Positions 1 to 64,000 of a stretch of DNA of 64,000 bases are shown in pieces. Location: NCBI GenBank assembly GCA_965644495.1, contig CBFFSA010000005.1:62001-126000 (forward strand), written 5' to 3'. The DNA comes from Perkinsela sp. CCAP 1560/9 (lineage: Eukaryota; Protista; Euglenozoa: Kinetoplastea). The translations under genes were made by a program, and so were the position numbers. The first letter of the stretch is position 1, and each line of letters begins with the position of its first letter. The notes beneath the pieces were generated by a model. That model was not told the origin of the DNA. It saw only the letters and a list, made by a program, of their open reading frames with translations, and made no database searches.

Positions 1-260
1 TTGAGCGGACGCGTTGTCAGATGATGATTTTTCCAATATTAGAACAAGTGATGCGACACTCAACGAAGCAAGATCTGAGGAAAATTCTTCTGAAACAGAA
101 GCAAGCGAATCTTCTGGAACAGATGACTCCAATGAAACTGAGACAGAAGATAGCTCTGCAGGATCCTCGGAATTATCTCATCCGGATGTTTTTCTTGCTG
201 CATTTAACAGATTAGGCTACCTTCATCCTTGCAAAGCTTCCATTAGAAACATTGATTATC

Positions 261-285
261 AAGGTACAGTTTCTGTACCTTGTTG
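261..285 (+). other. 5'-truncated spliced-leader (mini-exon) relic
   Basis: AAGGTACAGTTTCTGTACCTTGTTG matches the 3' 25 nt of the copies at 45591 and 51254 with one mismatch, and carries the kinetoplastid SL core ACAGTTTCTGTAC..TTG. It is followed by GC, not a GT donor. Confidence 0.8.
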
Positions 286-1208
286 GCACATTTTCCTTTA
301 GTTCATCTTTTCTTTCCCCGGCAACGGGCATAGTCTTGCTGTTTTATATGCCCGTTGCCGGCCGGCACTAAGGCCGAAACTGTCCCTCTTTCTCGGCGAA
401 GCAGGGGACGCGTTTCCACCCCTTCACTCCTTCCCGGATCACTCTTTGAATGAGTTTACTTCCCTCCCCGGCTTTCTTACCTTCGCGCCTTTCCTTCCCG
501 GGGAGCCATGCACCACGGTGGCCTCCCTTGAGGACCACTGGGCGTGGCTCTGACTCGTCTTATCGCGAGGCAGCGCTCGGTTGCAGTGCGCCTCTCCGGC
601 TGCGTAAAGAGAGGGCGAGTTGCCTGGACCCCCTCTACCGACAGGGTCCGTGCTAAACGCCCTTGGTGCGACATCCGTCATTACGGATTGAGCCGATTTG
701 CCCTTGTGTAAGATTGTAGGTGCACTTCCTCCAATTTTGAAGAGTGGATGTTAAGCACTCAGCGTCAAAAATGTGTGGAACGAGGAACTTTGGATGCCTT
801 CACCGTGAAACCACAATTACAGGAATTTCAGCGACACCTCCTATGGAAAATCAATCATGGGGTTAGCAATGCTGCTTTGCAGGACCCAAACCTTAAGTGG
901 CTTCTTACGAAGGGACTGCGCTGTGTTCCTGGGGAAAGTACGATCAACAACTTACTCAGCTTTTGACACCCTGAACATGGGGAGCAAGGTCGGGACCTTC
1001 TCGTGGTCTTCCCTGACACTGCCATCTCACTGATGGTACAGACGCCGACCAACTAGTTCTCGGTAAGCTTTTGACACCCTCAACATGGAGCCTCCCTGAG
1101 ACTGCCATCTCAGAAAAGGGTTTTCAACCCCGGAACTGCGAGCCGAACGCCAGGCCCCCGAGATGAGCACCCCTTACAACATCCAATACAATTTTGGGCT
1201 TCTTGAAC

Positions 1209-1307
1209 CCCTTTTAGCCTCCCTTAAAAGTTTCTCCCTTAAAGTTTCTCCCTTAAAAAAGTTTCTCCCTTTAGCCTCCCTTAAAAGTTTCTCCCTTAAA
1301 GTTTCTC
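1209..1307 (+). repeat. Tandem repeat of TTAGCCTCCCTT / AAAGTTTCTCCCTT units
   Basis: About 5 AAAGTTTCTC units and 2 TTTAGCCTCCC units are directly visible. Confidence 0.9.
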
Positions 1308-1317
1308 AAACACTTTA

Positions 1318-1418
1318 AAGTATTTATAGTACTATAAATGGCATTTATAGTACTATTTTTTTTTTGAAATACTATAAACTATATACAGTATATGTATATA
1401 AAGTTTTAGGGACCCCTG
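1318..1418. mobile_element. Probable hAT-type terminus with ACTATA/TATAGT subterminal repeats
   Basis: Ends in GGGACCCCTG (reverse complement CAGGGGTCCC), the same end style and subterminal motif as the hAT element at 17049-19040. The partner end is not in the window. Confidence 0.45.
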
Positions 1419-1826
1419 GTATTTTTTGTGCTAACCAATTGGGCTTTATAAGCTGATTTTCTTATACACGGTATCAGTCTAGATACTTACGCAATTGGCT
1501 TAATATCTTGCTCCGTCGATGTCCTATAATTTCAGTTTGAAAGACTGTTCTACCACTTGACGATCCATCTGAGAGGCATCGGCTAGCGCTCGAATTAACT
1601 GTCTTTTGTTTTCATGTAGCGCTCCTCCAGCTCAGACTGGAAGACACTGATATCGATCGGTGTGGAACATGCCTGATTGTGCGTAAGTCTTCATTTTACG
1701 TTGGATAAAACCGAGGATAAAACCGGGTACGTGGATAGTACCCGGTGAAAAAGTCGCCCCACGTCAAAAAGTACGCTGGGCGCCTAGATGGCAAGTTTGG
1801 GGTGCTATAGGAGTAGGGTGGAGATA

Positions 1827-2346
1827 CTGTGCCCCCCCTAGTTATCTATCACACGTCAACCCCCCTTTGTTATTCTTTTAAACTTTTTTTTATTCTTTTA
1901 GACCGCATAAGAGGGTTGAAACCTATGAAAGACAAAACCCGCATATTTCTCATTGACGTGGCGAAGAAAAATACTCCCCCCTAGTTATCTGTCACACGTC
2001 ACCCCCCCCTAGTTATCTGTCACTTTTTGGCGCTTCGATTTTTTTTCGTCGACTACCCCCCTAGTTATCTGTCACTTTTTAAAAATAGCTAAAATAGCTT
2101 TTTCCAAAAAAAATCATAAAATGAAACTTCCAGTTTTTCTTTTTGTGTTTCAAGTGAATGGTCGTGCGTGGTACTATGATAAACCGTTTCTGTAATTCCA
2201 TGTTCTGACTTTTTTTTGCGACAGACACCCTCCCTAGTTATCTGTCGCACACTGATCCGCCTAGTTATCTGTCACACCCCTACCCCCCCTAGTTATCTGT
2301 CACCTTTTCACGAAGAGTAGTGACAGATAAGTAGGGGGGGGTACAG
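1827..2346 (+). mobile_element. Tc1/mariner-type MITE, family F (CTAGTTATCTGTCAC repeats)
   Basis: TA|CTGTGCCCCCCC ... GGGGGGGGTACAG|TA termini with many internal CCCCTAGTTATCTGTCAC motifs. Homologous to 6300-6620 and 49770-50147. Confidence 0.85.
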
Positions 2347-2419
2347 TACTTCATTGTTCTGGACTCTGCTTTGTCCATCACGAGAATGTCCTAATTACAA
2401 CGTTACTAAAGGTACCTTT

Positions 2420-2720
2420 CCCACGGAATTGTATTTTTCATTAAGACGGGGCCACGGTATACACCGCACGTACCGCCAAGGAGTACACTGAAAACAGTTC
2501 CCCCAATTCACCAGACCTTTCCCCTATAGAAAACCTTTGATCAATGGTCCAAGAGGTAGTGGACGAGCAGAATCCAGGTAAACCTTCACTCATCCGATGC
2601 ACGATGTATACGCAAGGCGTGGTCTCGTTTTCTACAAAAATGATTGATAAAACTTTTTTGAGTTTCGATATTCGCCTCAAAGCGTGTACAAAATTGAATG
2701 GCGAAAAAGCGAAAAAATGA
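2420..2720 (+). pseudogene. Tc1/mariner transposase C-terminal remnant
   Basis: Manual translation IFH*DGATVYT..SPNSPDLSPIENL*SMV..IDKTFLSFDIRLKACTKLNG matches the QDxAxxH / SPDLNPIENLW / RLKACIxxxG Tc1 motifs. In-frame stops at 2442 and 2538. Confidence 0.8.
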
Positions 2721-3112
2721 TAAATGTATTATAAATAAAAACCATCCTTAAAGATATTTTTGATTCCAGTTTTTAGCACGCAAAGTCTTTGTGTTGAGAT
2801 CTTCAAAATGCAACAAAAATCAGCTCAAACGGTCACTTGGCTGCAAAGTTCGTGAGGGCGGGGGTGAATTTTCGCTGTGGAGGGTTTAAATACGTCAATT
2901 TCACAACGTTCGTTTTTGTGAACGCAAGTTCATAAAAAAATCACCCCTCCCCTAGCTCAGCAGCACCCGGATGCACCCACCTGTTTCAACCCTCTTAGTA
3001 GCCTACGGGAATTATCTACTTGAATTTTGACAAAGCTTTAAAGAATACGACTGAATATTCAGCTATTAAATGAATACTCCAGTATCTCACTTCTAAACTA
3101 TTTTACTTCCAC

Positions 3113-4543
3113 ATGTCGTCTTTTAGCTCCATTGTCCCACAGATCGACCCCAACGTACTCCGTACGTTACACACTGAGTTCAAATTCACAAGCCCCACTC
3201 AAATTCAGTCGTCCGCTCTCCCTGCGCTATTATCTGGGCGCAGTTGTAGCGTGCAAGCCGAAACGGGCGGGGGTAAAACGCTCTGCTTTCTTATACCGAT
3301 CGTTTCTCGCTTACAGCAACATAAGCGCAGTGCAGATCCATGTCCATACGCCATCGTACTATCACCCACTCGAGAGCTATCATTACAAACTGAAAAAGTT
3401 TTGGAAAAACTTTTGACGGGGTTCGATGGAAGAATCAAATGGGTCACTGTCATCGGGGGTACGAAAAAGTCACAGGACCACGCTCGGCTGCTGAAGGCCA
3501 ATATTGTCATTGGGTGTCCGGGGCGTGTGTTGGACCACATGCAGTCTTTCACGGCATGGAAATTTCCTTCCCTCAAAGTATTCTGCCTGGATGAGGCAGA
3601 TCGCATTCTTGACAGCGGCTTTGAAGAGCACGTCACCCAAATTCTCTCAAAGCTCCCGAAAACAGATCTCCAGCTCATGCTCTTTTCCGCCACCCAGGAC
3701 CACACAGCACGTGACGCCATGCAACGTGTGATTCAACAATTCGGCACCCTCGAGCACATTTCCACCCACAAGAACGCCTCCGATGTCTGTCACCGTCTCG
3801 CCCACGGCTTCGTCGCGGTCCCCCCGGAACACAAATTCCTCCTGCTCTACACGTTACTCAAAAAATACCACAGGAGTGGACAAAAAGTGCTGGTCTTTGT
3901 GGCCACCTGTAACCAAGTACGCTACTTTGCGGATCTCTTGAACTACCTGGACATCCCGTGTACCCCGCTGCATGGCCAGATGCGGCAGTCGACCCGCACC
4001 TCCACGTTCCACCAGTTCTGTGCGGCCAGCCACGGGGTGACGCTGCTGACTACGGATGTCGCGGCCCGCGGGCTGGACTTCCCCGCGGTGGATTGGGTGG
4101 TCCAGCTGGATGCGCCGGAGAGTGTGACGAAGTATGTCCACCGGGTGGGCCGCACCGCCCGGGGGGAACAGGGCTGTGGCAACGCACTGCTGATGCTGAG
4201 CCCCCAGGAAACGCCGTTTTTGGATTTTTTAACGGCGAAATTGACGAATCCACTGCAGCAGTATGCGATGGATACGAAAAAACTGAATGTGGCACTGCAA
4301 ATGGAGTTGCAATCGCTCGTAGGGAAGAATTACTATTTGAGAAGAAGCGCGCATGAGGCGTATAAGTCGTTTCTGCAGAGCTACGCGACGCACTCGCTGA
4401 AAGTGGTGTTTGACGTGTACGCGTTGGATTTGTCCAAGGTAGCGACGGGGTTCGGGATGGAGACGGCTCCCATTGTGGATTTAGGGTTATCCGAGAGCTC
4501 GTTGAGGAAAAAGCGTGCGAAAAGAGTTCGACATGATGAATAG
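3113..4543 (+). CDS. HAS1: ATP-dependent DEAD-box RNA helicase, HAS1/DDX18 family
   Basis: Motifs AETGGGKT, PTREL, DEAD, SAT, ARGLD and HRVGRTAR. C-terminal KNYYL..SAHEAYKSFLQSYATHSLK.VFDV is typical of Has1. Confidence 0.9.
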   Translation: MSSFSSIVPQIDPNVLRTLHTEFKFTSPTQIQSSALPALLSGRSCSVQAETGGGKTLCFLIPIVSRLQQHKRSADPCPYAIVLSPTRELSLQTEKVLEKLLTGFDGRIKWVTVIGGTKKSQDHARLLKANIVIGCPGRVLDHMQSFTAWKFPSLKVFCLDEADRILDSGFEEHVTQILSKLPKTDLQLMLFSATQDHTARDAMQRVIQQFGTLEHISTHKNASDVCHRLAHGFVAVPPEHKFLLLYTLLKKYHRSGQKVLVFVATCNQVRYFADLLNYLDIPCTPLHGQMRQSTRTSTFHQFCAASHGVTLLTTDVAARGLDFPAVDWVVQLDAPESVTKYVHRVGRTARGEQGCGNALLMLSPQETPFLDFLTAKLTNPLQQYAMDTKKLNVALQMELQSLVGKNYYLRRSAHEAYKSFLQSYATHSLKVVFDVYALDLSKVATGFGMETAPIVDLGLSESSLRKKRAKRVRHDE

Positions 4544-4840
4544 GTGTGACTTCACCAACAGTTGTTTATTGCTTCCGTGGAGATGTCGCATCTATTTTGA
4601 GGAATATACACTCCACAAGATAAAGGGAAGGAGTAAAGATTCACTTACAGAGCTCAAGTACAGAGCGCTGGTTTTTTTAAAGATACGTCTTGTTTACCTA
4701 AAACGTACGTACGATATTTCAAGCTGGTATTCTTGTATGGTGTACTCATGCCGGATTTGAAGGTTCGATTCCTTTAATAATATTTCACTCAGCTTCTTTT
4801 GACCATACCTTTCAAAAAAAGACTTTTCTCTTTTTTCATA

Positions 4841-5038
4841 ATGTCGGCAAAATATGTATTTGCTGGATTAGTTGCGGTGCCCGTCATTATGATCGGGTCG
4901 AAGATAGTTCGAATGAATGCAATCGAAGACTACGAAAAGCACTTGGACATGCACCGTCGAGGGCAATTCTCGTATAAAAGCACGATTTTGCATAAGTATC
5001 ATCTTGATCAACTTCGAAAACTTGCTGATGCGAAATAG
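4841..5038 (+). CDS. Small single-TM hypothetical protein (65 aa), possibly mitochondrial
   Basis: ATG follows a polypyrimidine tract; N-terminal hydrophobic helix; same strand as neighbours. Confidence 0.6.
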   Translation: MSAKYVFAGLVAVPVIMIGSKIVRMNAIEDYEKHLDMHRRGQFSYKSTILHKYHLDQLRKLADAK

Positions 5039-6299
5039 TAGTTGTATTTGAAGAACTCCATTTGGCAGTTTCATGCATTAAGTAATGTTCTTTTTGATTC
5101 CTTAATCTCTTAGGAATTACTTAAAGCATACTTTAGCATACTTGAAGCTAAGCCAGTCTAACTCAAATGGGAGCATATGGAGAACACTTCTTTCTGTTCT
5201 TATGTTGGCGAAATGTTGCAAGTTTGAGAGATTCCGCATCGCGATGGAAGGACCGACGTTTTTGGCTGAAATTACTCAGGAGTATACGAAAATGTATCGA
5301 AGGATACATTTGAGTACTGAAGGATATAATGAGCTATGCATCCTCTTGGATGACGGTCGAGCCGTTTTCGCGTATGTTAGTGCGGTTTGTATGCTTATGG
5401 AGATGTGTTTGGGGCGGGATTCAGGCTCCTCAGCTTAGACTCGAGAATACAAGCTATGCACCATTCTTCTGACGAAATGTCCTTTGACATCAAGTAAAAG
5501 TCTTTATTTATCTTACAGTAAAAGGTCCTATTTACCTAAGTAAAAGGTCTTTCTTTATCTTACACTAGAGTAGACTTTTCTTTACAATTTTGAATTTTCG
5601 ATACATAAACTTTCCGGAATTTGACTTTTTTAATTCGTCAACCTCCAATTCGGAGGTTTGAACTGTACGTGGGGGGGGGGCTGTGAGCCTGTTGGACGTC
5701 CACGTTTCTTCGTACGTGGAGAAGGAGCATTGCCAGCAGAATAAAAGACTATTGGGGACTGCAAGGTCATCGAACGAGCAATGAGTTCGATGAGTGGAGT
5801 GCAGCACGTCCTGTTCGAGGAACGGAAACGCGAAGAAGATGTATCGATTTTTCGTTGAAGAGTCAACGAACTGGCACTCAGTTCATTGAACGTTGAACGA
5901 GCGGTTTTCGGAAACGTTTTTTAGTAAGCAAGGTTAATGGTAAGCGAAACGGTAAGAGCCCTGGCGCGTACCAACAGGGACGGTAAGGACAGAAACAGTA
6001 TCTTTAGGTCTTGAAGGATTAGTGCCTTGCATGTAAGAAAATTTCAGTGCCCAACACATTTTTTTACCAGTCAGTTCTTGTTTTTTTAGCCAGCCAGGTT
6101 GAGCTCTGAGTCTCAGCAAAAAATACTGTATAATATACAGTATTTTTTTGTTCCTTATACTCTAATGCACAAAAAAAGTACTGCCTGTGTACGGGTATTT
6201 AATATCCCTCGTAGTCCGATGCACAACTGACGGAACTCACTTACTCAAATTCTTCGGGGGGGGGAAGACCATAGTTGTCTTGAATGCACTTCATGACGC

Positions 6300-6620
6300 A
6301 AGAAACGAATTACAGAAACGGTTTATCATAGCACCACGCACGACCATTCGCTTGAAACACAAAAAGAAAAATTGTAAGTTTCTTTTTGTGATTTTTTTTT
6401 GGAAACAGCCATTTTACCTACTATTTTTAAAAAGTGACACATAACTAGGGGGGTAGTCGACGAAAAAAAATCGAAGCGCCAAAAAGTGACAGATAACTAG
6501 GGGGGGTGACGTGTGACAGATAACTAGGGGGGAGTACTTTTCTTCGCCACGTCAATGAGAAATATGCGGGTTTTGTCTTTCATAGGTTTCAACCCTCTTA
6601 TGCGGTCTGAAAGAATATAA
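6300..6620 (-). mobile_element. Partial inverted copy of MITE family F
   Basis: Reverse complement of ~1880-2200, with GTGACAGATAACTAGGGG motifs and shared unique spacers. Confidence 0.85.
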
Positions 6621-6698
6621 CCGAGTGATGCCAATACCGGATTTTTCACGACACGAACTCTTTTACTTGTCTCTTCATCCTCTCTCCCCACCACCACC

Positions 6699-7601
6699 AT
6701 GCCCCTTAAACCCCTCCACCGCCCCTGGTTCCGTTTCGCTCTCGGTTTCACCACCGCCCTCACCACCACCACCGCCCTGGTCTACACCCCTGTCCAGGCC
6801 TCCTCCCCTTCCCCCCCTCCCCCTCCCCCTGCCCTCTCCCCCTCCACCTACACCCCCCTCCCCCTCCTCCACGCCACCTACGAGTCCCCGGACACGAAAC
6901 GGCTCCGTCTCGCGCTCCCCGACCCCGACACCCCCGCCCCCACCCCCCCGGCCTGCTGCGTCGTGCTGCGCTACGTGACCCCCGAGGGCACCGAGGTCGT
7001 GCGCCCCTACACCCCCCTGAGCGGCCCCCCCTCCCGCGGCGCCCTCGAGCTCCTGGTGAAGCGCTACCCCGACAGCCGCATGGGGTCCCACCTGTTCGGG
7101 ATGCGGCCCGGGGACGCGGTGGAGGTGAAGGGACCGTTCGTGAAGTTCCCCTACGAGCGGAACAGGTGGAGGGAGGTGGGGATGGTCGCCGCGGGGACGG
7201 GGGTGACCCCGATGGTGCAGCTGATGAGGGCGATCGCAGCGGACCCGGAGGACCGGACCCGGGTGAGGCTGATCTACAGCTGCAGGGGGGAGGAGGATGT
7301 GCTGCTGGCGAGGGAGCTGGCGGAGCTCGGGCGGCGGGAGAATTTCTATGTGTATATTACGTTGTCGAGGCCGAAGAAGGGGTGGAGTGGGGGGCTGGGC
7401 CATGTGAATCCGGATATGATACGGAATGTGCTGCCACAGCCGGGGGCGCGGGATGCGGTGACGCTGGTGTGTGGGCCTCCGGGGTTTATGGAGGCGATAT
7501 CGGGGGACAGGGATTTTACCACCACACCCTCGCGTCAGGGTGCGCTCAGGGGGCTGTTGCGAGAGGCAAAATACGCCCCCCATGAGGTATTTAAGTTTTG
7601 A
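6699..7601 (+). CDS. NADH-cytochrome b5 reductase (mitochondrial-type)
   Basis: Motifs RPYTP, VKRYP..MGSHL, KGP, AAGTGVTPM and CGPPGFM; N-terminal presequence/anchor. Confidence 0.93.
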   Translation: MPLKPLHRPWFRFALGFTTALTTTTALVYTPVQASSPSPPPPPPALSPSTYTPLPLLHATYESPDTKRLRLALPDPDTPAPTPPACCVVLRYVTPEGTEVVRPYTPLSGPPSRGALELLVKRYPDSRMGSHLFGMRPGDAVEVKGPFVKFPYERNRWREVGMVAAGTGVTPMVQLMRAIAADPEDRTRVRLIYSCRGEEDVLLARELAELGRRENFYVYITLSRPKKGWSGGLGHVNPDMIRNVLPQPGARDAVTLVCGPPGFMEAISGDRDFTTTPSRQGALRGLLREAKYAPHEVFKF

Positions 7602-7795
7602 GTGTAGTTTTTGTACATTTTGGAAACTAATACATGGAAAATCAAAACATGTTGGGTCTTAGTAAAACTGAGTCAACGTGATCGGGGCTTGTTTCGATAT
7701 TTCGGTACTGTGATCCCCCCTTTCTTCTAGTCAGTATTTCGTTTAGTTTCTTATGTACATTTTTGCGTGATTACTATCTTGAATTATAGAGGAAA

Positions 7796-8200
7796 ATGTA
7801 CGTGACGAGCGTTTTTCTATGCAGAGAACTTCCCAAAATTCTCAGTGCAGTAGCCACTTCGCCTGTTATAGATCAGGCGAGAAAGGACACAGATCTTGAA
7901 GGCAAACGCAAGCGTCTCCTTTTTCAAAGCACGTACAGGGGAATGGCCGAAATGGATTACTATATTGGAAATTTTGCCACCGCATATTTGCCCACTATGA
8001 CATCCAAGGAACTGAACGAGTGGGATGTGATCCTGCAAACTTCAGATCGCGATTTGTATAAATTCCTAATTATGCGTCAAAAGAAAGAAGTTCCTGAGAC
8101 TTTGCAGTCCAGCTCTGTTTGGAAGAAACTGTTGGAATGTGGACCAGAACTTGTGAACGAAAATATGGACCGCATTAAAATTAACTACAAGCTTACGTAA
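7796..8200 (+). CDS. SDHAF2: Succinate dehydrogenase assembly factor 2 (Sdh5)
   Basis: RKRLLFQSTYRGMAEMD is the Sdh5 signature (RGxxExD). Confidence 0.88.
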   Translation: MYVTSVFLCRELPKILSAVATSPVIDQARKDTDLEGKRKRLLFQSTYRGMAEMDYYIGNFATAYLPTMTSKELNEWDVILQTSDRDLYKFLIMRQKKEVPETLQSSSVWKKLLECGPELVNENMDRIKINYKLT

Positions 8201-8334
8201 GCTTTACGTGAACAGTTTTTATTGGAAGAAAATCCATCATTAATCAGCCGTCCTAAATAGATTCCTCGTCTCATAAAAATCAATTTTTTATTCAAGTTAT
8301 TAGAGGACAAAAGTCGAGATTTTAAATATTTTTC

Positions 8335-8772
8335 ATGGTTCGATTGCGGCCGGGCACCCGAAAGGTACCGACAGGATTCTCTAAAGTCGAGGACCGTTTG
8401 ACAGAATTTGAGGACGAGATGCGCGAGGTTGTGTTAGCACCATCGGGACACGTTCCGAAGTCACAAAGCACGTGGCCTGTGCTTCGTGTGTCGAGAGAGC
8501 GCACACGATATTTATTTCACGCCCACCGGGACGAGGAAATTGACGATGAGACGTTACAATTCTGTATCAACCAAGGCTTTGCGGAGTCCTCTCTGATCGA
8601 TAAATGGTCCACGCGTGGGTATGAATCCCTTTGCTGCGTGCGCTGCATAGATACGAAAAACTCAAATTTCCGGACGGTCTGTCGTTGTCGCGTTCCCCAC
8701 TCTGGAAATAGTGACGATACATTTACAGGTTGTTCCTTATGCGGGTGTAAAGGGTGTTCCTCCGGTAGCTAG
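8335..8772 (+). CDS. BUD31: G10/Bud31 splicing factor
   Basis: LIDKW..GYESLCCVRCI, CRCRVP and CSLCGCKGCSS cysteine cluster. Confidence 0.93.
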   Translation: MVRLRPGTRKVPTGFSKVEDRLTEFEDEMREVVLAPSGHVPKSQSTWPVLRVSRERTRYLFHAHRDEEIDDETLQFCINQGFAESSLIDKWSTRGYESLCCVRCIDTKNSNFRTVCRCRVPHSGNSDDTFTGCSLCGCKGCSSGS

Positions 8773-8996
8773 ATGGCCAGAGAGGGCTAAAAGAAAGGCC
8801 TACTAAACGTTTGTGAGTCAGGCATCTTTTTGTTAGGCGGATGCCTTAGATCTCTTTAATGACATTATTTTAATAGTTCTTCAGCTCTTTTTGTATCAAC
8901 CACTTTTACAAACACATGTTATTTCCTTCGATTCTTTTGATTAGAACCTTGTTTCCTTAAAACGCTTTATCCCCCGAGGAAACTCTACCTACATAA

Positions 8997-9326
8997 ATGG
9001 CAATCAAACGACGTAACCATGGCCGCAGTAAAATGGGCTGTGGCCACACCAAACCGGTCCACTGTGTGAACTGTGGTCGACTCACCCCGAAGGACAAGGC
9101 TGTGAAGCGATTTGTGGTGCGCAACATGGTAGAGGCCGCCGCTGTGCGTGACATCAGTGACGCCAGCGTGGTGTACAACACCAGCACTGTGTTTCTCCCT
9201 AAAGTTTACATGAAACAGCGTTACTGTGTGAGCTGTGCGATTCACCACCGGATTGTGCGGCCCCGAAGCCACACCCTACGTCGCGTGCGCACCCCGCCGG
9301 TACGAGCACGACCGAAGCAAAAGTAA
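8997..9326 (+). CDS. RPS26: 40S ribosomal protein S26 (eS26)
   Basis: [20 protein letters not shown] and YCVSCAIH. Confidence 0.97.
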
Positions 9327-9603
9327 GAGGTAAAATATGGGGTGGGGTGAAATCTTGTTGAAGTAAAGTAGCAAAGGACTTGTGGAAGTGGAAAGGGACC
9401 TGCATGACCCTGTTCTACAAGGAAAGAAGATAGGTGAGAAGAAAGAATGAAAATGTAAAGTTAAAAAACTTATTTCTGTACAACGTACGACAAACTCATA
9501 GGATAAATATCACGTTAAAATGAGAAAATAGTGCTTGACGAAGCATGAACCACAATGAATGAAGTACACTAGATCTTTTCTCTTATTCTTCATACGGTGT
9601 TTT

Positions 9604-10020
9604 ATGTTTACACTCTCATTAAACCGCTTCAAAGCTGCACCTGCGCTGAGTACGAAACGTAAAAAGGGTCCGCCTCCGCTGAAGTTCGGCGCACAACTGA
9701 GTTGTGCGCTTTGCTTCTCGCGGTACCGAACCATGGAGGATTTCACCGCACACAAGACACTCTCCACGCACACCTCCCGTTTGCAGTGGCGGGAAATGGA
9801 GGAGTGGTACAACACAGAGGGGCAGAAATTCCTTCAAGATAAGGAGGAGAAGGAATTTCAGCAATTTGGTAACGAACGAGGAGGGCGACGTTCCCGAATG
9901 AACTTCACCTCGAGGTTTCATCCCGATGTGCTGCCGCCTAAGATTGCCCCGCCTGCCTCAGATATTGTGGAGCCTAAAGATAAGCGGTGGCCTTTTGAGA
10001 CTAGAGCAAAGGGGACATGA
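9604..10020 (+). CDS. Putative mitochondrial protein with a U1/matrin-type C2H2 zinc finger
   Basis: CALC-x12-H-x5-H pattern; basic presequence-like N-terminus. Start placed at the MFTLS ATG after a pyrimidine tract. Confidence 0.7.
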   Translation: MFTLSLNRFKAAPALSTKRKKGPPPLKFGAQLSCALCFSRYRTMEDFTAHKTLSTHTSRLQWREMEEWYNTEGQKFLQDKEEKEFQQFGNERGGRRSRMNFTSRFHPDVLPPKIAPPASDIVEPKDKRWPFETRAKGT

Positions 10021-10226
10021 GGCGAGATTGGTTCTTTGAGTGCTTGGCTTTCTTTTAGTCATGTATTCTTGTAAAATCATTCCTAAGAACCCTTACACAC
10101 ATGCATGTAGAACCAGTTCCAAATTCTCTTAAAAAACGAATTTGTACGAATACCAAGTTGGGCCTATTTACTTGTTTTTTTTTCACAGCCTGTTTTTCTT
10201 TTTGCTACCCCTCTCTCCCCACCTCC

Positions 10227-10784
10227 ATGAGTCAAGACTACGTTGAGTTGTGTTCCCACGTCCTACAATGGCACTGTGCGGCGAACGACAACGCCCAAAC
10301 CAGCCCCCTCCGCACCTCCTTCCACAGCTGTCGCGTCCCCCCGATCAGCATCTCCGACTACGTGAGTCGCATCCAGCGGTACAGCAAGTGCAGCCCGGAG
10401 TGCCTGGTGCTCGCCCTGGTCTATATCGACCGGTTCCTGCGGGAGACGAAAACGAGTCTAAGTTTTTTCAACGCCCACCGGCTGATTCTCATCGCCGTGA
10501 TGGTCGCCGCGAAACTCCGGGATGACATTTACTACAGCAACGGGTACTATGGCCATATTGGGGGGATACCCCGGGAGGAGGTGAATAAACTCGAGCTCAC
10601 GTTCCTGACGACGTGTGACTGGACGCTGTGGGTGGATCCCGAGCTGTTCCGCGCGTATGTCCAGAACTCCATGCGAAAGATCCAACTAAAGCCCACGCCG
10701 CTGGGGGCGGGTTTGCCGATTCCGGCACAGTGTTTAGCCCCGTTTTCGGTGCCTTCTCGTAATGCGCACTTTGTGGATAGATAG
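10227..10784 (+). CDS. PHO80/PREG-like cyclin (kinetoplastid CYC2-like)
   Basis: FH..RVPPISISDYVSRI, LVYIDR, NAHRL, KLRDDIYYSN.YY..IGG and EVNKLE. Confidence 0.9.
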   Translation: MSQDYVELCSHVLQWHCAANDNAQTSPLRTSFHSCRVPPISISDYVSRIQRYSKCSPECLVLALVYIDRFLRETKTSLSFFNAHRLILIAVMVAAKLRDDIYYSNGYYGHIGGIPREEVNKLELTFLTTCDWTLWVDPELFRAYVQNSMRKIQLKPTPLGAGLPIPAQCLAPFSVPSRNAHFVDR

Positions 10785-11142
10785 AGGAATCCAAAAGGTG
10801 TGCTAACCGTACTTACCCCGTGTGAGGAAAAGAGGGGAGAGAAGCTAAGGAAACCTAGGCGTCCCTTTCTCTCCATTGCGGTCCCTAAATACGTGGATCG
10901 TATACAGTGGGACGGAGGGTAACAGTTTACGGATAAGAGCTTTTTGGCTCTAGGTGGATAGTGTGTATAGAGTAAATTCACAAGGTGACAATATACAAGC
11001 ACAATTCTACTAGGATGATTACTCGGAACGAATACGTGAACTTATACGCAATTTTAGTTCGAAACTTTGGTGATCGAAACGACAAAAAAGATTTGATTTC
11101 TTTTTCAAGAGAATATAACTTATGCATTAAATTAATACGAAC

Positions 11143-11832
11143 ATGTGGAACTGGTTGCCTTGGAATTGGTTCCGCTCTTCACCCAATGTGGAGGATTCAC
11201 AACGAGAACACAAGCGCGTGCTTCGGAGATGTATCCGACAAATGGCTCAACAGGAGAACAAACTTCGTATAAAGGAGCGTAGGCTCAAAGCAGAGATCGA
11301 ACGACAGAATCAATCGGACACAACACCAGGGGCTCAAACGGCAGAGCTTGCCGCGATCCGCACCTTTATCGGGAAAATATCTCGTATTAACAAACAGTTG
11401 AATGTTTTGCTCATACGAATGGATATGGTGCAGTCCACACAAGCGATTACGGCAGCCCTCGGTGGCATATCTCAGGCGCTGTCAAACACAAACCGGAGCC
11501 TTCACTCAACCGAAACTCAAAAATCATTGCGTAATTTTGAGGAACAGGCGGCGTTACTGGGTATTAATGAAATGGCTCTTGCCGACGCGTTAAGCCTAGG
11601 GGCTGATGAGATGGCTGAAAACAGTACCGAAGAGGAGGGCAATCGATTACTGGAAGAATTGTCGGCGGAAGCTCGTCTGTCTTCTACGGCGAATATCTCC
11701 CAACCTGTAAGTAGCTCAGCAGGGTCTCCCACTCCAGAGACATCCTCCTCTTCTTTAGCCGATCTACGTGCACGTTTAGATTCCTTAAAAGGTCCTTTAA
11801 AGAGCCAACGTTGTGAGGCGAGACCAGTGTAG
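11143..11832 (+). CDS. SNF7/ESCRT-III family protein (Vps2-like)
   Basis: Basic coiled N-half, acidic C-half and a MIM1-like DLRARLDSLK tail. Confidence 0.75.
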   Translation: MWNWLPWNWFRSSPNVEDSQREHKRVLRRCIRQMAQQENKLRIKERRLKAEIERQNQSDTTPGAQTAELAAIRTFIGKISRINKQLNVLLIRMDMVQSTQAITAALGGISQALSNTNRSLHSTETQKSLRNFEEQAALLGINEMALADALSLGADEMAENSTEEEGNRLLEELSAEARLSSTANISQPVSSSAGSPTPETSSSSLADLRARLDSLKGPLKSQRCEARPV

Positions 11833-12070
11833 TCATGATTCAATCTCTTGGAATTGCCCCCCTTACACTGTACTGTATTCTATTTCATATTTGCCTTTCT
11901 ATAAGGAGTGAAGTTAGATTCTCGATCAAGACTTGATTTTCGTATGTCGATCGAATCCGTGTATTCCCGGTGTCACTTATCTCCTCCTTAACTCTACTCT
12001 ATTTTTTCTAGATTTTCTTTTTCTCTAATCTTTACTTCTACCCACACCCCTTTTTTTCTCCCCGTCGCCC

Positions 12071-12943
12071 ATGCTTCGCCGCACCTTCTCCAAAAGCATG
12101 GACCTTCTCATGCGGCAACTCGAGGGTCGTACCCCGCTGACCAAGGGTGACGTCACGGTGCGTTCCTACGCCGAGGAGTTTGGTCGCCCCGCGGTGAGCC
12201 CCACGCTCCATGCCAAGTACGGGTGGGCCGGGAAGTACGCCTCGGAGGAGTACGCCCAGATCAGCGACCTCGCGACCCGGGACGAGCTCCAACTCAACAC
12301 TTACCCCCAAGGTGACTCCAAGGGGCTCACGTTCAACATCCACGATGAGAGCACAATCACCACGAACTACTACGCCTCCTACGATGAGGAGTTCTTCCGG
12401 AAACACATTCTAAAGCCTCGACGGGCGGACCCGGACCGGGACCTGGTGTGTGACTTAGCCCTCAACGCCTCACTCACGGGGCTGTTCCTGTTGTGGGTAC
12501 GGTACCTGATTGCGCCGTTCTATTGGCTGGCCATGCCCCCGATGAAAGCAGTGAACCAGTCCAATATTGAGGTCGATATTGGGGTGCTGGATGAGAAGGA
12601 GTGCAAGACGGTGGTGTGGCGGGGGAAGCCGGTGTATGTGTACCACCGTACGGAGGAACAAATCCGGTTAATGGAGGAAACCCCGATGCGGGATTTAAAG
12701 CACCCGGAGAAGGACAGCGATCGGTTTCCGGTGAGGCCGGACCACACGGTGATGATTGCGATCTGCACCCACCTGGGGTGTATCCCGTTTGCGAATGAGG
12801 GGATCTACTCCGGATACTTTTGCCCTTGCCACGGGTCGCACTATGACATCAGTGGTCGGATTCGTATGGGACCCGCCCCGCTGAACCTGGAGGTGCCGCC
12901 GTACAAGTGGATCGACGACACCACGCTGTATATTGGATCCTAG
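12071..12943 (+). CDS. RISP: Rieske iron-sulfur protein of complex III
   Basis: CTHLGC, CPCHGSHYD, GPAPLNL and WRGKP; MLRR kinetoplastid-type presequence. Confidence 0.97.
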   Translation: MLRRTFSKSMDLLMRQLEGRTPLTKGDVTVRSYAEEFGRPAVSPTLHAKYGWAGKYASEEYAQISDLATRDELQLNTYPQGDSKGLTFNIHDESTITTNYYASYDEEFFRKHILKPRRADPDRDLVCDLALNASLTGLFLLWVRYLIAPFYWLAMPPMKAVNQSNIEVDIGVLDEKECKTVVWRGKPVYVYHRTEEQIRLMEETPMRDLKHPEKDSDRFPVRPDHTVMIAICTHLGCIPFANEGIYSGYFCPCHGSHYDISGRIRMGPAPLNLEVPPYKWIDDTTLYIGS

Positions 12944-13282
12944 GCCGTCGGCTGTGGTACTTCCCCTTTCTTTTTATTGAATAGTCGGAAAAGGTGGATA
13001 ACCCCAGAAAATTCTAAAAAACGAATTCTGATCCAACATTGAAAAATAAGTTTCACAATAAAATAACAAAAAAGAAAGAAGATGAGCCACAACTTTTTTA
13101 AACATCACATTGTGAATGTAAAGATCTGTAGCACGATTGATTTGTTTACTACCAAGTTCCCAATTAAGCTTTGCGCATACATGTAAGAAACATAAAACGA
13201 TTTACCTTATCAAGTAGACACCACTTCGCACAAAAAGATATTTCAGAAAAGCCCTTTTTTTGGAATTCTACACGAACTCTCT

Positions 13283-15031
13283 ATGCGTCGCTGGAACTAT
13301 GGGTTAAAACTGCCCTTCACGCCTCCTTCCCTTCCCCTATGGCGCCTGGGTTCCCTAGCGCGCTACTGCTCCGCGGCCGTCCAAGCCGCGAACGCGCTCA
13401 AACTCACCATCATCGACAACAGCGGCAAGCATTGCGACGTTTCCGACCCTAAACTTAACCTCCACAAGTACAGCGAACTTAACACCCTGGAGTCTAACTT
13501 CCCCATCCCTTCGTATTTAACGGACTCCCTCACCACCTCCGGGTTTGTGACCCCCACTACGATCCAGCGCCACGCGATCCCGATGATGCTTCAAGGCAGT
13601 GATCTCATCGGTCTCGCGCCCACCGGCACCGGCAAGACCCTGGCGTTTGCGGTTCCCGCGTTAATGCGCGTGGACCCGAGTGAGGCGTGCTGCCAGTGCT
13701 TGGTGATATGCCCCACCCGGGAGCTCGCCCAGCAAACCCACCAGGTGTTTGTGAAGCTCACCGCGGGGAGTGAGCTCAAGGTCGCGATGGCCCACGGAGG
13801 TAAGGGAAACTGGGAGTACCAGGCCCGACAGGCGAACAAAGCCCACGTGCTCATCGCCACCCCCGGTCGCCTGACCGATTTCGCGCGCGAGGGGGTGGTG
13901 CACTTCCGGAAGTGCGGATTCGTGGCCATGGACGAGGCCGACCGCCTCCTCGACATGGGCTTTGCCCCCCAGATCAGCGACATCATGACCTTCTTCAAAG
14001 AAAACCCCACCCGCCCGCAAACCCTCATGTGGTCCGCGACCTGGGACGAGAAAGTGCAAACCCTCGCGGACCGCTACATCTCCTCCAACTACCACATCGT
14101 CAGCACGGGCGCCCACGAGACCGGGCACAGCATCAACCCGCTCATCACCCAACGCTTCTACCTCCTCGGCGACGGCGACACCCCCCCGAGCCGTCTCCCC
14201 GCCCTCCTCCAGCTCTACGCCACCCGCACCCTCCTCCCCACCGACAAGGTGCTCGTCTTTGTCGAGCGCAAGTCCACCGCCACCGCGGTCCACGCCCAGC
14301 TCTCCCACCAGCTCAACCACGTGCTCGGGACCCCCCTCCCGCGGTCCTTCGCCGCGTGCATCCACGGCGACCGCCCCCAGCACGACCGCGACCGCGCCAT
14401 CCGCGACTTCCGCGGCCCCGACACCCACGTGCTCGTCGCCACCGACGTCGTCTCCCGCGGGCTCGACATCCCGAGCGTCGCCCACGTCGTGAACTTCGAG
14501 CTCGGCCGCCACTTCGAGTCCTACGTCCACCGCATCGGGCGCACCGGGCGGAACGGCCAGCGGGGGTACGCCCACACCCTGCTGAGTCGGGGGGAGGACT
14601 GCGGGGTGGGGGTGGCGCTGGAGCGGTTCCTGCAGGTCGCCGGGGTGGAGGTCCCGCCGGGGGTGGGGGAGATGGCGGAGAGGGGGAGGCGGATGGGCGC
14701 CGCGAGGAGGGGCGGGGGGAGGTATGGCGGCGGGGGTGGGGGAGGGGGTGGGGGTGGGGGGGGAAGGCGACCGGAGGGGTTTGGGGGAGGGGGAGGGGGT
14801 GGGGGTGGGGGAAGGCGACCGGAGGGGTTTGGGGGAGGGGGTGGGGGTGGGGGGTATAGGGGTGGTGGGGGAGGGTATGGAGGGGGACGGGGAGGGGGAG
14901 GGGGAGGGGGAGGGGGGTATCGTGGACGAGGTGGTGGGGGAGGGGATCGTGCAAGAGATCGTCATGGGGGGTCGGGGTATGGTGGAGGGGAGGGAGGACA
15001 GGGAAATCGGGGGTATGAGGTGGATTGGTAA
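13283..15031 (+). CDS. DEAD-box RNA helicase with Gly/Arg-rich tail, probably mitochondrial
   Basis: Q motif, [31 protein letters not shown] and HRIGRTGR; presequence-like N-terminus. Confidence 0.9.
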
Positions 15032-15435
15032 AAGGGGGAGGGGCATGGGTGATGTGGGGGAGATTTCCCCGCGGGAAAAATGGGGTTGTGGGTGGTTTAA
15101 GGCATTCACCCCGTTCGGAGTGCGTGTCCTGTTTTGGATAAATTTTTGTTTCGTTGTTTTATCGAGACCGTTAACATGAATGGTCACATTAATTTTGTAA
15201 TGCAATGCACTCGCCTTTAGCTGAGAGATTTTTTTGAACTCTTGCTGCGGGGGTAGACAAAAAGCGATATAAAGGTATGATAAATTTTAAGGCATAAAAA
15301 ACGTTCCTAATTTTAATTATCAATACGAAATACAGTCCAATTCCAAAATTTGGCCGAAACTTTAGTCTAATTCTATTGCGTACCTCTTCGAATCATTCTT
15401 TTTGATCAACTTTTTTCGTAACCGGCTACAAAAAA

Positions 15436-16245
15436 ATGGGAAAAGCTTCAAAGGACAAGCGTGATATTTTTTACCGCAAGGCGAAGGAGGAGGGCTATCG
15501 TGCCCGCAGTGGATACAAGCTTCTGCAACTTCTCGAAGAGGTCCCTTTGCTGGATGGCGTCGCTCGAGCGGTGGATCTGTGCGGTGCCCCAGGAAGCTGG
15601 AGCCAAGTACTCGCGGACAGACTATCCAACAACTCTGAGGCTTTGATTGTTACTGTGGATTTACAGGAGACCGCGCCCATCCCCGGCGTTCACACCATCC
15701 AGGGCGATATCACGCGAGACTCCACCGCACGAGAGATCCTGGATTACTTTGAAGGTGTCCCGGCAGATTTGGTCATTTGCGACGGCGCCCCGGATGTCAC
15801 GGGACTGCACGAACTGGATGAGTATCTCCAGCATGAGCTACTCCTAAGTGCGGCGGAGATCACCGCGCGGCTGCTGAAGCCCGGGGGAGACTTTGTGGCG
15901 AAAATCTTTCGCGGTAAGAGTACCCCACTGGTTATATCCAAACTCCGTGTGCTGTTCCGACAGGTGTCCGTGATGAAGCCGCGGGCCTCCAGGACCAGCT
16001 CGATGGAGGCATTCGTGGTGGCCCGGGGGTTTTCACCCGCCCCCGAGTATCTCCCCTTTCTTCTGTCGAAGACAGACACAAAGGTCTACACGACGACACC
16101 ACTTCCCTATGTCCCCTTCCTACAGTGCGGCGACCTCAGTGGGTACGACGCCGAGGTGTCATATCCCACCGCGGAGGAGGCGGTGTCGTTAGACCCTATC
16201 CATCCACCCATTCCACTGAAAAGTGAGGCAGAGGGCGGGAGTTGA
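15436..16245 (+). CDS. TRM7: tRNA 2'-O-methyltransferase, FtsJ family
   Basis: MGKASKDKRDIFYRKAKEEGYRARS, DLCGAPGSWSQ and CDGAPDVTG. Confidence 0.93.
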   Translation: MGKASKDKRDIFYRKAKEEGYRARSGYKLLQLLEEVPLLDGVARAVDLCGAPGSWSQVLADRLSNNSEALIVTVDLQETAPIPGVHTIQGDITRDSTAREILDYFEGVPADLVICDGAPDVTGLHELDEYLQHELLLSAAEITARLLKPGGDFVAKIFRGKSTPLVISKLRVLFRQVSVMKPRASRTSSMEAFVVARGFSPAPEYLPFLLSKTDTKVYTTTPLPYVPFLQCGDLSGYDAEVSYPTAEEAVSLDPIHPPIPLKSEAEGGS

Positions 16246-16393
16246 ATGAATGGTTCCCATTTCATATGGTGCGTGTATCGTACTCAGACTTCAGATAAAA
16301 ACGTAAGGCTATGACACTACACGGCGTTGTCCATTTACATTTCTAAATAAAATAGGCAAAACGATTTTCACTACGCACACTCCTATTATTTTT

Positions 16394-16852
16394 ATGGCGG
16401 GGTCTCGTGATCGGCCTAGACAAGTGGATTCTCATCGTCCTCCTAAGCTATTTAAATCCTTTTCCAGCGGGGACAAAGCTAAAGGTTGGGATCCGCGTTT
16501 CGAAAGTGATTGCGGAACCTTGCAGCGCCATCATTTCCAGTCGTCGTACAAATTTTTGTTTGACAAACATCTTGAAGAACAACATAATCTGCAGGAGCAG
16601 TTAAAAGAACATCGCACGCGTTTGCGCAATATTAAACAATCAGCGAGAGAGTCTGATGCTCTCTCTAATATGGAATCACAAGAACAAGTTATAAACCAAA
16701 TTCGAGATTTGAAGAGCCAAATTGCAAAGTATAGGACCGACTTAAACCTCGAGAAAGGAATCCGAAATCGGAACAAAAGGAGAAAAGGAAAATCTCCCAC
16801 GACAGATGAAACAGGTAACAACGATGCAACAACCGTGCCTCGGAAATCTTGA
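16394..16852 (+). CDS. RRP36: rRNA biogenesis protein Rrp36-like
   Basis: DPRF...G......F..SYKFL followed by a coiled coil (DUF947 pattern). Confidence 0.65.
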   Translation: MAGSRDRPRQVDSHRPPKLFKSFSSGDKAKGWDPRFESDCGTLQRHHFQSSYKFLFDKHLEEQHNLQEQLKEHRTRLRNIKQSARESDALSNMESQEQVINQIRDLKSQIAKYRTDLNLEKGIRNRNKRRKGKSPTTDETGNNDATTVPRKS

Positions 16853-17079
16853 AATCTTGCCTTCAGCTATCCTTTTTGCGTCGCTTAGAAACGTTGCATT
16901 GCAAAGTACTTACTGGAGACGATGCGGAACACCGAGGGACACCGATCTCAATGGACCCACACCGAGGGACTCACCTCTACAGCACTAATCTATAAAAAGA
17001 ATTTGAACATTTATTCGGTATTCTTCCATAATTATTCACATTTAAATTCAGGGTTCGCAGAAACTATAAAACTATCAAT

Positions 17080-18000
17080 AATTTTCTTTTTTAGGCTCTT
17101 CGTTAAACGCGGTGGTTGCTTTCAACTTAGAAGTCACTCATGCTGCGCGCTTCGCGTTGAAAACTACCGCCGCATTTAACGAAGAGCCTAAAAAAGAAAA
17201 TTTAGCCTGGAAAACGGAAAGATTATAGCCAAAAATAGCCGAATTTCGGGTACAAATGGGGTCATTTTCGCATATTTTTGCTCTCAGAGCACTAAATCCG
17301 ACATTTGCGCGTGGGAAATCACTCGCAGGCATGAATGAAAGCCTACCGAACGTATTGGGTAGAGAATGCGACTCCAACCATACCATTCTTTCGACACAAA
17401 AATGCCCCTTTAGGTCCGAAAAATACTTTTTCACCTTTTTTAGTCAAAAATGGGTCATTTTGGGGGGCGCAGCACAGTTCGAAGAAGTGATACCTTGCAA
17501 AAGCAACTGCGGAGAAAGCTAGTGTAGGTCCCAAACTATCAAAATACAATAGGGGAAACCATTTTGGAAAAATATTTTTTTTGTCATTTTTTCGCCAAGT
17601 TGAATTTTTTTTCAAAAAATTTTTTCCGAAAAAATCCGAACTTGGCGGACCCGTCCTGCGGATACGCGGGGGGGTCACCCCCGGGTAGGGGGGTGGAAAA
17701 TGCGCGCCAAGACCCCGGCTACCCTTTCTGCAGTTTTTTTTCGAAAACTAATTTTTTCGAAAAAATTTGATCGACCATGCCCCCCCCCCCCTGGACCCCC
17801 CCCCTGGACCCCCCCCTGGACCCCCCCCATGGACCCCCCATTTTTTTCAATTTTTTTTTTCAGTTTTGGACCACCGGAGCCCCCTTTTATATTTTTTTCT
17901 TCTATTATATTACTGTGTTCCTCTTTATATTTTCACTGTTTTTGTTCACTTTTTTTTCAATAATCGAGTGTAGAGCGGTAGTTTTACAACCACCGCAATA
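17080..18000 (+). mobile_element. Hairpin-ended non-coding element, family B copy 1 (nested in the hAT element)
   Basis: ~120-nt left fold-back and 22-nt right hairpin; near-identical inverted copy at 37146-38037. Confidence 0.85.
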
Positions 18001-18610
18001 GTACTATATAGTTACTATAAACTTTTTTCGAAAACTATAAAAAACTATATTTTTTTGTTTCACATTTTAGGCACTCCGAAGCTCACCAACACGCCATAAA
18101 TACACGGCGAATTCATTTGTGTACGATTTTTCTTATTTTTAAACCCGAAAATTGATGCCCGAAATTAAAGTTACGAGAGGTAGTTTCTGCAAAGATTATT
18201 TTATTGAACTGCTGCACACGGAGGGAAGTAAACAAGCGGTTGAATGTAACTTGTGTCAGGAGGGGACGTACCCCAGTCCCATCGCGTGGCCTTGACAGAT
18301 TGCCTTGTGCGAATCTTGCGTCCCGAACATCTTCTCACTGCATCGCTGTCGCCGCGCTTTGGCTGGAGCCACCGACGTTATGTCTTGGGACTGAATAACT
18401 GCTGCTCACAATTCTATGAGTTTGAATAAATACAATCATATGAGTCTGAATAAATTACGCGGTGTGTTGTCGAGTGGAGAGTTTGTACTTCCTATCGTCA
18501 CTCCTTTCGCATGCGTTTCATTGCTATTTCTGAGGAGATGACACACAAGTTGATGATATTTTTCGGCGGTGATGGAATCACGGGGAAGAGGGAGCATGTT
18601 TCGATAGCTA

Positions 18611-18803
18611 TGTAACCCAGGATAAAGTGGACGAGGGAGGTTCTAAAAGCACCTTTAAACCACCACAAAAATAGAATGATATCTCCCGGTTTGTAAAGGA
18701 TTCCGACGTGCCAAAAGAATCTTTAAGGGACATACCCTTCCATTTTTATGGTGGTTTAAAGGTGCTTTTAGAACCTCCCTCGTCCACTTTAGCTTGGGTT
18801 ACA
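18611..18803. repeat. ~190-bp fold-back (MITE-like) with TGT...ACA ends
   Basis: ~60-bp arms (TAAAGTGGACGAGGGAGGTTCTAAAAGCACCTTTAAACCACCA and its reverse complement). Confidence 0.85.
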
Positions 18804-19142
18804 TTTTTTTTAGAATTTCTTGTCATATCATACGTATGTAAGCGTGTAAGAACGCATGTAGAGGCGTGTGTATGTCCTTCACAAGCGGAGAGGACTCAAA
18901 AAATATCACTTGTAAATTGAAAAAAACTTTATAGTTTTCTTATAGTTTTATAGTAAAATATAGTAAATATAGTACTATATAGTAACTATATTCAATGAAA
19001 AAAACTATATTTTACTATATTATAGTTTCTGCGAACCCTGTTTAAATTACTTACACATGGAAAGCCCAGATGGTGCGCGCCGCGGTGCCAAACTGGTACC
19101 GCCGCGGCGTGCGCTCACTGGGTAGGGGGACGAAAATATATA

Positions 19143-19474
19143 CTGTGCCCCCCCCTTTATACTTCGCTGGTCAGCCCCCCCCCTTTATACTTCATTTTTT
19201 GTGTGCACCCCGAAGGGGGGCCGATTTTTTAATTTATTTTTCGCAAATTTTCTAAAACCTTAGAAAAAAACGAGAACGTTCCCAGTCTTTCCTAGAAATG
19301 GAAAGTGATATAGAAGGAAAGACAGGAAAACTGGATGAGGCGCGCCGCGAAGCGGCGCGACCTTTTTTTGCACTTTTATCTACACTTTGTTTTACAGCGG
19401 GGAAAAAATTCCACCCCCCCCCTTTATACTTCGTTACTGATCAAAATGGGCAAAGTATAAAGGGGGGGACACAG
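19143..19474. mobile_element. Tc1/mariner-type MITE, family G (CCCCTTTATACTT repeats)
   Basis: TA|CTGTGCCCCCCCCTTTATACTT ... AAGTATAAAGGGGGGGACACAG|TA. Confidence 0.85.
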
Positions 19475-19569
19475 TAAATTAATATTTTGCACACAAACTT
19501 TATCTATTTTTATTACACATTAAATTTAGGTAAAGAATAACACAGATTTAATAATGAACACATCAGGCG

Positions 19570-20481
19570 ATGACTTTGAATCAGTATACAAAAATTGACC
19601 GTATTGGAGAGGGAGCCTATGGCGTTGTACATAAAGCCCGCGATCGAGAGACGGGCAACCTCGTCGCGCTGAAATGTATTCGACTAGAAAACGATGAGGA
19701 AGGAGTTCCGTGCACAGCGATACGAGAAATTAGTCTCCTGAAAGAACTGCGGCACCCCAATTTAGTACGACTCTACGAAGTCCTCCACAATGAACGAAAA
19801 CTCACACTTGTGTTTGAATATCTGGATATGGACTTGAGGAAATATTTAGATGAACAAAATGCCTCGCCTGTGCCTACATCCACGATTAAGCGCATGTCAC
19901 GTCAGTTGTTGGAGGGGATTGCCTATTGCCACAAACGATGTGTGCTACATAGAGACTTAAAACCTCAAAATTTGTTAATCAACAAGGCACAGGATCTAAG
20001 AATTGGAGATTTTGGACTGGGCAGAGCCTATGGCATCGCAGCTAAGAAATTCACGCACGAAGTGGTGACGCTATGGTATCGTGCTCCCGATGTGCTACTT
20101 GGCAATGGAAATTATGGACCCGCAGTGGATATGTGGTCCGCCGGCTGCATCATGCTCGAGATGATAACAGGTGAGCCTGTATTCCCGGGGCAGAACGATG
20201 CGGATCAGCTGCTTCGCATTTTCAAATTCCTCGGCGCTCCAAACGATACGTTGTGGCCAAGTATGCATGAGTATGCAAATTCAGAAAGGACTTTAGCCAA
20301 GCCAGAGTTTCGTAGAAACTATGCACCTGAATGTAAGCGCTTTTATGGGTCTTCCAAAGTACGGCGCATAGGTGCCGACGGAATAGATCTTATTCAAAAC
20401 TTATTGTTGTATGAGCCTTACCAAAGACTAACGGCCGAGGAAGCATTAGAGCATCCCTATTTTACACAAACCACTGATTGA
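19570..20481 (+). CDS. CRK1: Cdc2-related kinase with PCTAIRE motif
   Basis: GEGAYG, EGVPCTAIRE, HRDLKPQN, DFG and VVTLWYRAPD. PCTAIRE is the trypanosomatid CRK1 signature. Confidence 0.88.
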   Translation: MTLNQYTKIDRIGEGAYGVVHKARDRETGNLVALKCIRLENDEEGVPCTAIREISLLKELRHPNLVRLYEVLHNERKLTLVFEYLDMDLRKYLDEQNASPVPTSTIKRMSRQLLEGIAYCHKRCVLHRDLKPQNLLINKAQDLRIGDFGLGRAYGIAAKKFTHEVVTLWYRAPDVLLGNGNYGPAVDMWSAGCIMLEMITGEPVFPGQNDADQLLRIFKFLGAPNDTLWPSMHEYANSERTLAKPEFRRNYAPECKRFYGSSKVRRIGADGIDLIQNLLLYEPYQRLTAEEALEHPYFTQTTD

Positions 20482-20931
20482 GTATCAGGGAGTCTTTGTG
20501 TGGCAAGCCACAAATAGATTGTGAGCCACAGCCTGAGATTTATGCATGTAGGATAGTATGTACAGGTAAGTTTCGTTGTGTATACATACGTTGTGTATAT
20601 TGTAGGCGAAGCGATATATTCTATACCTCTACCTTTTTATCAAGAAATATTTTTGTTTACAAGATTTTTTTTGTTTTGTGAACCCAATGAGTTTGAATTC
20701 GCATAGGTTTACATTTTCATCAAAAATGAATGAAAGACGTGTACGTGGTCAAAATAATGTCTATTTTCAAGCCCTCAGGAGTAAAATATGGTTTCCTCAG
20801 TCATTACTTTTCAGAATAATAGTATCCATTTTTTTTTTAATATTTGTACCCTGAACTCATCACATCCCTCCCCTAAATCCTATACCACCCCACCATGCCT
20901 CTGTAACCCTCTATCCCCCCTCCCTCCCTCC

Positions 20932-22218
20932 ATGCTCTCCGCCTACTACACCCACCTCGCCCACCGCGCCCTCCTCCACGACCCCTCCTCCCCCCACGCC
21001 CTCCACCGTCTCCTCCTCCTCTCCTCCTTCGACGAGGCCGCGGCCCACACCCTCCTCTCCCACGGCCTCGCCCCCGATGTCCTCCACCTCCTCCGCGCCC
21101 CCTCCACGCCCCCCCCTCCCTCCCCCTCGACCCCAACCCGCGCCCTCCACTTCCTCGCCCACCACGCCTTCTACACCCGCGAGCTCGGGGACGCCCTCCT
21201 CGACCACCTCATCCCGCTCTGCCAGGCCCTCTCCCTGGCCCCCGCCCGCCCCCCCAAGGTCGCCGCCGCGGACGCCCTCCTCCATCTCGCCCGCGTCCAG
21301 CCCTACCGCTCCGCCCTCCTCCCCCACGCCGAGACCTTCCGGCACCTCCTCCAGACCCGCGACCCCTTCCACGAGCGCGCCGTCTGCGGCGCCCTCGCCT
21401 ACGCCTTCTGCGACGACCACCTCGGGGACGCCGTCGCGCGGCTGCAGTACAAAACCGACCTCGTGAATTACCTCAACCAGGTCTACGTGCGAACCCACGA
21501 CTTCGCGGCCTGGCGCTACGCCGTGCGCTGTCTCAGCCTCGCGGGGGGGTACAACGAGGACGTCGGGGACGTGGAGGGGACACGGGGGCTGGTGTGGGGG
21601 GTCCAGCGGGCTCTCCCCGAGTTTGTTCTGTTTTTCACGCTCACGTTGGGGTACGCCCGGGTACGCCACGTGCCGTGGAGGGATTGCTACCGGGTCCACG
21701 TGCCGCGGTGGGTGGGGTTTCGCCGCGCCCTGCTCGCGGGGGTCTATGCCGGGGGGCTCGGGGTGTACACCGGGAGCGCGACCGCGTGGCGGGTGGATGC
21801 GCTGCGGCAGGGGTTTGCGGCGCGCCGACAGAGGGAGGAGAGGCGGGTGAGGGGGGCGAGGGGGGCGGGGAGGGCACACACCCCGGACGATGCTGTCCAG
21901 GATCTTACGGAGATTACCCGGGCGGTGAGGAGGCGACAGGCGGTGGGGTATGGGGTGGGGGTGACGGGGTTGCTGGTGGCGATGTGCCCCGTGCGTCCGG
22001 TGGTGTGGCCGCGGTGGGCGGGGGATGTGAAGTGGCGGTATCCCTGGGGTCCGGTGTTGTTTCCGCTGCCGTTTGGGGTGCCGGCGCCGAGTAAGCGGCT
22101 GATTCCCTATGTGGTGGTGCCGTTTGTCGGCGTGAAGGTTTTGCAGAACACGGTGATGTTTCCGTGCTCGTTGGCGGATTATTTGGTCAGCACGCAGGGT
22201 TCGCAACAGATGGAGTAG
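20932..22218 (+). CDS. Hypothetical protein with helical-repeat-like N-half and TM-containing C-half
   Basis: Long ORF with third-position bias; start placed at the MLSAY ATG. Confidence 0.7.
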   Translation: MLSAYYTHLAHRALLHDPSSPHALHRLLLLSSFDEAAAHTLLSHGLAPDVLHLLRAPSTPPPPSPSTPTRALHFLAHHAFYTRELGDALLDHLIPLCQALSLAPARPPKVAAADALLHLARVQPYRSALLPHAETFRHLLQTRDPFHERAVCGALAYAFCDDHLGDAVARLQYKTDLVNYLNQVYVRTHDFAAWRYAVRCLSLAGGYNEDVGDVEGTRGLVWGVQRALPEFVLFFTLTLGYARVRHVPWRDCYRVHVPRWVGFRRALLAGVYAGGLGVYTGSATAWRVDALRQGFAARRQREERRVRGARGAGRAHTPDDAVQDLTEITRAVRRRQAVGYGVGVTGLLVAMCPVRPVVWPRWAGDVKWRYPWGPVLFPLPFGVPAPSKRLIPYVVVPFVGVKVLQNTVMFPCSLADYLVSTQGSQQME

Positions 22219-22514
22219 AGCGGGGACGTGGTGGAGAGCATATTTGATCGTGGGAATGATGCAGGAAACAGAGTAGGGGTGTAAAACGATTTGGGTAACC
22301 GGCACTATAAATGTAGGTTAAAATCCATTTTTTTCTGATGATTTTTTTCCGCTCAAAAACACTTTTACGTGACTTTTTAAAACGTTTCCACTCATACTCA
22401 TGACGTTCCAACTTATATTTCAATGCTTGGAATACTCAATGGACCGCCCAGGATATGCTACATTGGTCTACTACATTGGTCTACTTGGTATTGGTGACCT
22501 GTAAAAAGGATAAG

Positions 22515-22640
22515 GTGCGCTCCCAGGCGCTCCCAGACACTCCCATCCAGTTTGAACCCTCTTGGAAGCCACCACGGCTACCCCCTTCGCGTTGAGAACT
22601 GCTTCCGCGTTTAATGAAGAGACTAAAAAGGAGAAAATTG
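22515..22640 (+). repeat. Decayed fragments of the Harbinger-like end and the family B hairpin arm
   Basis: GCGCTCCCAGGCGCTCCCAGAC resembles 38170-38200. CTTCGCGTTGAGAACT..CCGCGTTTAATGAAGAG resembles 17149-17190. Confidence 0.6.
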
Positions 22641-22985
22641 CGAAACGATCCAGAATAATCCAACTTTTGGTACAAATACCCGATTCTCCCCATATTTCGT
22701 ATTCTCCCCATATTTCGGACGTTTTTTGGGGTCTTACCATTAGAGGTAGGGGGCACATCTGATCGAAAAAACGCGTGGTCTGGTAAGTAAGCTAAAAAAA
22801 TAAATAAGGAAAGAGATCAACGAAAGATCAAAAACTTTTTTCTGAGTCCTTTTGGGCATGGTTGTTCAAACAAATTTTACTTGTTTTCAACCTACGTTTA
22901 TAGTGCCGGTGAACCAACGATTTCGTACAGTGAGAGAAAAGGAGATTTTTTTGAATGAATTTTGTCTCTCTTACTGTTTTCAAAC

Positions 22986-23555
22986 ATGACCAATAGCAAA
23001 CCTATGGATTTTCCCGTTATTGTTATTACGGGAACTCCGGGAACGGGAAAAAGCAGTCTATGCCGGCGTGTGGAAAAGTTATTGAATGCCAAGCACCTTG
23101 ACATCAGCGCCATTGCAAAAGAGAATGGATATGTCGATTCTTACGATGAAAAATTAGAGACACATGTTTTGGACGAAGGAAAACTCCTTGATCATTTGGA
23201 GAGAGAGTTGGCCGCCCGCAACGAGGCCGTCCTCTTGGATTATCATTCCTGTGGCTTATTTCCCGAGAGATGGGTTATGGGCCACCCTCAGAGTGTGGTC
23301 GTGGTGCTCAAGTGTTCCACTGAATCTCTTTTTGATCGTCTCTCCGACAGGGGCTATAGTGAAAAGAAACGTCAGAAGAACATGGAAGCTGAGATATTTC
23401 GCATATGCGAGGACGAGGCGAGGATGAGCTACCCGGAAGGCAAAGTATTTTCGTTCGAGAATAATACGAATGAGGATGCAGAGAGAATTACTCTTTTCTT
23501 GCAGGATCGTCTCAAACAACAGCCTGCCGCTGGTAAACGTCGAAAAGGTATTTGA
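22986..23555 (+). CDS. AK6: Adenylate kinase 6 / Fap7
   Basis: ITGTPGTGKS, DYH.C.LFPERW and LFDRL..RGYS..K...N.EAEI. Confidence 0.92.
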   Translation: MTNSKPMDFPVIVITGTPGTGKSSLCRRVEKLLNAKHLDISAIAKENGYVDSYDEKLETHVLDEGKLLDHLERELAARNEAVLLDYHSCGLFPERWVMGHPQSVVVVLKCSTESLFDRLSDRGYSEKKRQKNMEAEIFRICEDEARMSYPEGKVFSFENNTNEDAERITLFLQDRLKQQPAAGKRRKGI

Positions 23556-23822
23556 TGGTATTTTTCTCATAAGAGGCCTGCGTGTTCTATGAATAGGTTT
23601 CTCTGTTCGTTGAACGCATTGAGTATTGTTTGGGGGATGTGCATATCCCACCCGACAAGTAGATTATTTTGATATGTTTTGTTCTTTCCAAGTGATATCC
23701 AAGTAAAGGACCCACCTATGCAGTAAGGGATTACCGACGAAGTATACCTAAATTGCGCAAACAAATTGTAGCCTAACGGGGTTCGATAGTGTTGCGTCTT
23801 CTATAGCTTGTCAGATCAATAC

Positions 23823-24467
23823 TCAAATGTGTGTAAAATCAACCGGAATATCGGGATCCTCAACTTGAATTTCGTAATACTCCATGTCCTGATGCGGAAA
23901 TTTCAATTGCTTCGCTCCTTCATTTTCCCACACCGCGTAGAGCTCCAAACCTTCCTTTCGTACTTTTGCGTTAGATACTTTCCTTGATTGATAATCTTTG
24001 CGCTTCCAATGGGCCGTAGTGCCAAGGGTAGGGCTTTCACTAGGCACTAGGATTAACCTCTCTCGGATTAGGGTACACATTCGCCGTATGTCGCTTGCTG
24101 TCATGGGATCCCGTTCAACAGTCGTAGACATTGCGGGGGGAAGCTGTGCCGGTGACGTGGACCGAGTACGTGAAGACAAATTGCGAGTCGAGGTGATCTT
24201 CCCGTTGAAGAGAAAAGTATGAGAATATCGGAATACTTCAGCACAATCAAAAAGGTACAGAACCCTACTCCTTTTGAATGTACCTTTTGAGGCGGGACCG
24301 CTTTTCGACCGGGCGCTACCCACATTGTTTCGGGTATCATTAGTGTCAAATATTTTTTCGTCGGTAAAGATAACACGATTGCATGTCTGTTCGTGAGATT
24401 CATCCAAGCATTTAGTTCTTTTCTCTGCTGCTGATTTTGAACAAATATTGCGACAACCTTGCTGCAA
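23823..24467 (-). pseudogene. Antisense ORF with a Tc1/mariner transposase fragment fused to unrelated sequence
   Basis: EKR...VIFTDEKIF matches the first catalytic Asp motif; the later D/E motifs are missing; opposite strand to host genes. Confidence 0.55.
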
Positions 24468-24851
24468 CCGAACCCGATGATAGTTTACGGTGTAAGATTT
24501 GTCCGAACTTGGAAGCGTAAACGATCTCCACCGATCGAAAAATCTGCATCATCCCGCTGGGAAGAACAGCCAGAGAGCTGAACTATGCGATGATTCTTTT
24601 GCAATGCCATGTATTGTGCCCTGTTCAGTGGACATATCAGGTGCTTATACCGGTTTATCCGACGAAAGGACCAAAGTACGATAGCTGTGGAGAAAACGTT
24701 CTAATCTAAATTCGGTTAACTTTTGTTTAATGCTGTTGGAAAAGGGTTTATTTTGCGATACAAATATTAGATTTTGCAATACGGAATCACAGTTTACAAT
24801 ACATAAATTCCATGTGTTCAAAGAAGCTCAAAATTTGTTCTCCTATTCCTC

Positions 24852-25136
24852 ATGATTCCTAGAATGTATTTCAGTCGTGGGCTCGAGAAATTCCGACTTA
24901 GACTCAAAACGATTCCATCACGTACATGGGAAATGACCCTCATGCCCCCTTTGACGCTGTTTGTAGGTTATCTTGTCTACACAAGTGAATACTTCCAAAC
25001 CACATTGTTGGACAGCAACAATGCCTTTCCCGATCCACCAAAAGAGGATATTATGTCCTATCGTTTTATACCCATACGAGACCCCAAAACAGGACACTTA
25101 CTCGCGTACAAGCAAATTCATCATCCCACGAGTTAA
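24852..25136 (+). CDS. Small single-TM hypothetical protein, probably mitochondrial
   Basis: Arg-rich N-terminus, one hydrophobic segment, collinear strand. Confidence 0.65.
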   Translation: MIPRMYFSRGLEKFRLRLKTIPSRTWEMTLMPPLTLFVGYLVYTSEYFQTTLLDSNNAFPDPPKEDIMSYRFIPIRDPKTGHLLAYKQIHHPTS

Positions 25137-25294
25137 CACCCGGTTGTGCAGCATTTTTAAATATTATACCGCTATTTTTAAACTCTTATTCACAACTAAA
25201 TAACAAATCATTCAATAATTTCTTAAAAAATAACTTCTAAAATCGATCACTCTAAACCTCTTTTTTTCTTTCCAATTTATTCCATACCCCCTCT

Positions 25295-25651
25295 ATGCGA
25301 GCCTTCCCCCGCCCCCGGCTCCCCTCCGCCCCCCTGCTCTCCTGCTGCCGCCGGTCCTACTTCTACACCAACCCCGGGGAGTCGGGGATCTGGAACGCCT
25401 CCCTCCACCGCACGCAGCAGCTGCTCGCGGGTTGCATGCTCGGGGCCTGGGTCTTCTTCTTCTACAATGCCTCCTACTCCCGCTGGTCCGGGAACTCGCA
25501 GTACGCCCCCGACACCTCGGACCTGTACGTGAGCGACGGCACCGAGCTGGAGGGGGAGGAGGGGATGGCGCGGATGCGGATACAGTACGAGCGCGTGATG
25601 CCGTTCCTGGAGGAGATCCGGGAGAAACTCGAGGCGGGGGAGAGCGTGTGA
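25295..25651 (+). CDS. Small single-TM hypothetical mitochondrial protein
   Basis: Presequence-like start (CCRRSY), a TM segment and strong codon bias. Confidence 0.75.
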   Translation: MRAFPRPRLPSAPLLSCCRRSYFYTNPGESGIWNASLHRTQQLLAGCMLGAWVFFFYNASYSRWSGNSQYAPDTSDLYVSDGTELEGEEGMARMRIQYERVMPFLEEIREKLEAGESV

Positions 25652-26046
25652 GGAGGAGAATGCACGCAAAGGGGACGGTAAGTGGTTTGGAGGGGCAGTG
25701 TAAAAACAATCTCGATGTACAGGGTTTTTAAATCAAGACGTTTTCGTGTGTTTATGCAATTTTGATCCCGTAATGTACATATTCGAATTTGTTGTGAGTG
25801 TGTTCCCTAACTTGGGTATGAAGCAGCAGTTCGGAAAATGGAATGATAAATGTTTTAAAAATGGTGTTGTTTTATTATAAACTTTACTTTAAAAATGTAT
25901 CATATTCGATGCACCAGAGGGGGGAAAGAACAAGGATTTTATGCTAAAGTGTAAGTGCTTACGGTACCCACAGGAAACGTATTGGATAGCGCACGCGTTT
26001 CTAAAATAGGCTTGGTTTTTCCGTATATTTTCTTTAACACTTTATC

Positions 26047-26658
26047 ATGTCCCTGTCAGAGATTAACAAAAAACTTCTCACAAAGCCCTATGTTGAGGGG
26101 TACGTACCTTCCAAGGCAGACGCTGAGTTGTTTCAACAAATGTTTGGCAACAATGCGAAAGTAATCACCTGGGCGGCACGTATGGCTTCCTATTTTGCGT
26201 CTGAACGAAAGGGAATGCAAACTGTGAGTGACAGTAAACCGAAAGCGGAACCCCAAAGTAAGAAGAGTGCGCCTGCGGAAGAGGATGATGACGTCGATTT
26301 GTTTGGAGACGTCACGGAAGAGGAGCAAGCAGCACTGGAGGCACGCAAGAAGGAGGAAGAGAGCAAGAAGAAAGCCAAACCTGCTGTTATTGCAAAGTCG
26401 AATATTGTCATAGACATCAAGCCTTGGGACGACACAACCGATCTTGAAGCTTTAATGAAAAAACTCCGTGCGATAGATAAAGATGGCCTTGTGTGGGGCG
26501 CACACCGTTTGGACACCATTGCCTTCGGTATTAAGAAGCTGAAGGTGATGATCGTTATAGAAGATGACAAAGTTTCATCGGATGATATCGAGGACATGAT
26601 TATGCAATTCGAAGACGACGTTCAGTCTATGGATATTGCAGCGTGGAATAAGGTATAA
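26047..26658 (+). CDS. EEF1B: Translation elongation factor 1-beta
   Basis: DDDVDLFG, AKSNIVIDIKPWDD and VQSMDIAAWNKV. Confidence 0.96.
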   Translation: MSLSEINKKLLTKPYVEGYVPSKADAELFQQMFGNNAKVITWAARMASYFASERKGMQTVSDSKPKAEPQSKKSAPAEEDDDVDLFGDVTEEEQAALEARKKEEESKKKAKPAVIAKSNIVIDIKPWDDTTDLEALMKKLRAIDKDGLVWGAHRLDTIAFGIKKLKVMIVIEDDKVSSDDIEDMIMQFEDDVQSMDIAAWNKV

Positions 26659-27128
26659 ATAGCGTCATTCTGTAAGTTGTACTCGATTGTTTTGCCTTTT
26701 ATTGATCGGGTTTCTCAATTTATTGACTTATGTTTTGATTTTAGGATTTCATAATTCAGTTAGTTCTCGTGCCAGTATTATTTATCACGAGCCTGTATTA
26801 AAAAGCCGCGTTCTAAAAAAAGCGTCGGAAATGAAAAATAAAAAGATCGAAATATAACTGATTAACGAAAAGTTTTCTTTGCTAGTGCTCGAATACACAC
26901 CATGTGCGTGACAAGGTGTGGAGAGAGCTTTTAAATGTTGTATTGATTCTTTTGGATCTAATGTTTTTTACTCTGATTTTTTGTATCCACAATAAAAAAG
27001 AAATTGGTATTTAGACAGCGAGTTAATAAAATTTATATTGAGCATACAGTATCTCTACTCTGGTATAACTATGCCGTAAACCTATCACAGTTCCGCTCGA
27101 ATCGTGCCTATAAAAGTACCTCAATAAC

Positions 27129-30100
27129 ATGTATCGACCTGTTTGGACGGGGCCTCTGTCTTGTCTTAGTCGTACTTCCATCCACTACCAAAATACACGA
27201 AGTATTTGGTCATCAGGAAAATATTTGCAGCAGTCTTTTACTCAAGGAACGTGGGAAGAGACGAAAACGTCTTGGGCTTGTCCATTGTGCAACTTTATGA
27301 ATTATCCGAATCGGCTATTATGTATGAAGTGCCAAACTCGAAGGGGCGTACAGGAACCCAACACAGCATTTCAAGAAAAACCTACGGCTCCCGAGATCAA
27401 CCTTAGTGTCTGTAAAACGGTCAAGCGCACTGGAGAATCAAAAGCATTAAAGGAGAATACACCTACGAACCAGATATTACAAAAAAATCAAAACGGAACA
27501 GAAAATTCTACCTGGACGTGTACATGCGGGTCTCCGAATTCAACCACATCGTACTCATGTAGCACATGTGGTAAGGAACCATGCATACTAGATGACTCGC
27601 CTGATCTGGAGATTCCGCTTGAAGAAATTGAAACAGAAAATGCTTTTACTAGTATCTTATCCCCCAGGACAGTTCAAAAAGACGATGAACTAAATTGTGA
27701 AAATAGAGAGACTTTGGACCTCACGAATAAAAATGTGGAAGCACTCGAATGCCCAGATCATGCACAACATCATAAAAATGTATTAAAGGCTGGTGCTGCT
27801 TTCTCGAACGAAGCAAAAATCAATGGTTGGATTTGTAAATGCGGAGCTCTTCTTTTCGACGAAGTCTATCAGTGCCCGAACTGCAGTACCAAGAGAGCAC
27901 ATGGGTTGTTGCCCAAGATTAATCAGACGGGAAAATTTGACAACGGAGAATGGATATGCAGTTCTTGTCGTCACATAAATGTAGCCAAAGCATTAATGTG
28001 TTCGAAATGCCCTCGAGACCGAGTACAAGGCGTTCCCATTCGAACTACCTGGTTGAGCGCGAACCCTTTCAGGAAAGGAAATTCCGAGAGTGGCGCTATT
28101 CGATCCTCAGAGAAGCTTGAGAAAAAATCTGATCAGCGTGCTACTAATACTGATGTCAATCTCCCGCTGCAGTCAACATGGTATTGCTTCTGTGGGAAGG
28201 CAAATTCGTCGAGTACAAATACATGCCAGGCTTGTGACACTGCGAAAATGTCTGCGGCATCGCAATTAGGTGTCCAGCGTTCATCACACAGCAATCTAAA
28301 TGAAGAATTACGTGACAATACAAAGGCTACTCTGTCACGAAACAGTACATCAGGGCAACAATTAAATGTTGAAAAATGGGAATGCGAACAGTGTAGTTTT
28401 ACAAATTCGGGATCGGACGAAAGATGCTTTTCATGCTCTTTTCAACGAGCTGTTGAGCCCGCATCACCTTCAGGAACCAAGGAAACAACTTTGTCATGGT
28501 TCTGCTCCACATGCACCGCGGAAAACGATGAGAATGCTCAGAAATGCAAAGCTTGTGGCGCAATTTCTTCCACCCAAACAGAACGGCGTTTGGACTGGAA
28601 ATGCAGTGTATGTAGGTTCGTAAATTTTGCATCCCGACACGAATGCAGGGTCTGTCTGAATCCCAAGTTGCCTAAGGCAAATTCACAAGATGCATGGCGC
28701 TGCCACTGTGGACAAGCCAATTCTCTGACTTCGACATGTACAGCATGTCACGCCAACAAATCATCCGACTTGCCTATAGCTGCGAAGGAAGTGTCTTGGA
28801 AATGTGTTTGTGGGATAACGAATTCCATGTCTGCTCTTTTTTGTCCACAATGTGGAAAGTCAAGTGCTGTTGGTAGCGTTTCTCGTGAAAATGTAGCCCC
28901 AAAAATGGATTGGAGGTGTACATGTCGCGCAATAAATTTTGCTCGACGTGCTTCGTGTTTTCGCTGCGGGACAGCTCGGAGCGCCGACAGTCCTCTCGTA
29001 GAGTACGGCACACAACCGAACAACAAGATGAATTGGTATTGCCAAAACTGTCATACTTTTAACTTTGCATCGCGAGCGAACTGCATAAAGTGCCGGGCGA
29101 CATCAAAAGATCAGTGTGCACCTCGAACTGAGGTGAGTGAAATCAGCTGTGACTGCGGATATTCTTCTCCCACTGCCTTTGAAATATGCCCACAATGTTC
29201 CAAGACACGTAAGTCAATGAATACGATGTGCACATCACAGGACACAGATAAGAGAGGTGAGTTGTCCTACGGTGATGAAGCAGACTGGACTTGCATTTGC
29301 GGGTGCGTAAATTTCTCTCGTCAATTGCAATGTCTGAAATGTCAAAACTTGCGTCCTACAGGCACAACTCCTACTGCTGCAATAAATCCAGCGAACTCCA
29401 TGGATGATTGGCATTGTGAGTGCGGCATGCAGAACTTTGCGCAACGTAAAGATTGCTTTGGATGTATGAAGCCTCGAACGAGCATAAGTGCTGGCGATCA
29501 TGTTACAATGAATGTGACAGAACAAGCAAGAACTATGGTCAGGGTGTCAGTAGAACAGAGGCCAGGGGATTGGCTATGTCCAAGCTGTAGGGGGCTCAAT
29601 TTTACATCGAGGAAATTTTGTTTTAGGTGTAATACGGCGAAGACAGCGAATGATCAAAGTTCCTTGAAGGATAAAGGTTCCAGTGCCTTAAACTTTGCAG
29701 CGAAACGACTTTGTAAGTGCGGTCGTGTGAATAAAGGGAATCAAGATGAATGTTTTGCGTGCAGAGCTAAGTTGCCTGAAGTAGAAGATAATTCAATTAA
29801 TCAGCGGCATAGTCTAAATACGCGTGCTGCGCAAAACACGGGCCGGCCTGGTGATTGGCTTTGTGTCTGCGGTTACTTGAACTATCGCTCCCGCGCGTCA
29901 TGCAATAAGTGTGCTTTGCCGCAATCAAGTGCCACAACTCATATATCTTCCGCTTCATCTTCTATATCCGTACATGGAGAGTGGACTTGTAAATGTGGTG
30001 CACTTAACTTTAGTCGAAGAAACGACTGCTTCAAATGTAGCGCTCCAATGGCTGAATCAACTTGGACCTGTACATGTGGATCTCATCACGATCCCCGCAT

Positions 30101-31025
30101 GAAACAATGTCTTTCGTGTTCAAAAGACCGTCCGAATCCCTCTAGTCACAGTACGAGTTCAAGCTCATCGGAGTCTGAATGGGAATGCCGTTGTGGTCAG
30201 AAAAATCCGTCGTCGTCGGCAGAGTGTTGCCTATGTAAAATAACGCGTGAGAAGAGTATTCAACGGCAGGACTGGGTTTGTAAATCATGCAGTTTTCCTA
30301 ATTTTGCATCACGCGCTGCCTGTAAACGGTGCTCGTTGCCAAAAGGGGATGAAAATGTCGAAGTAACTAAACTCGGTCCTGGTGCTCGAGATGGCGATTG
30401 GAGCTGTCGATTTTGCTCGTACAGGAACTTTGCTTCCCGGACACTATGTATGGCGTGTTCTACTCTGAGAACAAGTGATATTGAGGATTCGGATTCAAGC
30501 GCAACATCTACATGGGACTGTTTATGTGGAAATCAAAACTCTGATACAAGGAATGAATGTTCCAAATGCATGATGCCGAACCCGAGGAAGCAAATGTTCT
30601 TACCTGGATCCAAAAAAAAGTGGTCGTGTCTTCTTTGTGGATGGAGCAACTTCGCACATCGAGAGGAATGTATGAAGTGTCAGTCACCACGATCAGATGA
30701 AGGGAACATCGACGACGAACCGGTTTCCTCATCTGTGGATGGTACACTGGAAAGCACTAATTCAACTACTATTCGAACAGTAGACCAGTGCACCAAACCA
30801 GATGCAGTTGATTCCGATTCTTCAGTAGTCCGTTCCCACGAAACCCCGGAGGTTGGAATATCTGATTCAGATTCAAATGACAATGAAAGTGTAAGTCTAT
30901 CAAAAGCTACAAAAAAGCAATCAAAATCATCAGCGAAGAAGCCTAAGAGTCAGAAAAGGGACACATCCAAGTCCAAAAAAGTGAAAAAAGGTAAAAAAGA
31001 ACCCTTGACAACCTACGATTCGTAA
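27129..31025 (+). CDS. Protein with ~25 RanBP2-type zinc fingers
   Basis: Manual count of about 25 W-x-C-x(1,2)-C-x3-N-x6-C-x2-C units; many carry the RNA-binding NF(A)xR signature. Confidence 0.9.
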   Translation: MYRPVWTGPLSCLSRTSIHYQNTRSIWSSGKYLQQSFTQGTWEETKTSWACPLCNFMNYPNRLLCMKCQTRRGVQEPNTAFQEKPTAPEINLSVCKTVKRTGESKALKENTPTNQILQKNQNGTENSTWTCTCGSPNSTTSYSCSTCGKEPCILDDSPDLEIPLEEIETENAFTSILSPRTVQKDDELNCENRETLDLTNKNVEALECPDHAQHHKNVLKAGAAFSNEAKINGWICKCGALLFDEVYQCPNCSTKRAHGLLPKINQTGKFDNGEWICSSCRHINVAKALMCSKCPRDRVQGVPIRTTWLSANPFRKGNSESGAIRSSEKLEKKSDQRATNTDVNLPLQSTWYCFCGKANSSSTNTCQACDTAKMSAASQLGVQRSSHSNLNEELRDNTKATLSRNSTSGQQLNVEKWECEQCSFTNSGSDERCFSCSFQRAVEPASPSGTKETTLSWFCSTCTAENDENAQKCKACGAISSTQTERRLDWKCSVCRFVNFASRHECRVCLNPKLPKANSQDAWRCHCGQANSLTSTCTACHANKSSDLPIAAKEVSWKCVCGITNSMSALFCPQCGKSSAVGSVSRENVAPKMDWRCTCRAINFARRASCFRCGTARSADSPLVEYGTQPNNKMNWYCQNCHTFNFASRANCIKCRATSKDQCAPRTEVSEISCDCGYSSPTAFEICPQCSKTRKSMNTMCTSQDTDKRGELSYGDEADWTCICGCVNFSRQLQCLKCQNLRPTGTTPTAAINPANSMDDWHCECGMQNFAQRKDCFGCMKPRTSISAGDHVTMNVTEQARTMVRVSVEQRPGDWLCPSCRGLNFTSRKFCFRCNTAKTANDQSSLKDKGSSALNFAAKRLCKCGRVNKGNQDECFACRAKLPEVEDNSINQRHSLNTRAAQNTGRPGDWLCVCGYLNYRSRASCNKCALPQSSATTHISSASSSISVHGEWTCKCGALNFSRRNDCFKCSAPMAESTWTCTCGSHHDPRMKQCLSCSKDRPNPSSHSTSSSSSESEWECRCGQKNPSSSAECCLCKITREKSIQRQDWVCKSCSFPNFASRAACKRCSLPKGDENVEVTKLGPGARDGDWSCRFCSYRNFASRTLCMACSTLRTSDIEDSDSSATSTWDCLCGNQNSDTRNECSKCMMPNPRKQMFLPGSKKKWSCLLCGWSNFAHREECMKCQSPRSDEGNIDDEPVSSSVDGTLESTNSTTIRTVDQCTKPDAVDSDSSVVRSHETPEVGISDSDSNDNESVSLSKATKKQSKSSAKKPKSQKRDTSKSKKVKKGKKEPLTTYDS

Positions 31026-31268
31026 AATTGAGCTCCGACTTATTCTCCCATGCGCATAATTCAGAACCCGAGACAATGTGCATTGTACATGTTTGTTATA
31101 CTATAAAAAGCGGCCCGTGTTTGCGTATTGCCCGATACAGAAATACGCTAACTCAACAATTTTATTGCTTTTGCAAATTTGATAAACATTATCTGCATTC
31201 GTAGAATGTCTGTTTTGAAGAATTTTCTTTTTTCTTTTGGAGGAATACTGTAATCCTTTTACCATGTA

Positions 31269-32021
31269 ATGAAACGAGTACTGCACCAAGACCGGCGGAG
31301 CGATTGGGTAATACTGCGCAATTCATCACTCACAGAAAGACAATTGCAGGAATATGAAGCAGAATTGAAGTCGTTTTCAAATGTACACAAATGGGTACTA
31401 TCTGCTCGACTTAGTGCTGAAAAGCTGGCATCTCATGTTTTCCCCTCTTTAAAGCTGCACCTAGAGACTTTGTCAGTGTTAGACCTAAGTCACAATATCA
31501 TTAAAACCTCTAGGAAGCATACAATATCAAGTCCTACAACTCTACAGATCACACAAGGAATTTTGAGCCACGGATCAGAAAAAGAAAGTGTAAGGTGCCC
31601 AGTTCTTGAACTTATTTATTGTTTGCAGCTCCATCGCAACACAGTGCTCAAAATTTTAAAGTTAGCGGATAACCCTTTAGGTGATTTCGGGGCGGTGATG
31701 ATTACGAGAAGCATTTGCCGCTTAGAACCATTCATAGAGCCGAGCAGAACGCATGTCAAAAATGTTGATCTACATGTTTTGGATTTTGCGCAGTGCGGCA
31801 TCTCGGATTCCGGTGCCGTGGAAATTAGTCTTGCTCTCAAGATGGCAGCCTTTGGTGAACCCTTTTTCTTAAAACTCAACAAGAACAGAATAGGACCTAA
31901 AGGCACTTTTGAACTTGGAAGCGGCTTATCTGGCATGATCTCATTATCAGTAACAAAGAATAGACCTTCAAAGAGTAAGGAAAATTCGAAACAAAAAAGG
32001 AAATCAAGACAGGTCAAATGA
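31269..32021 (+). CDS. Leucine-rich repeat protein (RNI-like)
   Basis: LDLSHN, LKLADNPLGDFG, LDFAQCGISDSG and LKLNKNRIGPKG. Confidence 0.8.
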   Translation: MKRVLHQDRRSDWVILRNSSLTERQLQEYEAELKSFSNVHKWVLSARLSAEKLASHVFPSLKLHLETLSVLDLSHNIIKTSRKHTISSPTTLQITQGILSHGSEKESVRCPVLELIYCLQLHRNTVLKILKLADNPLGDFGAVMITRSICRLEPFIEPSRTHVKNVDLHVLDFAQCGISDSGAVEISLALKMAAFGEPFFLKLNKNRIGPKGTFELGSGLSGMISLSVTKNRPSKSKENSKQKRKSRQVK

Positions 32022-32263
32022 ATTCGACATTTGATATACCCTGAACAACCGACCCGTCAACTTACGAATATTGTTCTAATTTTATCGAATTTATTTAATA
32101 TTTTAGCCCGTCGTCTACAGACTCCCAAATGCTTTGCAAAGATTGGAGCATTCTGCTTTTTATTGTCCAAGACCACAGAATCTGTCAGATTGTATTTTTA
32201 CGTATAAAAAGTAGAAAAAATAATAATAAAAAAGCGTAACCTTTTTTACCCCCCTCCAAAACC

Positions 32264-33349
32264 ATGAGAACTGCGCTACGCGAAAAAATCTCCCAACGTC
32301 TTCGCTCCGTCTCCGTCCTCCACACCCTTCCCGAGCCCCCCCTCCCCCTCCCCTCCTGTGTGATTGCCACCCACAACGGCACCTTCCACTGCGACGAGGC
32401 CCTGGCCTGCGGGCTGCTGCTCCACGCCCCCCCGTTCGTGGACGCCGTTGTGCTGCGGACCCGTACCCCGGGGTTCTTGGAAAAGGCCCAGGCGGTCGTG
32501 GATGTCGGCTGCGTGTACGACCCCGGGCGGCTGCGGCTGGACCACCACCAGCCGGAGTTCCAGGACACCTTCCGCACCGCGCACCGTGGCTACGCCACAC
32601 GACTCAGCAGTGCGGGACTCGTCTATCGGCACTTCGGGAAATCCCTGCTGAAGAGCTACTGTGAGGAATACGGCGTGCGACTGGAGAATACGGAAAAAGA
32701 CTTGGAGCTGTTGTACGACCGGGTCTATCGACATTTTATTGAGCACATTGATGGGAATGACAACGGGGTGGATCCGTTTCAAGGGAAACCGACGGCGAAT
32801 TACTTTGTCCCCAGCTCGCTTCCCGCACGGGTGGCGCGGCTTAACCCGCGGTGGAACGAGGAGAGCGGTGAGGAGGTGGTCGCGCGTCGGTTCACGCAGG
32901 CCATGGAGCTGACGTGTCACGAGTTCTTCGAGGCTGTGGAACAGGTCTGTGCCTCGTGGTTCCCGGCACGCGCCTTGGTGAGGGAGGCCGTGATGGGCGC
33001 CGCGGAGGTTCACCCCTCCGGGCGTGTGCTTAAGCTGAGCGCCGGGGGATTGCCCTGGAAAGATCACCTCTTTGATTTAGAGGAGGAGCTTGCCTTGAAG
33101 GGTCGGTTTCTGTATGTGCTGTTTCAGGACACGATGGGGGAGTGGAGAGTGATGGCGGTACCGGAGACTCAGGGAGGATTTTCCAGTCGCAAAGCCTTGC
33201 CTTGGAAAGGTCTACGCGATGAGGAGCTCTCGCGCGCGTGTCATGTAGAGGGTTGTGTTTTTGTTCACGCTTCGGGATTCATTGGAGGAAATAAAACCGA
33301 GGAAGGGATCATGAAAATGACCAACGCCGCACTTGAGTCGACGAGTTGA
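32264..33349 (+). CDS. MYG1: MYG1 exonuclease
   Basis: THNGTFHCDEALA, DVG, DHHQ, LSSAGL, DNG and FVHASGFIGG. Confidence 0.95.
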   Translation: MRTALREKISQRLRSVSVLHTLPEPPLPLPSCVIATHNGTFHCDEALACGLLLHAPPFVDAVVLRTRTPGFLEKAQAVVDVGCVYDPGRLRLDHHQPEFQDTFRTAHRGYATRLSSAGLVYRHFGKSLLKSYCEEYGVRLENTEKDLELLYDRVYRHFIEHIDGNDNGVDPFQGKPTANYFVPSSLPARVARLNPRWNEESGEEVVARRFTQAMELTCHEFFEAVEQVCASWFPARALVREAVMGAAEVHPSGRVLKLSAGGLPWKDHLFDLEEELALKGRFLYVLFQDTMGEWRVMAVPETQGGFSSRKALPWKGLRDEELSRACHVEGCVFVHASGFIGGNKTEEGIMKMTNAALESTS

Positions 33350-33626
33350 AGTTTTAATAAACTGAGTGGATTAGATGGATTCCGTAAATTGTATCTGTGA
33401 TCGGTAAAGGTTGATTTCGTAGTGGGAGGCGCAGAAATTGCAGTATTTCACACGTTCGGGAAGTAGGCGCGTAGTTTCAAGTAGTACAGTCACGGATTAT
33501 GGAAAAACTTAATAGCCTTATGAAAAGGTACGAATCAGTGTAAAGGCAGGATATATAGTGGGAGGTTCTGTCTGTGATTCTTGACATCGTTTTTATACTC
33601 TTTGATCCTTGCATATTTTAATTCTC

Positions 33627-34715
33627 ATGACCGATCTCAGTGATTTTCTGCAGAACTTATTCTCCGACGAGTACCTCTTTGATTCCGCACATGCTGCTTG
33701 GAGAGCTATGACGCAAAGAAATGAGGGTTGGATTTTGATATCACATTTTCTTACCTTTCCAGATGTGATGCAATTGTGTGAAAGTGTAGATGAAGTATTG
33801 GAGGCAGCCCGCCAGCTTGGCGAAACATTGGAGGTAAATCAGGAAGGAACCGCTATTCGAAGAAAAGATCCACTCCTTGAAAAAGACAATCCAGTACATC
33901 GGACACTCTTTGTGAAACCTATCCATCCTGATACGACAGACAAAGAAATAAAAAATTTCTTCTCCGTTTATGGTGTTGTTGAAAAAGTGGAAAAGAAGAT
34001 TTTCACAGAATATGACAGAAACACAGGTCAATCGAGTCAGCGAATACGTCCTACAATGCTGATTCAATTTTCTACAGTAGAAGAGGCGAAAAAATGTGTC
34101 AATGCTAAACCTTCGTTCGGGAAACTGAACAATATTGGAGATCATTTCGTCCCCAGACTTCACGTTGACTTCTTTTCCGACTATGATGAGAAGAAATCTG
34201 AATTAGCTGAAGCTCGTTTTCTAAAACATAAACGAGAGGTTCTTATACACGGTGGCGAGGCTACGAATGCGAAGTCCTCAACTCCAAGGCCTTTCAAGTT
34301 TGTACAGACGGGTTCAATACTAAAAGTTTTGAAGGGACCACCGGGGGTTAGTTGGCGAGAGATTAAAAGTGTGTTATCAGAGATCGGAGGTGATCAATGC
34401 CGAGTCTCGTACGTGCGCGAAGATGGAGAGTCCGGTATCACTTATTTATACATGAAAACTTCCAAAGCAGCCGAAACCCTCGTAGATTTACACCGAAGTA
34501 TTACAGGGACGGAAAGAGAACGAGTCTGTAGGATTGTTCCCGTTCTAGATATTTGTACTGGAGAAGAGGAGCAAGTCGCTTCCGAAGCTTATCTTGCGGA
34601 AGAAAATGCAAAAGCACGCAAAAAACATCACAGGAACGAAAAACGAGTTCACGGCAAAACAAATAGAGTAGCAGATAGTGGTCCTGCCACAGTTCTAAAT
34701 TTACCAAAGGTATAA
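33627..34715 (+). CDS. La-motif plus RRM RNA-binding protein
   Basis: LFSDEYL..EGWILI..FLTF..LEVNQEGTAIRR La motif, followed by an RTLFVK RRM and a second RRM-like segment. Confidence 0.8.
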   Translation: MTDLSDFLQNLFSDEYLFDSAHAAWRAMTQRNEGWILISHFLTFPDVMQLCESVDEVLEAARQLGETLEVNQEGTAIRRKDPLLEKDNPVHRTLFVKPIHPDTTDKEIKNFFSVYGVVEKVEKKIFTEYDRNTGQSSQRIRPTMLIQFSTVEEAKKCVNAKPSFGKLNNIGDHFVPRLHVDFFSDYDEKKSELAEARFLKHKREVLIHGGEATNAKSSTPRPFKFVQTGSILKVLKGPPGVSWREIKSVLSEIGGDQCRVSYVREDGESGITYLYMKTSKAAETLVDLHRSITGTERERVCRIVPVLDICTGEEEQVASEAYLAEENAKARKKHHRNEKRVHGKTNRVADSGPATVLNLPKV

Positions 34716-35145
34716 AAATTACACTGCTGTATCACAAGTCAGTGATCTGAGTGCGATGTTGTCATTGCGAAACATATCAATGCAAAACAATCATGGTCAA
34801 TCGTAACAAATTCGAGTGTTTCTATAAAGCGTTTCAAAAAAGTTCTCCACAGTTCACTAATTTAGTATGATGAATTATGGCGAATGGAAAAAATGTTTTA
34901 ACACAATGCAAGTTGTGTAGGTCTAAGCTAATATGCTATCTTGATATTTCTAATGCTTTGTATTTACCCTTCATTGGTTCCCGAGTAGTTTTTGTTAGTT
35001 ATAGAATACAAATGTCTCGTTTTTTCGCGGTAATACCATACTTTCTTGATGGTCATAGAACAGTTTTTGTATGCAATATCACCTTTACAAGGGCGAACAG
35101 CATTGTCAATTTCCTATTGTTTAACTCATTATTAAGACTATACAG

Positions 35146-36294
35146 ATGGACACGTCTTCGGAAAATAGCAGCCCCTTCGGGATCAATATTTCTGGAATAG
35201 AAGAGAAAGATTTGCGAAGATTACAAGAGCTAGAAGATGAATTGGATCAGGTTTGGAGCAAATCTTCTGGATACGCGATTGACGATGAGGCGTGGAAGAC
35301 TATGCCACTCTTTATGGAAAATATAACTGACAAGGACGTGGAGGAAAATGCCGCTGTCTGTGGATTAACAAATCTCATGTATGAAGACACAAATCCTGAA
35401 GATGTTGCTGAAAGGCTTAAGAATTCAGGAAATCAGAATTTAAGCGTCGGCATTAAAACAGGAAATTTAGAACTCTTTCGCTCAGCCGTGTCTTTCTACA
35501 CCGAAGCGCTATCTGTCGAAGGTGCAAGCAGATCACTTAGGTGTGCACTGTACTCCAATAGGAGTCAAGCTCATCTTTATCTCCAAAATAACTATTCCGC
35601 TTTGCTGGACGCCGAGAGAGCTATTTATATGAATCCCGAGCATATCAAGTCATACCATCGCGCTGTTCAGGCATGTGTTAGGCTTCGGCGCTACGAAAAG
35701 GCTTTGAAGTTCGCCGAAAATGTCTTTGAAAGGGAGAAGAATTGGGCAGAGTTTTCGAAAATTGAAGCTAAGATACAAGATCTTTTGAACTCTCAGAAGG
35801 GAAAGAAGGTTGCTATCAGTCGTACCTACACAGAACGACTAGAATTAGAAAATAGCCTAATCCGATACCTACAGGAAGAGCTCAAAATTAGAACCGCGGA
35901 TACCGATATGGAGAACTTGCCCTGGCATTCGGAGGGTTTGACCGTCCTTTCCGAACTTACGAAAGGCTGTAGACAATTTCCTATCTTGTTTCTTTATGAC
36001 GAATACGGTCAATGTGATTTTGTTCGTTCTGCCAATTGGGATACTACGCTACGTGACCACCTGGAAATGATACTCAGTGATCCTCCACCATGGGATACCG
36101 ACAAAAGGTACGCCAAAGTTGATTCACTAGCTGTCTTTAATCGCAACCCTGGATCTACGAATTATACAGAGATAAACACATTCTGTGATATTCGGAGTGT
36201 TTTACAGCAACGTTCATACGTCATGCCTAGATGGGTAGCAATATTCCACGTTGTTCCGAGAGGCTCTGAATATTTCATGAGATGGAAAAATTGA
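35146..36294 (+). CDS. CNS1: TPR Hsp90 co-chaperone Cns1/TTC4
   Basis: PLFM motif, three TPRs (KNSGN, LYSNRSQAH) and a FPILFLYDEYGQCDFV wheel domain. Confidence 0.88.
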   Translation: MDTSSENSSPFGINISGIEEKDLRRLQELEDELDQVWSKSSGYAIDDEAWKTMPLFMENITDKDVEENAAVCGLTNLMYEDTNPEDVAERLKNSGNQNLSVGIKTGNLELFRSAVSFYTEALSVEGASRSLRCALYSNRSQAHLYLQNNYSALLDAERAIYMNPEHIKSYHRAVQACVRLRRYEKALKFAENVFEREKNWAEFSKIEAKIQDLLNSQKGKKVAISRTYTERLELENSLIRYLQEELKIRTADTDMENLPWHSEGLTVLSELTKGCRQFPILFLYDEYGQCDFVRSANWDTTLRDHLEMILSDPPPWDTDKRYAKVDSLAVFNRNPGSTNYTEINTFCDIRSVLQQRSYVMPRWVAIFHVVPRGSEYFMRWKN

Positions 36295-36567
36295 TTACCG
36301 TCACTCCACTTCATCTTCTTCTATTTTCTTTTATACTACATTATATGCCCTTTAAAGGATAACACCCCCCCTTAGCTTTTGTGCCGTGAGAGCGCTTGTA
36401 AGCTCTTAGTAAGATAGTTCGTTCATATTGGTCTCACTCAGAGGGGTGACTCCTTCCCAGGCGCTCCCAATAAGCTTCTACGGAGCTCCGACTTGGCGGA
36501 ATGATTTTCGCAGAGGCCGAAATCCTCAATGCCCCTTCGAACATGCTGGGCTAACATGACATTGTTT

Positions 36568-37086
36568 TCAGCAAAAAGTTAGAGAGGAAAAAGAGGCTTT
36601 AGATAGGTAAGTGTATGGTCGAGCTATGAATACGATCAGTGAAATGCAACTAACGTGTAGGGAGTCAAATTCCTTTCGAAGTTCATTCAAGTCCGAGCGA
36701 AGAGACAAAATATCCTTTTCGAAGCGTTCAACTTGAGACACTCTCTGTGCACCAGTCTCACGCATTTGTCTGTGACGATCTCGTGTTTTCTTGGAATCAT
36801 CAACCGTGATTCCGCGAAAGCTTCTCCAGACTGACCGAAACCACTCCGCCACAATTTCTCGACCCTTCTGTGAAGGCTCATAATGCTTTACATTGTGACT
36901 TTCGAGAAATTCGCACAAGTTAATGGACAATAACTCCGAAGGCAACTCCGTTGTCTTGAGAGTCCATCGTGCGTTGGGTGTATTCCATCTCCAATATTCT
37001 GGGAATTCACTTTCCTTCACATCTGATGTTGGATCCATGTATGGATCATCCGATTCATCAGGCGGAGGTAAGTCCATGGAAGGCAA
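36568..37086 (-). CDS. Uncharacterised 172-aa ORF carried inside the Harbinger-like element
   Basis: Protein-like composition with a Trp-rich middle and a coiled coil; antisense to host genes. Confidence 0.45.
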   Translation of the reverse strand: MPSMDLPPPDESDDPYMDPTSDVKESEFPEYWRWNTPNARWTLKTTELPSELLSINLCEFLESHNVKHYEPSQKGREIVAEWFRSVWRSFRGITVDDSKKTRDRHRQMRETGAQRVSQVERFEKDILSLRSDLNELRKEFDSLHVSCISLIVFIARPYTYLSKASFSSLTFC

Positions 37087-37145
37087 TACGGAAAAAAGAA
37101 TTTATAGTGCGTAAAATGTCGAGTATTTTTGATTGTTAGACGCTT

Positions 37146-38037
37146 TATTGCGGTGGTTGTAGAACTACCGCTCTACACTCGATTATTGAAAAAAAAGTGA
37201 ACAAAAACAGTGAAAATATAAAGGGGAACACAGTAATATAATAGAAGAAAAAAATATAAAAGGGGGCTCCGGTGGTCCAAAACTTAAAAAAAAAAATTGA
37301 AAAAAATGGGGGGTCCAGGGCGCGGGTCCAGGGGGGGTCATGGTCGAGCAAATTTTTTCGAAAAAATTAGTTTTCGAAAAAAAACCGCAGAAAGGGTAGC
37401 CGGGGTCTTGGCGCGCATTTTCCACCCCCCTACCCGGGGGTGACCCCCCCGGGTAGTATCCGCAGGACGGGTCCGCCAGGTTCGGATTTTTTCGGAAAAA
37501 TTTTTTTGAAAAAAATTTCAACTTGGCGAAAAAAATGGCAAAAAAAATATTTTTCCAAAATCGTTTCCCCTATTGTGTTTTGATAGTTTGGGACCTACAC
37601 TAGCTTTCTCCGCAGTTGCTTTTGCAAGGTATCCCTTCTTCTAACCGTGGTGCGCCCCTCAAAATGACCCATTTTTGACTAAAAAAGGTGAAAAAGTATT
37701 TTTCGGACCTAAAGGGGCATTTTTGTGTCGAAAGAATGGTATGGTTGGAGTCGCATTCTCTACCCAATACGTTCGGTAGGCTTTCATTCATGCCTACGAG
37801 TGATTTCCCATGCGCAAATATCGGATTTAGTACTCTGACAGCAAAAATACGCGAAAATCACCCCATATTTACCCGAAATTCGGCTATTTTTGGCTATAAT
37901 CTTTCCGTTTTCCAGGCTAAATTTTCTTTTTTAGGCTCTTCGTTAAGCGCGGCGGTAGTTTTCAACGCGAAGCGCGCAGCATGAGTGACTTCTAAGTTGA
38001 AAACAACCACCGCGTTTAACGAAGAGCCTAAAAAAGA
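37146..38037 (-). mobile_element. Family B copy 2
   Basis: Near-identical reverse complement of ~17085-18000. Confidence 0.88.
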
Positions 38038-38452
38038 TTGACTTGTATTACATGCCGAAACCCTCGTTTCGGCAGAATAACAATTCCAGTAACATGATTT
38101 ATGTATCGTCCGATGGAAGCAAAAAATATTGAGAAACTAAGGAAAAAAACATCGACGAAAGATATCCTAGGCGCTCCCGGGCGCTCCCAGACGCTCCCAC
38201 CCAGAGTCACCCCTCTCAATATCGTATTTCCTGTACTAGGCCCACTCTTTTTGAGATAATGCAAGAAGCTTTCTTTTTCTTGGGGACGAACTTTCATGTA
38301 TCAAACTTCAAAAAAAAGATGTACAGTACTTATTTTCTGTGGGACATGACCGAAAACAAACGTGCGAAACCCAATAGGCATTCCAGCGAGCTTACCCGGT
38401 AGATCTGCTAGCGGCTTCTTTGCCCCAAATCAACCTCTGACCCCCAACCTCC

Positions 38453-39964
38453 ATGCCCACCCACGCCGTTCTCTTCAGCGGCCAAGGCTCCCAACGCCAC
38501 CGCATGGGCGCCTCCTTCCTCTCCCGCCTCCCCCCCAAAAGCCCCTTCGCCACCACCTGGCAATCCGCCCGGGACTTTCTCAAAGACCACTACCAACTCG
38601 ACCTCAGCACCCTCGTCAACACCCCCACCCCCGCCCTCCACTGCCTCCACCCCGCCGGGGGCCCCCTCCGCAAGATCACCCACCCCCCCACCGCGCTCCA
38701 CTTCTCCCCGTTCACCCAGGTCGCCCTGGTCGCCTACCACGCGGCCTGTTGGCAGCAGCTCCTCCACCAGGGAGCCGTCGACCCGAGCACTACCTATCTC
38801 GCCGGCCACTCCCTCGGGGAGATCGCCTCGCTCTATGCCGCGAACGCACTCTCGCTCCCCCAGGCGCTATCCCTGGCCTACGAACGGGGATGGCTGATGG
38901 AGGAAACCGTCCCGCGAGACTCAAATGGGGAGACCCCGTTTCGGGTCTACGCGGTGAGCGCGGCCCGGTGTGGGCTCTCGGAGAGCACACTGCTGGGGCT
39001 CGTGGAGGGGCTGTCGAGGCCGCTGATGGAGGGGACGGGGGAGGTGCTGGAGGTGGTGGGGTATAATGTGGCCCATCAGCAGTACCTGGTGGCGGGCACC
39101 GTGAAGGGGTTGGCGGTGCTGGGGAAGGTGCTGGATCCGAAGTGGAGGGAGGGGAGGGAGGGGGAGGAGGAGGGGGTGGGGGTGAGGGAGACGGTGGAGG
39201 CGGTGTTGGAGAGAGCACTGCGGGAGGTGGAGCAGGATGCGGTGGAGTTGCCACGGCTTCGGGCGGCGTATGAGCAAGCGAGGGAGCAGGAAAGGTACCA
39301 GCCGGGGAGTCCGAAAATGGCGAAACGAAAAAACAAGTTTTTTCATATGGGCGTTCCGGCGAATCCGTTCTTGGATAACGTGGGATTTATTGTGCCTCCG
39401 GAGATAATCGAGGCTACGTTAGGAAGAGAAGGGCTGGCACGGGATGGGTTGAAGAGGAGACCGTGGTTTAAGCCCCTGGAGGGGGCATACCTTCCTTTCC
39501 ACAGTTCCGTGTTTAGAAGAGGCACCACTGCTTTTCAAGAGATTCTAGATAGATGCATGGATGAGTCAACGTGTGAGAAATCAAACTATTTACGTACCAT
39601 TCCTAATATTATGGGAAAACCTATATCGTGTGACGATCAATTCGTCTCGGATTTATGTGAGTGCTTGCGTATGGCCAATGTTGGAGAGCAGTGGAACGCG
39701 GGAAGGGCTGGGTACCCACCAACTACGCTTCCCTCCCCTAGTAAAAAGGTTTCGGATCTTATTCGTACCACCTTATTGGCACAGTTTTCGTCCGCAGTTC
39801 AATGGAGTGACACAATAGATTTCTTATTGGACCCCAAGGCTGCCAACGTTCAGTCAATAATTGAAGTCTCGCCGAGCCCTGTACTAGCTCCTTTGGTCAT
39901 GAAGCAGATAAAGGAAAAAGGGTGGAGAGACGTTCCTGTACGACAAGTGTCATTCACTGTCTAA
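38453..39964 (+). CDS. Malonyl-CoA:ACP transacylase-like protein (FAS-I MPT-type)
   Basis: LFSGQGSQ, FTQVAL, AGHSLGE, YN...QYLVAG, PFHS and AVQW. Confidence 0.88.
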   Translation: MPTHAVLFSGQGSQRHRMGASFLSRLPPKSPFATTWQSARDFLKDHYQLDLSTLVNTPTPALHCLHPAGGPLRKITHPPTALHFSPFTQVALVAYHAACWQQLLHQGAVDPSTTYLAGHSLGEIASLYAANALSLPQALSLAYERGWLMEETVPRDSNGETPFRVYAVSAARCGLSESTLLGLVEGLSRPLMEGTGEVLEVVGYNVAHQQYLVAGTVKGLAVLGKVLDPKWREGREGEEEGVGVRETVEAVLERALREVEQDAVELPRLRAAYEQAREQERYQPGSPKMAKRKNKFFHMGVPANPFLDNVGFIVPPEIIEATLGREGLARDGLKRRPWFKPLEGAYLPFHSSVFRRGTTAFQEILDRCMDESTCEKSNYLRTIPNIMGKPISCDDQFVSDLCECLRMANVGEQWNAGRAGYPPTTLPSPSKKVSDLIRTTLLAQFSSAVQWSDTIDFLLDPKAANVQSIIEVSPSPVLAPLVMKQIKEKGWRDVPVRQVSFTV

Positions 39965-40291
39965 TAGTCTATTACATTAAGTTCTACTATAGAACAGTAC
40001 CTGATCACAACATTCTTCCTTGTGATACAGGGTATACTTGCCAATGGTTCCTTACCTGCAATTCCGATACTGCCGCCGGCAGTGCATTCACAAGAGGCAA
40101 TGCCCAAAAAAGAGAATATTTCCACATATGATTTTGATGTTTCGAATTAACAGAGGGAATAGTTGGCCTAGTTTGTATCGTAAAACATGCACCTTTCTAA
40201 AAATATGCTTCTGTTTTATTTCTCTTTAAATTGATTGGGGCTTTGAAGTTTACTAGTTGTTAAGTTCCTTACATTATTCCATTCTATCTAA

Positions 40292-43200
40292 ATGGCAAGT
40301 CGCACAGATTCCTCGGAAACAATGGAGGAAGCAACTGAGAGTGCCGTCAGAGTTCTGGTCCGTGTTAGACCCTTTCATGACCGAGAACTTTCTACAGGGT
40401 TTTCAGTTCCAGTCATTCGAATGCCAAGAACGTCATCAACGAATGTTATTGTCCTGGACCCCAATTATGAGTTCCGACCGAGAGAAATGTTTACCTTTGA
40501 TTCTTGCTTGTGGTCGATTCCAAATGTACCTCAAACAGACTTTATTTCTCAGGAAACCATGTATCGAATTGCCGGAGAACCCGCGCGGGACAACGTTTTG
40601 GCTGGGTATAACGCTTGTATACTCGCATACGGTCAGACAGGAAGTGGGAAAACCTACACAATGATGGGAGACCCAGAAAACAGTGAAGAGCAGGGTATTA
40701 TTCCACGTGTATTTACCGATCTTCAGCACGCTTGCTCCAAAACTCCAGGTATGCACCTACAATGTACTTACCTAGAAATCTACAATGAACGCGTCATGGA
40801 TTTACTCGAAAAAAGTGACCGCGAGTTGCGAGTGAGAAATGATCCTCTGACTGGCCCATTTGTAGAGGGACTAAGCATTCACGGTATTAAAACAAAGCAC
40901 GACATACTTCACCTGCTTAGAGTTGGTAACGCAGAACGCCACACCGCATCAACAAAAATTAACGAACGCAGCAGTCGTAGTCATGCAATACTTACTATTT
41001 TCCTATGCCGCGGGAAAGACGGCACTCGTTGCGCGTCGAAGCTACATCTCGTAGACTTGGCTGGGTCGGAACGAACCTACGTCTCTGGGGCCGAAGGCAT
41101 TCAATTTAAAGAAGCTACAAAGATAAATTTGAGTTTAACCACACTGGGTCGCGTCATTGATGCTCTTGCTGATCAGTCATCGGGTAGATCTGCCCTCATT
41201 CCACCATATCGTGAATCTCTTTTGACTTGGATACTTTCCGACTCCTTCGGCGGAAACAGTAAGACCTGCATGATAGCAGCTATTTCACCAGCCTCAATAA
41301 GCGTTGAGGAAACAACAAACACGTTACGCTACGCCTCCCGAGCAAGGGAAATAATTAACATGTGTGTGATTAACGAGGACCCGTACGAAAGACGCATCAA
41401 GGAATTGTTAGCCATTATTGAACGGCTACGTAGACAATTATCGGTTGTCCAAGCACAGTCAAAGGGTATTTCGACCCCTTGGAGACGAAACCGGGCCGAT
41501 GAACTTTCTCGTGGATCTCCTGCACTCTCGCTGTCTGCCAGGTCAGAAAAGGCGTCTTACATAGAAAGCCCGAACTCATCTTTAGAGCCTGGTGCCCGAC
41601 GTCTGCGATTCGAAACCCCGGAGGAGGACTCAGTGAGTGCTCGACACGGAAGCGACAAGAAACTTAATATTGAGCTTGAAGATCTCAGAAAAAGGTACCA
41701 AAATTTAGTACAGCTTTGCAATGAGGCCAAAAGAAAAGCCGATGACGAAAGGAAGGCGCGAGAGGCTATAACAAGGAAACTTCGAAATGAGATGAACGAA
41801 ATTATTTCTGATACTTCCAGCACCGTGAGTGGTGCTACAATAAATCTTAAAAGTTCTAGACGAATGCAAAAGCACACGAATATTTCATCACATGGAGTTG
41901 TTCAAAGTGAAAATATAGAAAATGCAAAAGAAAAGTACTATGCGCAAAATGTTGCACTTTCCAAAGAAAATGAGGAACTGAAGAAAAAGCAAGGATCGCT
42001 TACTGAAAAAATAGAAGAGCAAGAAGCCCAAATAGCACGGTTGCGCCGACAGGTAAACGATCTTGAGGATTACAAGAAGTCACATTCCACAATAGGATTT
42101 GAGCGAGCCGCTGAAATGGAGGCATCGTTGCGGGCGGTTGCACTTGAATATGGTACGAGCACGCGGTCGGCTATTGCAAACATGACGTCGGCATTTACAA
42201 CCTCTCTCGCGCAGCATAGTAAGGCCGTTATTCAAAGGCATGTTGCCGATGCAACCAAAGATCTTCGCAGAAAATGGATTGAAGAATCTGCCAAGCTCAA
42301 AGGCAACACAAGGAACAGGGGTGAATCCGTTGAGTATGATTCCCAGACGGGGAACGGTTTGTCAGGTTCTAGTAATCCAATTATAATGATGAACGAAGAG
42401 CATGATACGCAAATAAGACGAATTCGAGAAGAAAACGAAGCGGCCCTTACCGAGCTACGTGTGGAGCTAACTAGAGAATGTACAATGTTGGAAGATAAAG
42501 TATCTTCTCTTGAAGAAAAGACAGGCACCATGGAAAAGAACGAAGACAATTCTCATTTGCAAAGACTTAGTGCTTGTGTTTCGGAAGAGCATCAAAACAG
42601 GGAAAGGGTATTTCGAGAATTTGTGGACGAAAGATACGCTATATCGACTGGTATGCTTTGTGAATATTCCGCACATTTCATAAAGCTTCAAGGACTTTCC
42701 AATGGTTATCAGGAGGAAATGAACCGCGCTAATGAACAAATGGAAACAATGGGTCACAAAATTAATGTTGAGAAATCTTCTCTGCAAGTTGAGTCGAAGA
42801 ACATGAGAGATGCAACTTCAGCAATTTTAAATGAGCAGGCTGTGGCCATGAGCAAAAAGTATCAACTGTTTGAACAAACTATTTTTCCGTCTTTTGGAGT
42901 CGTACGAGAGCACGACTTCCTTCTTATCGACAACCTGAAACAAAGGGAGATAATGTCTACGGAAACCGAAAAGAGGCTACGGGAAAAACTTGCGGACAAC
43001 CACATCAAGAATGCCAATCTAGAAGCAGCACTCAATAGGAATCTTAATGATTTCATATCGTTCGACCAACGCTGCGTGAAACCATTTTTGAATGATTTGG
43101 AATCTGAGAATGAAGCGGAGCTAGCTGCTATACAGATCAAATTTGATGGAATTATTGACCAGAATTCTCTCTTTTTGCAACGAAAAGTTGATATGTTTAA

Positions 43201-44875
43201 GCAACGGTATAAGCTACAATATGCAGCTTACGAAGGACTTCACCAATCGCTCTGCAATTCGTACCGGACATTATTCTCGCAGTATCAGGAACGCACTGAG
43301 AAGATGTTTAAAGATAGTGTTATCCAAGACATCTCTAATCTACGGGCTTTGGAATCAGATTCCAGAAAGGATTTGCATTCCTTCGAGGAATATTGTCGAC
43401 AGATTATTGAGACGAGCACCAGTATGGCAAGTAAGATAGTAGTCTCTACGGTGGATCGGTATAATGAGCGATTACATGGAATACGCGACGATTATGAAAC
43501 ACGGCTGAAAGAAGCGGAAATTAGTATGCATGAACTAGAGAGAGACAAAGAGAGTCAACTCGAAGGCATGCTGAAACGGATGGGAAAAGTATCTGAAGAG
43601 AAACGTCAATGCGAAGTTCTCTATTCCTTCCTTGTAGATGAAGCAAAGGAACGTCGTCGTTTAGAGGCCCTGTATTTGGATGAATATTTCCGAATAGTGC
43701 ATCATGAACTCGAACAACACGAAGTTGTTAGTTTGTATGACAGTAATATGTTAAATAGGCATGATTGCCAAGAATTCCTATCAGGCCAGAAGCTGATTCT
43801 TTATAATTCCAGCGCAGAGATTTGTTTGCAGCGCGGAGAACTAGAAAATGCTTTTAAACAGGCTAGTGAAGCAACTCGTAATGAAAATCTTTTTAAGCTT
43901 GAAGAACAGCGTACGAATCTTAATGATCATTTTGAAGCAGATAAGAAACGCTCACTCGATGATTTTAGCGCTTCTGAGAAAAAGTGGCAATCACTTTTGA
44001 TGGGGGCAGAAGGTCGTGCGCAGAGTTCTGAAGAGTATTCTAAAAAACTTGTTGTTTATATTGAAGAGTCCCAGGTATTAAACGAGGAGCACACATTCGA
44101 AATTCAACGCATGCAAGGTCAAGAGCAAGATGAAAGACTTGTTGCGCATTATCAATACGCACTTGAACGTGGAAGTATAGTGCAAGAATGCGATAGAATT
44201 TTACTAAAACTCAAAGTCCAAGAATATGAAACTCGTATTACACAAATGACGCGAGGATACGCTGCTGAGATGGATGCTTTAGGATCTCAGCATGCGCGCC
44301 AAAAGCAAAAAATTCAGAATATTGCAGAGCGTCGATTAGAGACATTAGCTTCCCTTCAAGAAACAACTCCCCGATATTTGGAACTGTTTTCGGCAACTTT
44401 CCTTGCGTGGAATTCAGCGGTAGAAAACACTTGGATACAAAGCTTTAATATTTCGACACAAACATGGAACATGCGTATGTCATCAACACATTCAGAAAAA
44501 GTGGATTATCTCAGGAAACTACACAGCAAAAAACTGGAAGAAATCGAAGCGCAGTCTTCGAAGAACCTACAGGACGTGCGAAAAATCGACAAGAGCCATT
44601 TTCTAAATCGCTTTGCTTTGGAAACCGAGGAGCATCAGGAACGCTACAAATCTGTCGATGAATTTAGCAACAAGCTAATGGGTATTTATATTACATTTCA
44701 TAACGTGGTTTTCAATGAGTTTAAACAACAGGTAGGAATGAGCCGCATGATTGAGTTTGCACTTAACTCAGAAATGGATAAACGAAGTAAGCTTGAAGTG
44801 GAGAACCAGAAACTTCAGGGTGCGGTCGAGATGTACAAGTTGCTTCGCTTAGAGTCTGAACTTGAAACTGCGTGA
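40292..44875 (+). CDS. Kinesin (kinesin-3-like motor) with a long coiled-coil tail
   Basis: AYGQTGSGKT, SSRSH, DLAGSE, PYRES and GGNSKT. Confidence 0.93.
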   Translation: MASRTDSSETMEEATESAVRVLVRVRPFHDRELSTGFSVPVIRMPRTSSTNVIVLDPNYEFRPREMFTFDSCLWSIPNVPQTDFISQETMYRIAGEPARDNVLAGYNACILAYGQTGSGKTYTMMGDPENSEEQGIIPRVFTDLQHACSKTPGMHLQCTYLEIYNERVMDLLEKSDRELRVRNDPLTGPFVEGLSIHGIKTKHDILHLLRVGNAERHTASTKINERSSRSHAILTIFLCRGKDGTRCASKLHLVDLAGSERTYVSGAEGIQFKEATKINLSLTTLGRVIDALADQSSGRSALIPPYRESLLTWILSDSFGGNSKTCMIAAISPASISVEETTNTLRYASRAREIINMCVINEDPYERRIKELLAIIERLRRQLSVVQAQSKGISTPWRRNRADELSRGSPALSLSARSEKASYIESPNSSLEPGARRLRFETPEEDSVSARHGSDKKLNIELEDLRKRYQNLVQLCNEAKRKADDERKAREAITRKLRNEMNEIISDTSSTVSGATINLKSSRRMQKHTNISSHGVVQSENIENAKEKYYAQNVALSKENEELKKKQGSLTEKIEEQEAQIARLRRQVNDLEDYKKSHSTIGFERAAEMEASLRAVALEYGTSTRSAIANMTSAFTTSLAQHSKAVIQRHVADATKDLRRKWIEESAKLKGNTRNRGESVEYDSQTGNGLSGSSNPIIMMNEEHDTQIRRIREENEAALTELRVELTRECTMLEDKVSSLEEKTGTMEKNEDNSHLQRLSACVSEEHQNRERVFREFVDERYAISTGMLCEYSAHFIKLQGLSNGYQEEMNRANEQMETMGHKINVEKSSLQVESKNMRDATSAILNEQAVAMSKKYQLFEQTIFPSFGVVREHDFLLIDNLKQREIMSTETEKRLREKLADNHIKNANLEAALNRNLNDFISFDQRCVKPFLNDLESENEAELAAIQIKFDGIIDQNSLFLQRKVDMFKQRYKLQYAAYEGLHQSLCNSYRTLFSQYQERTEKMFKDSVIQDISNLRALESDSRKDLHSFEEYCRQIIETSTSMASKIVVSTVDRYNERLHGIRDDYETRLKEAEISMHELERDKESQLEGMLKRMGKVSEEKRQCEVLYSFLVDEAKERRRLEALYLDEYFRIVHHELEQHEVVSLYDSNMLNRHDCQEFLSGQKLILYNSSAEICLQRGELENAFKQASEATRNENLFKLEEQRTNLNDHFEADKKRSLDDFSASEKKWQSLLMGAEGRAQSSEEYSKKLVVYIEESQVLNEEHTFEIQRMQGQEQDERLVAHYQYALERGSIVQECDRILLKLKVQEYETRITQMTRGYAAEMDALGSQHARQKQKIQNIAERRLETLASLQETTPRYLELFSATFLAWNSAVENTWIQSFNISTQTWNMRMSSTHSEKVDYLRKLHSKKLEEIEAQSSKNLQDVRKIDKSHFLNRFALETEEHQERYKSVDEFSNKLMGIYITFHNVVFNEFKQQVGMSRMIEFALNSEMDKRSKLEVENQKLQGAVEMYKLLRLESELETA

Positions 44876-45021
44876 GGGAGCATACCGTTTAAGTGCCTAG
44901 ATTGCCTGGTCACATTCCTGCGCTCATATTTTTAAGATGCGCAGCTTTCATAAAATGTGCAAATTTCTAGTACTAACTTTTAGTCTACGAAAGTCGCTTA
45001 TAGTATTATAATTTTTCAAAT

Positions 45022-45589
45022 TCTTTTTTAGGCTCTTCGTTAAACGCGGTGGTTGTTTTCAACTTAGAAGTCACTCATGCTGTGCGCTTCGCATTGAAAA
45101 CTACCGCCGCGTTTAACGAAGAGCCTAAAAAAGAAAAATCTCCAAAAGATCATGAATAATCCATTTTTTTGGGGGAAAAAGCTCGATTTTTCGACAAAAA
45201 TTGCGAAATTTTACACCATTTTTGGGCCGTTTTGGATGCCTTACCAGTAGGAGAAGGAGTCGAATCTGTCGACAAAAACGTCGTAGAATGGTAGCTGAGG
45301 TCCAAAACTCTCCAAATACGGTTTAGGAGTCGATTTTGGAAAAATAATATTTTTACTTTTTGGGTCAAACGTTTTTTTTTTGGTACCCCAAAAATTTCGG
45401 AGTTTTTGACCTTGTCGGACCCCTTCCGCGCGTACCAGAGGGGGGTACGCCCAGGTGTGGGGGGGTGGAAATTCATCGCCGCGGCTTACTCTACCACTTC
45501 CCCGCGCTCGATTTCGAAAATCAAGATTTTGAAACGACGTATGCCCCCTGGACCCCCCCTGGACCCCCCCCCCCCATGGACCCCCCATC
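45022..45589 (+). mobile_element. Family B-related element, 5' part, interrupted by an SL-headed retroelement
   Basis: Same left hairpin as 17085-17200; internal part similar to 62940-63130 (reverse complement); breaks at GGACCCCCCAT. Confidence 0.8.
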
Positions 45590-45590
45590 T

Positions 45591-45624
45591 TTAACGATAA
45601 AGATACAGTTTCTGTACCTTGTTG
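45591..45624 (+). other. Spliced-leader exon relic
   Basis: TTAACGATAAAGATACAGTTTCTGTACCTTGTTG is identical to 51257-51290; flanks are unrelated; no GT follows. Confidence 0.9.
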
Positions 45625-47540
45625 AATCCTTTTTCTTTTCTCTACCTCTACTCTTCTCTCCCCCCGATACATGCCCACGACACGACGTCGACGAGGCTAC
45701 CGGGGGCGCAAGGATTCACCCGGTGGGCCCGATTCCCCACCTACCTCGACCTCAGGGGGACGCTCTACCACCCCTCTCAGGCGAGGTTCTAGCCCCCACT
45801 TCTCCACCGAGACTGTGGGGCTACACCAGCTCTCTATCGAGGAGCTGAAGAAGGCGAGGCCGGACCTTGAAGTCCGTGCAAAGACCCCTTTCAAGTCCCG
45901 CGCGTGCGACTTCTGTGGCCTCCCTTTTGTGCCCGCCAGGCGGGATATGTGCTTTTGTGATGCGTGCATTTCCCTTCGAGCGCAGCACAGAAAAGACCTT
46001 CGCGCGCGTGCGAAGACGCAAACCCCCGGGATCCCTCCTCCCCTCTCTGCTTCTTCTCCTAGGTCCTCTCGACACCGGTCGGTAACCCGAAGACCCCCGC
46101 GCTCCATCTCTCCTCGGAGCCGCTCCCGGAACAGCGATGGCCCGCCACCCGGTGAGCGGTCGTTATCCCTACCCACAATGGCACAGCAGTTCAAATCCAT
46201 GGACGCTGTCCGCCTCAAGCTCCTTCCTGCCCGAACCGGCTCAAATCGCTTTTCCGCGGAGACAGGAAGATGCGCAGTCACCTTATGGCTGGCTGTGACC
46301 CTAAGCGCCGAACACGACGTAACATCAATGATGGAGAAAGAGGCCCGTGAACGTCGGGCCCTTACACTCGAAGCCGTTTGGACGCTGCACGACACCCACA
46401 AGTCCATCGAGGAGCGTATCTATCTCATTAATGAAGGGTGTCTGGTTGGCTCCGAATGCGGCATCGCACTCTTCAGCCGCACATTGTTGCCCTCCAGGCG
46501 CATCGCATCAAGGTGCACGGGCCGAAACGCCTAAGGGTTGCGTCACGGGCCCTGCTTCGGGAACACGCCCCGGAAGCCCTCAGGAACAAGGCCGATCGCT
46601 TCTCCTCCTTCATGGCTCTATATGAGGAGTTCTGCACGATGGAGGCCCACCTCCAAAGGGCACAGGCGAGTGCGATGGCTGGCGACCCACCCTGGCCCCA
46701 GCCCACCTTTCGTTCTCCCCCTCTTCCCACACCTTTCCCTGGGATAGCGACGAAGCTAATCCCCTCGCAGGCTACACCTGCACCGCCAACCAATCCCCAG
46801 GTCGACTCTGTTTCAGAACCCTTCAAGATCCTGCTTGATCTTGGGCCGGAGTGAGCCGGATATGCCACTATCCCCTGCCCCCCGGACTCCTCTTTCCAAG
46901 CTTTCCTCGGCACAGTGGGGAACACTTTAGGGGTCCCTGGGGAAAATCTCCTCCTCAAAGACAGTGCTGGCGAAACCACCCCTATCACAGATCGGGAGGG
47001 CCTAGATCGCGCTCAACGAGTAGCGGTCAGCCTGTCCCTACCTCCGTACAACCCCCGTAACAACGAGGAGGCCGTTATTCGGGTGTACGATGGATCCATG
47101 CACGGGTTCATCAACGCCCCCGGACTGCAGGCAGCCCACCACATCCCGGCCGGTCTGAGTGAGATTCTCGGTATTCCCCCAGTGCTGACTGGAGCTTGGA
47201 AACCTCGTGAATACGAGGAGGGCGTGCTATGGTGTTTCCTCCCTACAGAAACCCTAGTCAGCGAAACGGGATGGACCACCCGGGTTGTCAAATGCAATCT
47301 ACGCAGGGGATGCATCGAGGCAAACCCTGGCCCCAGACACAAGAACCGAGGGTCGCTGGCCTCATCCGCGCCCCAGCCCCGGCAGGCACCGAGCGAGACT
47401 CCGAGTGCCCTCCTCCAGGAGCCCGACACCTCTTCCCCCAGCAGGGAAGGAACTATCATGGATGGAATCGCGGCTGTGACTTCTCCGCAACACCCTCCTC
47501 TCCATGCATCTTCCTCCCATGCTCCTAATAAAAGAATTGA
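45591..47540 (+). mobile_element. 3'-truncated SL-headed CRE-type retrotransposon (ORF1-like region only)
   Basis: Frameshifted ORFs 45671/46438/46915 with a C4 finger, a C2H2 finger and a 2A-like peptide, collinear with 51331-53022. In-frame TGA at 46852. The 3' boundary is approximate. Confidence 0.8.
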
Positions 47541-47809
47541 TCATTCGACGGAGCTATTACGGTGCATTTCAACAAAAGACCAAATTTTTTCTTTCCTTCT
47601 GTTATTTTCCTACGGTGTATGATGCATCTCACCGATCATTCAAATTTTGCATGAACGAGAAATATAGAAATAGAAATAGAAAAAACGTTCGCAAGGGGGA
47701 AAACAAGACCAGCGTTAAGAACTCAAGGAAAAAACCCAAACAAACTTCTTTAGAAATGTACTGTAGATATCAAATGGGTATAAAAGAGAACCAAGTTTTG
47801 ATGTAAACG

Positions 47810-48292
47810 GCGTTACAGGTTAACATGCCAGGGGGGCATGTTATGGTGCTACAGGCATGTTATGGTGTTACAGGCATGTTAAATTTCTGAACCTCCGTTT
47901 GAAAAAATAAGGAAAGCAATCGACACAAAAATTCTACATGAAAAAGGTCGGAGAACTCTACTATCAGGAGCTCAACACCTTCATCAGCAGCTTCGTCTTC
48001 CTCATCATCATCCTCTTCTTCTTCTTCCTGCTTGTCTTCCTCTTCCTCACCCTCCTCCTCTTCTTCAGAGAATTCTTCTTCACAGGATTCCTCACGAGTA
48101 TGACCCTGATTCGACAATGAAAAATGAACACATTATAAAAAAAATACAGATTAAAGAAACGAGAGGAAAATATAGTGTATTAAAAAAAGGCTCGGCTTCG
48201 CCGAGAAAATCAGAAGGGGAGGGCATGTTATAAGGGTATGTTACATGCCGGGGGGGGGGCATGTTAACGTGATATAGGCATTTTAACCCGTG
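47810..48292. repeat. Transposon-end-like segment with GGCATGTTA repeats around an acidic low-complexity tract
   Basis: Clusters of GGCATGTTA/TAACATGCC at both ends; no TSD resolved. Confidence 0.5.
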
Positions 48293-48479
48293 CTCTCGTT
48301 TATAAGAAAATGCTTTACTGAATTCGCACACATCAGAAATGTGTCATAAATATTCATTCAACAATCGCATCGATTTGAGAATCCAATCGCTTAATATTGC
48401 AGTACACCGCCATCTTTTCCGGAGATATACTGCCTTGTCGACTACTGTACTTATGTGACATTACTGAATCGCATTACTG

Positions 48480-49716
48480 GAATCGCAATCAGTGACTATG
48501 GGTCGAACCCAAAGGTAGCATCTTACAGCACGATGAACAGCATTGTTCATTGAGGCAAAGTCGCTTTCGCCCAAAATACCCAAACGCCGATATAGCTCGT
48601 CAATCTTTTTGGGCACCATTGAACGCACCATGCTTTTCATGATACATGGGCGGCAGTACCCAGTGGTGAGGACCTACGTATAGCACCGCTACCATAATGT
48701 GTTCCCCGAGAACCTGATCGGTGCCTCCGTCTAAAGCAATTCCAAACAACTCGTAGCTGTCGACCAGCTCATGAATTTGGCGCCATAATTTCGCTTCCAA
48801 GACGGCCATGTCGATTTCCAAAGTACCTACTTCTTTTGGCATGGTCCGCAGAATGTCACCTCTCGGGCGCATTGTACGGCCATCGTTGTCCAATCTGTTG
48901 CGCGAAGTGCAGGGCGACCGATAGAGGAATATTGGTGGATGCAGCGATGGTAGGAAAATCAGTGTGCCAAAATTCGTATAGTGTCTTCTCCTCCTGCACT
49001 AACGCCACAGATTGTTTCGAAATTCCATATGATTTAGGTGGCGGTTGTATGTCAATTCACAAAGAGAATGAAAAATTTCGGAGCAGCGCTTGCAACGTAG
49101 ATGAATAAAGTGGTTCATTTGATCCAGCAGAGCAAGATCATCGCACATATTGCGTTTTTCCGATGAAAGACATGCAATGGCTGCCGTACAAACTTCATCA
49201 ACGAAATTTTCCTTGATCGAATGAAGTCTGGGCAAGGCGGGCCCTCTCCTCTTCCGCTTCGAAGTTCGACGGGGGGGTCACGAGAGATTTCATCGAGAGA
49301 AGTTTGACTTGGAGCCTCTGCCCTACGCTCTGCGAGAGTAGTAGCCGCTTCTCGACGGGCACTAGCAGTGGCTAAGTTGTAAATAAGAGCAGCAGTATAT
49401 TGCGAGTGCACAAACACTCGGTGTTTGTGGACCACATTTCGGTAACTTCGGTACGTAAAATTTCTTTCCTTGCAACAGATTCTTCAATTTCTATTTGAGA
49501 AAACAGAACATGCCGACATAAAGCGTTAGCTCGGAGTACGAGTTCAGACATTTGAAGAGAGAGCACATGCTTTTCACCATGAGTTTCAACGTACGCCCTC
49601 ACTCGTTCGTTCCGTCGACAAAGTTCTCGTTGAGATAGTTGACCTGATATTGACAAGTATTGGGTAACCAAACTGCGCGGCTCGGAATACTTTTCTTTGC
49701 CCTTCTTGCGTGGCAT
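48480..49716 (-). pseudogene. Decayed hAT-like transposase
   Basis: Fragmented ORFs: a CKRC..RHLNH BED-like finger, NIPLS, then FGIALDGGTD resembling the first catalytic Asp motif. Confidence 0.55.
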
Positions 49717-49769
49717 AAAACAATAGGACTTTGGTTGATTGTATAAAATTACCGCAGAAACACTTATTA

Positions 49770-50147
49770 CTGTACCCCCCCCCTACTTATCTGTCACTAC
49801 TTTTCGCGAAAAGGTGACAGATAACTAGGGCGGTAGGGGTGTGACAGATAACTAGGCGGATCAGTGTGCGACAGATAACTAGGGAGGGGGTCTGTCACAA
49901 AAAAAAGTCAGAACATGGAATTACAGAAACGGTTTATAATAGCACCACGCACGACTTTTGCTTGAAATACAAAAAAAAAGAATGTAAGTTTCATTTCATG
50001 ACCTTTTTTGGAAAAAAGTATTTTACCTATTTTTAAAAAGCGACAGATAACTAGGGGGGGCAGTCGACCAAAAAAAAATCGAAGTGTCAAAAAGTGACAG
50101 ATAACTAGGGGGGGTGATGTGTGACAGATAATTAGGGGGGGGTACAG
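49770..50147 (-). mobile_element. MITE family F, complete copy
   Basis: TA|CTGTACCCCCCC ... GGGGGGGGTACAG|TA with GTGACAGATAACTAGG repeats. Confidence 0.9.
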
Positions 50148-51049
50148 TAATACAAAACCTAAGTTTAATACAGAAACAAATAATATATTACTCATTGGAT
50201 ACGCAACCCAGGAACAACGGGGCGCGAAGCGCCGCGAGCTCCGTTTTTACCAGTACTGTTTCTAGAACTTTCTGGTTTTATATAAATTTGTAGAAAACTA
50301 GGAAGCTTCTTCGGTTAGAACTTATAAAGAATTATGAAAGGGGGGGTAATGCTTGTTTCTGTCTTACGCTTGTTATGATATTGAATGGCACCAAGTTCGA
50401 GAAGCTTCTTTCTTACTTCGTCTACACCGTCTGTCTCCTACTCAGAACTTTCATAGGCTTTGGCGCGGTACACTTCTCTCAGCAGAACCCTAAACTTTTC
50501 GGGGCTAGGAGGAAGCTTCTCGATGAACGCTTTGATCTTAGCTCGGAGCGATGCAGGTTAGGAATTCACTTCTCCAGTGAAGCTGTTCCAAACGTTTTTG
50601 AGAACCGTGGACATAGTACGTTCCCCCTTACTGTCCAATGGATGTTCAATTTTTGGACAAAGTTGATAGATGCGCGCACGTACTTCGTTCCATCATTCGC
50701 CCAGGCAATTCTCTTTTTGCACGCCATAATGACGTGGGCAACATGAGAAAATGTTAGTCGAAGGCCGCAAAGACTACGCCGAAAGAATTGACTTGACAAA
50801 GAACGCATCGACCCTTTTGTTCATCTGGAGTCGGGCACCACTGGCAATAAATGCAAAAAGAAGGGCGGTTCGGACGCGAAATAGTGAACGATGTCGTGGT
50901 CTGACACTATCTCAAGCATTGCTTTCGAAGAATGGAGGATTGTATATTTATGAGTAAATACTATTGGGATTGTTTCTTACTTGTTCTATTTTGTAAGCCT
51001 GCGACAGTAATTCAACATTAACCTACTTCCCCCTCCATAAGTAATTATA

Positions 51050-51229
51050 CTGTCCCCCCTCCCCTTAAGCGCACCCGGCCAGACCCCCCTGTTTAAGCGC
51101 ACACAGAGTTGAAGAGAAGGGGGCCGGCGGCGCGAAGCGGCGCCAATTTTTTTTTACGTAACGATTCAGACCCCCCCGTTTAAGCGCACTTTTCACGGAA
51201 AACGAGGTGCGCTTAAACGGGGGGGACAG
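51050..51229. mobile_element. Tc1/mariner-type MITE, family H (TTAAGCGCAC repeats)
   Basis: TA|CTGTCCCCCC ... GGGGGGGACAG|TA. Confidence 0.85.
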
Positions 51230-51253
51230 TAAGTATAAATTATAAGTTTTTTG

Positions 51254-51290
51254 AACTTAACGATAAAGATACAGTTTCTGTACCTTGTTG
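51254..51290 (+). other. Full-length spliced-leader exon copy (37 nt)
   Basis: AACTTAACGATAAAGATACAGTTTCTGTACCTTGTTG shares the AAC start, AACG, ACAGTTTCTGTAC core and TTG end with trypanosomatid SL (AACTAACGCT...ACAGTTTCTGTACTATATTG). Confidence 0.9.
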
Positions 51291-53180
51291 ATTTATTTCC
51301 TCCTTTCCTTCACTACTACTTCTCCCCCCCATGTCAGAACTCCCGCTCAAGGGACTCTTGTTCTGCGCTTACTGTGGCTCGAAATTCGAACCACTCTCCC
51401 CCACCCACCGGTTGTGCCCAGTCTGTTTATCCACAACCGGCACTGCGTCCCGTATCATTTGGGACAAACCTAGCACCCTTGGGCCCGTTAACAACGGACT
51501 CAGGCAGACATCCACCTCCCGAGAGGCCAGAAGCATCCCCCAGAAGCATCCCCCAGAAGCATCCCCCAGAAGCTCGTCCTCCCGCGCGAGGTCGAACTCG
51601 AGACCGCCCCTTCACCGACAGTCCGAAGGACCTCACACACGCTCGCCATCCAGTGTATCTTTCGCCCCCAGGAACACTTCTTCACATGACTCCGAGTCAT
51701 ACGCCGACAAGGCCAAATCCCTTTCACCCCCGATTCTTAGGAAAACAAGGTTAGGTACAGATCCCCCCTCAAACCTCTACACCCCTTGGCAGAGCCCCAT
51801 CACTCAAGGAACAGCTAGCTCTCATAGGTAAGATGAACCAGGATTTCCTGGGTATCTACATCAAACACCAGCGAGACGACGGAGTGCCCTTCGGGTTGAA
51901 GAGGGAAGTGACAGCCAACCGGCTGTCATGCGCCGTCCGAGAAATAGAGAGAGAGTACCTGGCGACGAGGGATGCCCTCTACACCGAGTGGCTTGACCTC
52001 CTCTGTCAGGACGCCCGTCAGGAATACAGACATCGCCAGCTTGTCATAGACAAAGCCCACCTGTGTCAGACCTGCGGACAGGTTTTTCGGGACCAGCGAC
52101 GTATGATCGAGCACAAAACCGTCCACGAAGTGGCCGCGGCCCGGGCGATGGTATCCCGTCTCTCATCAGAGCACCGCCAGGGAGCTATGATGATTGCGGA
52201 ACAACAGTGGGCCTCTGCCGCCGACCTCTTCAGCCATCTCTACCAACAACTCCAAAACCTGTACGCACCCCCCCGGCCCCTCCCCCGACCCCTCCCCCAG
52301 CCCCTCCCCCGGCCCCTCCCCCGGCCCCTCCCCCGGCCCCACGGAAACGTACAACTTGGAAGTGGACAACCCTCCCCCCCCACCTTGCCGCCAAACCTCC
52401 CGCCCTCACAAACACCCCAACCGACGCCCCTAGCGGCCCTTACCCATCACCTCCCCACCAGCAAGGCGGACACCAACTCTCATCTTCGACGCAACCCTCC
52501 GAAGAACCATGGACTAGGGTCAACCTGCACCTCGGACCCCACTTGGCCGGACACATCCAGGTCCCCGTCCCTGCCAGACACCCCCTACAGAGTTTCGTAC
52601 AAGCGGTGGGCTTTACCTTGGGGGTCCCCCCCGACCGCATAAGCCTGACCAACGAGCCGGGAGGGCCATACCTGGTGACCGATGAGGACCTGGAAGAGGC
52701 TGAGTGCATTTGGGCCTCTCTGCTCACTCCAAACCACGGCCCCTCCCACGGTCCCCACGTCAAAGTCTTCGACGGATCGGGAGCAGGAGCAAGCATAGAG
52801 ACGCCGTCTAATCTCCCAGGCGAACATATCCCCTTTTCCCTATGCCACGCCCTGGGTGTAGCCCAGTGCTTCGCAGGAGCCTGGACGCCGTTCGTGTCGG
52901 AGGGCGGAACGGCTTGCTGGAGCTTCACGCCCACGGAGGGACTGATAGCTGACTCGGGGTGGTCGGCCGAGTTAGTCCGGTGTAACCTCCGTAGAGGGTG
53001 CATCGAAGCCAACCCGGGACCACGCCGCGCAAAACGGAAGAATAAAACGCCCAAATCCTCCGGCCCCGCGGACAGTAACCCCGTGAACGTAACGGGACAG
53101 ACGAGCACTCAAACCGAGGACACCCCCACCCCACTACCCGACCCCCACATTACAGACCCCATTCCCACACCCCCGCATCA

Positions 53181-53570
53181 GGGGGGGGCATGCCGGACGC
53201 CAGCGAGGATTGCGCCGAGGCTGGCAGCCTCAGAGCGGGCCCGTATCCAAAATCCCATTGTAATGGGGGGTCCATCCCGACACACAACAGCCTGTCCTCG
53301 GGCCCTAAGTCCACATCCCCTGTTCTGGGGGGGCCATGCCGGACGCCAGCGAGGATTGCGCCGAGGCTGGCAGCCTCAGAGCGGGCCCGTATCCAAAATC
53401 CCATTGTAATGGGGGGCCCACCCCGACACCCAACAGCTTTTCTTCGGGCCCTAAGTCCACATCCCCTGTTCTGGGGGGGCCATGCCGGACGCCAGCGAGG
53501 ATTGCGCCGAGGCTGGCAGCCTCAGAGCGGGCCCGTATCCAAAATCCCATTGTAATGGGGGGCCCACCCC
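53181..53570 (+). repeat. 146-bp tandem repeat (~2.7 copies) inside the retroelement
   Basis: Identical ORF starts at 53190, 53336 and 53482. Confidence 0.92.
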
Positions 53571-53719
53571 GCACTCTCGCGGGACCCTGATCGAGCACAT
53601 CGCGGCGGCCGCCAATGTGCCCAAAATTTCTCAGCGGACGACGGGAGAGGGGGGGACATCGGAGGTGGGGGGGTGTCTTCCACCACACGAAGCAAGCAAT
53701 CCACCCCGACAACCCAGGG

Positions 53720-55859
53720 CATACCTATGTGTTCTATGAACACTTTTTTTTGTTCATTGAACACATAGAACGCATTGAACACTTTTTGGGGAGGTACACA
53801 TCACACGAACATGTCGATTATTATTCATAAAACCTTTTTGTTTTGCGCATATCCAAGTGATTACACATGCCCTAGCTATGCAGTATAAGAATGCCGCGGT
53901 ATGAGGTTCTCTCTTAGTACGCGTGGCAGCTTTTTTTGTACTCGCCGAACGTAATGCATTTCTCATTTCAAAATATTTTGCTGTTGTTGTTGCAAAAAAC
54001 TATTGTTTCCCTCATTTAGTCAAGCATTATCTATTACCCTCAACAATTTCTAATGAGAGGACGAGGTCCCACAGGAACCTTTCGTGCCCGTCGAAGAAAA
54101 ATGGGAAGCCACCAATCCAAATACAAAAATAAATCCAGTATCCAATATGACCGACTTAAAGTCGGTTAAAAAGCTTCACACTTTCACCTTGAAAGCTTTC
54201 ATCTATGACTTCCAAGTTCAGAGTTTATATTTGTCTGATACGGTACAAACAAACAATATTTTTCCCATAACCTACAAATAATCCTCAAGGTATTCAAAAT
54301 TTGCAAAGATACAATTCCATCAATTCTTTCCTTACGTAGACGGTTTCCTATTACCGCCAGTTCTCGCAACCTTACCTCGAAGCACACTTCGTACCTCAGC
54401 TTCGCGCTTGGATGCCGGAATGTCTCGCGCTGGCCCATTTCCAAGGGATTTCATTTTGAGTAAGGCCTTCAAAGACCATAAAGGCTGTGAATTCTCCTCA
54501 TTTTCCGAGTTGTCAGTTGTTTTTCTCCTTTTTGGTATCGGAAGCCGATCCACTTTCATGCGAAACATAAATAATATACCATCAGCCTCACTTTCATACG
54601 AAACACAAGCCTTTATAAAATGATCACAGACGAATCCAATGGCTTGGGCGCTTAAAAATTATTCAAAAAGTGTGTTCAAAAATTAGTAATTTACGAGTGG
54701 ATTATATTACGGTTACAGTGTTGTATTTAATTACGGTATTACTTAATTACGCTTTTAAGGTAAGCGTAATTAAATAATACCGTAATTAAATATAACACTG
54801 CAATCCATTTGCACCCCAATCCATTTCCATGGGGAACCACCCTCTCGAATGCGGTATTATTTTCCGAAATTGAAAAGTTTTTGCAAATTTTAGACCCCCT
54901 CCCCAGATGGAAATTTTCACCCCTGTATAAGCCTTTACTTATCCGATGTGTACAAAACGGTCTCGTTTGCCCCAAAACGTAAATACCGTATCGACAATAC
55001 GGTATTAAGCTTTGACTCTCGCCTTATGCAGTGTATAAAATCGAACGGCGAAAAAATGACTAAATGGTAATTCTTCTCTAAAATATACGTATTCGCTTCT
55101 TTTTGTTTCGTTTCTTCACGCGCAAAGTCTTTGTGTTGAGATCTGCAAAATGCTACAAAAATCAGCTCAAACGGATGCTTGTACGAAAGAAAAAGTGGTG
55201 GGTCACTTTTCATTGGGTGGGGTTTATGAACGCTTTCCGTGGTGGAGGGTGTTTATCGTCATGAAAGGCTCAATACAAAGGCAATGCTCTTCACCTGCGA
55301 CTTGAAGAATATGATAGCCACGCTAACAAAGCAGCGAAAGACTTGGAGCGCTTTCATGGCCTGCTTCTGAATAGAAACCTGGGTCCAGATGAAAAAAAGA
55401 AAGTACTCGATACACTTGTGGGTGAAAGGGGACTTTTCAAAGAAAAAACCTGAATTTTTTTCCTCATCTTCGTTGTCGTCATTTCCACTAAACATTCTTT
55501 TTGCACTGTGAACACATTATATGCATTAAAGAAGTTTGTGTGCCGAATTGATTAAACGCCTAACACGTGTTAGGACCAACCTAACTGGGGGTTGGGGCCT
55601 CTTCGTGGTCCCCCTTGACGCTGGAATCATATCGATGGCACAGACTCGCACCACCTATTCTGCCATGTACCTACATGTACGTGAGGATCTAGGTCGTGTA
55701 GTACCATCTGGGGCCATTTGAATGAAACAAAGCTTCAAAAAAAAATTGTTTGTACTTCAGGAAAAAAAATCGAAAAAGTGTTCTATTGGTTCATAAAAGT
55801 GTTCATTGAACCATAGAAACACTGAACACACACAAGTGTTCATAGAACACATAGGTATG
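53720..55859. mobile_element. TIR DNA transposon inserted in the retroelement
   Basis: TIR CATACCTATGTGTTCTATGAACACTT at both ends; CCAGGG duplicated on both sides; GAACAC subterminal repeats. Confidence 0.9.
54716..54800. repeat. 85-bp near-perfect palindrome (mini-MITE)
   Basis: CAGTGTTGTATTTAATTACGGTATT ... AATACCGTAATTAAATATAACACTG with a paired interior. Confidence 0.85.
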
Positions 55860-55949
55860 CCAGGGCGCTCCAGTTGAGGAGCGTGGGCAAGCCCCTTCCC
55901 CCGAAAACTTAGCACAGCTCCTTGGGAGGGGGTCCTTACGTAAGCTGTA

Positions 55950-58249
55950 CGCACTCCAATACCCGGCTTGGAAGGAATACACCGCCGGTGTATGCCATGA
56001 TTTTATTAACAAGTCAGTGGAGGGCAAGGTCGAGATGGCCTGGAACCTCCTCCTCGCCGTTAAACGTTTCCTTTTTCTCCCCAAGGACAAGCTGTCGCCA
56101 CGCCAGCTAGCGCGCGAACTGAGAATGCGTGCCCATCTAGAGGGTTCGGAGACCTTGACTCCATCCCCGAGTCAGGCCAACGGCCCCCCGTGGTCTGTCA
56201 AAAACGGGTCGAGGAATTGTGCAGGGCGGGTTGCTTCTCCAGGGCGGCCAAAACGATGGAGGCGCCCCTCAATCCTCCGGCCAACCCCACGGCGGCCCTA
56301 GAACAGGCTAAGCGTCCACACCCCACAGGCGGGCTCTACACTGCGGGGAAATTCAGGTACAATAGGGACCGACACGGAACCCTACCCTCCCCAGCCGATG
56401 TGGCCAGGAAGGCTCAAAGCCTGGCCCCTATCCGCGCCCCCGGACCTACGGGATGGACCAAGGAACTGCTTGTCCCAATCCTCATGGAAGATGGACCCCG
56501 CGACTGTATCACGTGGATAATCCACGGGATAATGACTAACTCCCTCCCCCCCTCAATGAGGGAACTGCTCACGGGGGCGTCTTTAAAACTATTCACCAAA
56601 CCGGACTCCCCGGCGGGGCGCCACTCTTCCTACAGGCCCGTCGCCATGGGAGGGTGCATCCTCAAGGTGGCGGGGCTCCTTGCCCTGGATGAAATCCGGG
56701 AACATCTCCCCACTTACTTTCAGGGCATCTAGTTTGGAGCCCAATACACGCAGGGGTGTGAGCACATAATTTATAATGTGCGACAGCACTTCAGGGACAG
56801 GCCGAAGGAGGTCATCGTGGCTGCAGACCTCGAGAACGCTTTCAATAGCATCTCACGGTCGGCAATTTTTAGGGCGGTAAGGGGGGATCCGAAACTTCTC
56901 CCCATTGAGGGCATCACCCTTTTCAGCTACGGTACCACAAGTACCCTTCACCTTGGGGAAGGCCAATGCATCACGAGCTCAAGGGGGGTCAAGCAAGGTG
57001 ACCCCATGGCTCCCATCCTATTTGCCATAGGGATCCAGGGGGCAATCGCCAGAGTGGCGGCCAACTTCACAGGTGCGCTGAAGGTCTGGGCGTACCTAGA
57101 TGACGTCACCTTTGCTGGTGAACCCAAGGTTTGCGCGGAAGCCCTAGAGGCCCTCCGCGAGGAGCTGAAGCATCTTGGGCTACGGCTAAATACCGCTAAA
57201 TGCAAAGTAACTACTAGACGCGAGGACCTCTTCTCCGAGTTCTCCGGATCTCGCATGGTCAACTCCCCCGGGGGGTCAAACTACTGGGGTCAAACTTCGT
57301 CGGGGTGTCGGAGGCTAGGGAGGAAGAATGGGTGCTTTCCAAGGCCCCCAAGGTAATCTCCTTCCTGGGGAAACTCAAGGACATTAGCAGGCAATGCGCC
57401 TTGCCCCTCTTAAGACTCTGTGAGAGTCCTCGATGGAACTGCATCGTAAGGACCCACGAGCCCCGGGTCACTAAAGTGGCCAATACCCAGGTCGACAAAG
57501 CTGTCCTGGCATCTGCTGAGGCCTTGCTCGGGGGGATGGGCTCCTTGGGAAAAACGCCGTTCTCCAATAACCTTTTCACGGCAGATTTCCTGGGGACCAT
57601 CCCCTTCGAGCACAAGGCGGAAGAAATACAGGCCAAGGCGAAGAACGCCCTACAGGGCCGACCCCAAGGCATGTCAGCCAAGGAACAGCGGCGCAACCTC
57701 TGTGAGGCCGCGTTGGGGAAAGCTCCGACGGCTACCCAACTGGTCTGCATGCGACAGACCCAGAACATTCACTCCACTAAGTGGGTGAACGCATGGCCCA
57801 ACAGGCCGGAGTATTACATGCGGGACCCGCAGTGGGAGACTGCGGCCCGTCTCCGGTACTTGGTCGCCGGGGGCCCGACATATGCTTCCAGCAGGGACGG
57901 AAGACCGCCCAAGTTGATGTCACAGTTGTGAACCCACTGGCCCCGTCCTACGTGGAGAAGGAGGCCGCAGAGCCTTCTCATACCCTGAGGATGGCCGAAG
58001 CGGCGCTCACACGATGAGATGGCGACCGCCTGAGGGAAGGAATTTTACCCCTTGGCCTTCACCACGTACGGGATCCCGGACCCAGAGACCTTGAACTTCC
58101 TAACCAAGGTGGCCCGGGCCCACACATCCGACAAGAACGGATGCATGTCCCACCTTCTGATGGCCATAGGGGTGGCCATCCAGAAAGGTAATGCCCAGAT
58201 TGTACAGGCGGCAGTACAAGACTGGTACCGCCGCGGGGTACGAGGCTAG
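55950..58249 (+). pseudogene. Reverse transcriptase plus restriction-like endonuclease (CRE clade), frameshifted
   Basis: RAPGPTGW, YRPVAMG, *FG..GCEHII, DLENAFNSISR, GVKQGDPMAPILF, AYLDD, GLRLN..KC and PDI..VDVTV..PLAFTTYG. In-frame TAG at 56730. Confidence 0.93.
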
Positions 58250-59037
58250 CTGGGCGATGGGGTTTAGGGAGAGGGAAAAAAATGTAATTATAATTATAAT
58301 TACTTATGGATGTGAAACTGGTGAACCTGGAGGGGAGTAAAAGTTGTTATATTAGATACTTGCCATCACAATTTCACAAATAAGCGCTTCAAATAGATAA
58401 TCGTTCTAATCCTACGTCAGTAAGGTTATCAAGCTCATGAGGCGTGTATGTTCTAGTGATTCTTCGGAACGTATATTGTTGATCACTTTGCCAAATTGAG
58501 TTTCTAGAGCGTCTGTAATTGTTTGACGTAGAACGCATTCGTGCTCAAAAACGAGTTCATTGAACTTAAGAGTTTCATCCAGAGCGTGCTCTCAGTCACT
58601 TTCACTCATTTCGAAAATGGGGCGAAACCAGAGAACTTTTTTCTCAACCTACCTTTTCGATGGTCTAACAACAACCGAAGTAAAGTCCACGAGAAAAATG
58701 GCCGTTGTGGCTTGCACAAGTTGTCACTGGCTTGCAGTGGCAGTACGCATGAGGTCCATTAAGTAGTGACAGGAAAGTAGTGACAGGAAAGTAGTGACAA
58801 GAAAGTAGTGACAGGATCTTTTTCCTAAAACAAAAAAAATCCAATCGGTCGAAGTTGCATTTATAATTACTTATGAAAGACATAGGAATTATAAGTCATA
58901 AGGGAGTAAAAGTGCGAGTTCAAGGCGTATTTATAATTACTTATGGAGGGGGGAGTATACAGAGGAGTTTATAGAAAATCCTTTTTAAAAAACTTGAATA
59001 TTACCGTATATATTTTCAGAAGAAAGAATGTTTATTG

Positions 59038-59345
59038 CGCATTACCGTTTAGATAGGCACATTACCGTTTAAATGGCACATTACCGTTCGAATACGAATT
59101 AAAACGGTAACCGACAGACGGTTTAAGTGAAGGAAGTGAAGTGAAGGAAGTGAGGTGCAATAAGCCTTTAATATGCTATATCCAGAACATTAGTTTTTCC
59201 TATTCTTAGAAAATTTCTGAATTAGGATACTAGCAAAGTTGGATGAATATCCTAATTCGACCTTTTTCAGCTTAATATCCTAATTCGCCTTCAGTATTAT
59301 GCTAATTCAGCTTAATATCCTAATTCCGAATTAGGATATTGTTTC
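59038..59345. repeat. Clusters of short motifs (CATTACCGTT; TATCCTAATTC), probable transposon subterminal repeats
   Basis: 3-5 copies of each motif in both orientations. Confidence 0.55.
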
Positions 59346-59407
59346 GACTTGCGGTTTATTATAAATATTTATGCACTAAAACCTAGTATATCAAATTTGT
59401 TCTACCT

Positions 59408-59980
59408 ATGAATCCGATAGCAGGAAGTCTTCTACGAGCTACATGTGTTCTTTTCACTAAAGCGGAGAACAAAGATTCAAATATTCCAGTTAGTGACAAT
59501 TTCACAAAGAGCGATGGTGCATCAATGTTGGCACCACAGATTAGTACGACAGAACTACAACCTACCGAAAATCTACAGCCTACCGAAATTCAGTCTATTA
59601 GTATTACAAAATTTTCTTCGTTAACCTCTAAATCAAAACCAAACGTGCAGATTACAAGTAAAACAAAAGCCACCAAACTGCGAAATAAGTTGGCATTATA
59701 TCACCTTTCTGATCTTGGGTTTAATAGACATCAAAAGCGTTATCTTAAAACTGTACCGCTTGGCGTTCAGGGTGGAGGTCATGTTAATGTAGATGGAAAC
59801 CTTTTTTCCAAATCTACTCAAAAACGGTTAGACGCCCACGGAGTTGCGAGTGGTCTTTTTACGGACCTGAACACCAGTGAAGGATCATCCGGAATCACTC
59901 ACATATGGCTATCTAAAAAAGACATATATTCCATGGGCCTAAAGATACGATCAAATCCTGTGCCGTATATGCAGTGGTAG
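59408..59980 (+). CDS. Hypothetical protein, possibly mitochondrial
   Basis: Intact 190-aa ORF on the host strand with a presequence-like start. Confidence 0.6.
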   Translation: MNPIAGSLLRATCVLFTKAENKDSNIPVSDNFTKSDGASMLAPQISTTELQPTENLQPTEIQSISITKFSSLTSKSKPNVQITSKTKATKLRNKLALYHLSDLGFNRHQKRYLKTVPLGVQGGGHVNVDGNLFSKSTQKRLDAHGVASGLFTDLNTSEGSSGITHIWLSKKDIYSMGLKIRSNPVPYMQW

Positions 59981-60116
59981 ACTACCATAAGTGTGCAGGA
60001 GGCATACACTCATAGAAACGCATTCTACACTTCACGTTGAATCGGATATTTAACGATATGGATTTCGAATTCGGAGTTCAGTCTAGTTTTTTTATCTTAT
60101 CAATCTTTGTCTATGC

Positions 60117-61056
60117 ATTATCACCACCTACGTAAACACGCTAGATACCGGTTCCAAGCCCGGCGTCGCTTCGTTGATACCTAGTATCATTGAAGCGAAG
60201 TGTGAGGAAGATAGGTGGACCCATTGAGCGGAGAACCGCTATACGACGCAAACTTTAAGTTTACGCATTGAAAGAATGGAAGGAGAGAAAGAAAGACACG
60301 GAAAGCAAGGAAGAGAAGGAATAAAGGAAGGAATGAAGGAATGAATGAACGAAGGAAAGAAAAAATGAAGAAATGAATGAATGAAAGTAGGAGAGAAGGA
60401 AAGAAAAAAGAAAGGAGGGGAGAGATAGATAGCAAAAGATGGAGACAGTGAGAAAAAACGAAAGGGAAAGAAGCGAGGAAAAGAAAGAATGTGACGGAAA
60501 GCGAGAAAGCAATGGAGAGAATGAATGGATGAATGCAAGAGCGAAGAAAAGAATGGAAACGCATTGAAAGAATGGAAGGAGAGAAAGAAAGACACGGAAA
60601 GCAAGGAAGAGAAGGAATAAAGGAAGGAATGAAGGAATGAATGAACGAAGGAAAGAAAAAATGAAGAAACGAATGACTGAAAGAATGATAGAAAGAATGA
60701 GAAAGAAAGAAAGAAAGAAGGAGAAAGAAAGAAATAAGGAGAAAGAAAGAAAGAAAGAAAGAAGGTGAAAGAAAGAAAGGAGAAAGAAAGAAAGAAAGAA
60801 GGAGAAAGAAAAGAGAAAGAAAGAACGAAGGAGAAAGAAAGAAAGAAGGAGAAAGAAAGAAAGAACGAAGGAGAAAGAAAGAAAGAAGGTGAAAGAAAGA
60901 GAGAACGAGAAAAAAAGAAAGAAACAGAGAGGGAGAGAGAGGGAGAAGCAAGCAAAAGAGAAAGAGAAAGAGAGAGAGAGTCAACAGCCCCAAAGGCATG
61001 CCTGTCACCCTCCGGCCTGGAACCAGTATCTAGGTGCATACGTAGGTGATGATAAT
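60117..61056. mobile_element. Element with ~45-bp imperfect inverted ends enclosing a GA-rich simple-sequence tract
   Basis: TATCACCACCTACGTA..CTAGATACCGGTTCCA pairs with TGGAACCAGTATCTAG..TACGTAGGTGATGATA; internal GAAA repeats and a ~110-bp duplication. Confidence 0.65.
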
Positions 61057-62488
61057 GTGAGGGTTGGTAGTCCTAATCTGGGCTTACCCAGAGAGGGTCC
61101 ACCAACCCGTCATTATCGCGGCGCAGTAGACGCGCCATGGCAGGCCAGGCACCATGAAGGCCAAAAAAAAATGTTTTGACAACACCGGGCTTGAAACCCG
61201 GCCTGCACCAAAATCCGAAAACTAATTCGGCGGAATTCAAGCAGATTCGATAGAGCGTGGAGCCGCTGTTTGACATAGCGTGGAGCCGCTCGCATGGAGT
61301 GTGGAGCCGCTGTTTTAGCAGCGTGGAGCCACTCATGCTGATTTGATAGAGCGTGGAGTCGCTGTTTGACATAGCGTGGAGCCGCTCGCATGGAGTGTGG
61401 AGCCGCTGTTTTAGCAGCGTGGAGCCACTCATACTGATTTGATGGAGCGTGGAGCCGCTGTTTGACACAGCGTGGAGCCGCTCGCATGGAGTGTGGAGCC
61501 GCTGTTTTAGCAGCGTCGAGCCACTCATACTGATTTGATGGAGCGTGGAGCCGCTGTTTGACACAGCGTGGAGCCGCTCGCATGGAGTGTGGAGCCGCTG
61601 TTTTAGCAGCGTCGAGCCACTTATACTGATTTGATGGAGCGTGGAGCCGCTGTTTGATATCGCGTGGAGCCGCTCGCATGGAGTGTGGAGCCGCTGTTTT
61701 AGCAGCGTCGAGCCACTCATGCTGATTTATAGGAGCGGAGATCCGCTGTTTGATACAGCGTCGAACCGCTCGCATGTAGTGTAGATTCTCGCCGTTTCTG
61801 CAGCGTCGAGCCACTCATGCTGATTTGATGGAGCGTAGATCCGCTGTTTGATGCAGCGTCGAACAGCTCGCATGGAGTGTAGATCCGCATGTAGCGTTGA
61901 ATCAGTCGCGTTGATTTGATAGGGAATGTGGCGTTTGATACAGAATATGACCGGTAGTAGGGTACTGCCTCTCGTGGAATTGCAATGGAGCGTGTGACGG
62001 CAGTTGGATACAGTGTCGGTCTGGATGACTACAGTTCCACGTGTGGACTCTGACTCGCTTTTATTATTACGTTTTGGATACGCCATACCTTTTGTAAGTG
62101 TGGTATCCCTGCATCATAGATGATGCGTAAATTAGTGGAACCCTAAATGACCAGTGCCATTGAGTCGTAGTTACTCGTTTAGTGGAGGGTTTCTAGGTTT
62201 TAATGGAGCGGCCTTTCCTAGAGTAGTTCCACTAGTAAGAGTAGTAAGAATGCTAATTCAGTATAGATTCCTAGTAATACAAGTAGAGACTAGTTGAAGT
62301 AGTACAGTTCTGTATAGTTCTGGTGGTTTAAACGTGTGTATATGTGGGGTTGCCGTCCGAATAATTAACGTCTGAATAAATATTCTAAGAATGATGGTGT
62401 GCTCGGCTTCATTCATTGAACCGCCGTGATAATGACGGGTTGGTGAACCCTCTCTGGGTAAGCCCAGATTAGGACTACCAACCCTCAC
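61057..62488. mobile_element. TIR element (~67-bp TIRs) carrying a 96-bp minisatellite
   Basis: GTGAGGGTTGGTAGTCCTAATCTGGGCTTACCCAGAGAGGG... at both ends, inverted; AAT on both sides. Confidence 0.88.
61249..61890. repeat. 96-bp tandem repeat (5 conserved plus ~2 diverged units) built of GTGGAGCC subunits
   Basis: Units start at 61249, 61345, 61441, 61537 and 61633. Confidence 0.92.
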
Positions 62489-62764
62489 AATATTGCCCTT
62501 CTTTTATGGCCAAAACCTCTAGGTAAAGGGGATTAGAGGTAAAAATGACACAGACACTGTAAAGAAAAAGGATCCGTTGAATTTTCATCACCAATGTTTG
62601 GTTGGTGCCAGGAGTTCTGTATATCGTCAGTAGAATACACTTTTTTAGATACGTCTTCCTCAACAACTTCCATGTTGGCATTGGCTTCCTTGTTGAGGGA
62701 GACACTACTCCCTCGCTGCCCTATATTACCGCCTCCCTATTTACTACTGCGCTCATAAGTAATT

Positions 62765-63180
62765 TGTTGTGGTGGTTGTATAACTACCGCTCTACCCTCG
62801 ATTATTGAAAAAGTGAACAAAAACAGTGAAAATATAAAGAGGAACTCAGTAATATATTCGAATAAAAAAATGTAAAAGGGGGCCCCGGTGGTCCAAAACT
62901 GAAAAAAAAATAAAAAAATGGGGGGTCTAGGGGGGGTCCATGGGGGGGGGCATACGTCGCAAGTTTTTTTCGATTTTTTTGCTTTTCAAAATCGATCGCA
63001 GGGAAGTGGTAGAGTACGCCGCGGCGATGATTTTCCACCCCTCCCCACCTCGGGGTGATCCCCCCCTGGTACGCACAGGAGGGGTCCGATAAGGTGAAAT
63101 TTTCCGAAAATTTTGGGGTGACCAAAAAGGGGGTATGAGGGCACTTCCCCTGAGTGGTCATCAAGGTGCCCGCGTGTCAA
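62765..63180 (-). mobile_element. Diverged family B-related element, 3' part
   Basis: GGTGGTTGTATAACTACCGCTCTAC end hairpin and the following AT-rich block match 37146-37330. Confidence 0.8.
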
Positions 63181-64000
63181 AACGGAAATCGTCGAAGGGA
63201 CACAGAATCATCGAAGGTGTTTTAATTTGCTTTGGGGAAGATTCTGACACTTTCTTCGGACTTGGCGGTGGTCAAAGCTGGAGGTATGAATTTTAGATAA
63301 AAAAATAGGTAAGGCTGAGTAGAAACGTGAATGAAAAAAGCGTCCGAGGATACGAATTTTCATTGCGCTATGATCTGAAATTATTCGTTAACTTATATTT
63401 TCGAATCCGTAGGCTCGTTCTCACTGTCGCTTTTCTCAAAAATGATGGGAGACTTGCCGAAATGCTCCACAATGCCCTGGAGCATGTTGCGAAAGCGGTT
63501 TTGCCACGCTCATTATGGACCTCTCCGAATTTGACGCATTGAAGGGCGATGTTGCGCTAAAGGCCCTGGGCAGAAGCACAGAAATTATAATACTGGCGTC
63601 TAGTCCAGTCTTTTATAATTCGGTGGACACATTCCGCATGGTTAGCGTGGTAACCATGGAGCTCAACGAACTCTTTGGAATGGTTCACCGCAAAGTGACG
63701 ACAGAACTGTCCCATCCCCGAGTAACCACGCCACGCATCAGAGGCAACCAATGACCGCGCACTCTCCAAGTGCGGAAGTATGAAATTGCGTAAAGTTTGA
63801 TAAACCCTTTATCAATTACATCGATGCTTTAATTTTTAACTATTTCTGTCCCCTCCTGATACAGTACAGTAGTTTCATGATACAGTAATTTCATGATACA
63901 GTAATTTCATGATTTTTAAGCACCCCGTGCGTAACTTATTAAGTTAGGGGTTATCTATACTGATCTGCGATCATCAGATTTCCGGTGAATAAGGATGACT

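What the first reader, a model, noticed from the sequence alone, without database searches (positions are those of the whole stretch)
51254..58282. CRE-clade retrotransposons that transpose with a spliced-leader exon at their 5' end
Seen: a 37-nt SL-like exon is joined directly to a 40-nt pyrimidine-rich UTR and the ORF1 ATG, and the element ends in A7, like a DNA copy of a mature trans-spliced mRNA. The same SL heads two other, different elements (45591 and 261), with unrelated sequence on each side. None is followed by the SL intron GT, and no SL sequence follows the 3' tail. Known: trypanosomatid CRE-clade elements (SLACS, CZAR, CRE1/2) insert site-specifically INTO SL RNA genes. Inference: this lineage has lost SL-array targeting, is dispersed, and carries the SL as cargo. 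The route could be reverse transcription of trans-spliced RNA, template jumping onto SL RNA, or permanent capture of the exon. Trans-splicing removes the acceptor AG, so how daughter copies are re-expressed is an open question.
Basis: partly seen in the sequence, partly recalled or inferred. Interest (0 to 1): 0.92.

Follow-up and report, generated by a model that had tools for sequence, protein, structure and literature searches.

The report
Retrotransposons copied from spliced-leader-capped mRNAs
In this kinetoplastid-like genome, hundreds of retrotransposon copies, including the one at 51254-58282, begin with the cell's spliced-leader exon because they are DNA copies of trans-spliced element mRNAs, and some were spliced and copied more than once.

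Summary
The stretch 51254-58282 is a decayed R2-like (restriction-like endonuclease, RLE) non-LTR retrotransposon. It has a 37-nt spliced-leader (SL) copy, a 40-nt pyrimidine-rich UTR, ORF1, and an A7 tail.

- **Copy number.** The SL 21-mer occurs 534 times in the 21-Mb assembly, but only two loci are real SL RNA genes, and they lie next to 5S rRNA.
- **Diversity.** In a sample of 96 junctions the exon is joined directly to about 45 unrelated 5' UTR/ORF starts and to a SINE-like family. It is never joined to the SL intron or preceded by the SL promoter.
- **Source was capped, spliced RNA.** The first two to four SL bases are miscopied or missing. Whole SL RNA, when retro-copied, keeps its intron.
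- **Recycling.** Eleven copies in at least 8 different sequence contexts carry a second, partial SL that starts exactly after one of the SL's two internal AGs. SL-headed copies are therefore transcribed, trans-spliced again and re-inserted.
- **Open point.** Most copies have one clean SL, and no SL-less master was found. An internal start signal remains possible.
- **Other organisms.** Related elements from other euglenozoans carry their own SL variants at the 5' end. One sits in an SL gene in the classical way.

CRE-clade membership could not be tested by phylogeny. Other first-stage notes of this scan report the same thing on other pieces of this genome.

The parts
51254..51290 (+). 37-nt copy of the spliced-leader exon (the gene's 38 nt minus one T at positions 4-6)
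51291..51330 (+). 40-nt pyrimidine-rich 5' UTR starting ATTTATTTCC, a variant of the A(A/T)TT(A/T)TTT start shared by many SL-headed families
51331..51831 (+). ORF1, 166 aa, N-terminal CxxC...CxxC zinc-ribbon-like motif (only weak Pfam hits)
51833..53720 (+). 5' part of ORF2, frame-shifted in this copy: C2H2 finger at 52064-52126, proline-rich stretch, 2A-like IEANPGP at 53002-53022, 146-bp tandem repeats at 53181-53571
53721..55859 (.). Nested insertion that is not part of the retrotransposon: 2139-bp low-GC DNA transposon with about 39-bp terminal inverted repeats and a CCAGGG target duplication
55860..58249 (+). Rest of ORF2: reverse transcriptase (Pfam RVT_1 in 56778-57356) and remnant of the C-terminal restriction-like endonuclease. 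It has a 201-bp deletion at 57868 and frameshifts relative to the intact copy L053:2216-6331
58250..58282 (+). Short 3' UTR and A7 tail (58276-58282). Intact relatives have tails of more than 10 A (about 21 in L053)
45588..47525 (+). Second SL-headed element: T + SL positions 3-38 (45588-45624), 46-nt UTR, ORF 45671-46534. It is the 5' 1.9 kb of a sister RLE family and is cut off near 47525
265..697 (+). Third SL-headed element: 21 nt of SL (265-285) joined to a copy of about 410 bp of a non-coding, hairpin-bearing SINE-like family

Best explanation
The SL at the 5' end is a fossil of RNA processing. The elements lie in the sense direction inside polycistronic gene arrays. Their RNA is trans-spliced and polyadenylated like any host mRNA. 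The element's own reverse transcriptase and endonuclease then copy that mature mRNA, from the poly(A) tail to the cap-proximal bases of the SL, into new sites.

Shown:
- The junction is exon-only, in about 45 families.
- The 5' damage is confined to SL positions 1-4.
- SL-headed DNA copies can go through the cycle again, through the two AGs inside the relic SL.

Inferred:
- Read-through transcription supplies the precursor.
- The miscopied first bases reflect a cap-4-type hypermethylated cap.
- The poly(A) often found just upstream of the SL comes from insertion into, or template jumping onto, tails of resident elements.

Open: how the majority of copies, which have a single clean SL, arise.
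For: **The SL and its copies**
- Real SL gene: exon + GTATGAG intron, two tandem copies beside 5S rRNA. The promoter-proximal 24-mer is found only there.
- 534 SL cores in the genome against 0 for the reversed control. Only 8 are followed by the intron, and at least 5 of those 8 are retro-copies of whole SL RNA with new flanks and an A-run.
- Census of 96 distinct junctions: 61 diverse (about 45 clusters by ORF start), 30 of one SINE-like family, 5 exon+intron.

**The source was capped RNA**
- In 24 of 27 copies that match the gene from C3 onward, position 2 reads T instead of A.
- Other copies start at positions 5, 7 or 8.
- The window copy lacks one T of positions 4-6.

**Recycling**
- SL + 16-nt relic starting right after AG 21-22: 9 copies.
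- SL + 22-nt relic starting right after AG 15-16: 2 copies.
- These are the commonest of 32 tandem forms and occur in at least 8 different downstream contexts. One locus has two 16-nt relics in a row.

**Alternative junction**
- In the SINE-like family the junction falls after an internal AG (cctttAG|ttcatc).

**The enzyme**
- The intact relative has a 1371-aa ORF with RVT_1, a CCHC motif and conserved RLE aspartates. The best PDB matches are R2 proteins at E 2e-53.

**Setting**
- All host genes of the window and all three SL-headed copies are on the + strand.

**Other organisms**
- Five of 9 related elements on public contigs begin with their own SL variant. Two of these have non-SL DNA upstream and one has a 16-nt post-AG relic.
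Against: - No SL-less master with an AG in front of the UTR was found. In one family of 39 copies, all 16 copies that keep the UTR start are preceded by the SL end. Clean copies therefore need a source that the assembly does not show.
- Only about 2% of copies carry the AG relic.
- The good acceptor inside that family's UTR (cttccAG just before the ATG) left no copies.
- Junction variants inside UTRs are mostly not at AGs.
- No clear target-site duplication flanks the window copy.
- RNA support is indirect. The runs are contigs of unrecorded library type, and the 25 extra letters on the kinesin contig could not be read.
Confidence: 0.8

Rival explanations
1. Heritable 5' module. The SL copy plus the conserved UTR start now acts as an internal start signal, in the manner of Pr77 of ingi/L1Tc. 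SL-headed copies would then make RNAs that begin with a DNA-templated SL without trans-splicing, and clean copies would descend from clean copies. This would add to the trans-splicing route, which must have supplied the SL at least once, rather than replace it.
For: - All 16 of 16 copies of one family carry the SL, and no SL-less master was found.
- Tandem relics are rare, about 2%.
- No product of the downstream UTR acceptor exists.
- 34 of 45 families start the UTR with A, and 21 of 45 with A[AT]TT[ACT]TT, although their ORFs are unrelated.
- Precedents: Pr77 binds SL-gene transcription factors (PMC8190864), and a promoter role has been proposed for retroposed DinoSL (PMC6050394).
Against: - The SL is identical across about 45 families while old copies show ordinary decay. 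Re-acquisition explains this more simply.
- The 5' irregularities look like fresh copying events. Position 2 is T in element copies but G or A in SL RNA retro-copies.
Confidence: 0.2
2. Ordinary CRE/SLACS-type insertions into SL RNA genes, so that the SL next to the element is target DNA.
For: - Relatives of this kind exist. One distant relative on a public contig is followed by SL positions of about 12-39 + GT (L155).
- The nearest named database proteins are auto-named after SLACS.
Against: - The SL lies at the 5' end, is whole rather than split at nt 11/12, and is followed by UTR and ATG.
- The SL promoter-proximal sequence occurs only at the two real genes.
- The intron occurs 7 times, always behind its exon.
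- Flanks differ at every copy.
Confidence: 0.02
3. The reverse transcriptase jumps from the 5' end of an unspliced element RNA onto SL RNA and copies it.
For: - R2-type enzymes are known to jump between templates (general knowledge).
- Partial SL duplicates with non-AG joints and extra bases show that switching does occur here.
- A separate class has whole SL RNA + A-run joined to a GGCGGAGGTGG... repeat.
Against: - A jump onto SL RNA starts at its 3' end and so carries the intron, as in that separate class.
- The 61 diverse junctions and the window copy are exon-only at the exact splice point.
Confidence: 0.03

Closest known systems
Dinoflagellate retrogenes with relict DinoSL ('recycling of processed cDNAs', Slamovits and Keeling 2008; reviewed in PMC6050394 and PMC5585692)
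   Same: - Genomic copies begin with the spliced leader because trans-spliced mRNA was reverse-transcribed.
- Repeated cycles leave partial leaders cut at the leader's internal AG.
- The same puzzle exists: multiple relics are few. The same suggested answer is that the retroposed leader helps expression.
   Different: - There the cargo is host genes mobilised in trans, in alveolates, with a 22-nt leader.
- Here the cargo is the autonomous retrotransposons themselves and their SINE-like dependants, about 45 families, in a kinetoplastid-like euglenozoan with a 38-nt leader.
- Here a cap-proximal copying footprint is also seen.
CRE-clade site-specific elements of trypanosomatids (SLACS, CZAR, CRE1, CRE2)
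   Same: - Non-LTR elements with a central RT and a C-terminal CCHC + restriction-like endonuclease.
- A physical link with SL sequence, and the same phylum.
- A distant relative on a public contig sits in an SL gene at about nt 11/12.
   Different: - Those elements split the SL gene exon, so target SL sequence flanks both sides and the gene's promoter and intron remain.
- Here a whole exon sits only at the 5' end, at hundreds of dispersed sites, without promoter or intron.
- Clade membership was not tested by phylogeny.
R2 elements (solved structures 9nl3, 9dou, 8gh6)
   Same: Best sequence match among solved structures (E 2e-53 to 1e-34) across the RT and, for R2Bm, further toward the C-terminus. 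Same domain order.
   Different: - R2 is specific for 28S rDNA and frees its 5' end with a ribozyme.
- Here there is no rDNA target, and Rfam gives no ribozyme match in the window.
Pr77 of ingi/L1Tc/SIDER retroposons (PMC1874656, PMC8190864)
   Same: A short 5'-terminal module shared by unrelated retroposon families of one phylum. It is tied to the SL-gene transcription machinery.
   Different: - Pr77 is not the SL and gives unspliced transcripts.
- A promoter role for the SL + UTR module here is only a hypothesis.

Membership tests
RLE-type (R2-like) non-LTR retrotransposon | Reverse transcriptase domain of the non-LTR type | tested here: met
   Pfam RVT_1 at E 1e-16 in the window copy and 5.5e-20 in the intact relative. 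R2 proteins are the best PDB matches.
RLE-type (R2-like) non-LTR retrotransposon | C-terminal CCHC knuckle followed by a restriction-like (PD...D/ExK-type) endonuclease | tested here: met
   In the alignment of 25 relatives, C545, C547, H559, C563, H575, D607 and D620 are invariant. The motifs are readable in L053. In the window copy the knuckle is lost in a 201-bp deletion. No structure or activity was tested.
RLE-type (R2-like) non-LTR retrotransposon | Poly(A) or A-rich 3' end and frequent 5' truncation | tested here: met
   A7 in the window and more than 10 A in relatives. Four other copies of the subfamily are 5'-truncated.
CRE clade (SLACS, CZAR, CRE1/2) | Site-specific insertion into the SL RNA gene exon (nt 11/12), with promoter and intron retained around the element | tested here: not met
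   The promoter-proximal 24-mer occurs only at the 2 real genes, the intron occurs only behind its exon, and flanks are unrelated at every copy.
CRE clade (SLACS, CZAR, CRE1/2) | RT groups with named CRE-clade references in a phylogeny | not testable with these tools
   No named reference was retrieved. The only names are Diplonema proteins auto-named after SLACS at 28% identity. An unrooted tree of 25 unnamed relatives puts one SL-gene-inserted element in the same half as this family.
CRE clade (SLACS, CZAR, CRE1/2) | N-terminal zinc finger(s) | tested here: inconclusive
   One C2H2-like motif at 52064-52126 (Pfam E 0.035, below cut-off) and a CxxC...CxxC motif in ORF1.
Retro-copy of a trans-spliced mRNA (SL-relict recycling, dinoflagellate type) | Leader exon alone, joined at the splice point to a 5' UTR, with poly(A) at the other end | tested here: met
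Retro-copy of a trans-spliced mRNA (SL-relict recycling, dinoflagellate type) | Second, partial leader that begins right after an AG inside the leader | tested here: met
   Eleven copies elsewhere in the genome, in at least 8 different contexts, and one relative in another organism (L156). The window copy itself has none.
Retro-copy of a trans-spliced mRNA (SL-relict recycling, dinoflagellate type) | The leader is on the organism's mRNAs | tested here: inconclusive
   A contig of a probable RNA run covers only the kinesin mRNA and has 25 unaligned letters 5' of a polypyrimidine-AG site. The letters were not shown, and the library type is not on record.
Pr77-like internal promoter module | Drives transcription from the element's first bases | not testable with these tools
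   Only indirect hints.

The most novel reading that the evidence does not exclude
The SL copy plus the shared A(A/T)TT(A/T)TTT pyrimidine UTR is a self-contained start module. SL-headed copies would then be transcribed from the first bases of their own DNA-encoded leader and so imitate a trans-spliced, translatable mRNA without the spliceosome. That would make the leader true heritable cargo and explain why clean copies dominate. The phenomenon may also be general for RLE elements of free-living kinetoplastids and diplonemids.
Probability: 0.2. Interest if true: 0.9.

Novelty: new variant of a known kind. Interest (0 to 1): 0.78.

Why it matters
- **What is new.** Retroposition of SL-tagged RNA is known for host genes of dinoflagellates. 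Here it applies to the mobile elements themselves, across a whole mobilome, in the phylum where the textbook link between retrotransposons and the SL is the opposite one (insertion into SL genes).
- **A dated tag.** Every full-length insertion carries the leader, and relic counts give the number of cycles a copy has been through.
- **A cap record.** The insertions may preserve how a reverse transcriptase reads the modified cap-proximal bases.
- **A test case.** The elements show how a retrotransposon can persist where transcription is polycistronic and every mRNA needs a leader.
- **Annotation.** SL copies in such genomes mark element 5' ends and must not be taken for SL genes. The roughly 80 'partial SL' contigs reported for a prokinetoplastid (PMC7859406) may be the same thing.
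- **Prior reports.** I found no description of SL-headed retrotransposons in six literature searches. The library is incomplete and the organism's own genome paper, if any, was not identified.

Tried and rejected
- The census therefore rests on 281-401-base stretches (mostly 281) and 3-kb loci from the first three contigs, not on all 534 copies. Loci for the 39-copy family could not be cut out.
- **No named references.** Named CRE/SLACS/CZAR sequences were sought by word search, profile search, exhaustive HMMER search plus cluster names, and the ESM Atlas. Only unnamed metagenomic proteins came back.
- **Literature.** The SL sequence itself is in no held paper. Searches for SL-headed retrotransposons found only dinoflagellate retrogenes, Pr77 and SLACS-type work.
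- **Rfam.** No family reaches threshold in the window, so there is no HDV-like ribozyme call. The SL gene itself matches no Rfam model.
- **Reads.** No run is on record as RNA. All runs are k-mer contigs that break inside the 38-nt repeat, so they cannot bridge flank-SL junctions or show RNA starts.
- **Masters inside SL genes at the exon-intron border.** Rejected for this assembly. However, only two real SL genes are assembled, so an array may be missing.
- **Re-splicing at the UTR's own AG.** No copies found.
- **Target-site duplication of the window copy.** Only a doubtful AT-rich 8-mer, offset by extra bases.
- **A highly covered contig end upstream of the SL.** It turned out to be one more SL-headed locus, not an SL gene.


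Full report
**1. Observation**

A 37-nt leader copy lies at 51254-51290, a 40-nt pyrimidine-rich UTR at 51291-51330, the ORF1 ATG at 51331, and an A7 tail at 58276-58282 followed by unrelated AT-rich DNA. The 21-nt core of the leader occurs three times in the window, all on the + strand, against none expected. At 45588 it is a 37-nt copy in front of another UTR and ORF. At 265 only 21 nt remain, in front of a short non-coding repeat.

**2. The leader is real**

In the window's own genome (21 Mb, 110 contigs) two tandem units at C1:661 kb carry the 38-nt exon followed by GTATGAG, a stem-loop-rich intron and a T-run. A 5S rRNA gene lies 0.5 kb away. This linkage is usual in Euglenozoa (PMC10161547, PMC7859406). 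The 24 bases just upstream of the exon occur only at these two units.

The window is a one-strand array of intron-less housekeeping genes (helicases, kinase, kinesin and others), as in kinetoplastids. One public run behaves like RNA. Its contigs cover the kinesin gene only from 40256 to 45035 and leave the spacers bare. The 5' contig has 25 letters that do not lie on the genome, exactly upstream of a polypyrimidine tract plus AG at 40255-40256. That fits leader addition, but the letters were not shown and the library type is not on record.

**3. Anatomy of the element**

- The reverse transcriptase is recognised by Pfam.
- A 96%-identical, 5'-truncated copy elsewhere (L053) has an open frame of 1371 aa. 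It holds 49-aa tandem repeats, the RT, a CCHC knuckle and a C-terminal domain with the conserved aspartates of restriction-like endonucleases. These residues are invariant in an alignment of 25 relatives.
- R2 proteins are the best matches among solved structures (E 2e-53).
- The window copy is the only one of its subfamily that reaches the 5' end, but it is dead. It carries a 2139-bp DNA transposon with 39-bp inverted ends inside ORF2 (53721-55859), a 201-bp deletion at 57868, and frameshifts.
- Upstream of the RT lie ORF1 with a zinc-ribbon-like motif, a C2H2-like finger and a 2A-like IEANPGP motif.
- Older sister copies keep the same leader-UTR-ORF1 order with a decayed leader.

**4. Genome-wide picture**

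The 21-mer occurs 534 times, against 0 for the reversed control. Only 8 are followed by the intron. At least five of those eight are not genes but retro-copies of the whole SL RNA: they have new flanks, an end at GGGGCTTA plus an A-run, and altered first bases.

I read 96 distinct junctions from the first three contigs.
- **61 diverse junctions.** The exon is joined directly to diverse UTRs of median 39 nt and 73% pyrimidine, followed by an ATG. They fall into about 45 clusters by ORF start. The ORFs that could be read include RNase H and LsmAD-like motifs besides the zinc-ribbon type.
- **30 junctions of one family.** These belong to a 0.4-kb hairpin-bearing non-coding family, in which the leader is always cut to 21-31 nt and the flanks are random.
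- **RT load.** The genome holds at least 150 RT matches.

**5. Why the leader must come from spliced RNA**

- **Exact splice point.** The joint is at the splice point, and no promoter or intron is ever nearby.
- **Contrast with SL RNA copies.** Where the enzyme did copy SL RNA, the intron came along.
- **Damage confined to the first bases.** In 24 of 27 copies that match from C3, position 2 is T instead of the gene's A. Others start at position 5, 7 or 8, often behind one to three odd bases. The window copy has lost one T of positions 4-6. SL RNA retro-copies show G or A at position 2, so this is not a gene variant in the assembly. I infer that the enzyme stumbles on cap-4-type methylated bases and adds an untemplated base. 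The modification itself was not tested.
- **Recycling.** Nine copies have a full or partial leader followed by the last 16 nt of the leader, which is the part behind the AG at positions 21-22. Two have the last 22 nt, the part behind the AG at 15-16. Among all 32 tandem arrangements these are the commonest. They sit in front of at least 8 different downstream sequences, and one locus has two 16-nt relics in a row. This is the signature known from dinoflagellate cDNA recycling (PMC6050394). It shows that SL-headed DNA copies are transcribed in a longer precursor, trans-spliced at the relic's AG and inserted again.

**6. What remains open**

- Relic-bearing copies are about 2% of the total.
- For one family of 39 copies, all 16 that keep the UTR start are preceded by the leader's end. 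The two that seemed to lack a leader have a mutated or shortened one. No master with an AG in place of the leader was seen.
- The strong acceptor inside that UTR, just before the ATG, has left no copies.
- The UTRs of unrelated families share a start: 34 of 45 begin with A, and 21 of 45 with A[AT]TT[ACT]TT.

Three readings fit these facts:
- The masters lie in unassembled DNA. Only two SL genes are assembled.
- The 16-nt repeat usually collapses during copying.
- The leader + UTR module is itself a start signal, as Pr77 is for ingi/L1Tc (PMC1874656, PMC8190864).

I rate the third reading at about 0.2.

**7. Neighbours of the leader**

In 21 of 61 diverse junctions the leader is preceded by a poly(A) run, which in several cases is the tail of another element. 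The intact L053 copy ends in about 21 A followed at once by the leader of a different family. Partial leader duplicates with non-AG joints and extra bases are also seen. Both insertion into resident tails and template jumping from the 5' end of one mRNA to the tail of another would give this pattern, and I could not separate them.

**8. Other organisms**

An exhaustive protein search found 9613 relatives, all unnamed. Of 9 whose contigs could be read:
- Five begin with a leader of another type (ending ...CAGTTTCTGTACTTTATTG). One element appears in six runs and ends in poly(A). Two metagenomic contigs have non-leader DNA upstream. One has a 16-nt post-AG relic.
- One relative is followed by leader positions of about 12-39 plus GT, which is a classical SL-gene insertion.

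In an unrooted tree, the 5'-leader elements lie on both sides of the deepest split, and the SL-gene-inserted element lies in the half that holds this family. The trait is thus not private to this genome.

**9. Comparison and novelty**

- **Mechanism.** It is the dinoflagellate kind of SL-tagged retroposition, applied to autonomous retrotransposons and their dependants in a kinetoplastid-like organism.
- **Family.** It is an R2-like RLE element. It fails the defining target-site feature of the CRE clade. Its place in an RT tree with named references could not be tested.
- **Literature.** I found no report of SL-headed retrotransposons.
- **Earlier scan notes.** Other first-stage notes of this scan describe the same on other pieces of this genome, unchecked.

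**10. Limits**

- The census is a sample from three contigs.
- The RNA evidence is indirect.
- No target duplication was established.

Noticed in passing
window 53721-55859: A 2139-bp, 39% GC DNA transposon with about 39-bp terminal inverted repeats and a CCAGGG target duplication is nested in ORF2 of the retrotransposon. No other copy was seen in the loci held.
   Followed up: partly
window 53002-53022: A 2A-like peptide motif (IEANPGP) lies between the N-terminal part and the repeat/RT part of ORF2. L1Tc and some other non-LTR elements are reported to use such motifs.
   Followed up: no
window 53181-53571; L053:2300-3600: A 146-bp (49-aa) in-frame tandem repeat upstream of the RT, with 2.7 units in the window copy and about 9 in the intact copy.
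   Followed up: partly
L126-L130 (G000:C2:801600, C20:10940, C25:23931, C49:34382, C86:12045); L125: Retro-copies of the whole SL RNA (exon + intron, ending in an A-run) at unrelated sites. Three are followed by a shared GGCGGAGGTGGCGGAG... repeat, as if an element RNA had been joined to SL RNA by template jumping.
   Followed up: partly
census loci L001-L124: Position 2 of the leader reads T in 24 of 27 element copies but A in the gene. This may be a footprint of a modified cap-proximal base plus untemplated addition.
   Followed up: partly
window 265-697 and 29 other loci: A hairpin-bearing 0.4-kb non-coding family always carries a leader cut to 21-31 nt (mode 28) and never has poly(A) upstream. 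This suggests a different integration route, or a leader piece that is inherited.
   Followed up: partly
G000:C1:2477647-2492925 (L073, L074): An array with a 5093-bp period in which the leader is embedded between two copies of the same 28-nt sequence (…TTATTTGTATTTCGCACGAATAAAAGT). Here the leader is internal to the repeat unit.
   Followed up: no
L155:7894-7923 (public metagenome contig): A 2286-aa relative from another organism is followed by leader positions of about 12-39 and GT of a Bodo-like SL gene. This is a classical SLACS/CRE-type insertion.
   Followed up: partly
G000 whole assembly: Only two bona fide SL RNA genes are assembled in 21 Mb. The main SL/5S array is probably collapsed or missing, so elements inside it could not be looked for.
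   Followed up: no
window 51166-51227 and 45033-45127: Short palindromic units with the cores GTTTAAGCGC...GCGCTTAAAC (51166-51227) and GTTAAACGCGG...CCGCGTTTAAC (45033-45127) lie in the DNA upstream of two of the SL-headed copies. They are possibly miniature inverted-repeat elements.
   Followed up: no

Follow-up and report, generated by a model that had tools for sequence, protein, structure and literature searches.

A putative StopGo/2A-type peptide in frame between a zinc-finger/β-grasp region and the RT of RLE-type, likely CRE-clade retrotransposons

The window (the whole stretch of 64,000 nucleotides that was analyzed) contains two copies of a 14-residue peptide which, judged from its sequence, is genuine, under selection, and of StopGo type, its host clade and its position both being new; it probably serves to split a zinc-finger/β-grasp protein from an RT-RLE enzyme. 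The peptide CNLRRGCIEANPGP of element A (positions 47293 to 47334, plus strand), identified by translation and codon comparison, recurs in element B (52981 to 53022, plus strand), where it also matches the StopGo core and reads CNLRRGCIEANPG/P, with the predicted skip point between Gly (53017 to 53019) and Pro (53020 to 53022). Retranslation and codon comparison confirmed what the earlier note on this DNA had reported: all 14 residues are identical at both sites although 11 of the 14 codons differ, by 11 nucleotides, all of them synonymous. Silent changes of this kind speak against a recent gene conversion; they favor selection on the peptide, as had been proposed. Upstream of it, only 52 of 143 aligned codons (36%) are identical between the two copies. 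Under an iid model, a run of at least 14 identical residues anywhere in the domain has P = 6.5e-5 at 36% identity and P = 0.0044 if 50% identity is assumed. Identity between the families of A and B is 36% (56/154) in the upstream domain, compared with 71% (254/360) in the RT part. NPGP was found at these two places only when the whole window was read in six frames. The alignment of relatives extends the conserved stretch to ~35 residues ending at the last Pro (52918 to 53022 in B and 47230 to 47334 in A, both on the plus strand), with (S/T)GW located 20 to 22 residues upstream. Two further statements held in part: the flanks, described as strongly diverged, are so downstream (9/34 alignable), whereas the upstream side is a homologous domain of ~155 residues with 36 to 38% identity; and a position between zinc finger and RT applies to copy B, but copy A ends ~190 nt past the motif, without an RT in the window.

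Element B (51257 to 58287, plus strand), delimited by contigs and comparisons, is a near full-length, decayed RLE-type non-LTR retrotransposon. Its empty site is represented by contigs of runs X1 and X2, which join 51259 to 58288; no clear target-site duplication was found in its AT-rich flanks, and the element sits in an AT-rich dispersed repeat. The N-terminal coding region (51331 to 52130, plus strand) comprises C4 zinc-ribbon-like, S/R-rich, and C2H2-like segments with Pfam matches below the cut-offs (E = 0.035 for the C2H2-like finger) and, relative to the homolog P0038, is frameshifted once, close to a C run at ~51764. The peptide is followed by an internal tandem repeat recognized by self-comparison (53165 to 53571, plus strand) with a unit of 146 nt; in the siblings P0002 and P0030 the unit spans 49 codons (147 nt), each B unit being 1 nt short and carrying a G run, and a contig of run X3 shows a G insertion at 53326 within the repeat. 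Between peptide and RT, B is split by a nested 2.1-kb, TIR-bounded, DNA-transposon-like insertion (53718 to 55861, no strand assigned) with an apparent 2-bp AG duplication, as defined by contig joints; contigs of X1, X2, and X3 skip 2146 nt here. The TIR of this insertion begins with GGCATACC, and read depth indicates that it is multi-copy; in the accessible part of PMC12278014, DNA transposons are described as absent in trypanosomatids, with Merlin known in Bodo and Perkinsela. Next follow the RT N-terminal extension and RT domain (55862 to 57290, plus strand; PF00078 at ~56757 to 57215 with E = 3e-17, YLDD at 57093), which contain frameshifts and one premature stop, and thumb/linker and RLE remnants recognized by sibling comparison (57266 to 58246, plus strand), with a short RLE piece at 58018 to 58245 and the CCHC knuckle and RHK part of the siblings deleted at ~57868. 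Element A (45591 to 47526, plus strand) is the 5′ part of a second family with its 3′ side cut off; it appears to be inserted in one of several ~900-nt MITE-like repeats with terminal hairpins (17085 to 18000, 37146 to 38037, 45021 to 45590, and 62763 to 63128). Both copies are decayed, and B carries several frameshifts near G or C runs; the frameshifts in the window may reflect decay or assembly error, the contigs being without coverage of the first G run after the motif.

Both elements begin with a spliced-leader-like sequence on the plus strand, a 37-mer in B (51254 to 51290), located 40 nt before the first ATG at 51331, and a counterpart in A (45591 to 45624), 46 nt before the first ATG at 45671. 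A 16-nt leader pattern gave two exact matches in the window plus a third with one mismatch, compared with 0.05 expected. The empty site of B lacks the leader, which therefore travelled with the element; its source may be trans-splicing or transcription inside an SL gene array. No SL sequence was found at the 3′ flank of B, and B shows no site-specific SL RNA gene insertion with a target-site duplication; other copies may lie in the SL array. An Rfam scan returned no SL or ribozyme match, its three weak matches being below the gathering score. A third leader-like fragment (252 to 293) is 5′-truncated and has no RT match behind it in tblastn; it is possibly a retroposed mRNA or a short element. 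The leader-like sequences resemble the Perkinsela SL primer of PMC5601477, a source that, in its accessible part, also associates SL fragments with retrotransposons and shows the ingi 2A.

The window carries long uninterrupted ORFs, mostly on one strand. One encodes a Rieske protein whose best PDB match is 8iuf, which we take to be a Euglena entry; these features and the leader-like sequences suggest a euglenozoan host, probably a kinetoplastid. A 1303-aa ORF at 27114 to 31025 consists of many W-x-C-x2-C...N...R-x2-C-x2-C repeats, presumably RanBP2-type zinc fingers. A second dispersed repeat family with a GTGACAGATAACTAGG unit occurs in inverted copies (1888 to 2348, 6307 to 6620, and 49768 to 50145). 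A 96-nt tandem repeat (61141 to 61888), which on the minus strand reads without stops as 32-residue units, adjoins a GA-rich tract (60255 to 60995), and a 72-nt inverted repeat flanks it (61052 to 61123 and 62422 to 62493). The GC content of host genes on the same strand, in 2-kb windows, is ~55 to 61% at 6621 to 7601, 13196 to 15031, 20785 to 22218, and 38441 to 39964, compared with 41 to 43% at 33606 to 36294.

The position of the peptide, its conservation, and its sharing of one frame with the RT are apparent from sibling proteins. Motif and RT are combined in a single chain in P0009, P0046, P0019, and P0025, and likewise in P0002 where it overlaps P0030; in P0049, P0054, and P0073 the motif shares a chain with the RT N-extension. 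Specifically, P0009 (733 aa) is 93.6% identical to window copy A over residues 1 to 296 (46639 to 47526) and then continues as one chain into the RT, via a linker that is missing from the window and is matched by P0054 and P0073. In the family of B, P0002 extends from the zinc finger past the motif into the 49-residue repeats; P0030 and P0032 lead from these repeats through the RT to the RLE. P0046 represents a third, distant family, 23% identical upstream, in which finger, domain, motif, and YLDD (residue 860) lie in one 962-aa chain. The siblings are unnamed gene calls with signs of spliced or altered models in P0001 and P0030; their collinearity with the window DNA argues against false introns over the tested stretch. 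An intact copy with the motif out of frame to the RT, which the earlier note had named as evidence against its proposal, was not encountered in P0009, in P0046, or, by overlap, in P0002 plus P0030. The in-frame position between two domains of one ORF is thus seen in the siblings, the window copies themselves being broken.

To survey relatives, upstream domain plus motif served as a phmmer query, a choice that favors matches retaining the motif. The search yielded 34 matches, of which 16 were kept as related and 18 dropped as unrelated multi-repeat proteins (3 of the 18 were inspected). The site is covered by 10 of the 16, and all 10 have the motif, 7 with an exact core; LxRG(G/C)(I/V)ExNPGP is kept down to 21 to 25% upstream identity. 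Scanning 16 sequences with the regex RG[GC][IVL][EK]xN, whose columns are conserved by construction, returned 18 instances from 15 of them, with the consensus (S/T)GW-x8-L-x-R-G-(G/C)-(I/V)-E-x-N-P-G-P. Outside the regex, the consensus residues hold in most instances (W and L in 17/18 each, P in 16/18, G in 14/18, and the final P in 17/18), and right after the final Pro conservation drops, every column reaching at most 8/18. Position p12 is C in 10 and G in 8 instances, the regex having admitted only these two; p13 is I or V in 17/18, and p15 is free. The core is exact in 12 of the 18 instances and broken in 6. In P0044, P0052, and P0074, just the last ~25 to 40 residues are duplicated in tandem, one copy of each pair being exact. 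Two contigs (X1 record 7 and X4 record 19) match the motif alone, with unrelated flanks; one continues NPGP, and the other, diverged, seems to encode Arg in place of the final Pro. In a further contig, the motif is deleted amid other indels. The broken-core instances and the contig with Arg are, in our reading, probably dead or redundant copies. In a subfamily with 83% identity, 9 amino-acid changes fall within the 18 codons after the site and, among the rows listed, none affects the motif's last 10 codons.

A 2A core is also found at a comparable place in a distant RLE element, where P0019 and P0025 have RLLREGIEANPGP upstream of the RT in a different upstream context. In the RT tree, whose rows are all unnamed, the two stand beside the window lineage with weak support (85/75); their 2A may be of common origin or an independent gain. 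Among 21 RT-search matches, NPGP is present in 2 (P0009 and P0019), with many of the others beginning too near the RT to tell, and a 2A survey of long CRE-like proteins found none among those of 3386 to 5000 aa. A degenerate DNA pattern for GCIEANPGP had one match among JGI metagenome contigs, located after a stop in a bacterial-looking contig and taken as chance. A single genome, or closely related strains, may be the source of most relatives, which would then not be independent species.

The octapeptide CIEANPGP fits the expanded StopGo core (D/G/C/N)(V/I)ExNPGP exactly, with a chance expectation of 1e-6 to 2e-5 per protein. As described in the accessible part of Li et al. 2026 (PMC12846837), the core was widened to this form, the rotavirus C variant is ~90% active, the dataset includes CIEANPGP itself as well as LQRG-CVELNPGP and LIRG-GVERNPGP (the latter labelled motif 5), and the assays covered upstream motifs other than motif 5. 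Within the accessible parts of that paper and PMC12338488, C at p12 was assayed in the rotavirus context only; the Cys variant that the earlier note had mentioned for a rotavirus is real and was active in assays. There is an apparent match between LIRG plus GIE of the relatives and the viral row labelled motif 5, a label seen for the G version. The peptide is therefore closer to canonical than had been described, C at p12 being within the published expanded core and the LxRG pattern occurring in viral motif 5. The older strict core D(V/I)ExNPGP is not matched, p12 being C or G in 18/18 instances of a search that admitted only these. Class B 2A requires a Trp at position 16 (Rao et al. 2025, PMC12338488, whose accessible part does not list a GCIE peptide); the peptide described here lacks it and has a conserved Trp at position 21. 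A Klebsormidium protein in Table S2 of the same source (rows A32179 to A32180) contains LLRGGVESNPGP twice. The core by itself is described as insufficient for an active 2A (PMC3708506, accessible part), and for a 2A peptide in one kinetoplastid an efficiency of >80% is given in the accessible part of PMC10830525. In the AlphaFold model, the motif lies in a low-confidence tail (residues 165 to 178, pLDDT <50).

In the StopGo mechanism that we favor, the ~35 residues ending in NPG would act within the ribosome exit tunnel, and the ribosome would skip the Gly-Pro bond, so that one leader-capped mRNA would give two proteins. An N-terminal protein of ~560 aa, composed of zinc ribbon, C2H2-like finger, and two β-grasp-like units, would be released, and translation would restart at Pro to yield an RT-CCHC-RLE enzyme of ~1000 to 1200 aa, predicted to start with Pro and a basic segment and, in some families, an RGRP stretch. 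RGRP directly follows a motif copy, close to the predicted enzyme start or at it, in P0044 (residues 143 to 152), P0046 (402 to 411), and P0049 (339 to 348); we take this stretch to be AT-hook-like, and no paper on AT-hooks of RLE elements turned up in a literature search. Speculatively, the N-terminal protein could be a counterpart of ORF1p, acting in RNA packaging or as an oligomer, and ribosome drop-off at the site could keep the enzyme scarcer than its N-terminal partner. Drop-off is central to an alternative that we consider unlikely, namely, that the peptide is a 2A-family stalling element that causes mainly drop-off, with less RT-RLE and little clean skipping, and thus works as an attenuator. 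The conservation pattern fits this reading equally well, 59 to 70% of the tested retrotransposon 2A-like peptides gave reduced abundance rather than clean skipping according to the accessible part of 10.64898/2026.06.17.732966, and Luke et al. (PMC3894237, accessible part) argued that 2A lowers ORF2 output. However, the former source ties the reduction class to Leu-rich N-termini, a feature absent from this peptide; moreover, the site lies ~560 codons into the ORF, behind folded domains and where one domain borders on the next, a place that suits release of a separate product, and the final Pro is retained in 17/18 instances.

Upstream of the peptide, AlphaFold predicted for the conserved domain (52498 to 52935, plus strand) a β-grasp unit of ubiquitin/PB1/CIDE-like type with a confident model (Z 7.9, rmsd 3.1, 73 aligned), followed by a weaker β-grasp-like unit (Z 5.2, rmsd 2.8, 63 aligned); with both Z values below 8, the models speak for a common fold, not for function. 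Structure matches include ubiquitin, ISG15, and PB1; Pfam gave no match to the domain, and all Atlas matches were below 0.9. The predicted β-grasp fold and these matches would also suit an LxRGG placed after two ubiquitin-like units as the target of proteolytic cleavage by a deubiquitinase or Ubl protease of the host, with NPGP being incidental, and RGG, which is the ubiquitin tail motif, is present in 8/18 instances. We nevertheless regard such a protease site as quite improbable: 10/18 instances, both window copies among them, have RGC; RG lies ~20 residues and two predicted helices past the last β-grasp strand, and GG does not directly follow that strand as it would in a Ubl modifier precursor; (I/V)ExNPGP is conserved beyond RG, and viral StopGo cores are also preceded by LxRG(G/C); and the tandem duplicates come without a Ubl unit. 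Very little weight is given to the reading that the protein stays uncleaved and the residues serve its structure or binding, the 2A likeness being a convergent chance product. Conservation does reach back over ~35 residues as far as the second folded unit, and the motif-containing query favored motif-keeping matches, yet the low chance expectation of the core, variation that follows StopGo tolerance, the placement in a low-confidence tail, and the core in the distant RLE element P0019 with its different upstream context all argue against it.

The elements are RLE type and likely of the CRE clade, CRE membership being suggested by motifs. Behind the RT, a CCHC knuckle and a PD-(D/E)xK-type RLE were found, with the pattern C-x-C..H..C..RHK..E..PD..D in P0003, P0030, P0032, and P0033 and the full CCHC-RLE end in the first three of these. 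The best PDB matches of the RLE siblings are R2 proteins (E = 9e-9), and no APE match was obtained with Pfam among nine segments scanned. YLDD, RPIAMGE, and DxxNAFN are, we assume, CRE-like; a literature search for them as CRE traits returned nothing. Relative to the SLACS/CRE RLE consensus in the accessible part of PMC12857005, the motif order is kept, while spacings and RHK/GPD deviate, a loosened regex having been used. Three traits of trypanosomatid CRE elements, i.e., a single ORF, zinc finger(s), and internal repeats, were found.

Retrotransposon 2As have so far been placed in APE clades and framed as a trait of these, mostly near the N terminus, and the ancient RLE clades have been described as encoding one multifunctional protein (Odon 2013, PMC3708506; Luke 2013, PMC3894237; both in their accessible parts). 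The earlier note knew of no 2A case in the CRE clade, and our literature search, with subscription papers and Repbase reports mostly outside its scope, likewise found none in CRE or other RLE-only elements. The accessible part of 10.64898/2026.09.24.754024 reports ~580 RT-element contigs with 2A, clades not being named; its supplements and those of 10.64898/2026.06.17.732966 may hold CRE-type cases. A broader interpretation, which we advance tentatively and hold to be rather doubtful, is that StopGo is an old device of a CRE-type sub-lineage present in several host groups, the ancestral single ORF giving a polymer-forming β-grasp/zinc-finger analogue of ORF1 and an RT-RLE enzyme with an AT-hook-like start; the oldest non-LTR branch would then have arrived at the ORF1/ORF2 split independently, by means of a new GW-x8-LxRG(G/C) 2A class. 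An internal StopGo in RLE-only elements would mean that these, too, can make a separate N-terminal protein, with a bearing on the origin of ORF1/ORF2 stoichiometry. The peptides, which have C or G at p12 as well as a distal GW, would also be natural variants of the motif 5 class; they can be tested directly against the structural model of 2026, and short 2A tools for kinetoplastids might be made from them.

Viral StopGo, represented by CIESNPGP of rotavirus ADRV-N/B219 (accessible parts of PMC12846837 and PMC12338488), shares with these peptides the core with C or G at p12 and the LxRG upstream; unlike viral StopGo and class B, the peptides described here lack Trp 16, have (S/T)GW 20 to 22 residues upstream, and belong to a cellular retrotransposon. 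With L1Tc/ingi of Trypanosoma and the ingi of Perkinsela (PMC3708506, PMC5601477, and Table S2 of PMC12338488, in their accessible parts) they have in common a 2A-like core in frame with the RT and euglenozoan hosts; L1Tc/ingi belong to the APE type and carry a Leu-rich GD(V/I)xxNPGP peptide 40 to 80 residues from the N terminus, whereas the elements here are RLE type, with an internal peptide (at ~560 aa) of the LxRG(G/C)(I/V)E type. SLACS, CZAR, CRE1, and CRE2 resemble them in having a single ORF, N-terminal zinc finger(s), internal repeats, an RT, a C-terminal RLE, and an association with the spliced leader; the accessible part of PMC12278014 describes no 2A for the trypanosomatid CRE clade, and, unlike those four, B has the leader at its 5′ end only, without the remainder of an SL gene at its 3′ end. 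The accessible part of 10.64898/2026.06.17.732966 describes 2A-like peptides in Dualen/RandI of Haematococcus and, in Cordylochernes, between ORF1p and ORF2p, so that both the presence of 2A within an RLE-bearing clade and the polyprotein order ORF1-2A-ORF2 have a precedent. Dualen also has an APE (PMC3708506, accessible part), of which the present elements show none, and their N-terminal portion consists of zinc finger and predicted β-grasp, not of coiled coil-RRM.
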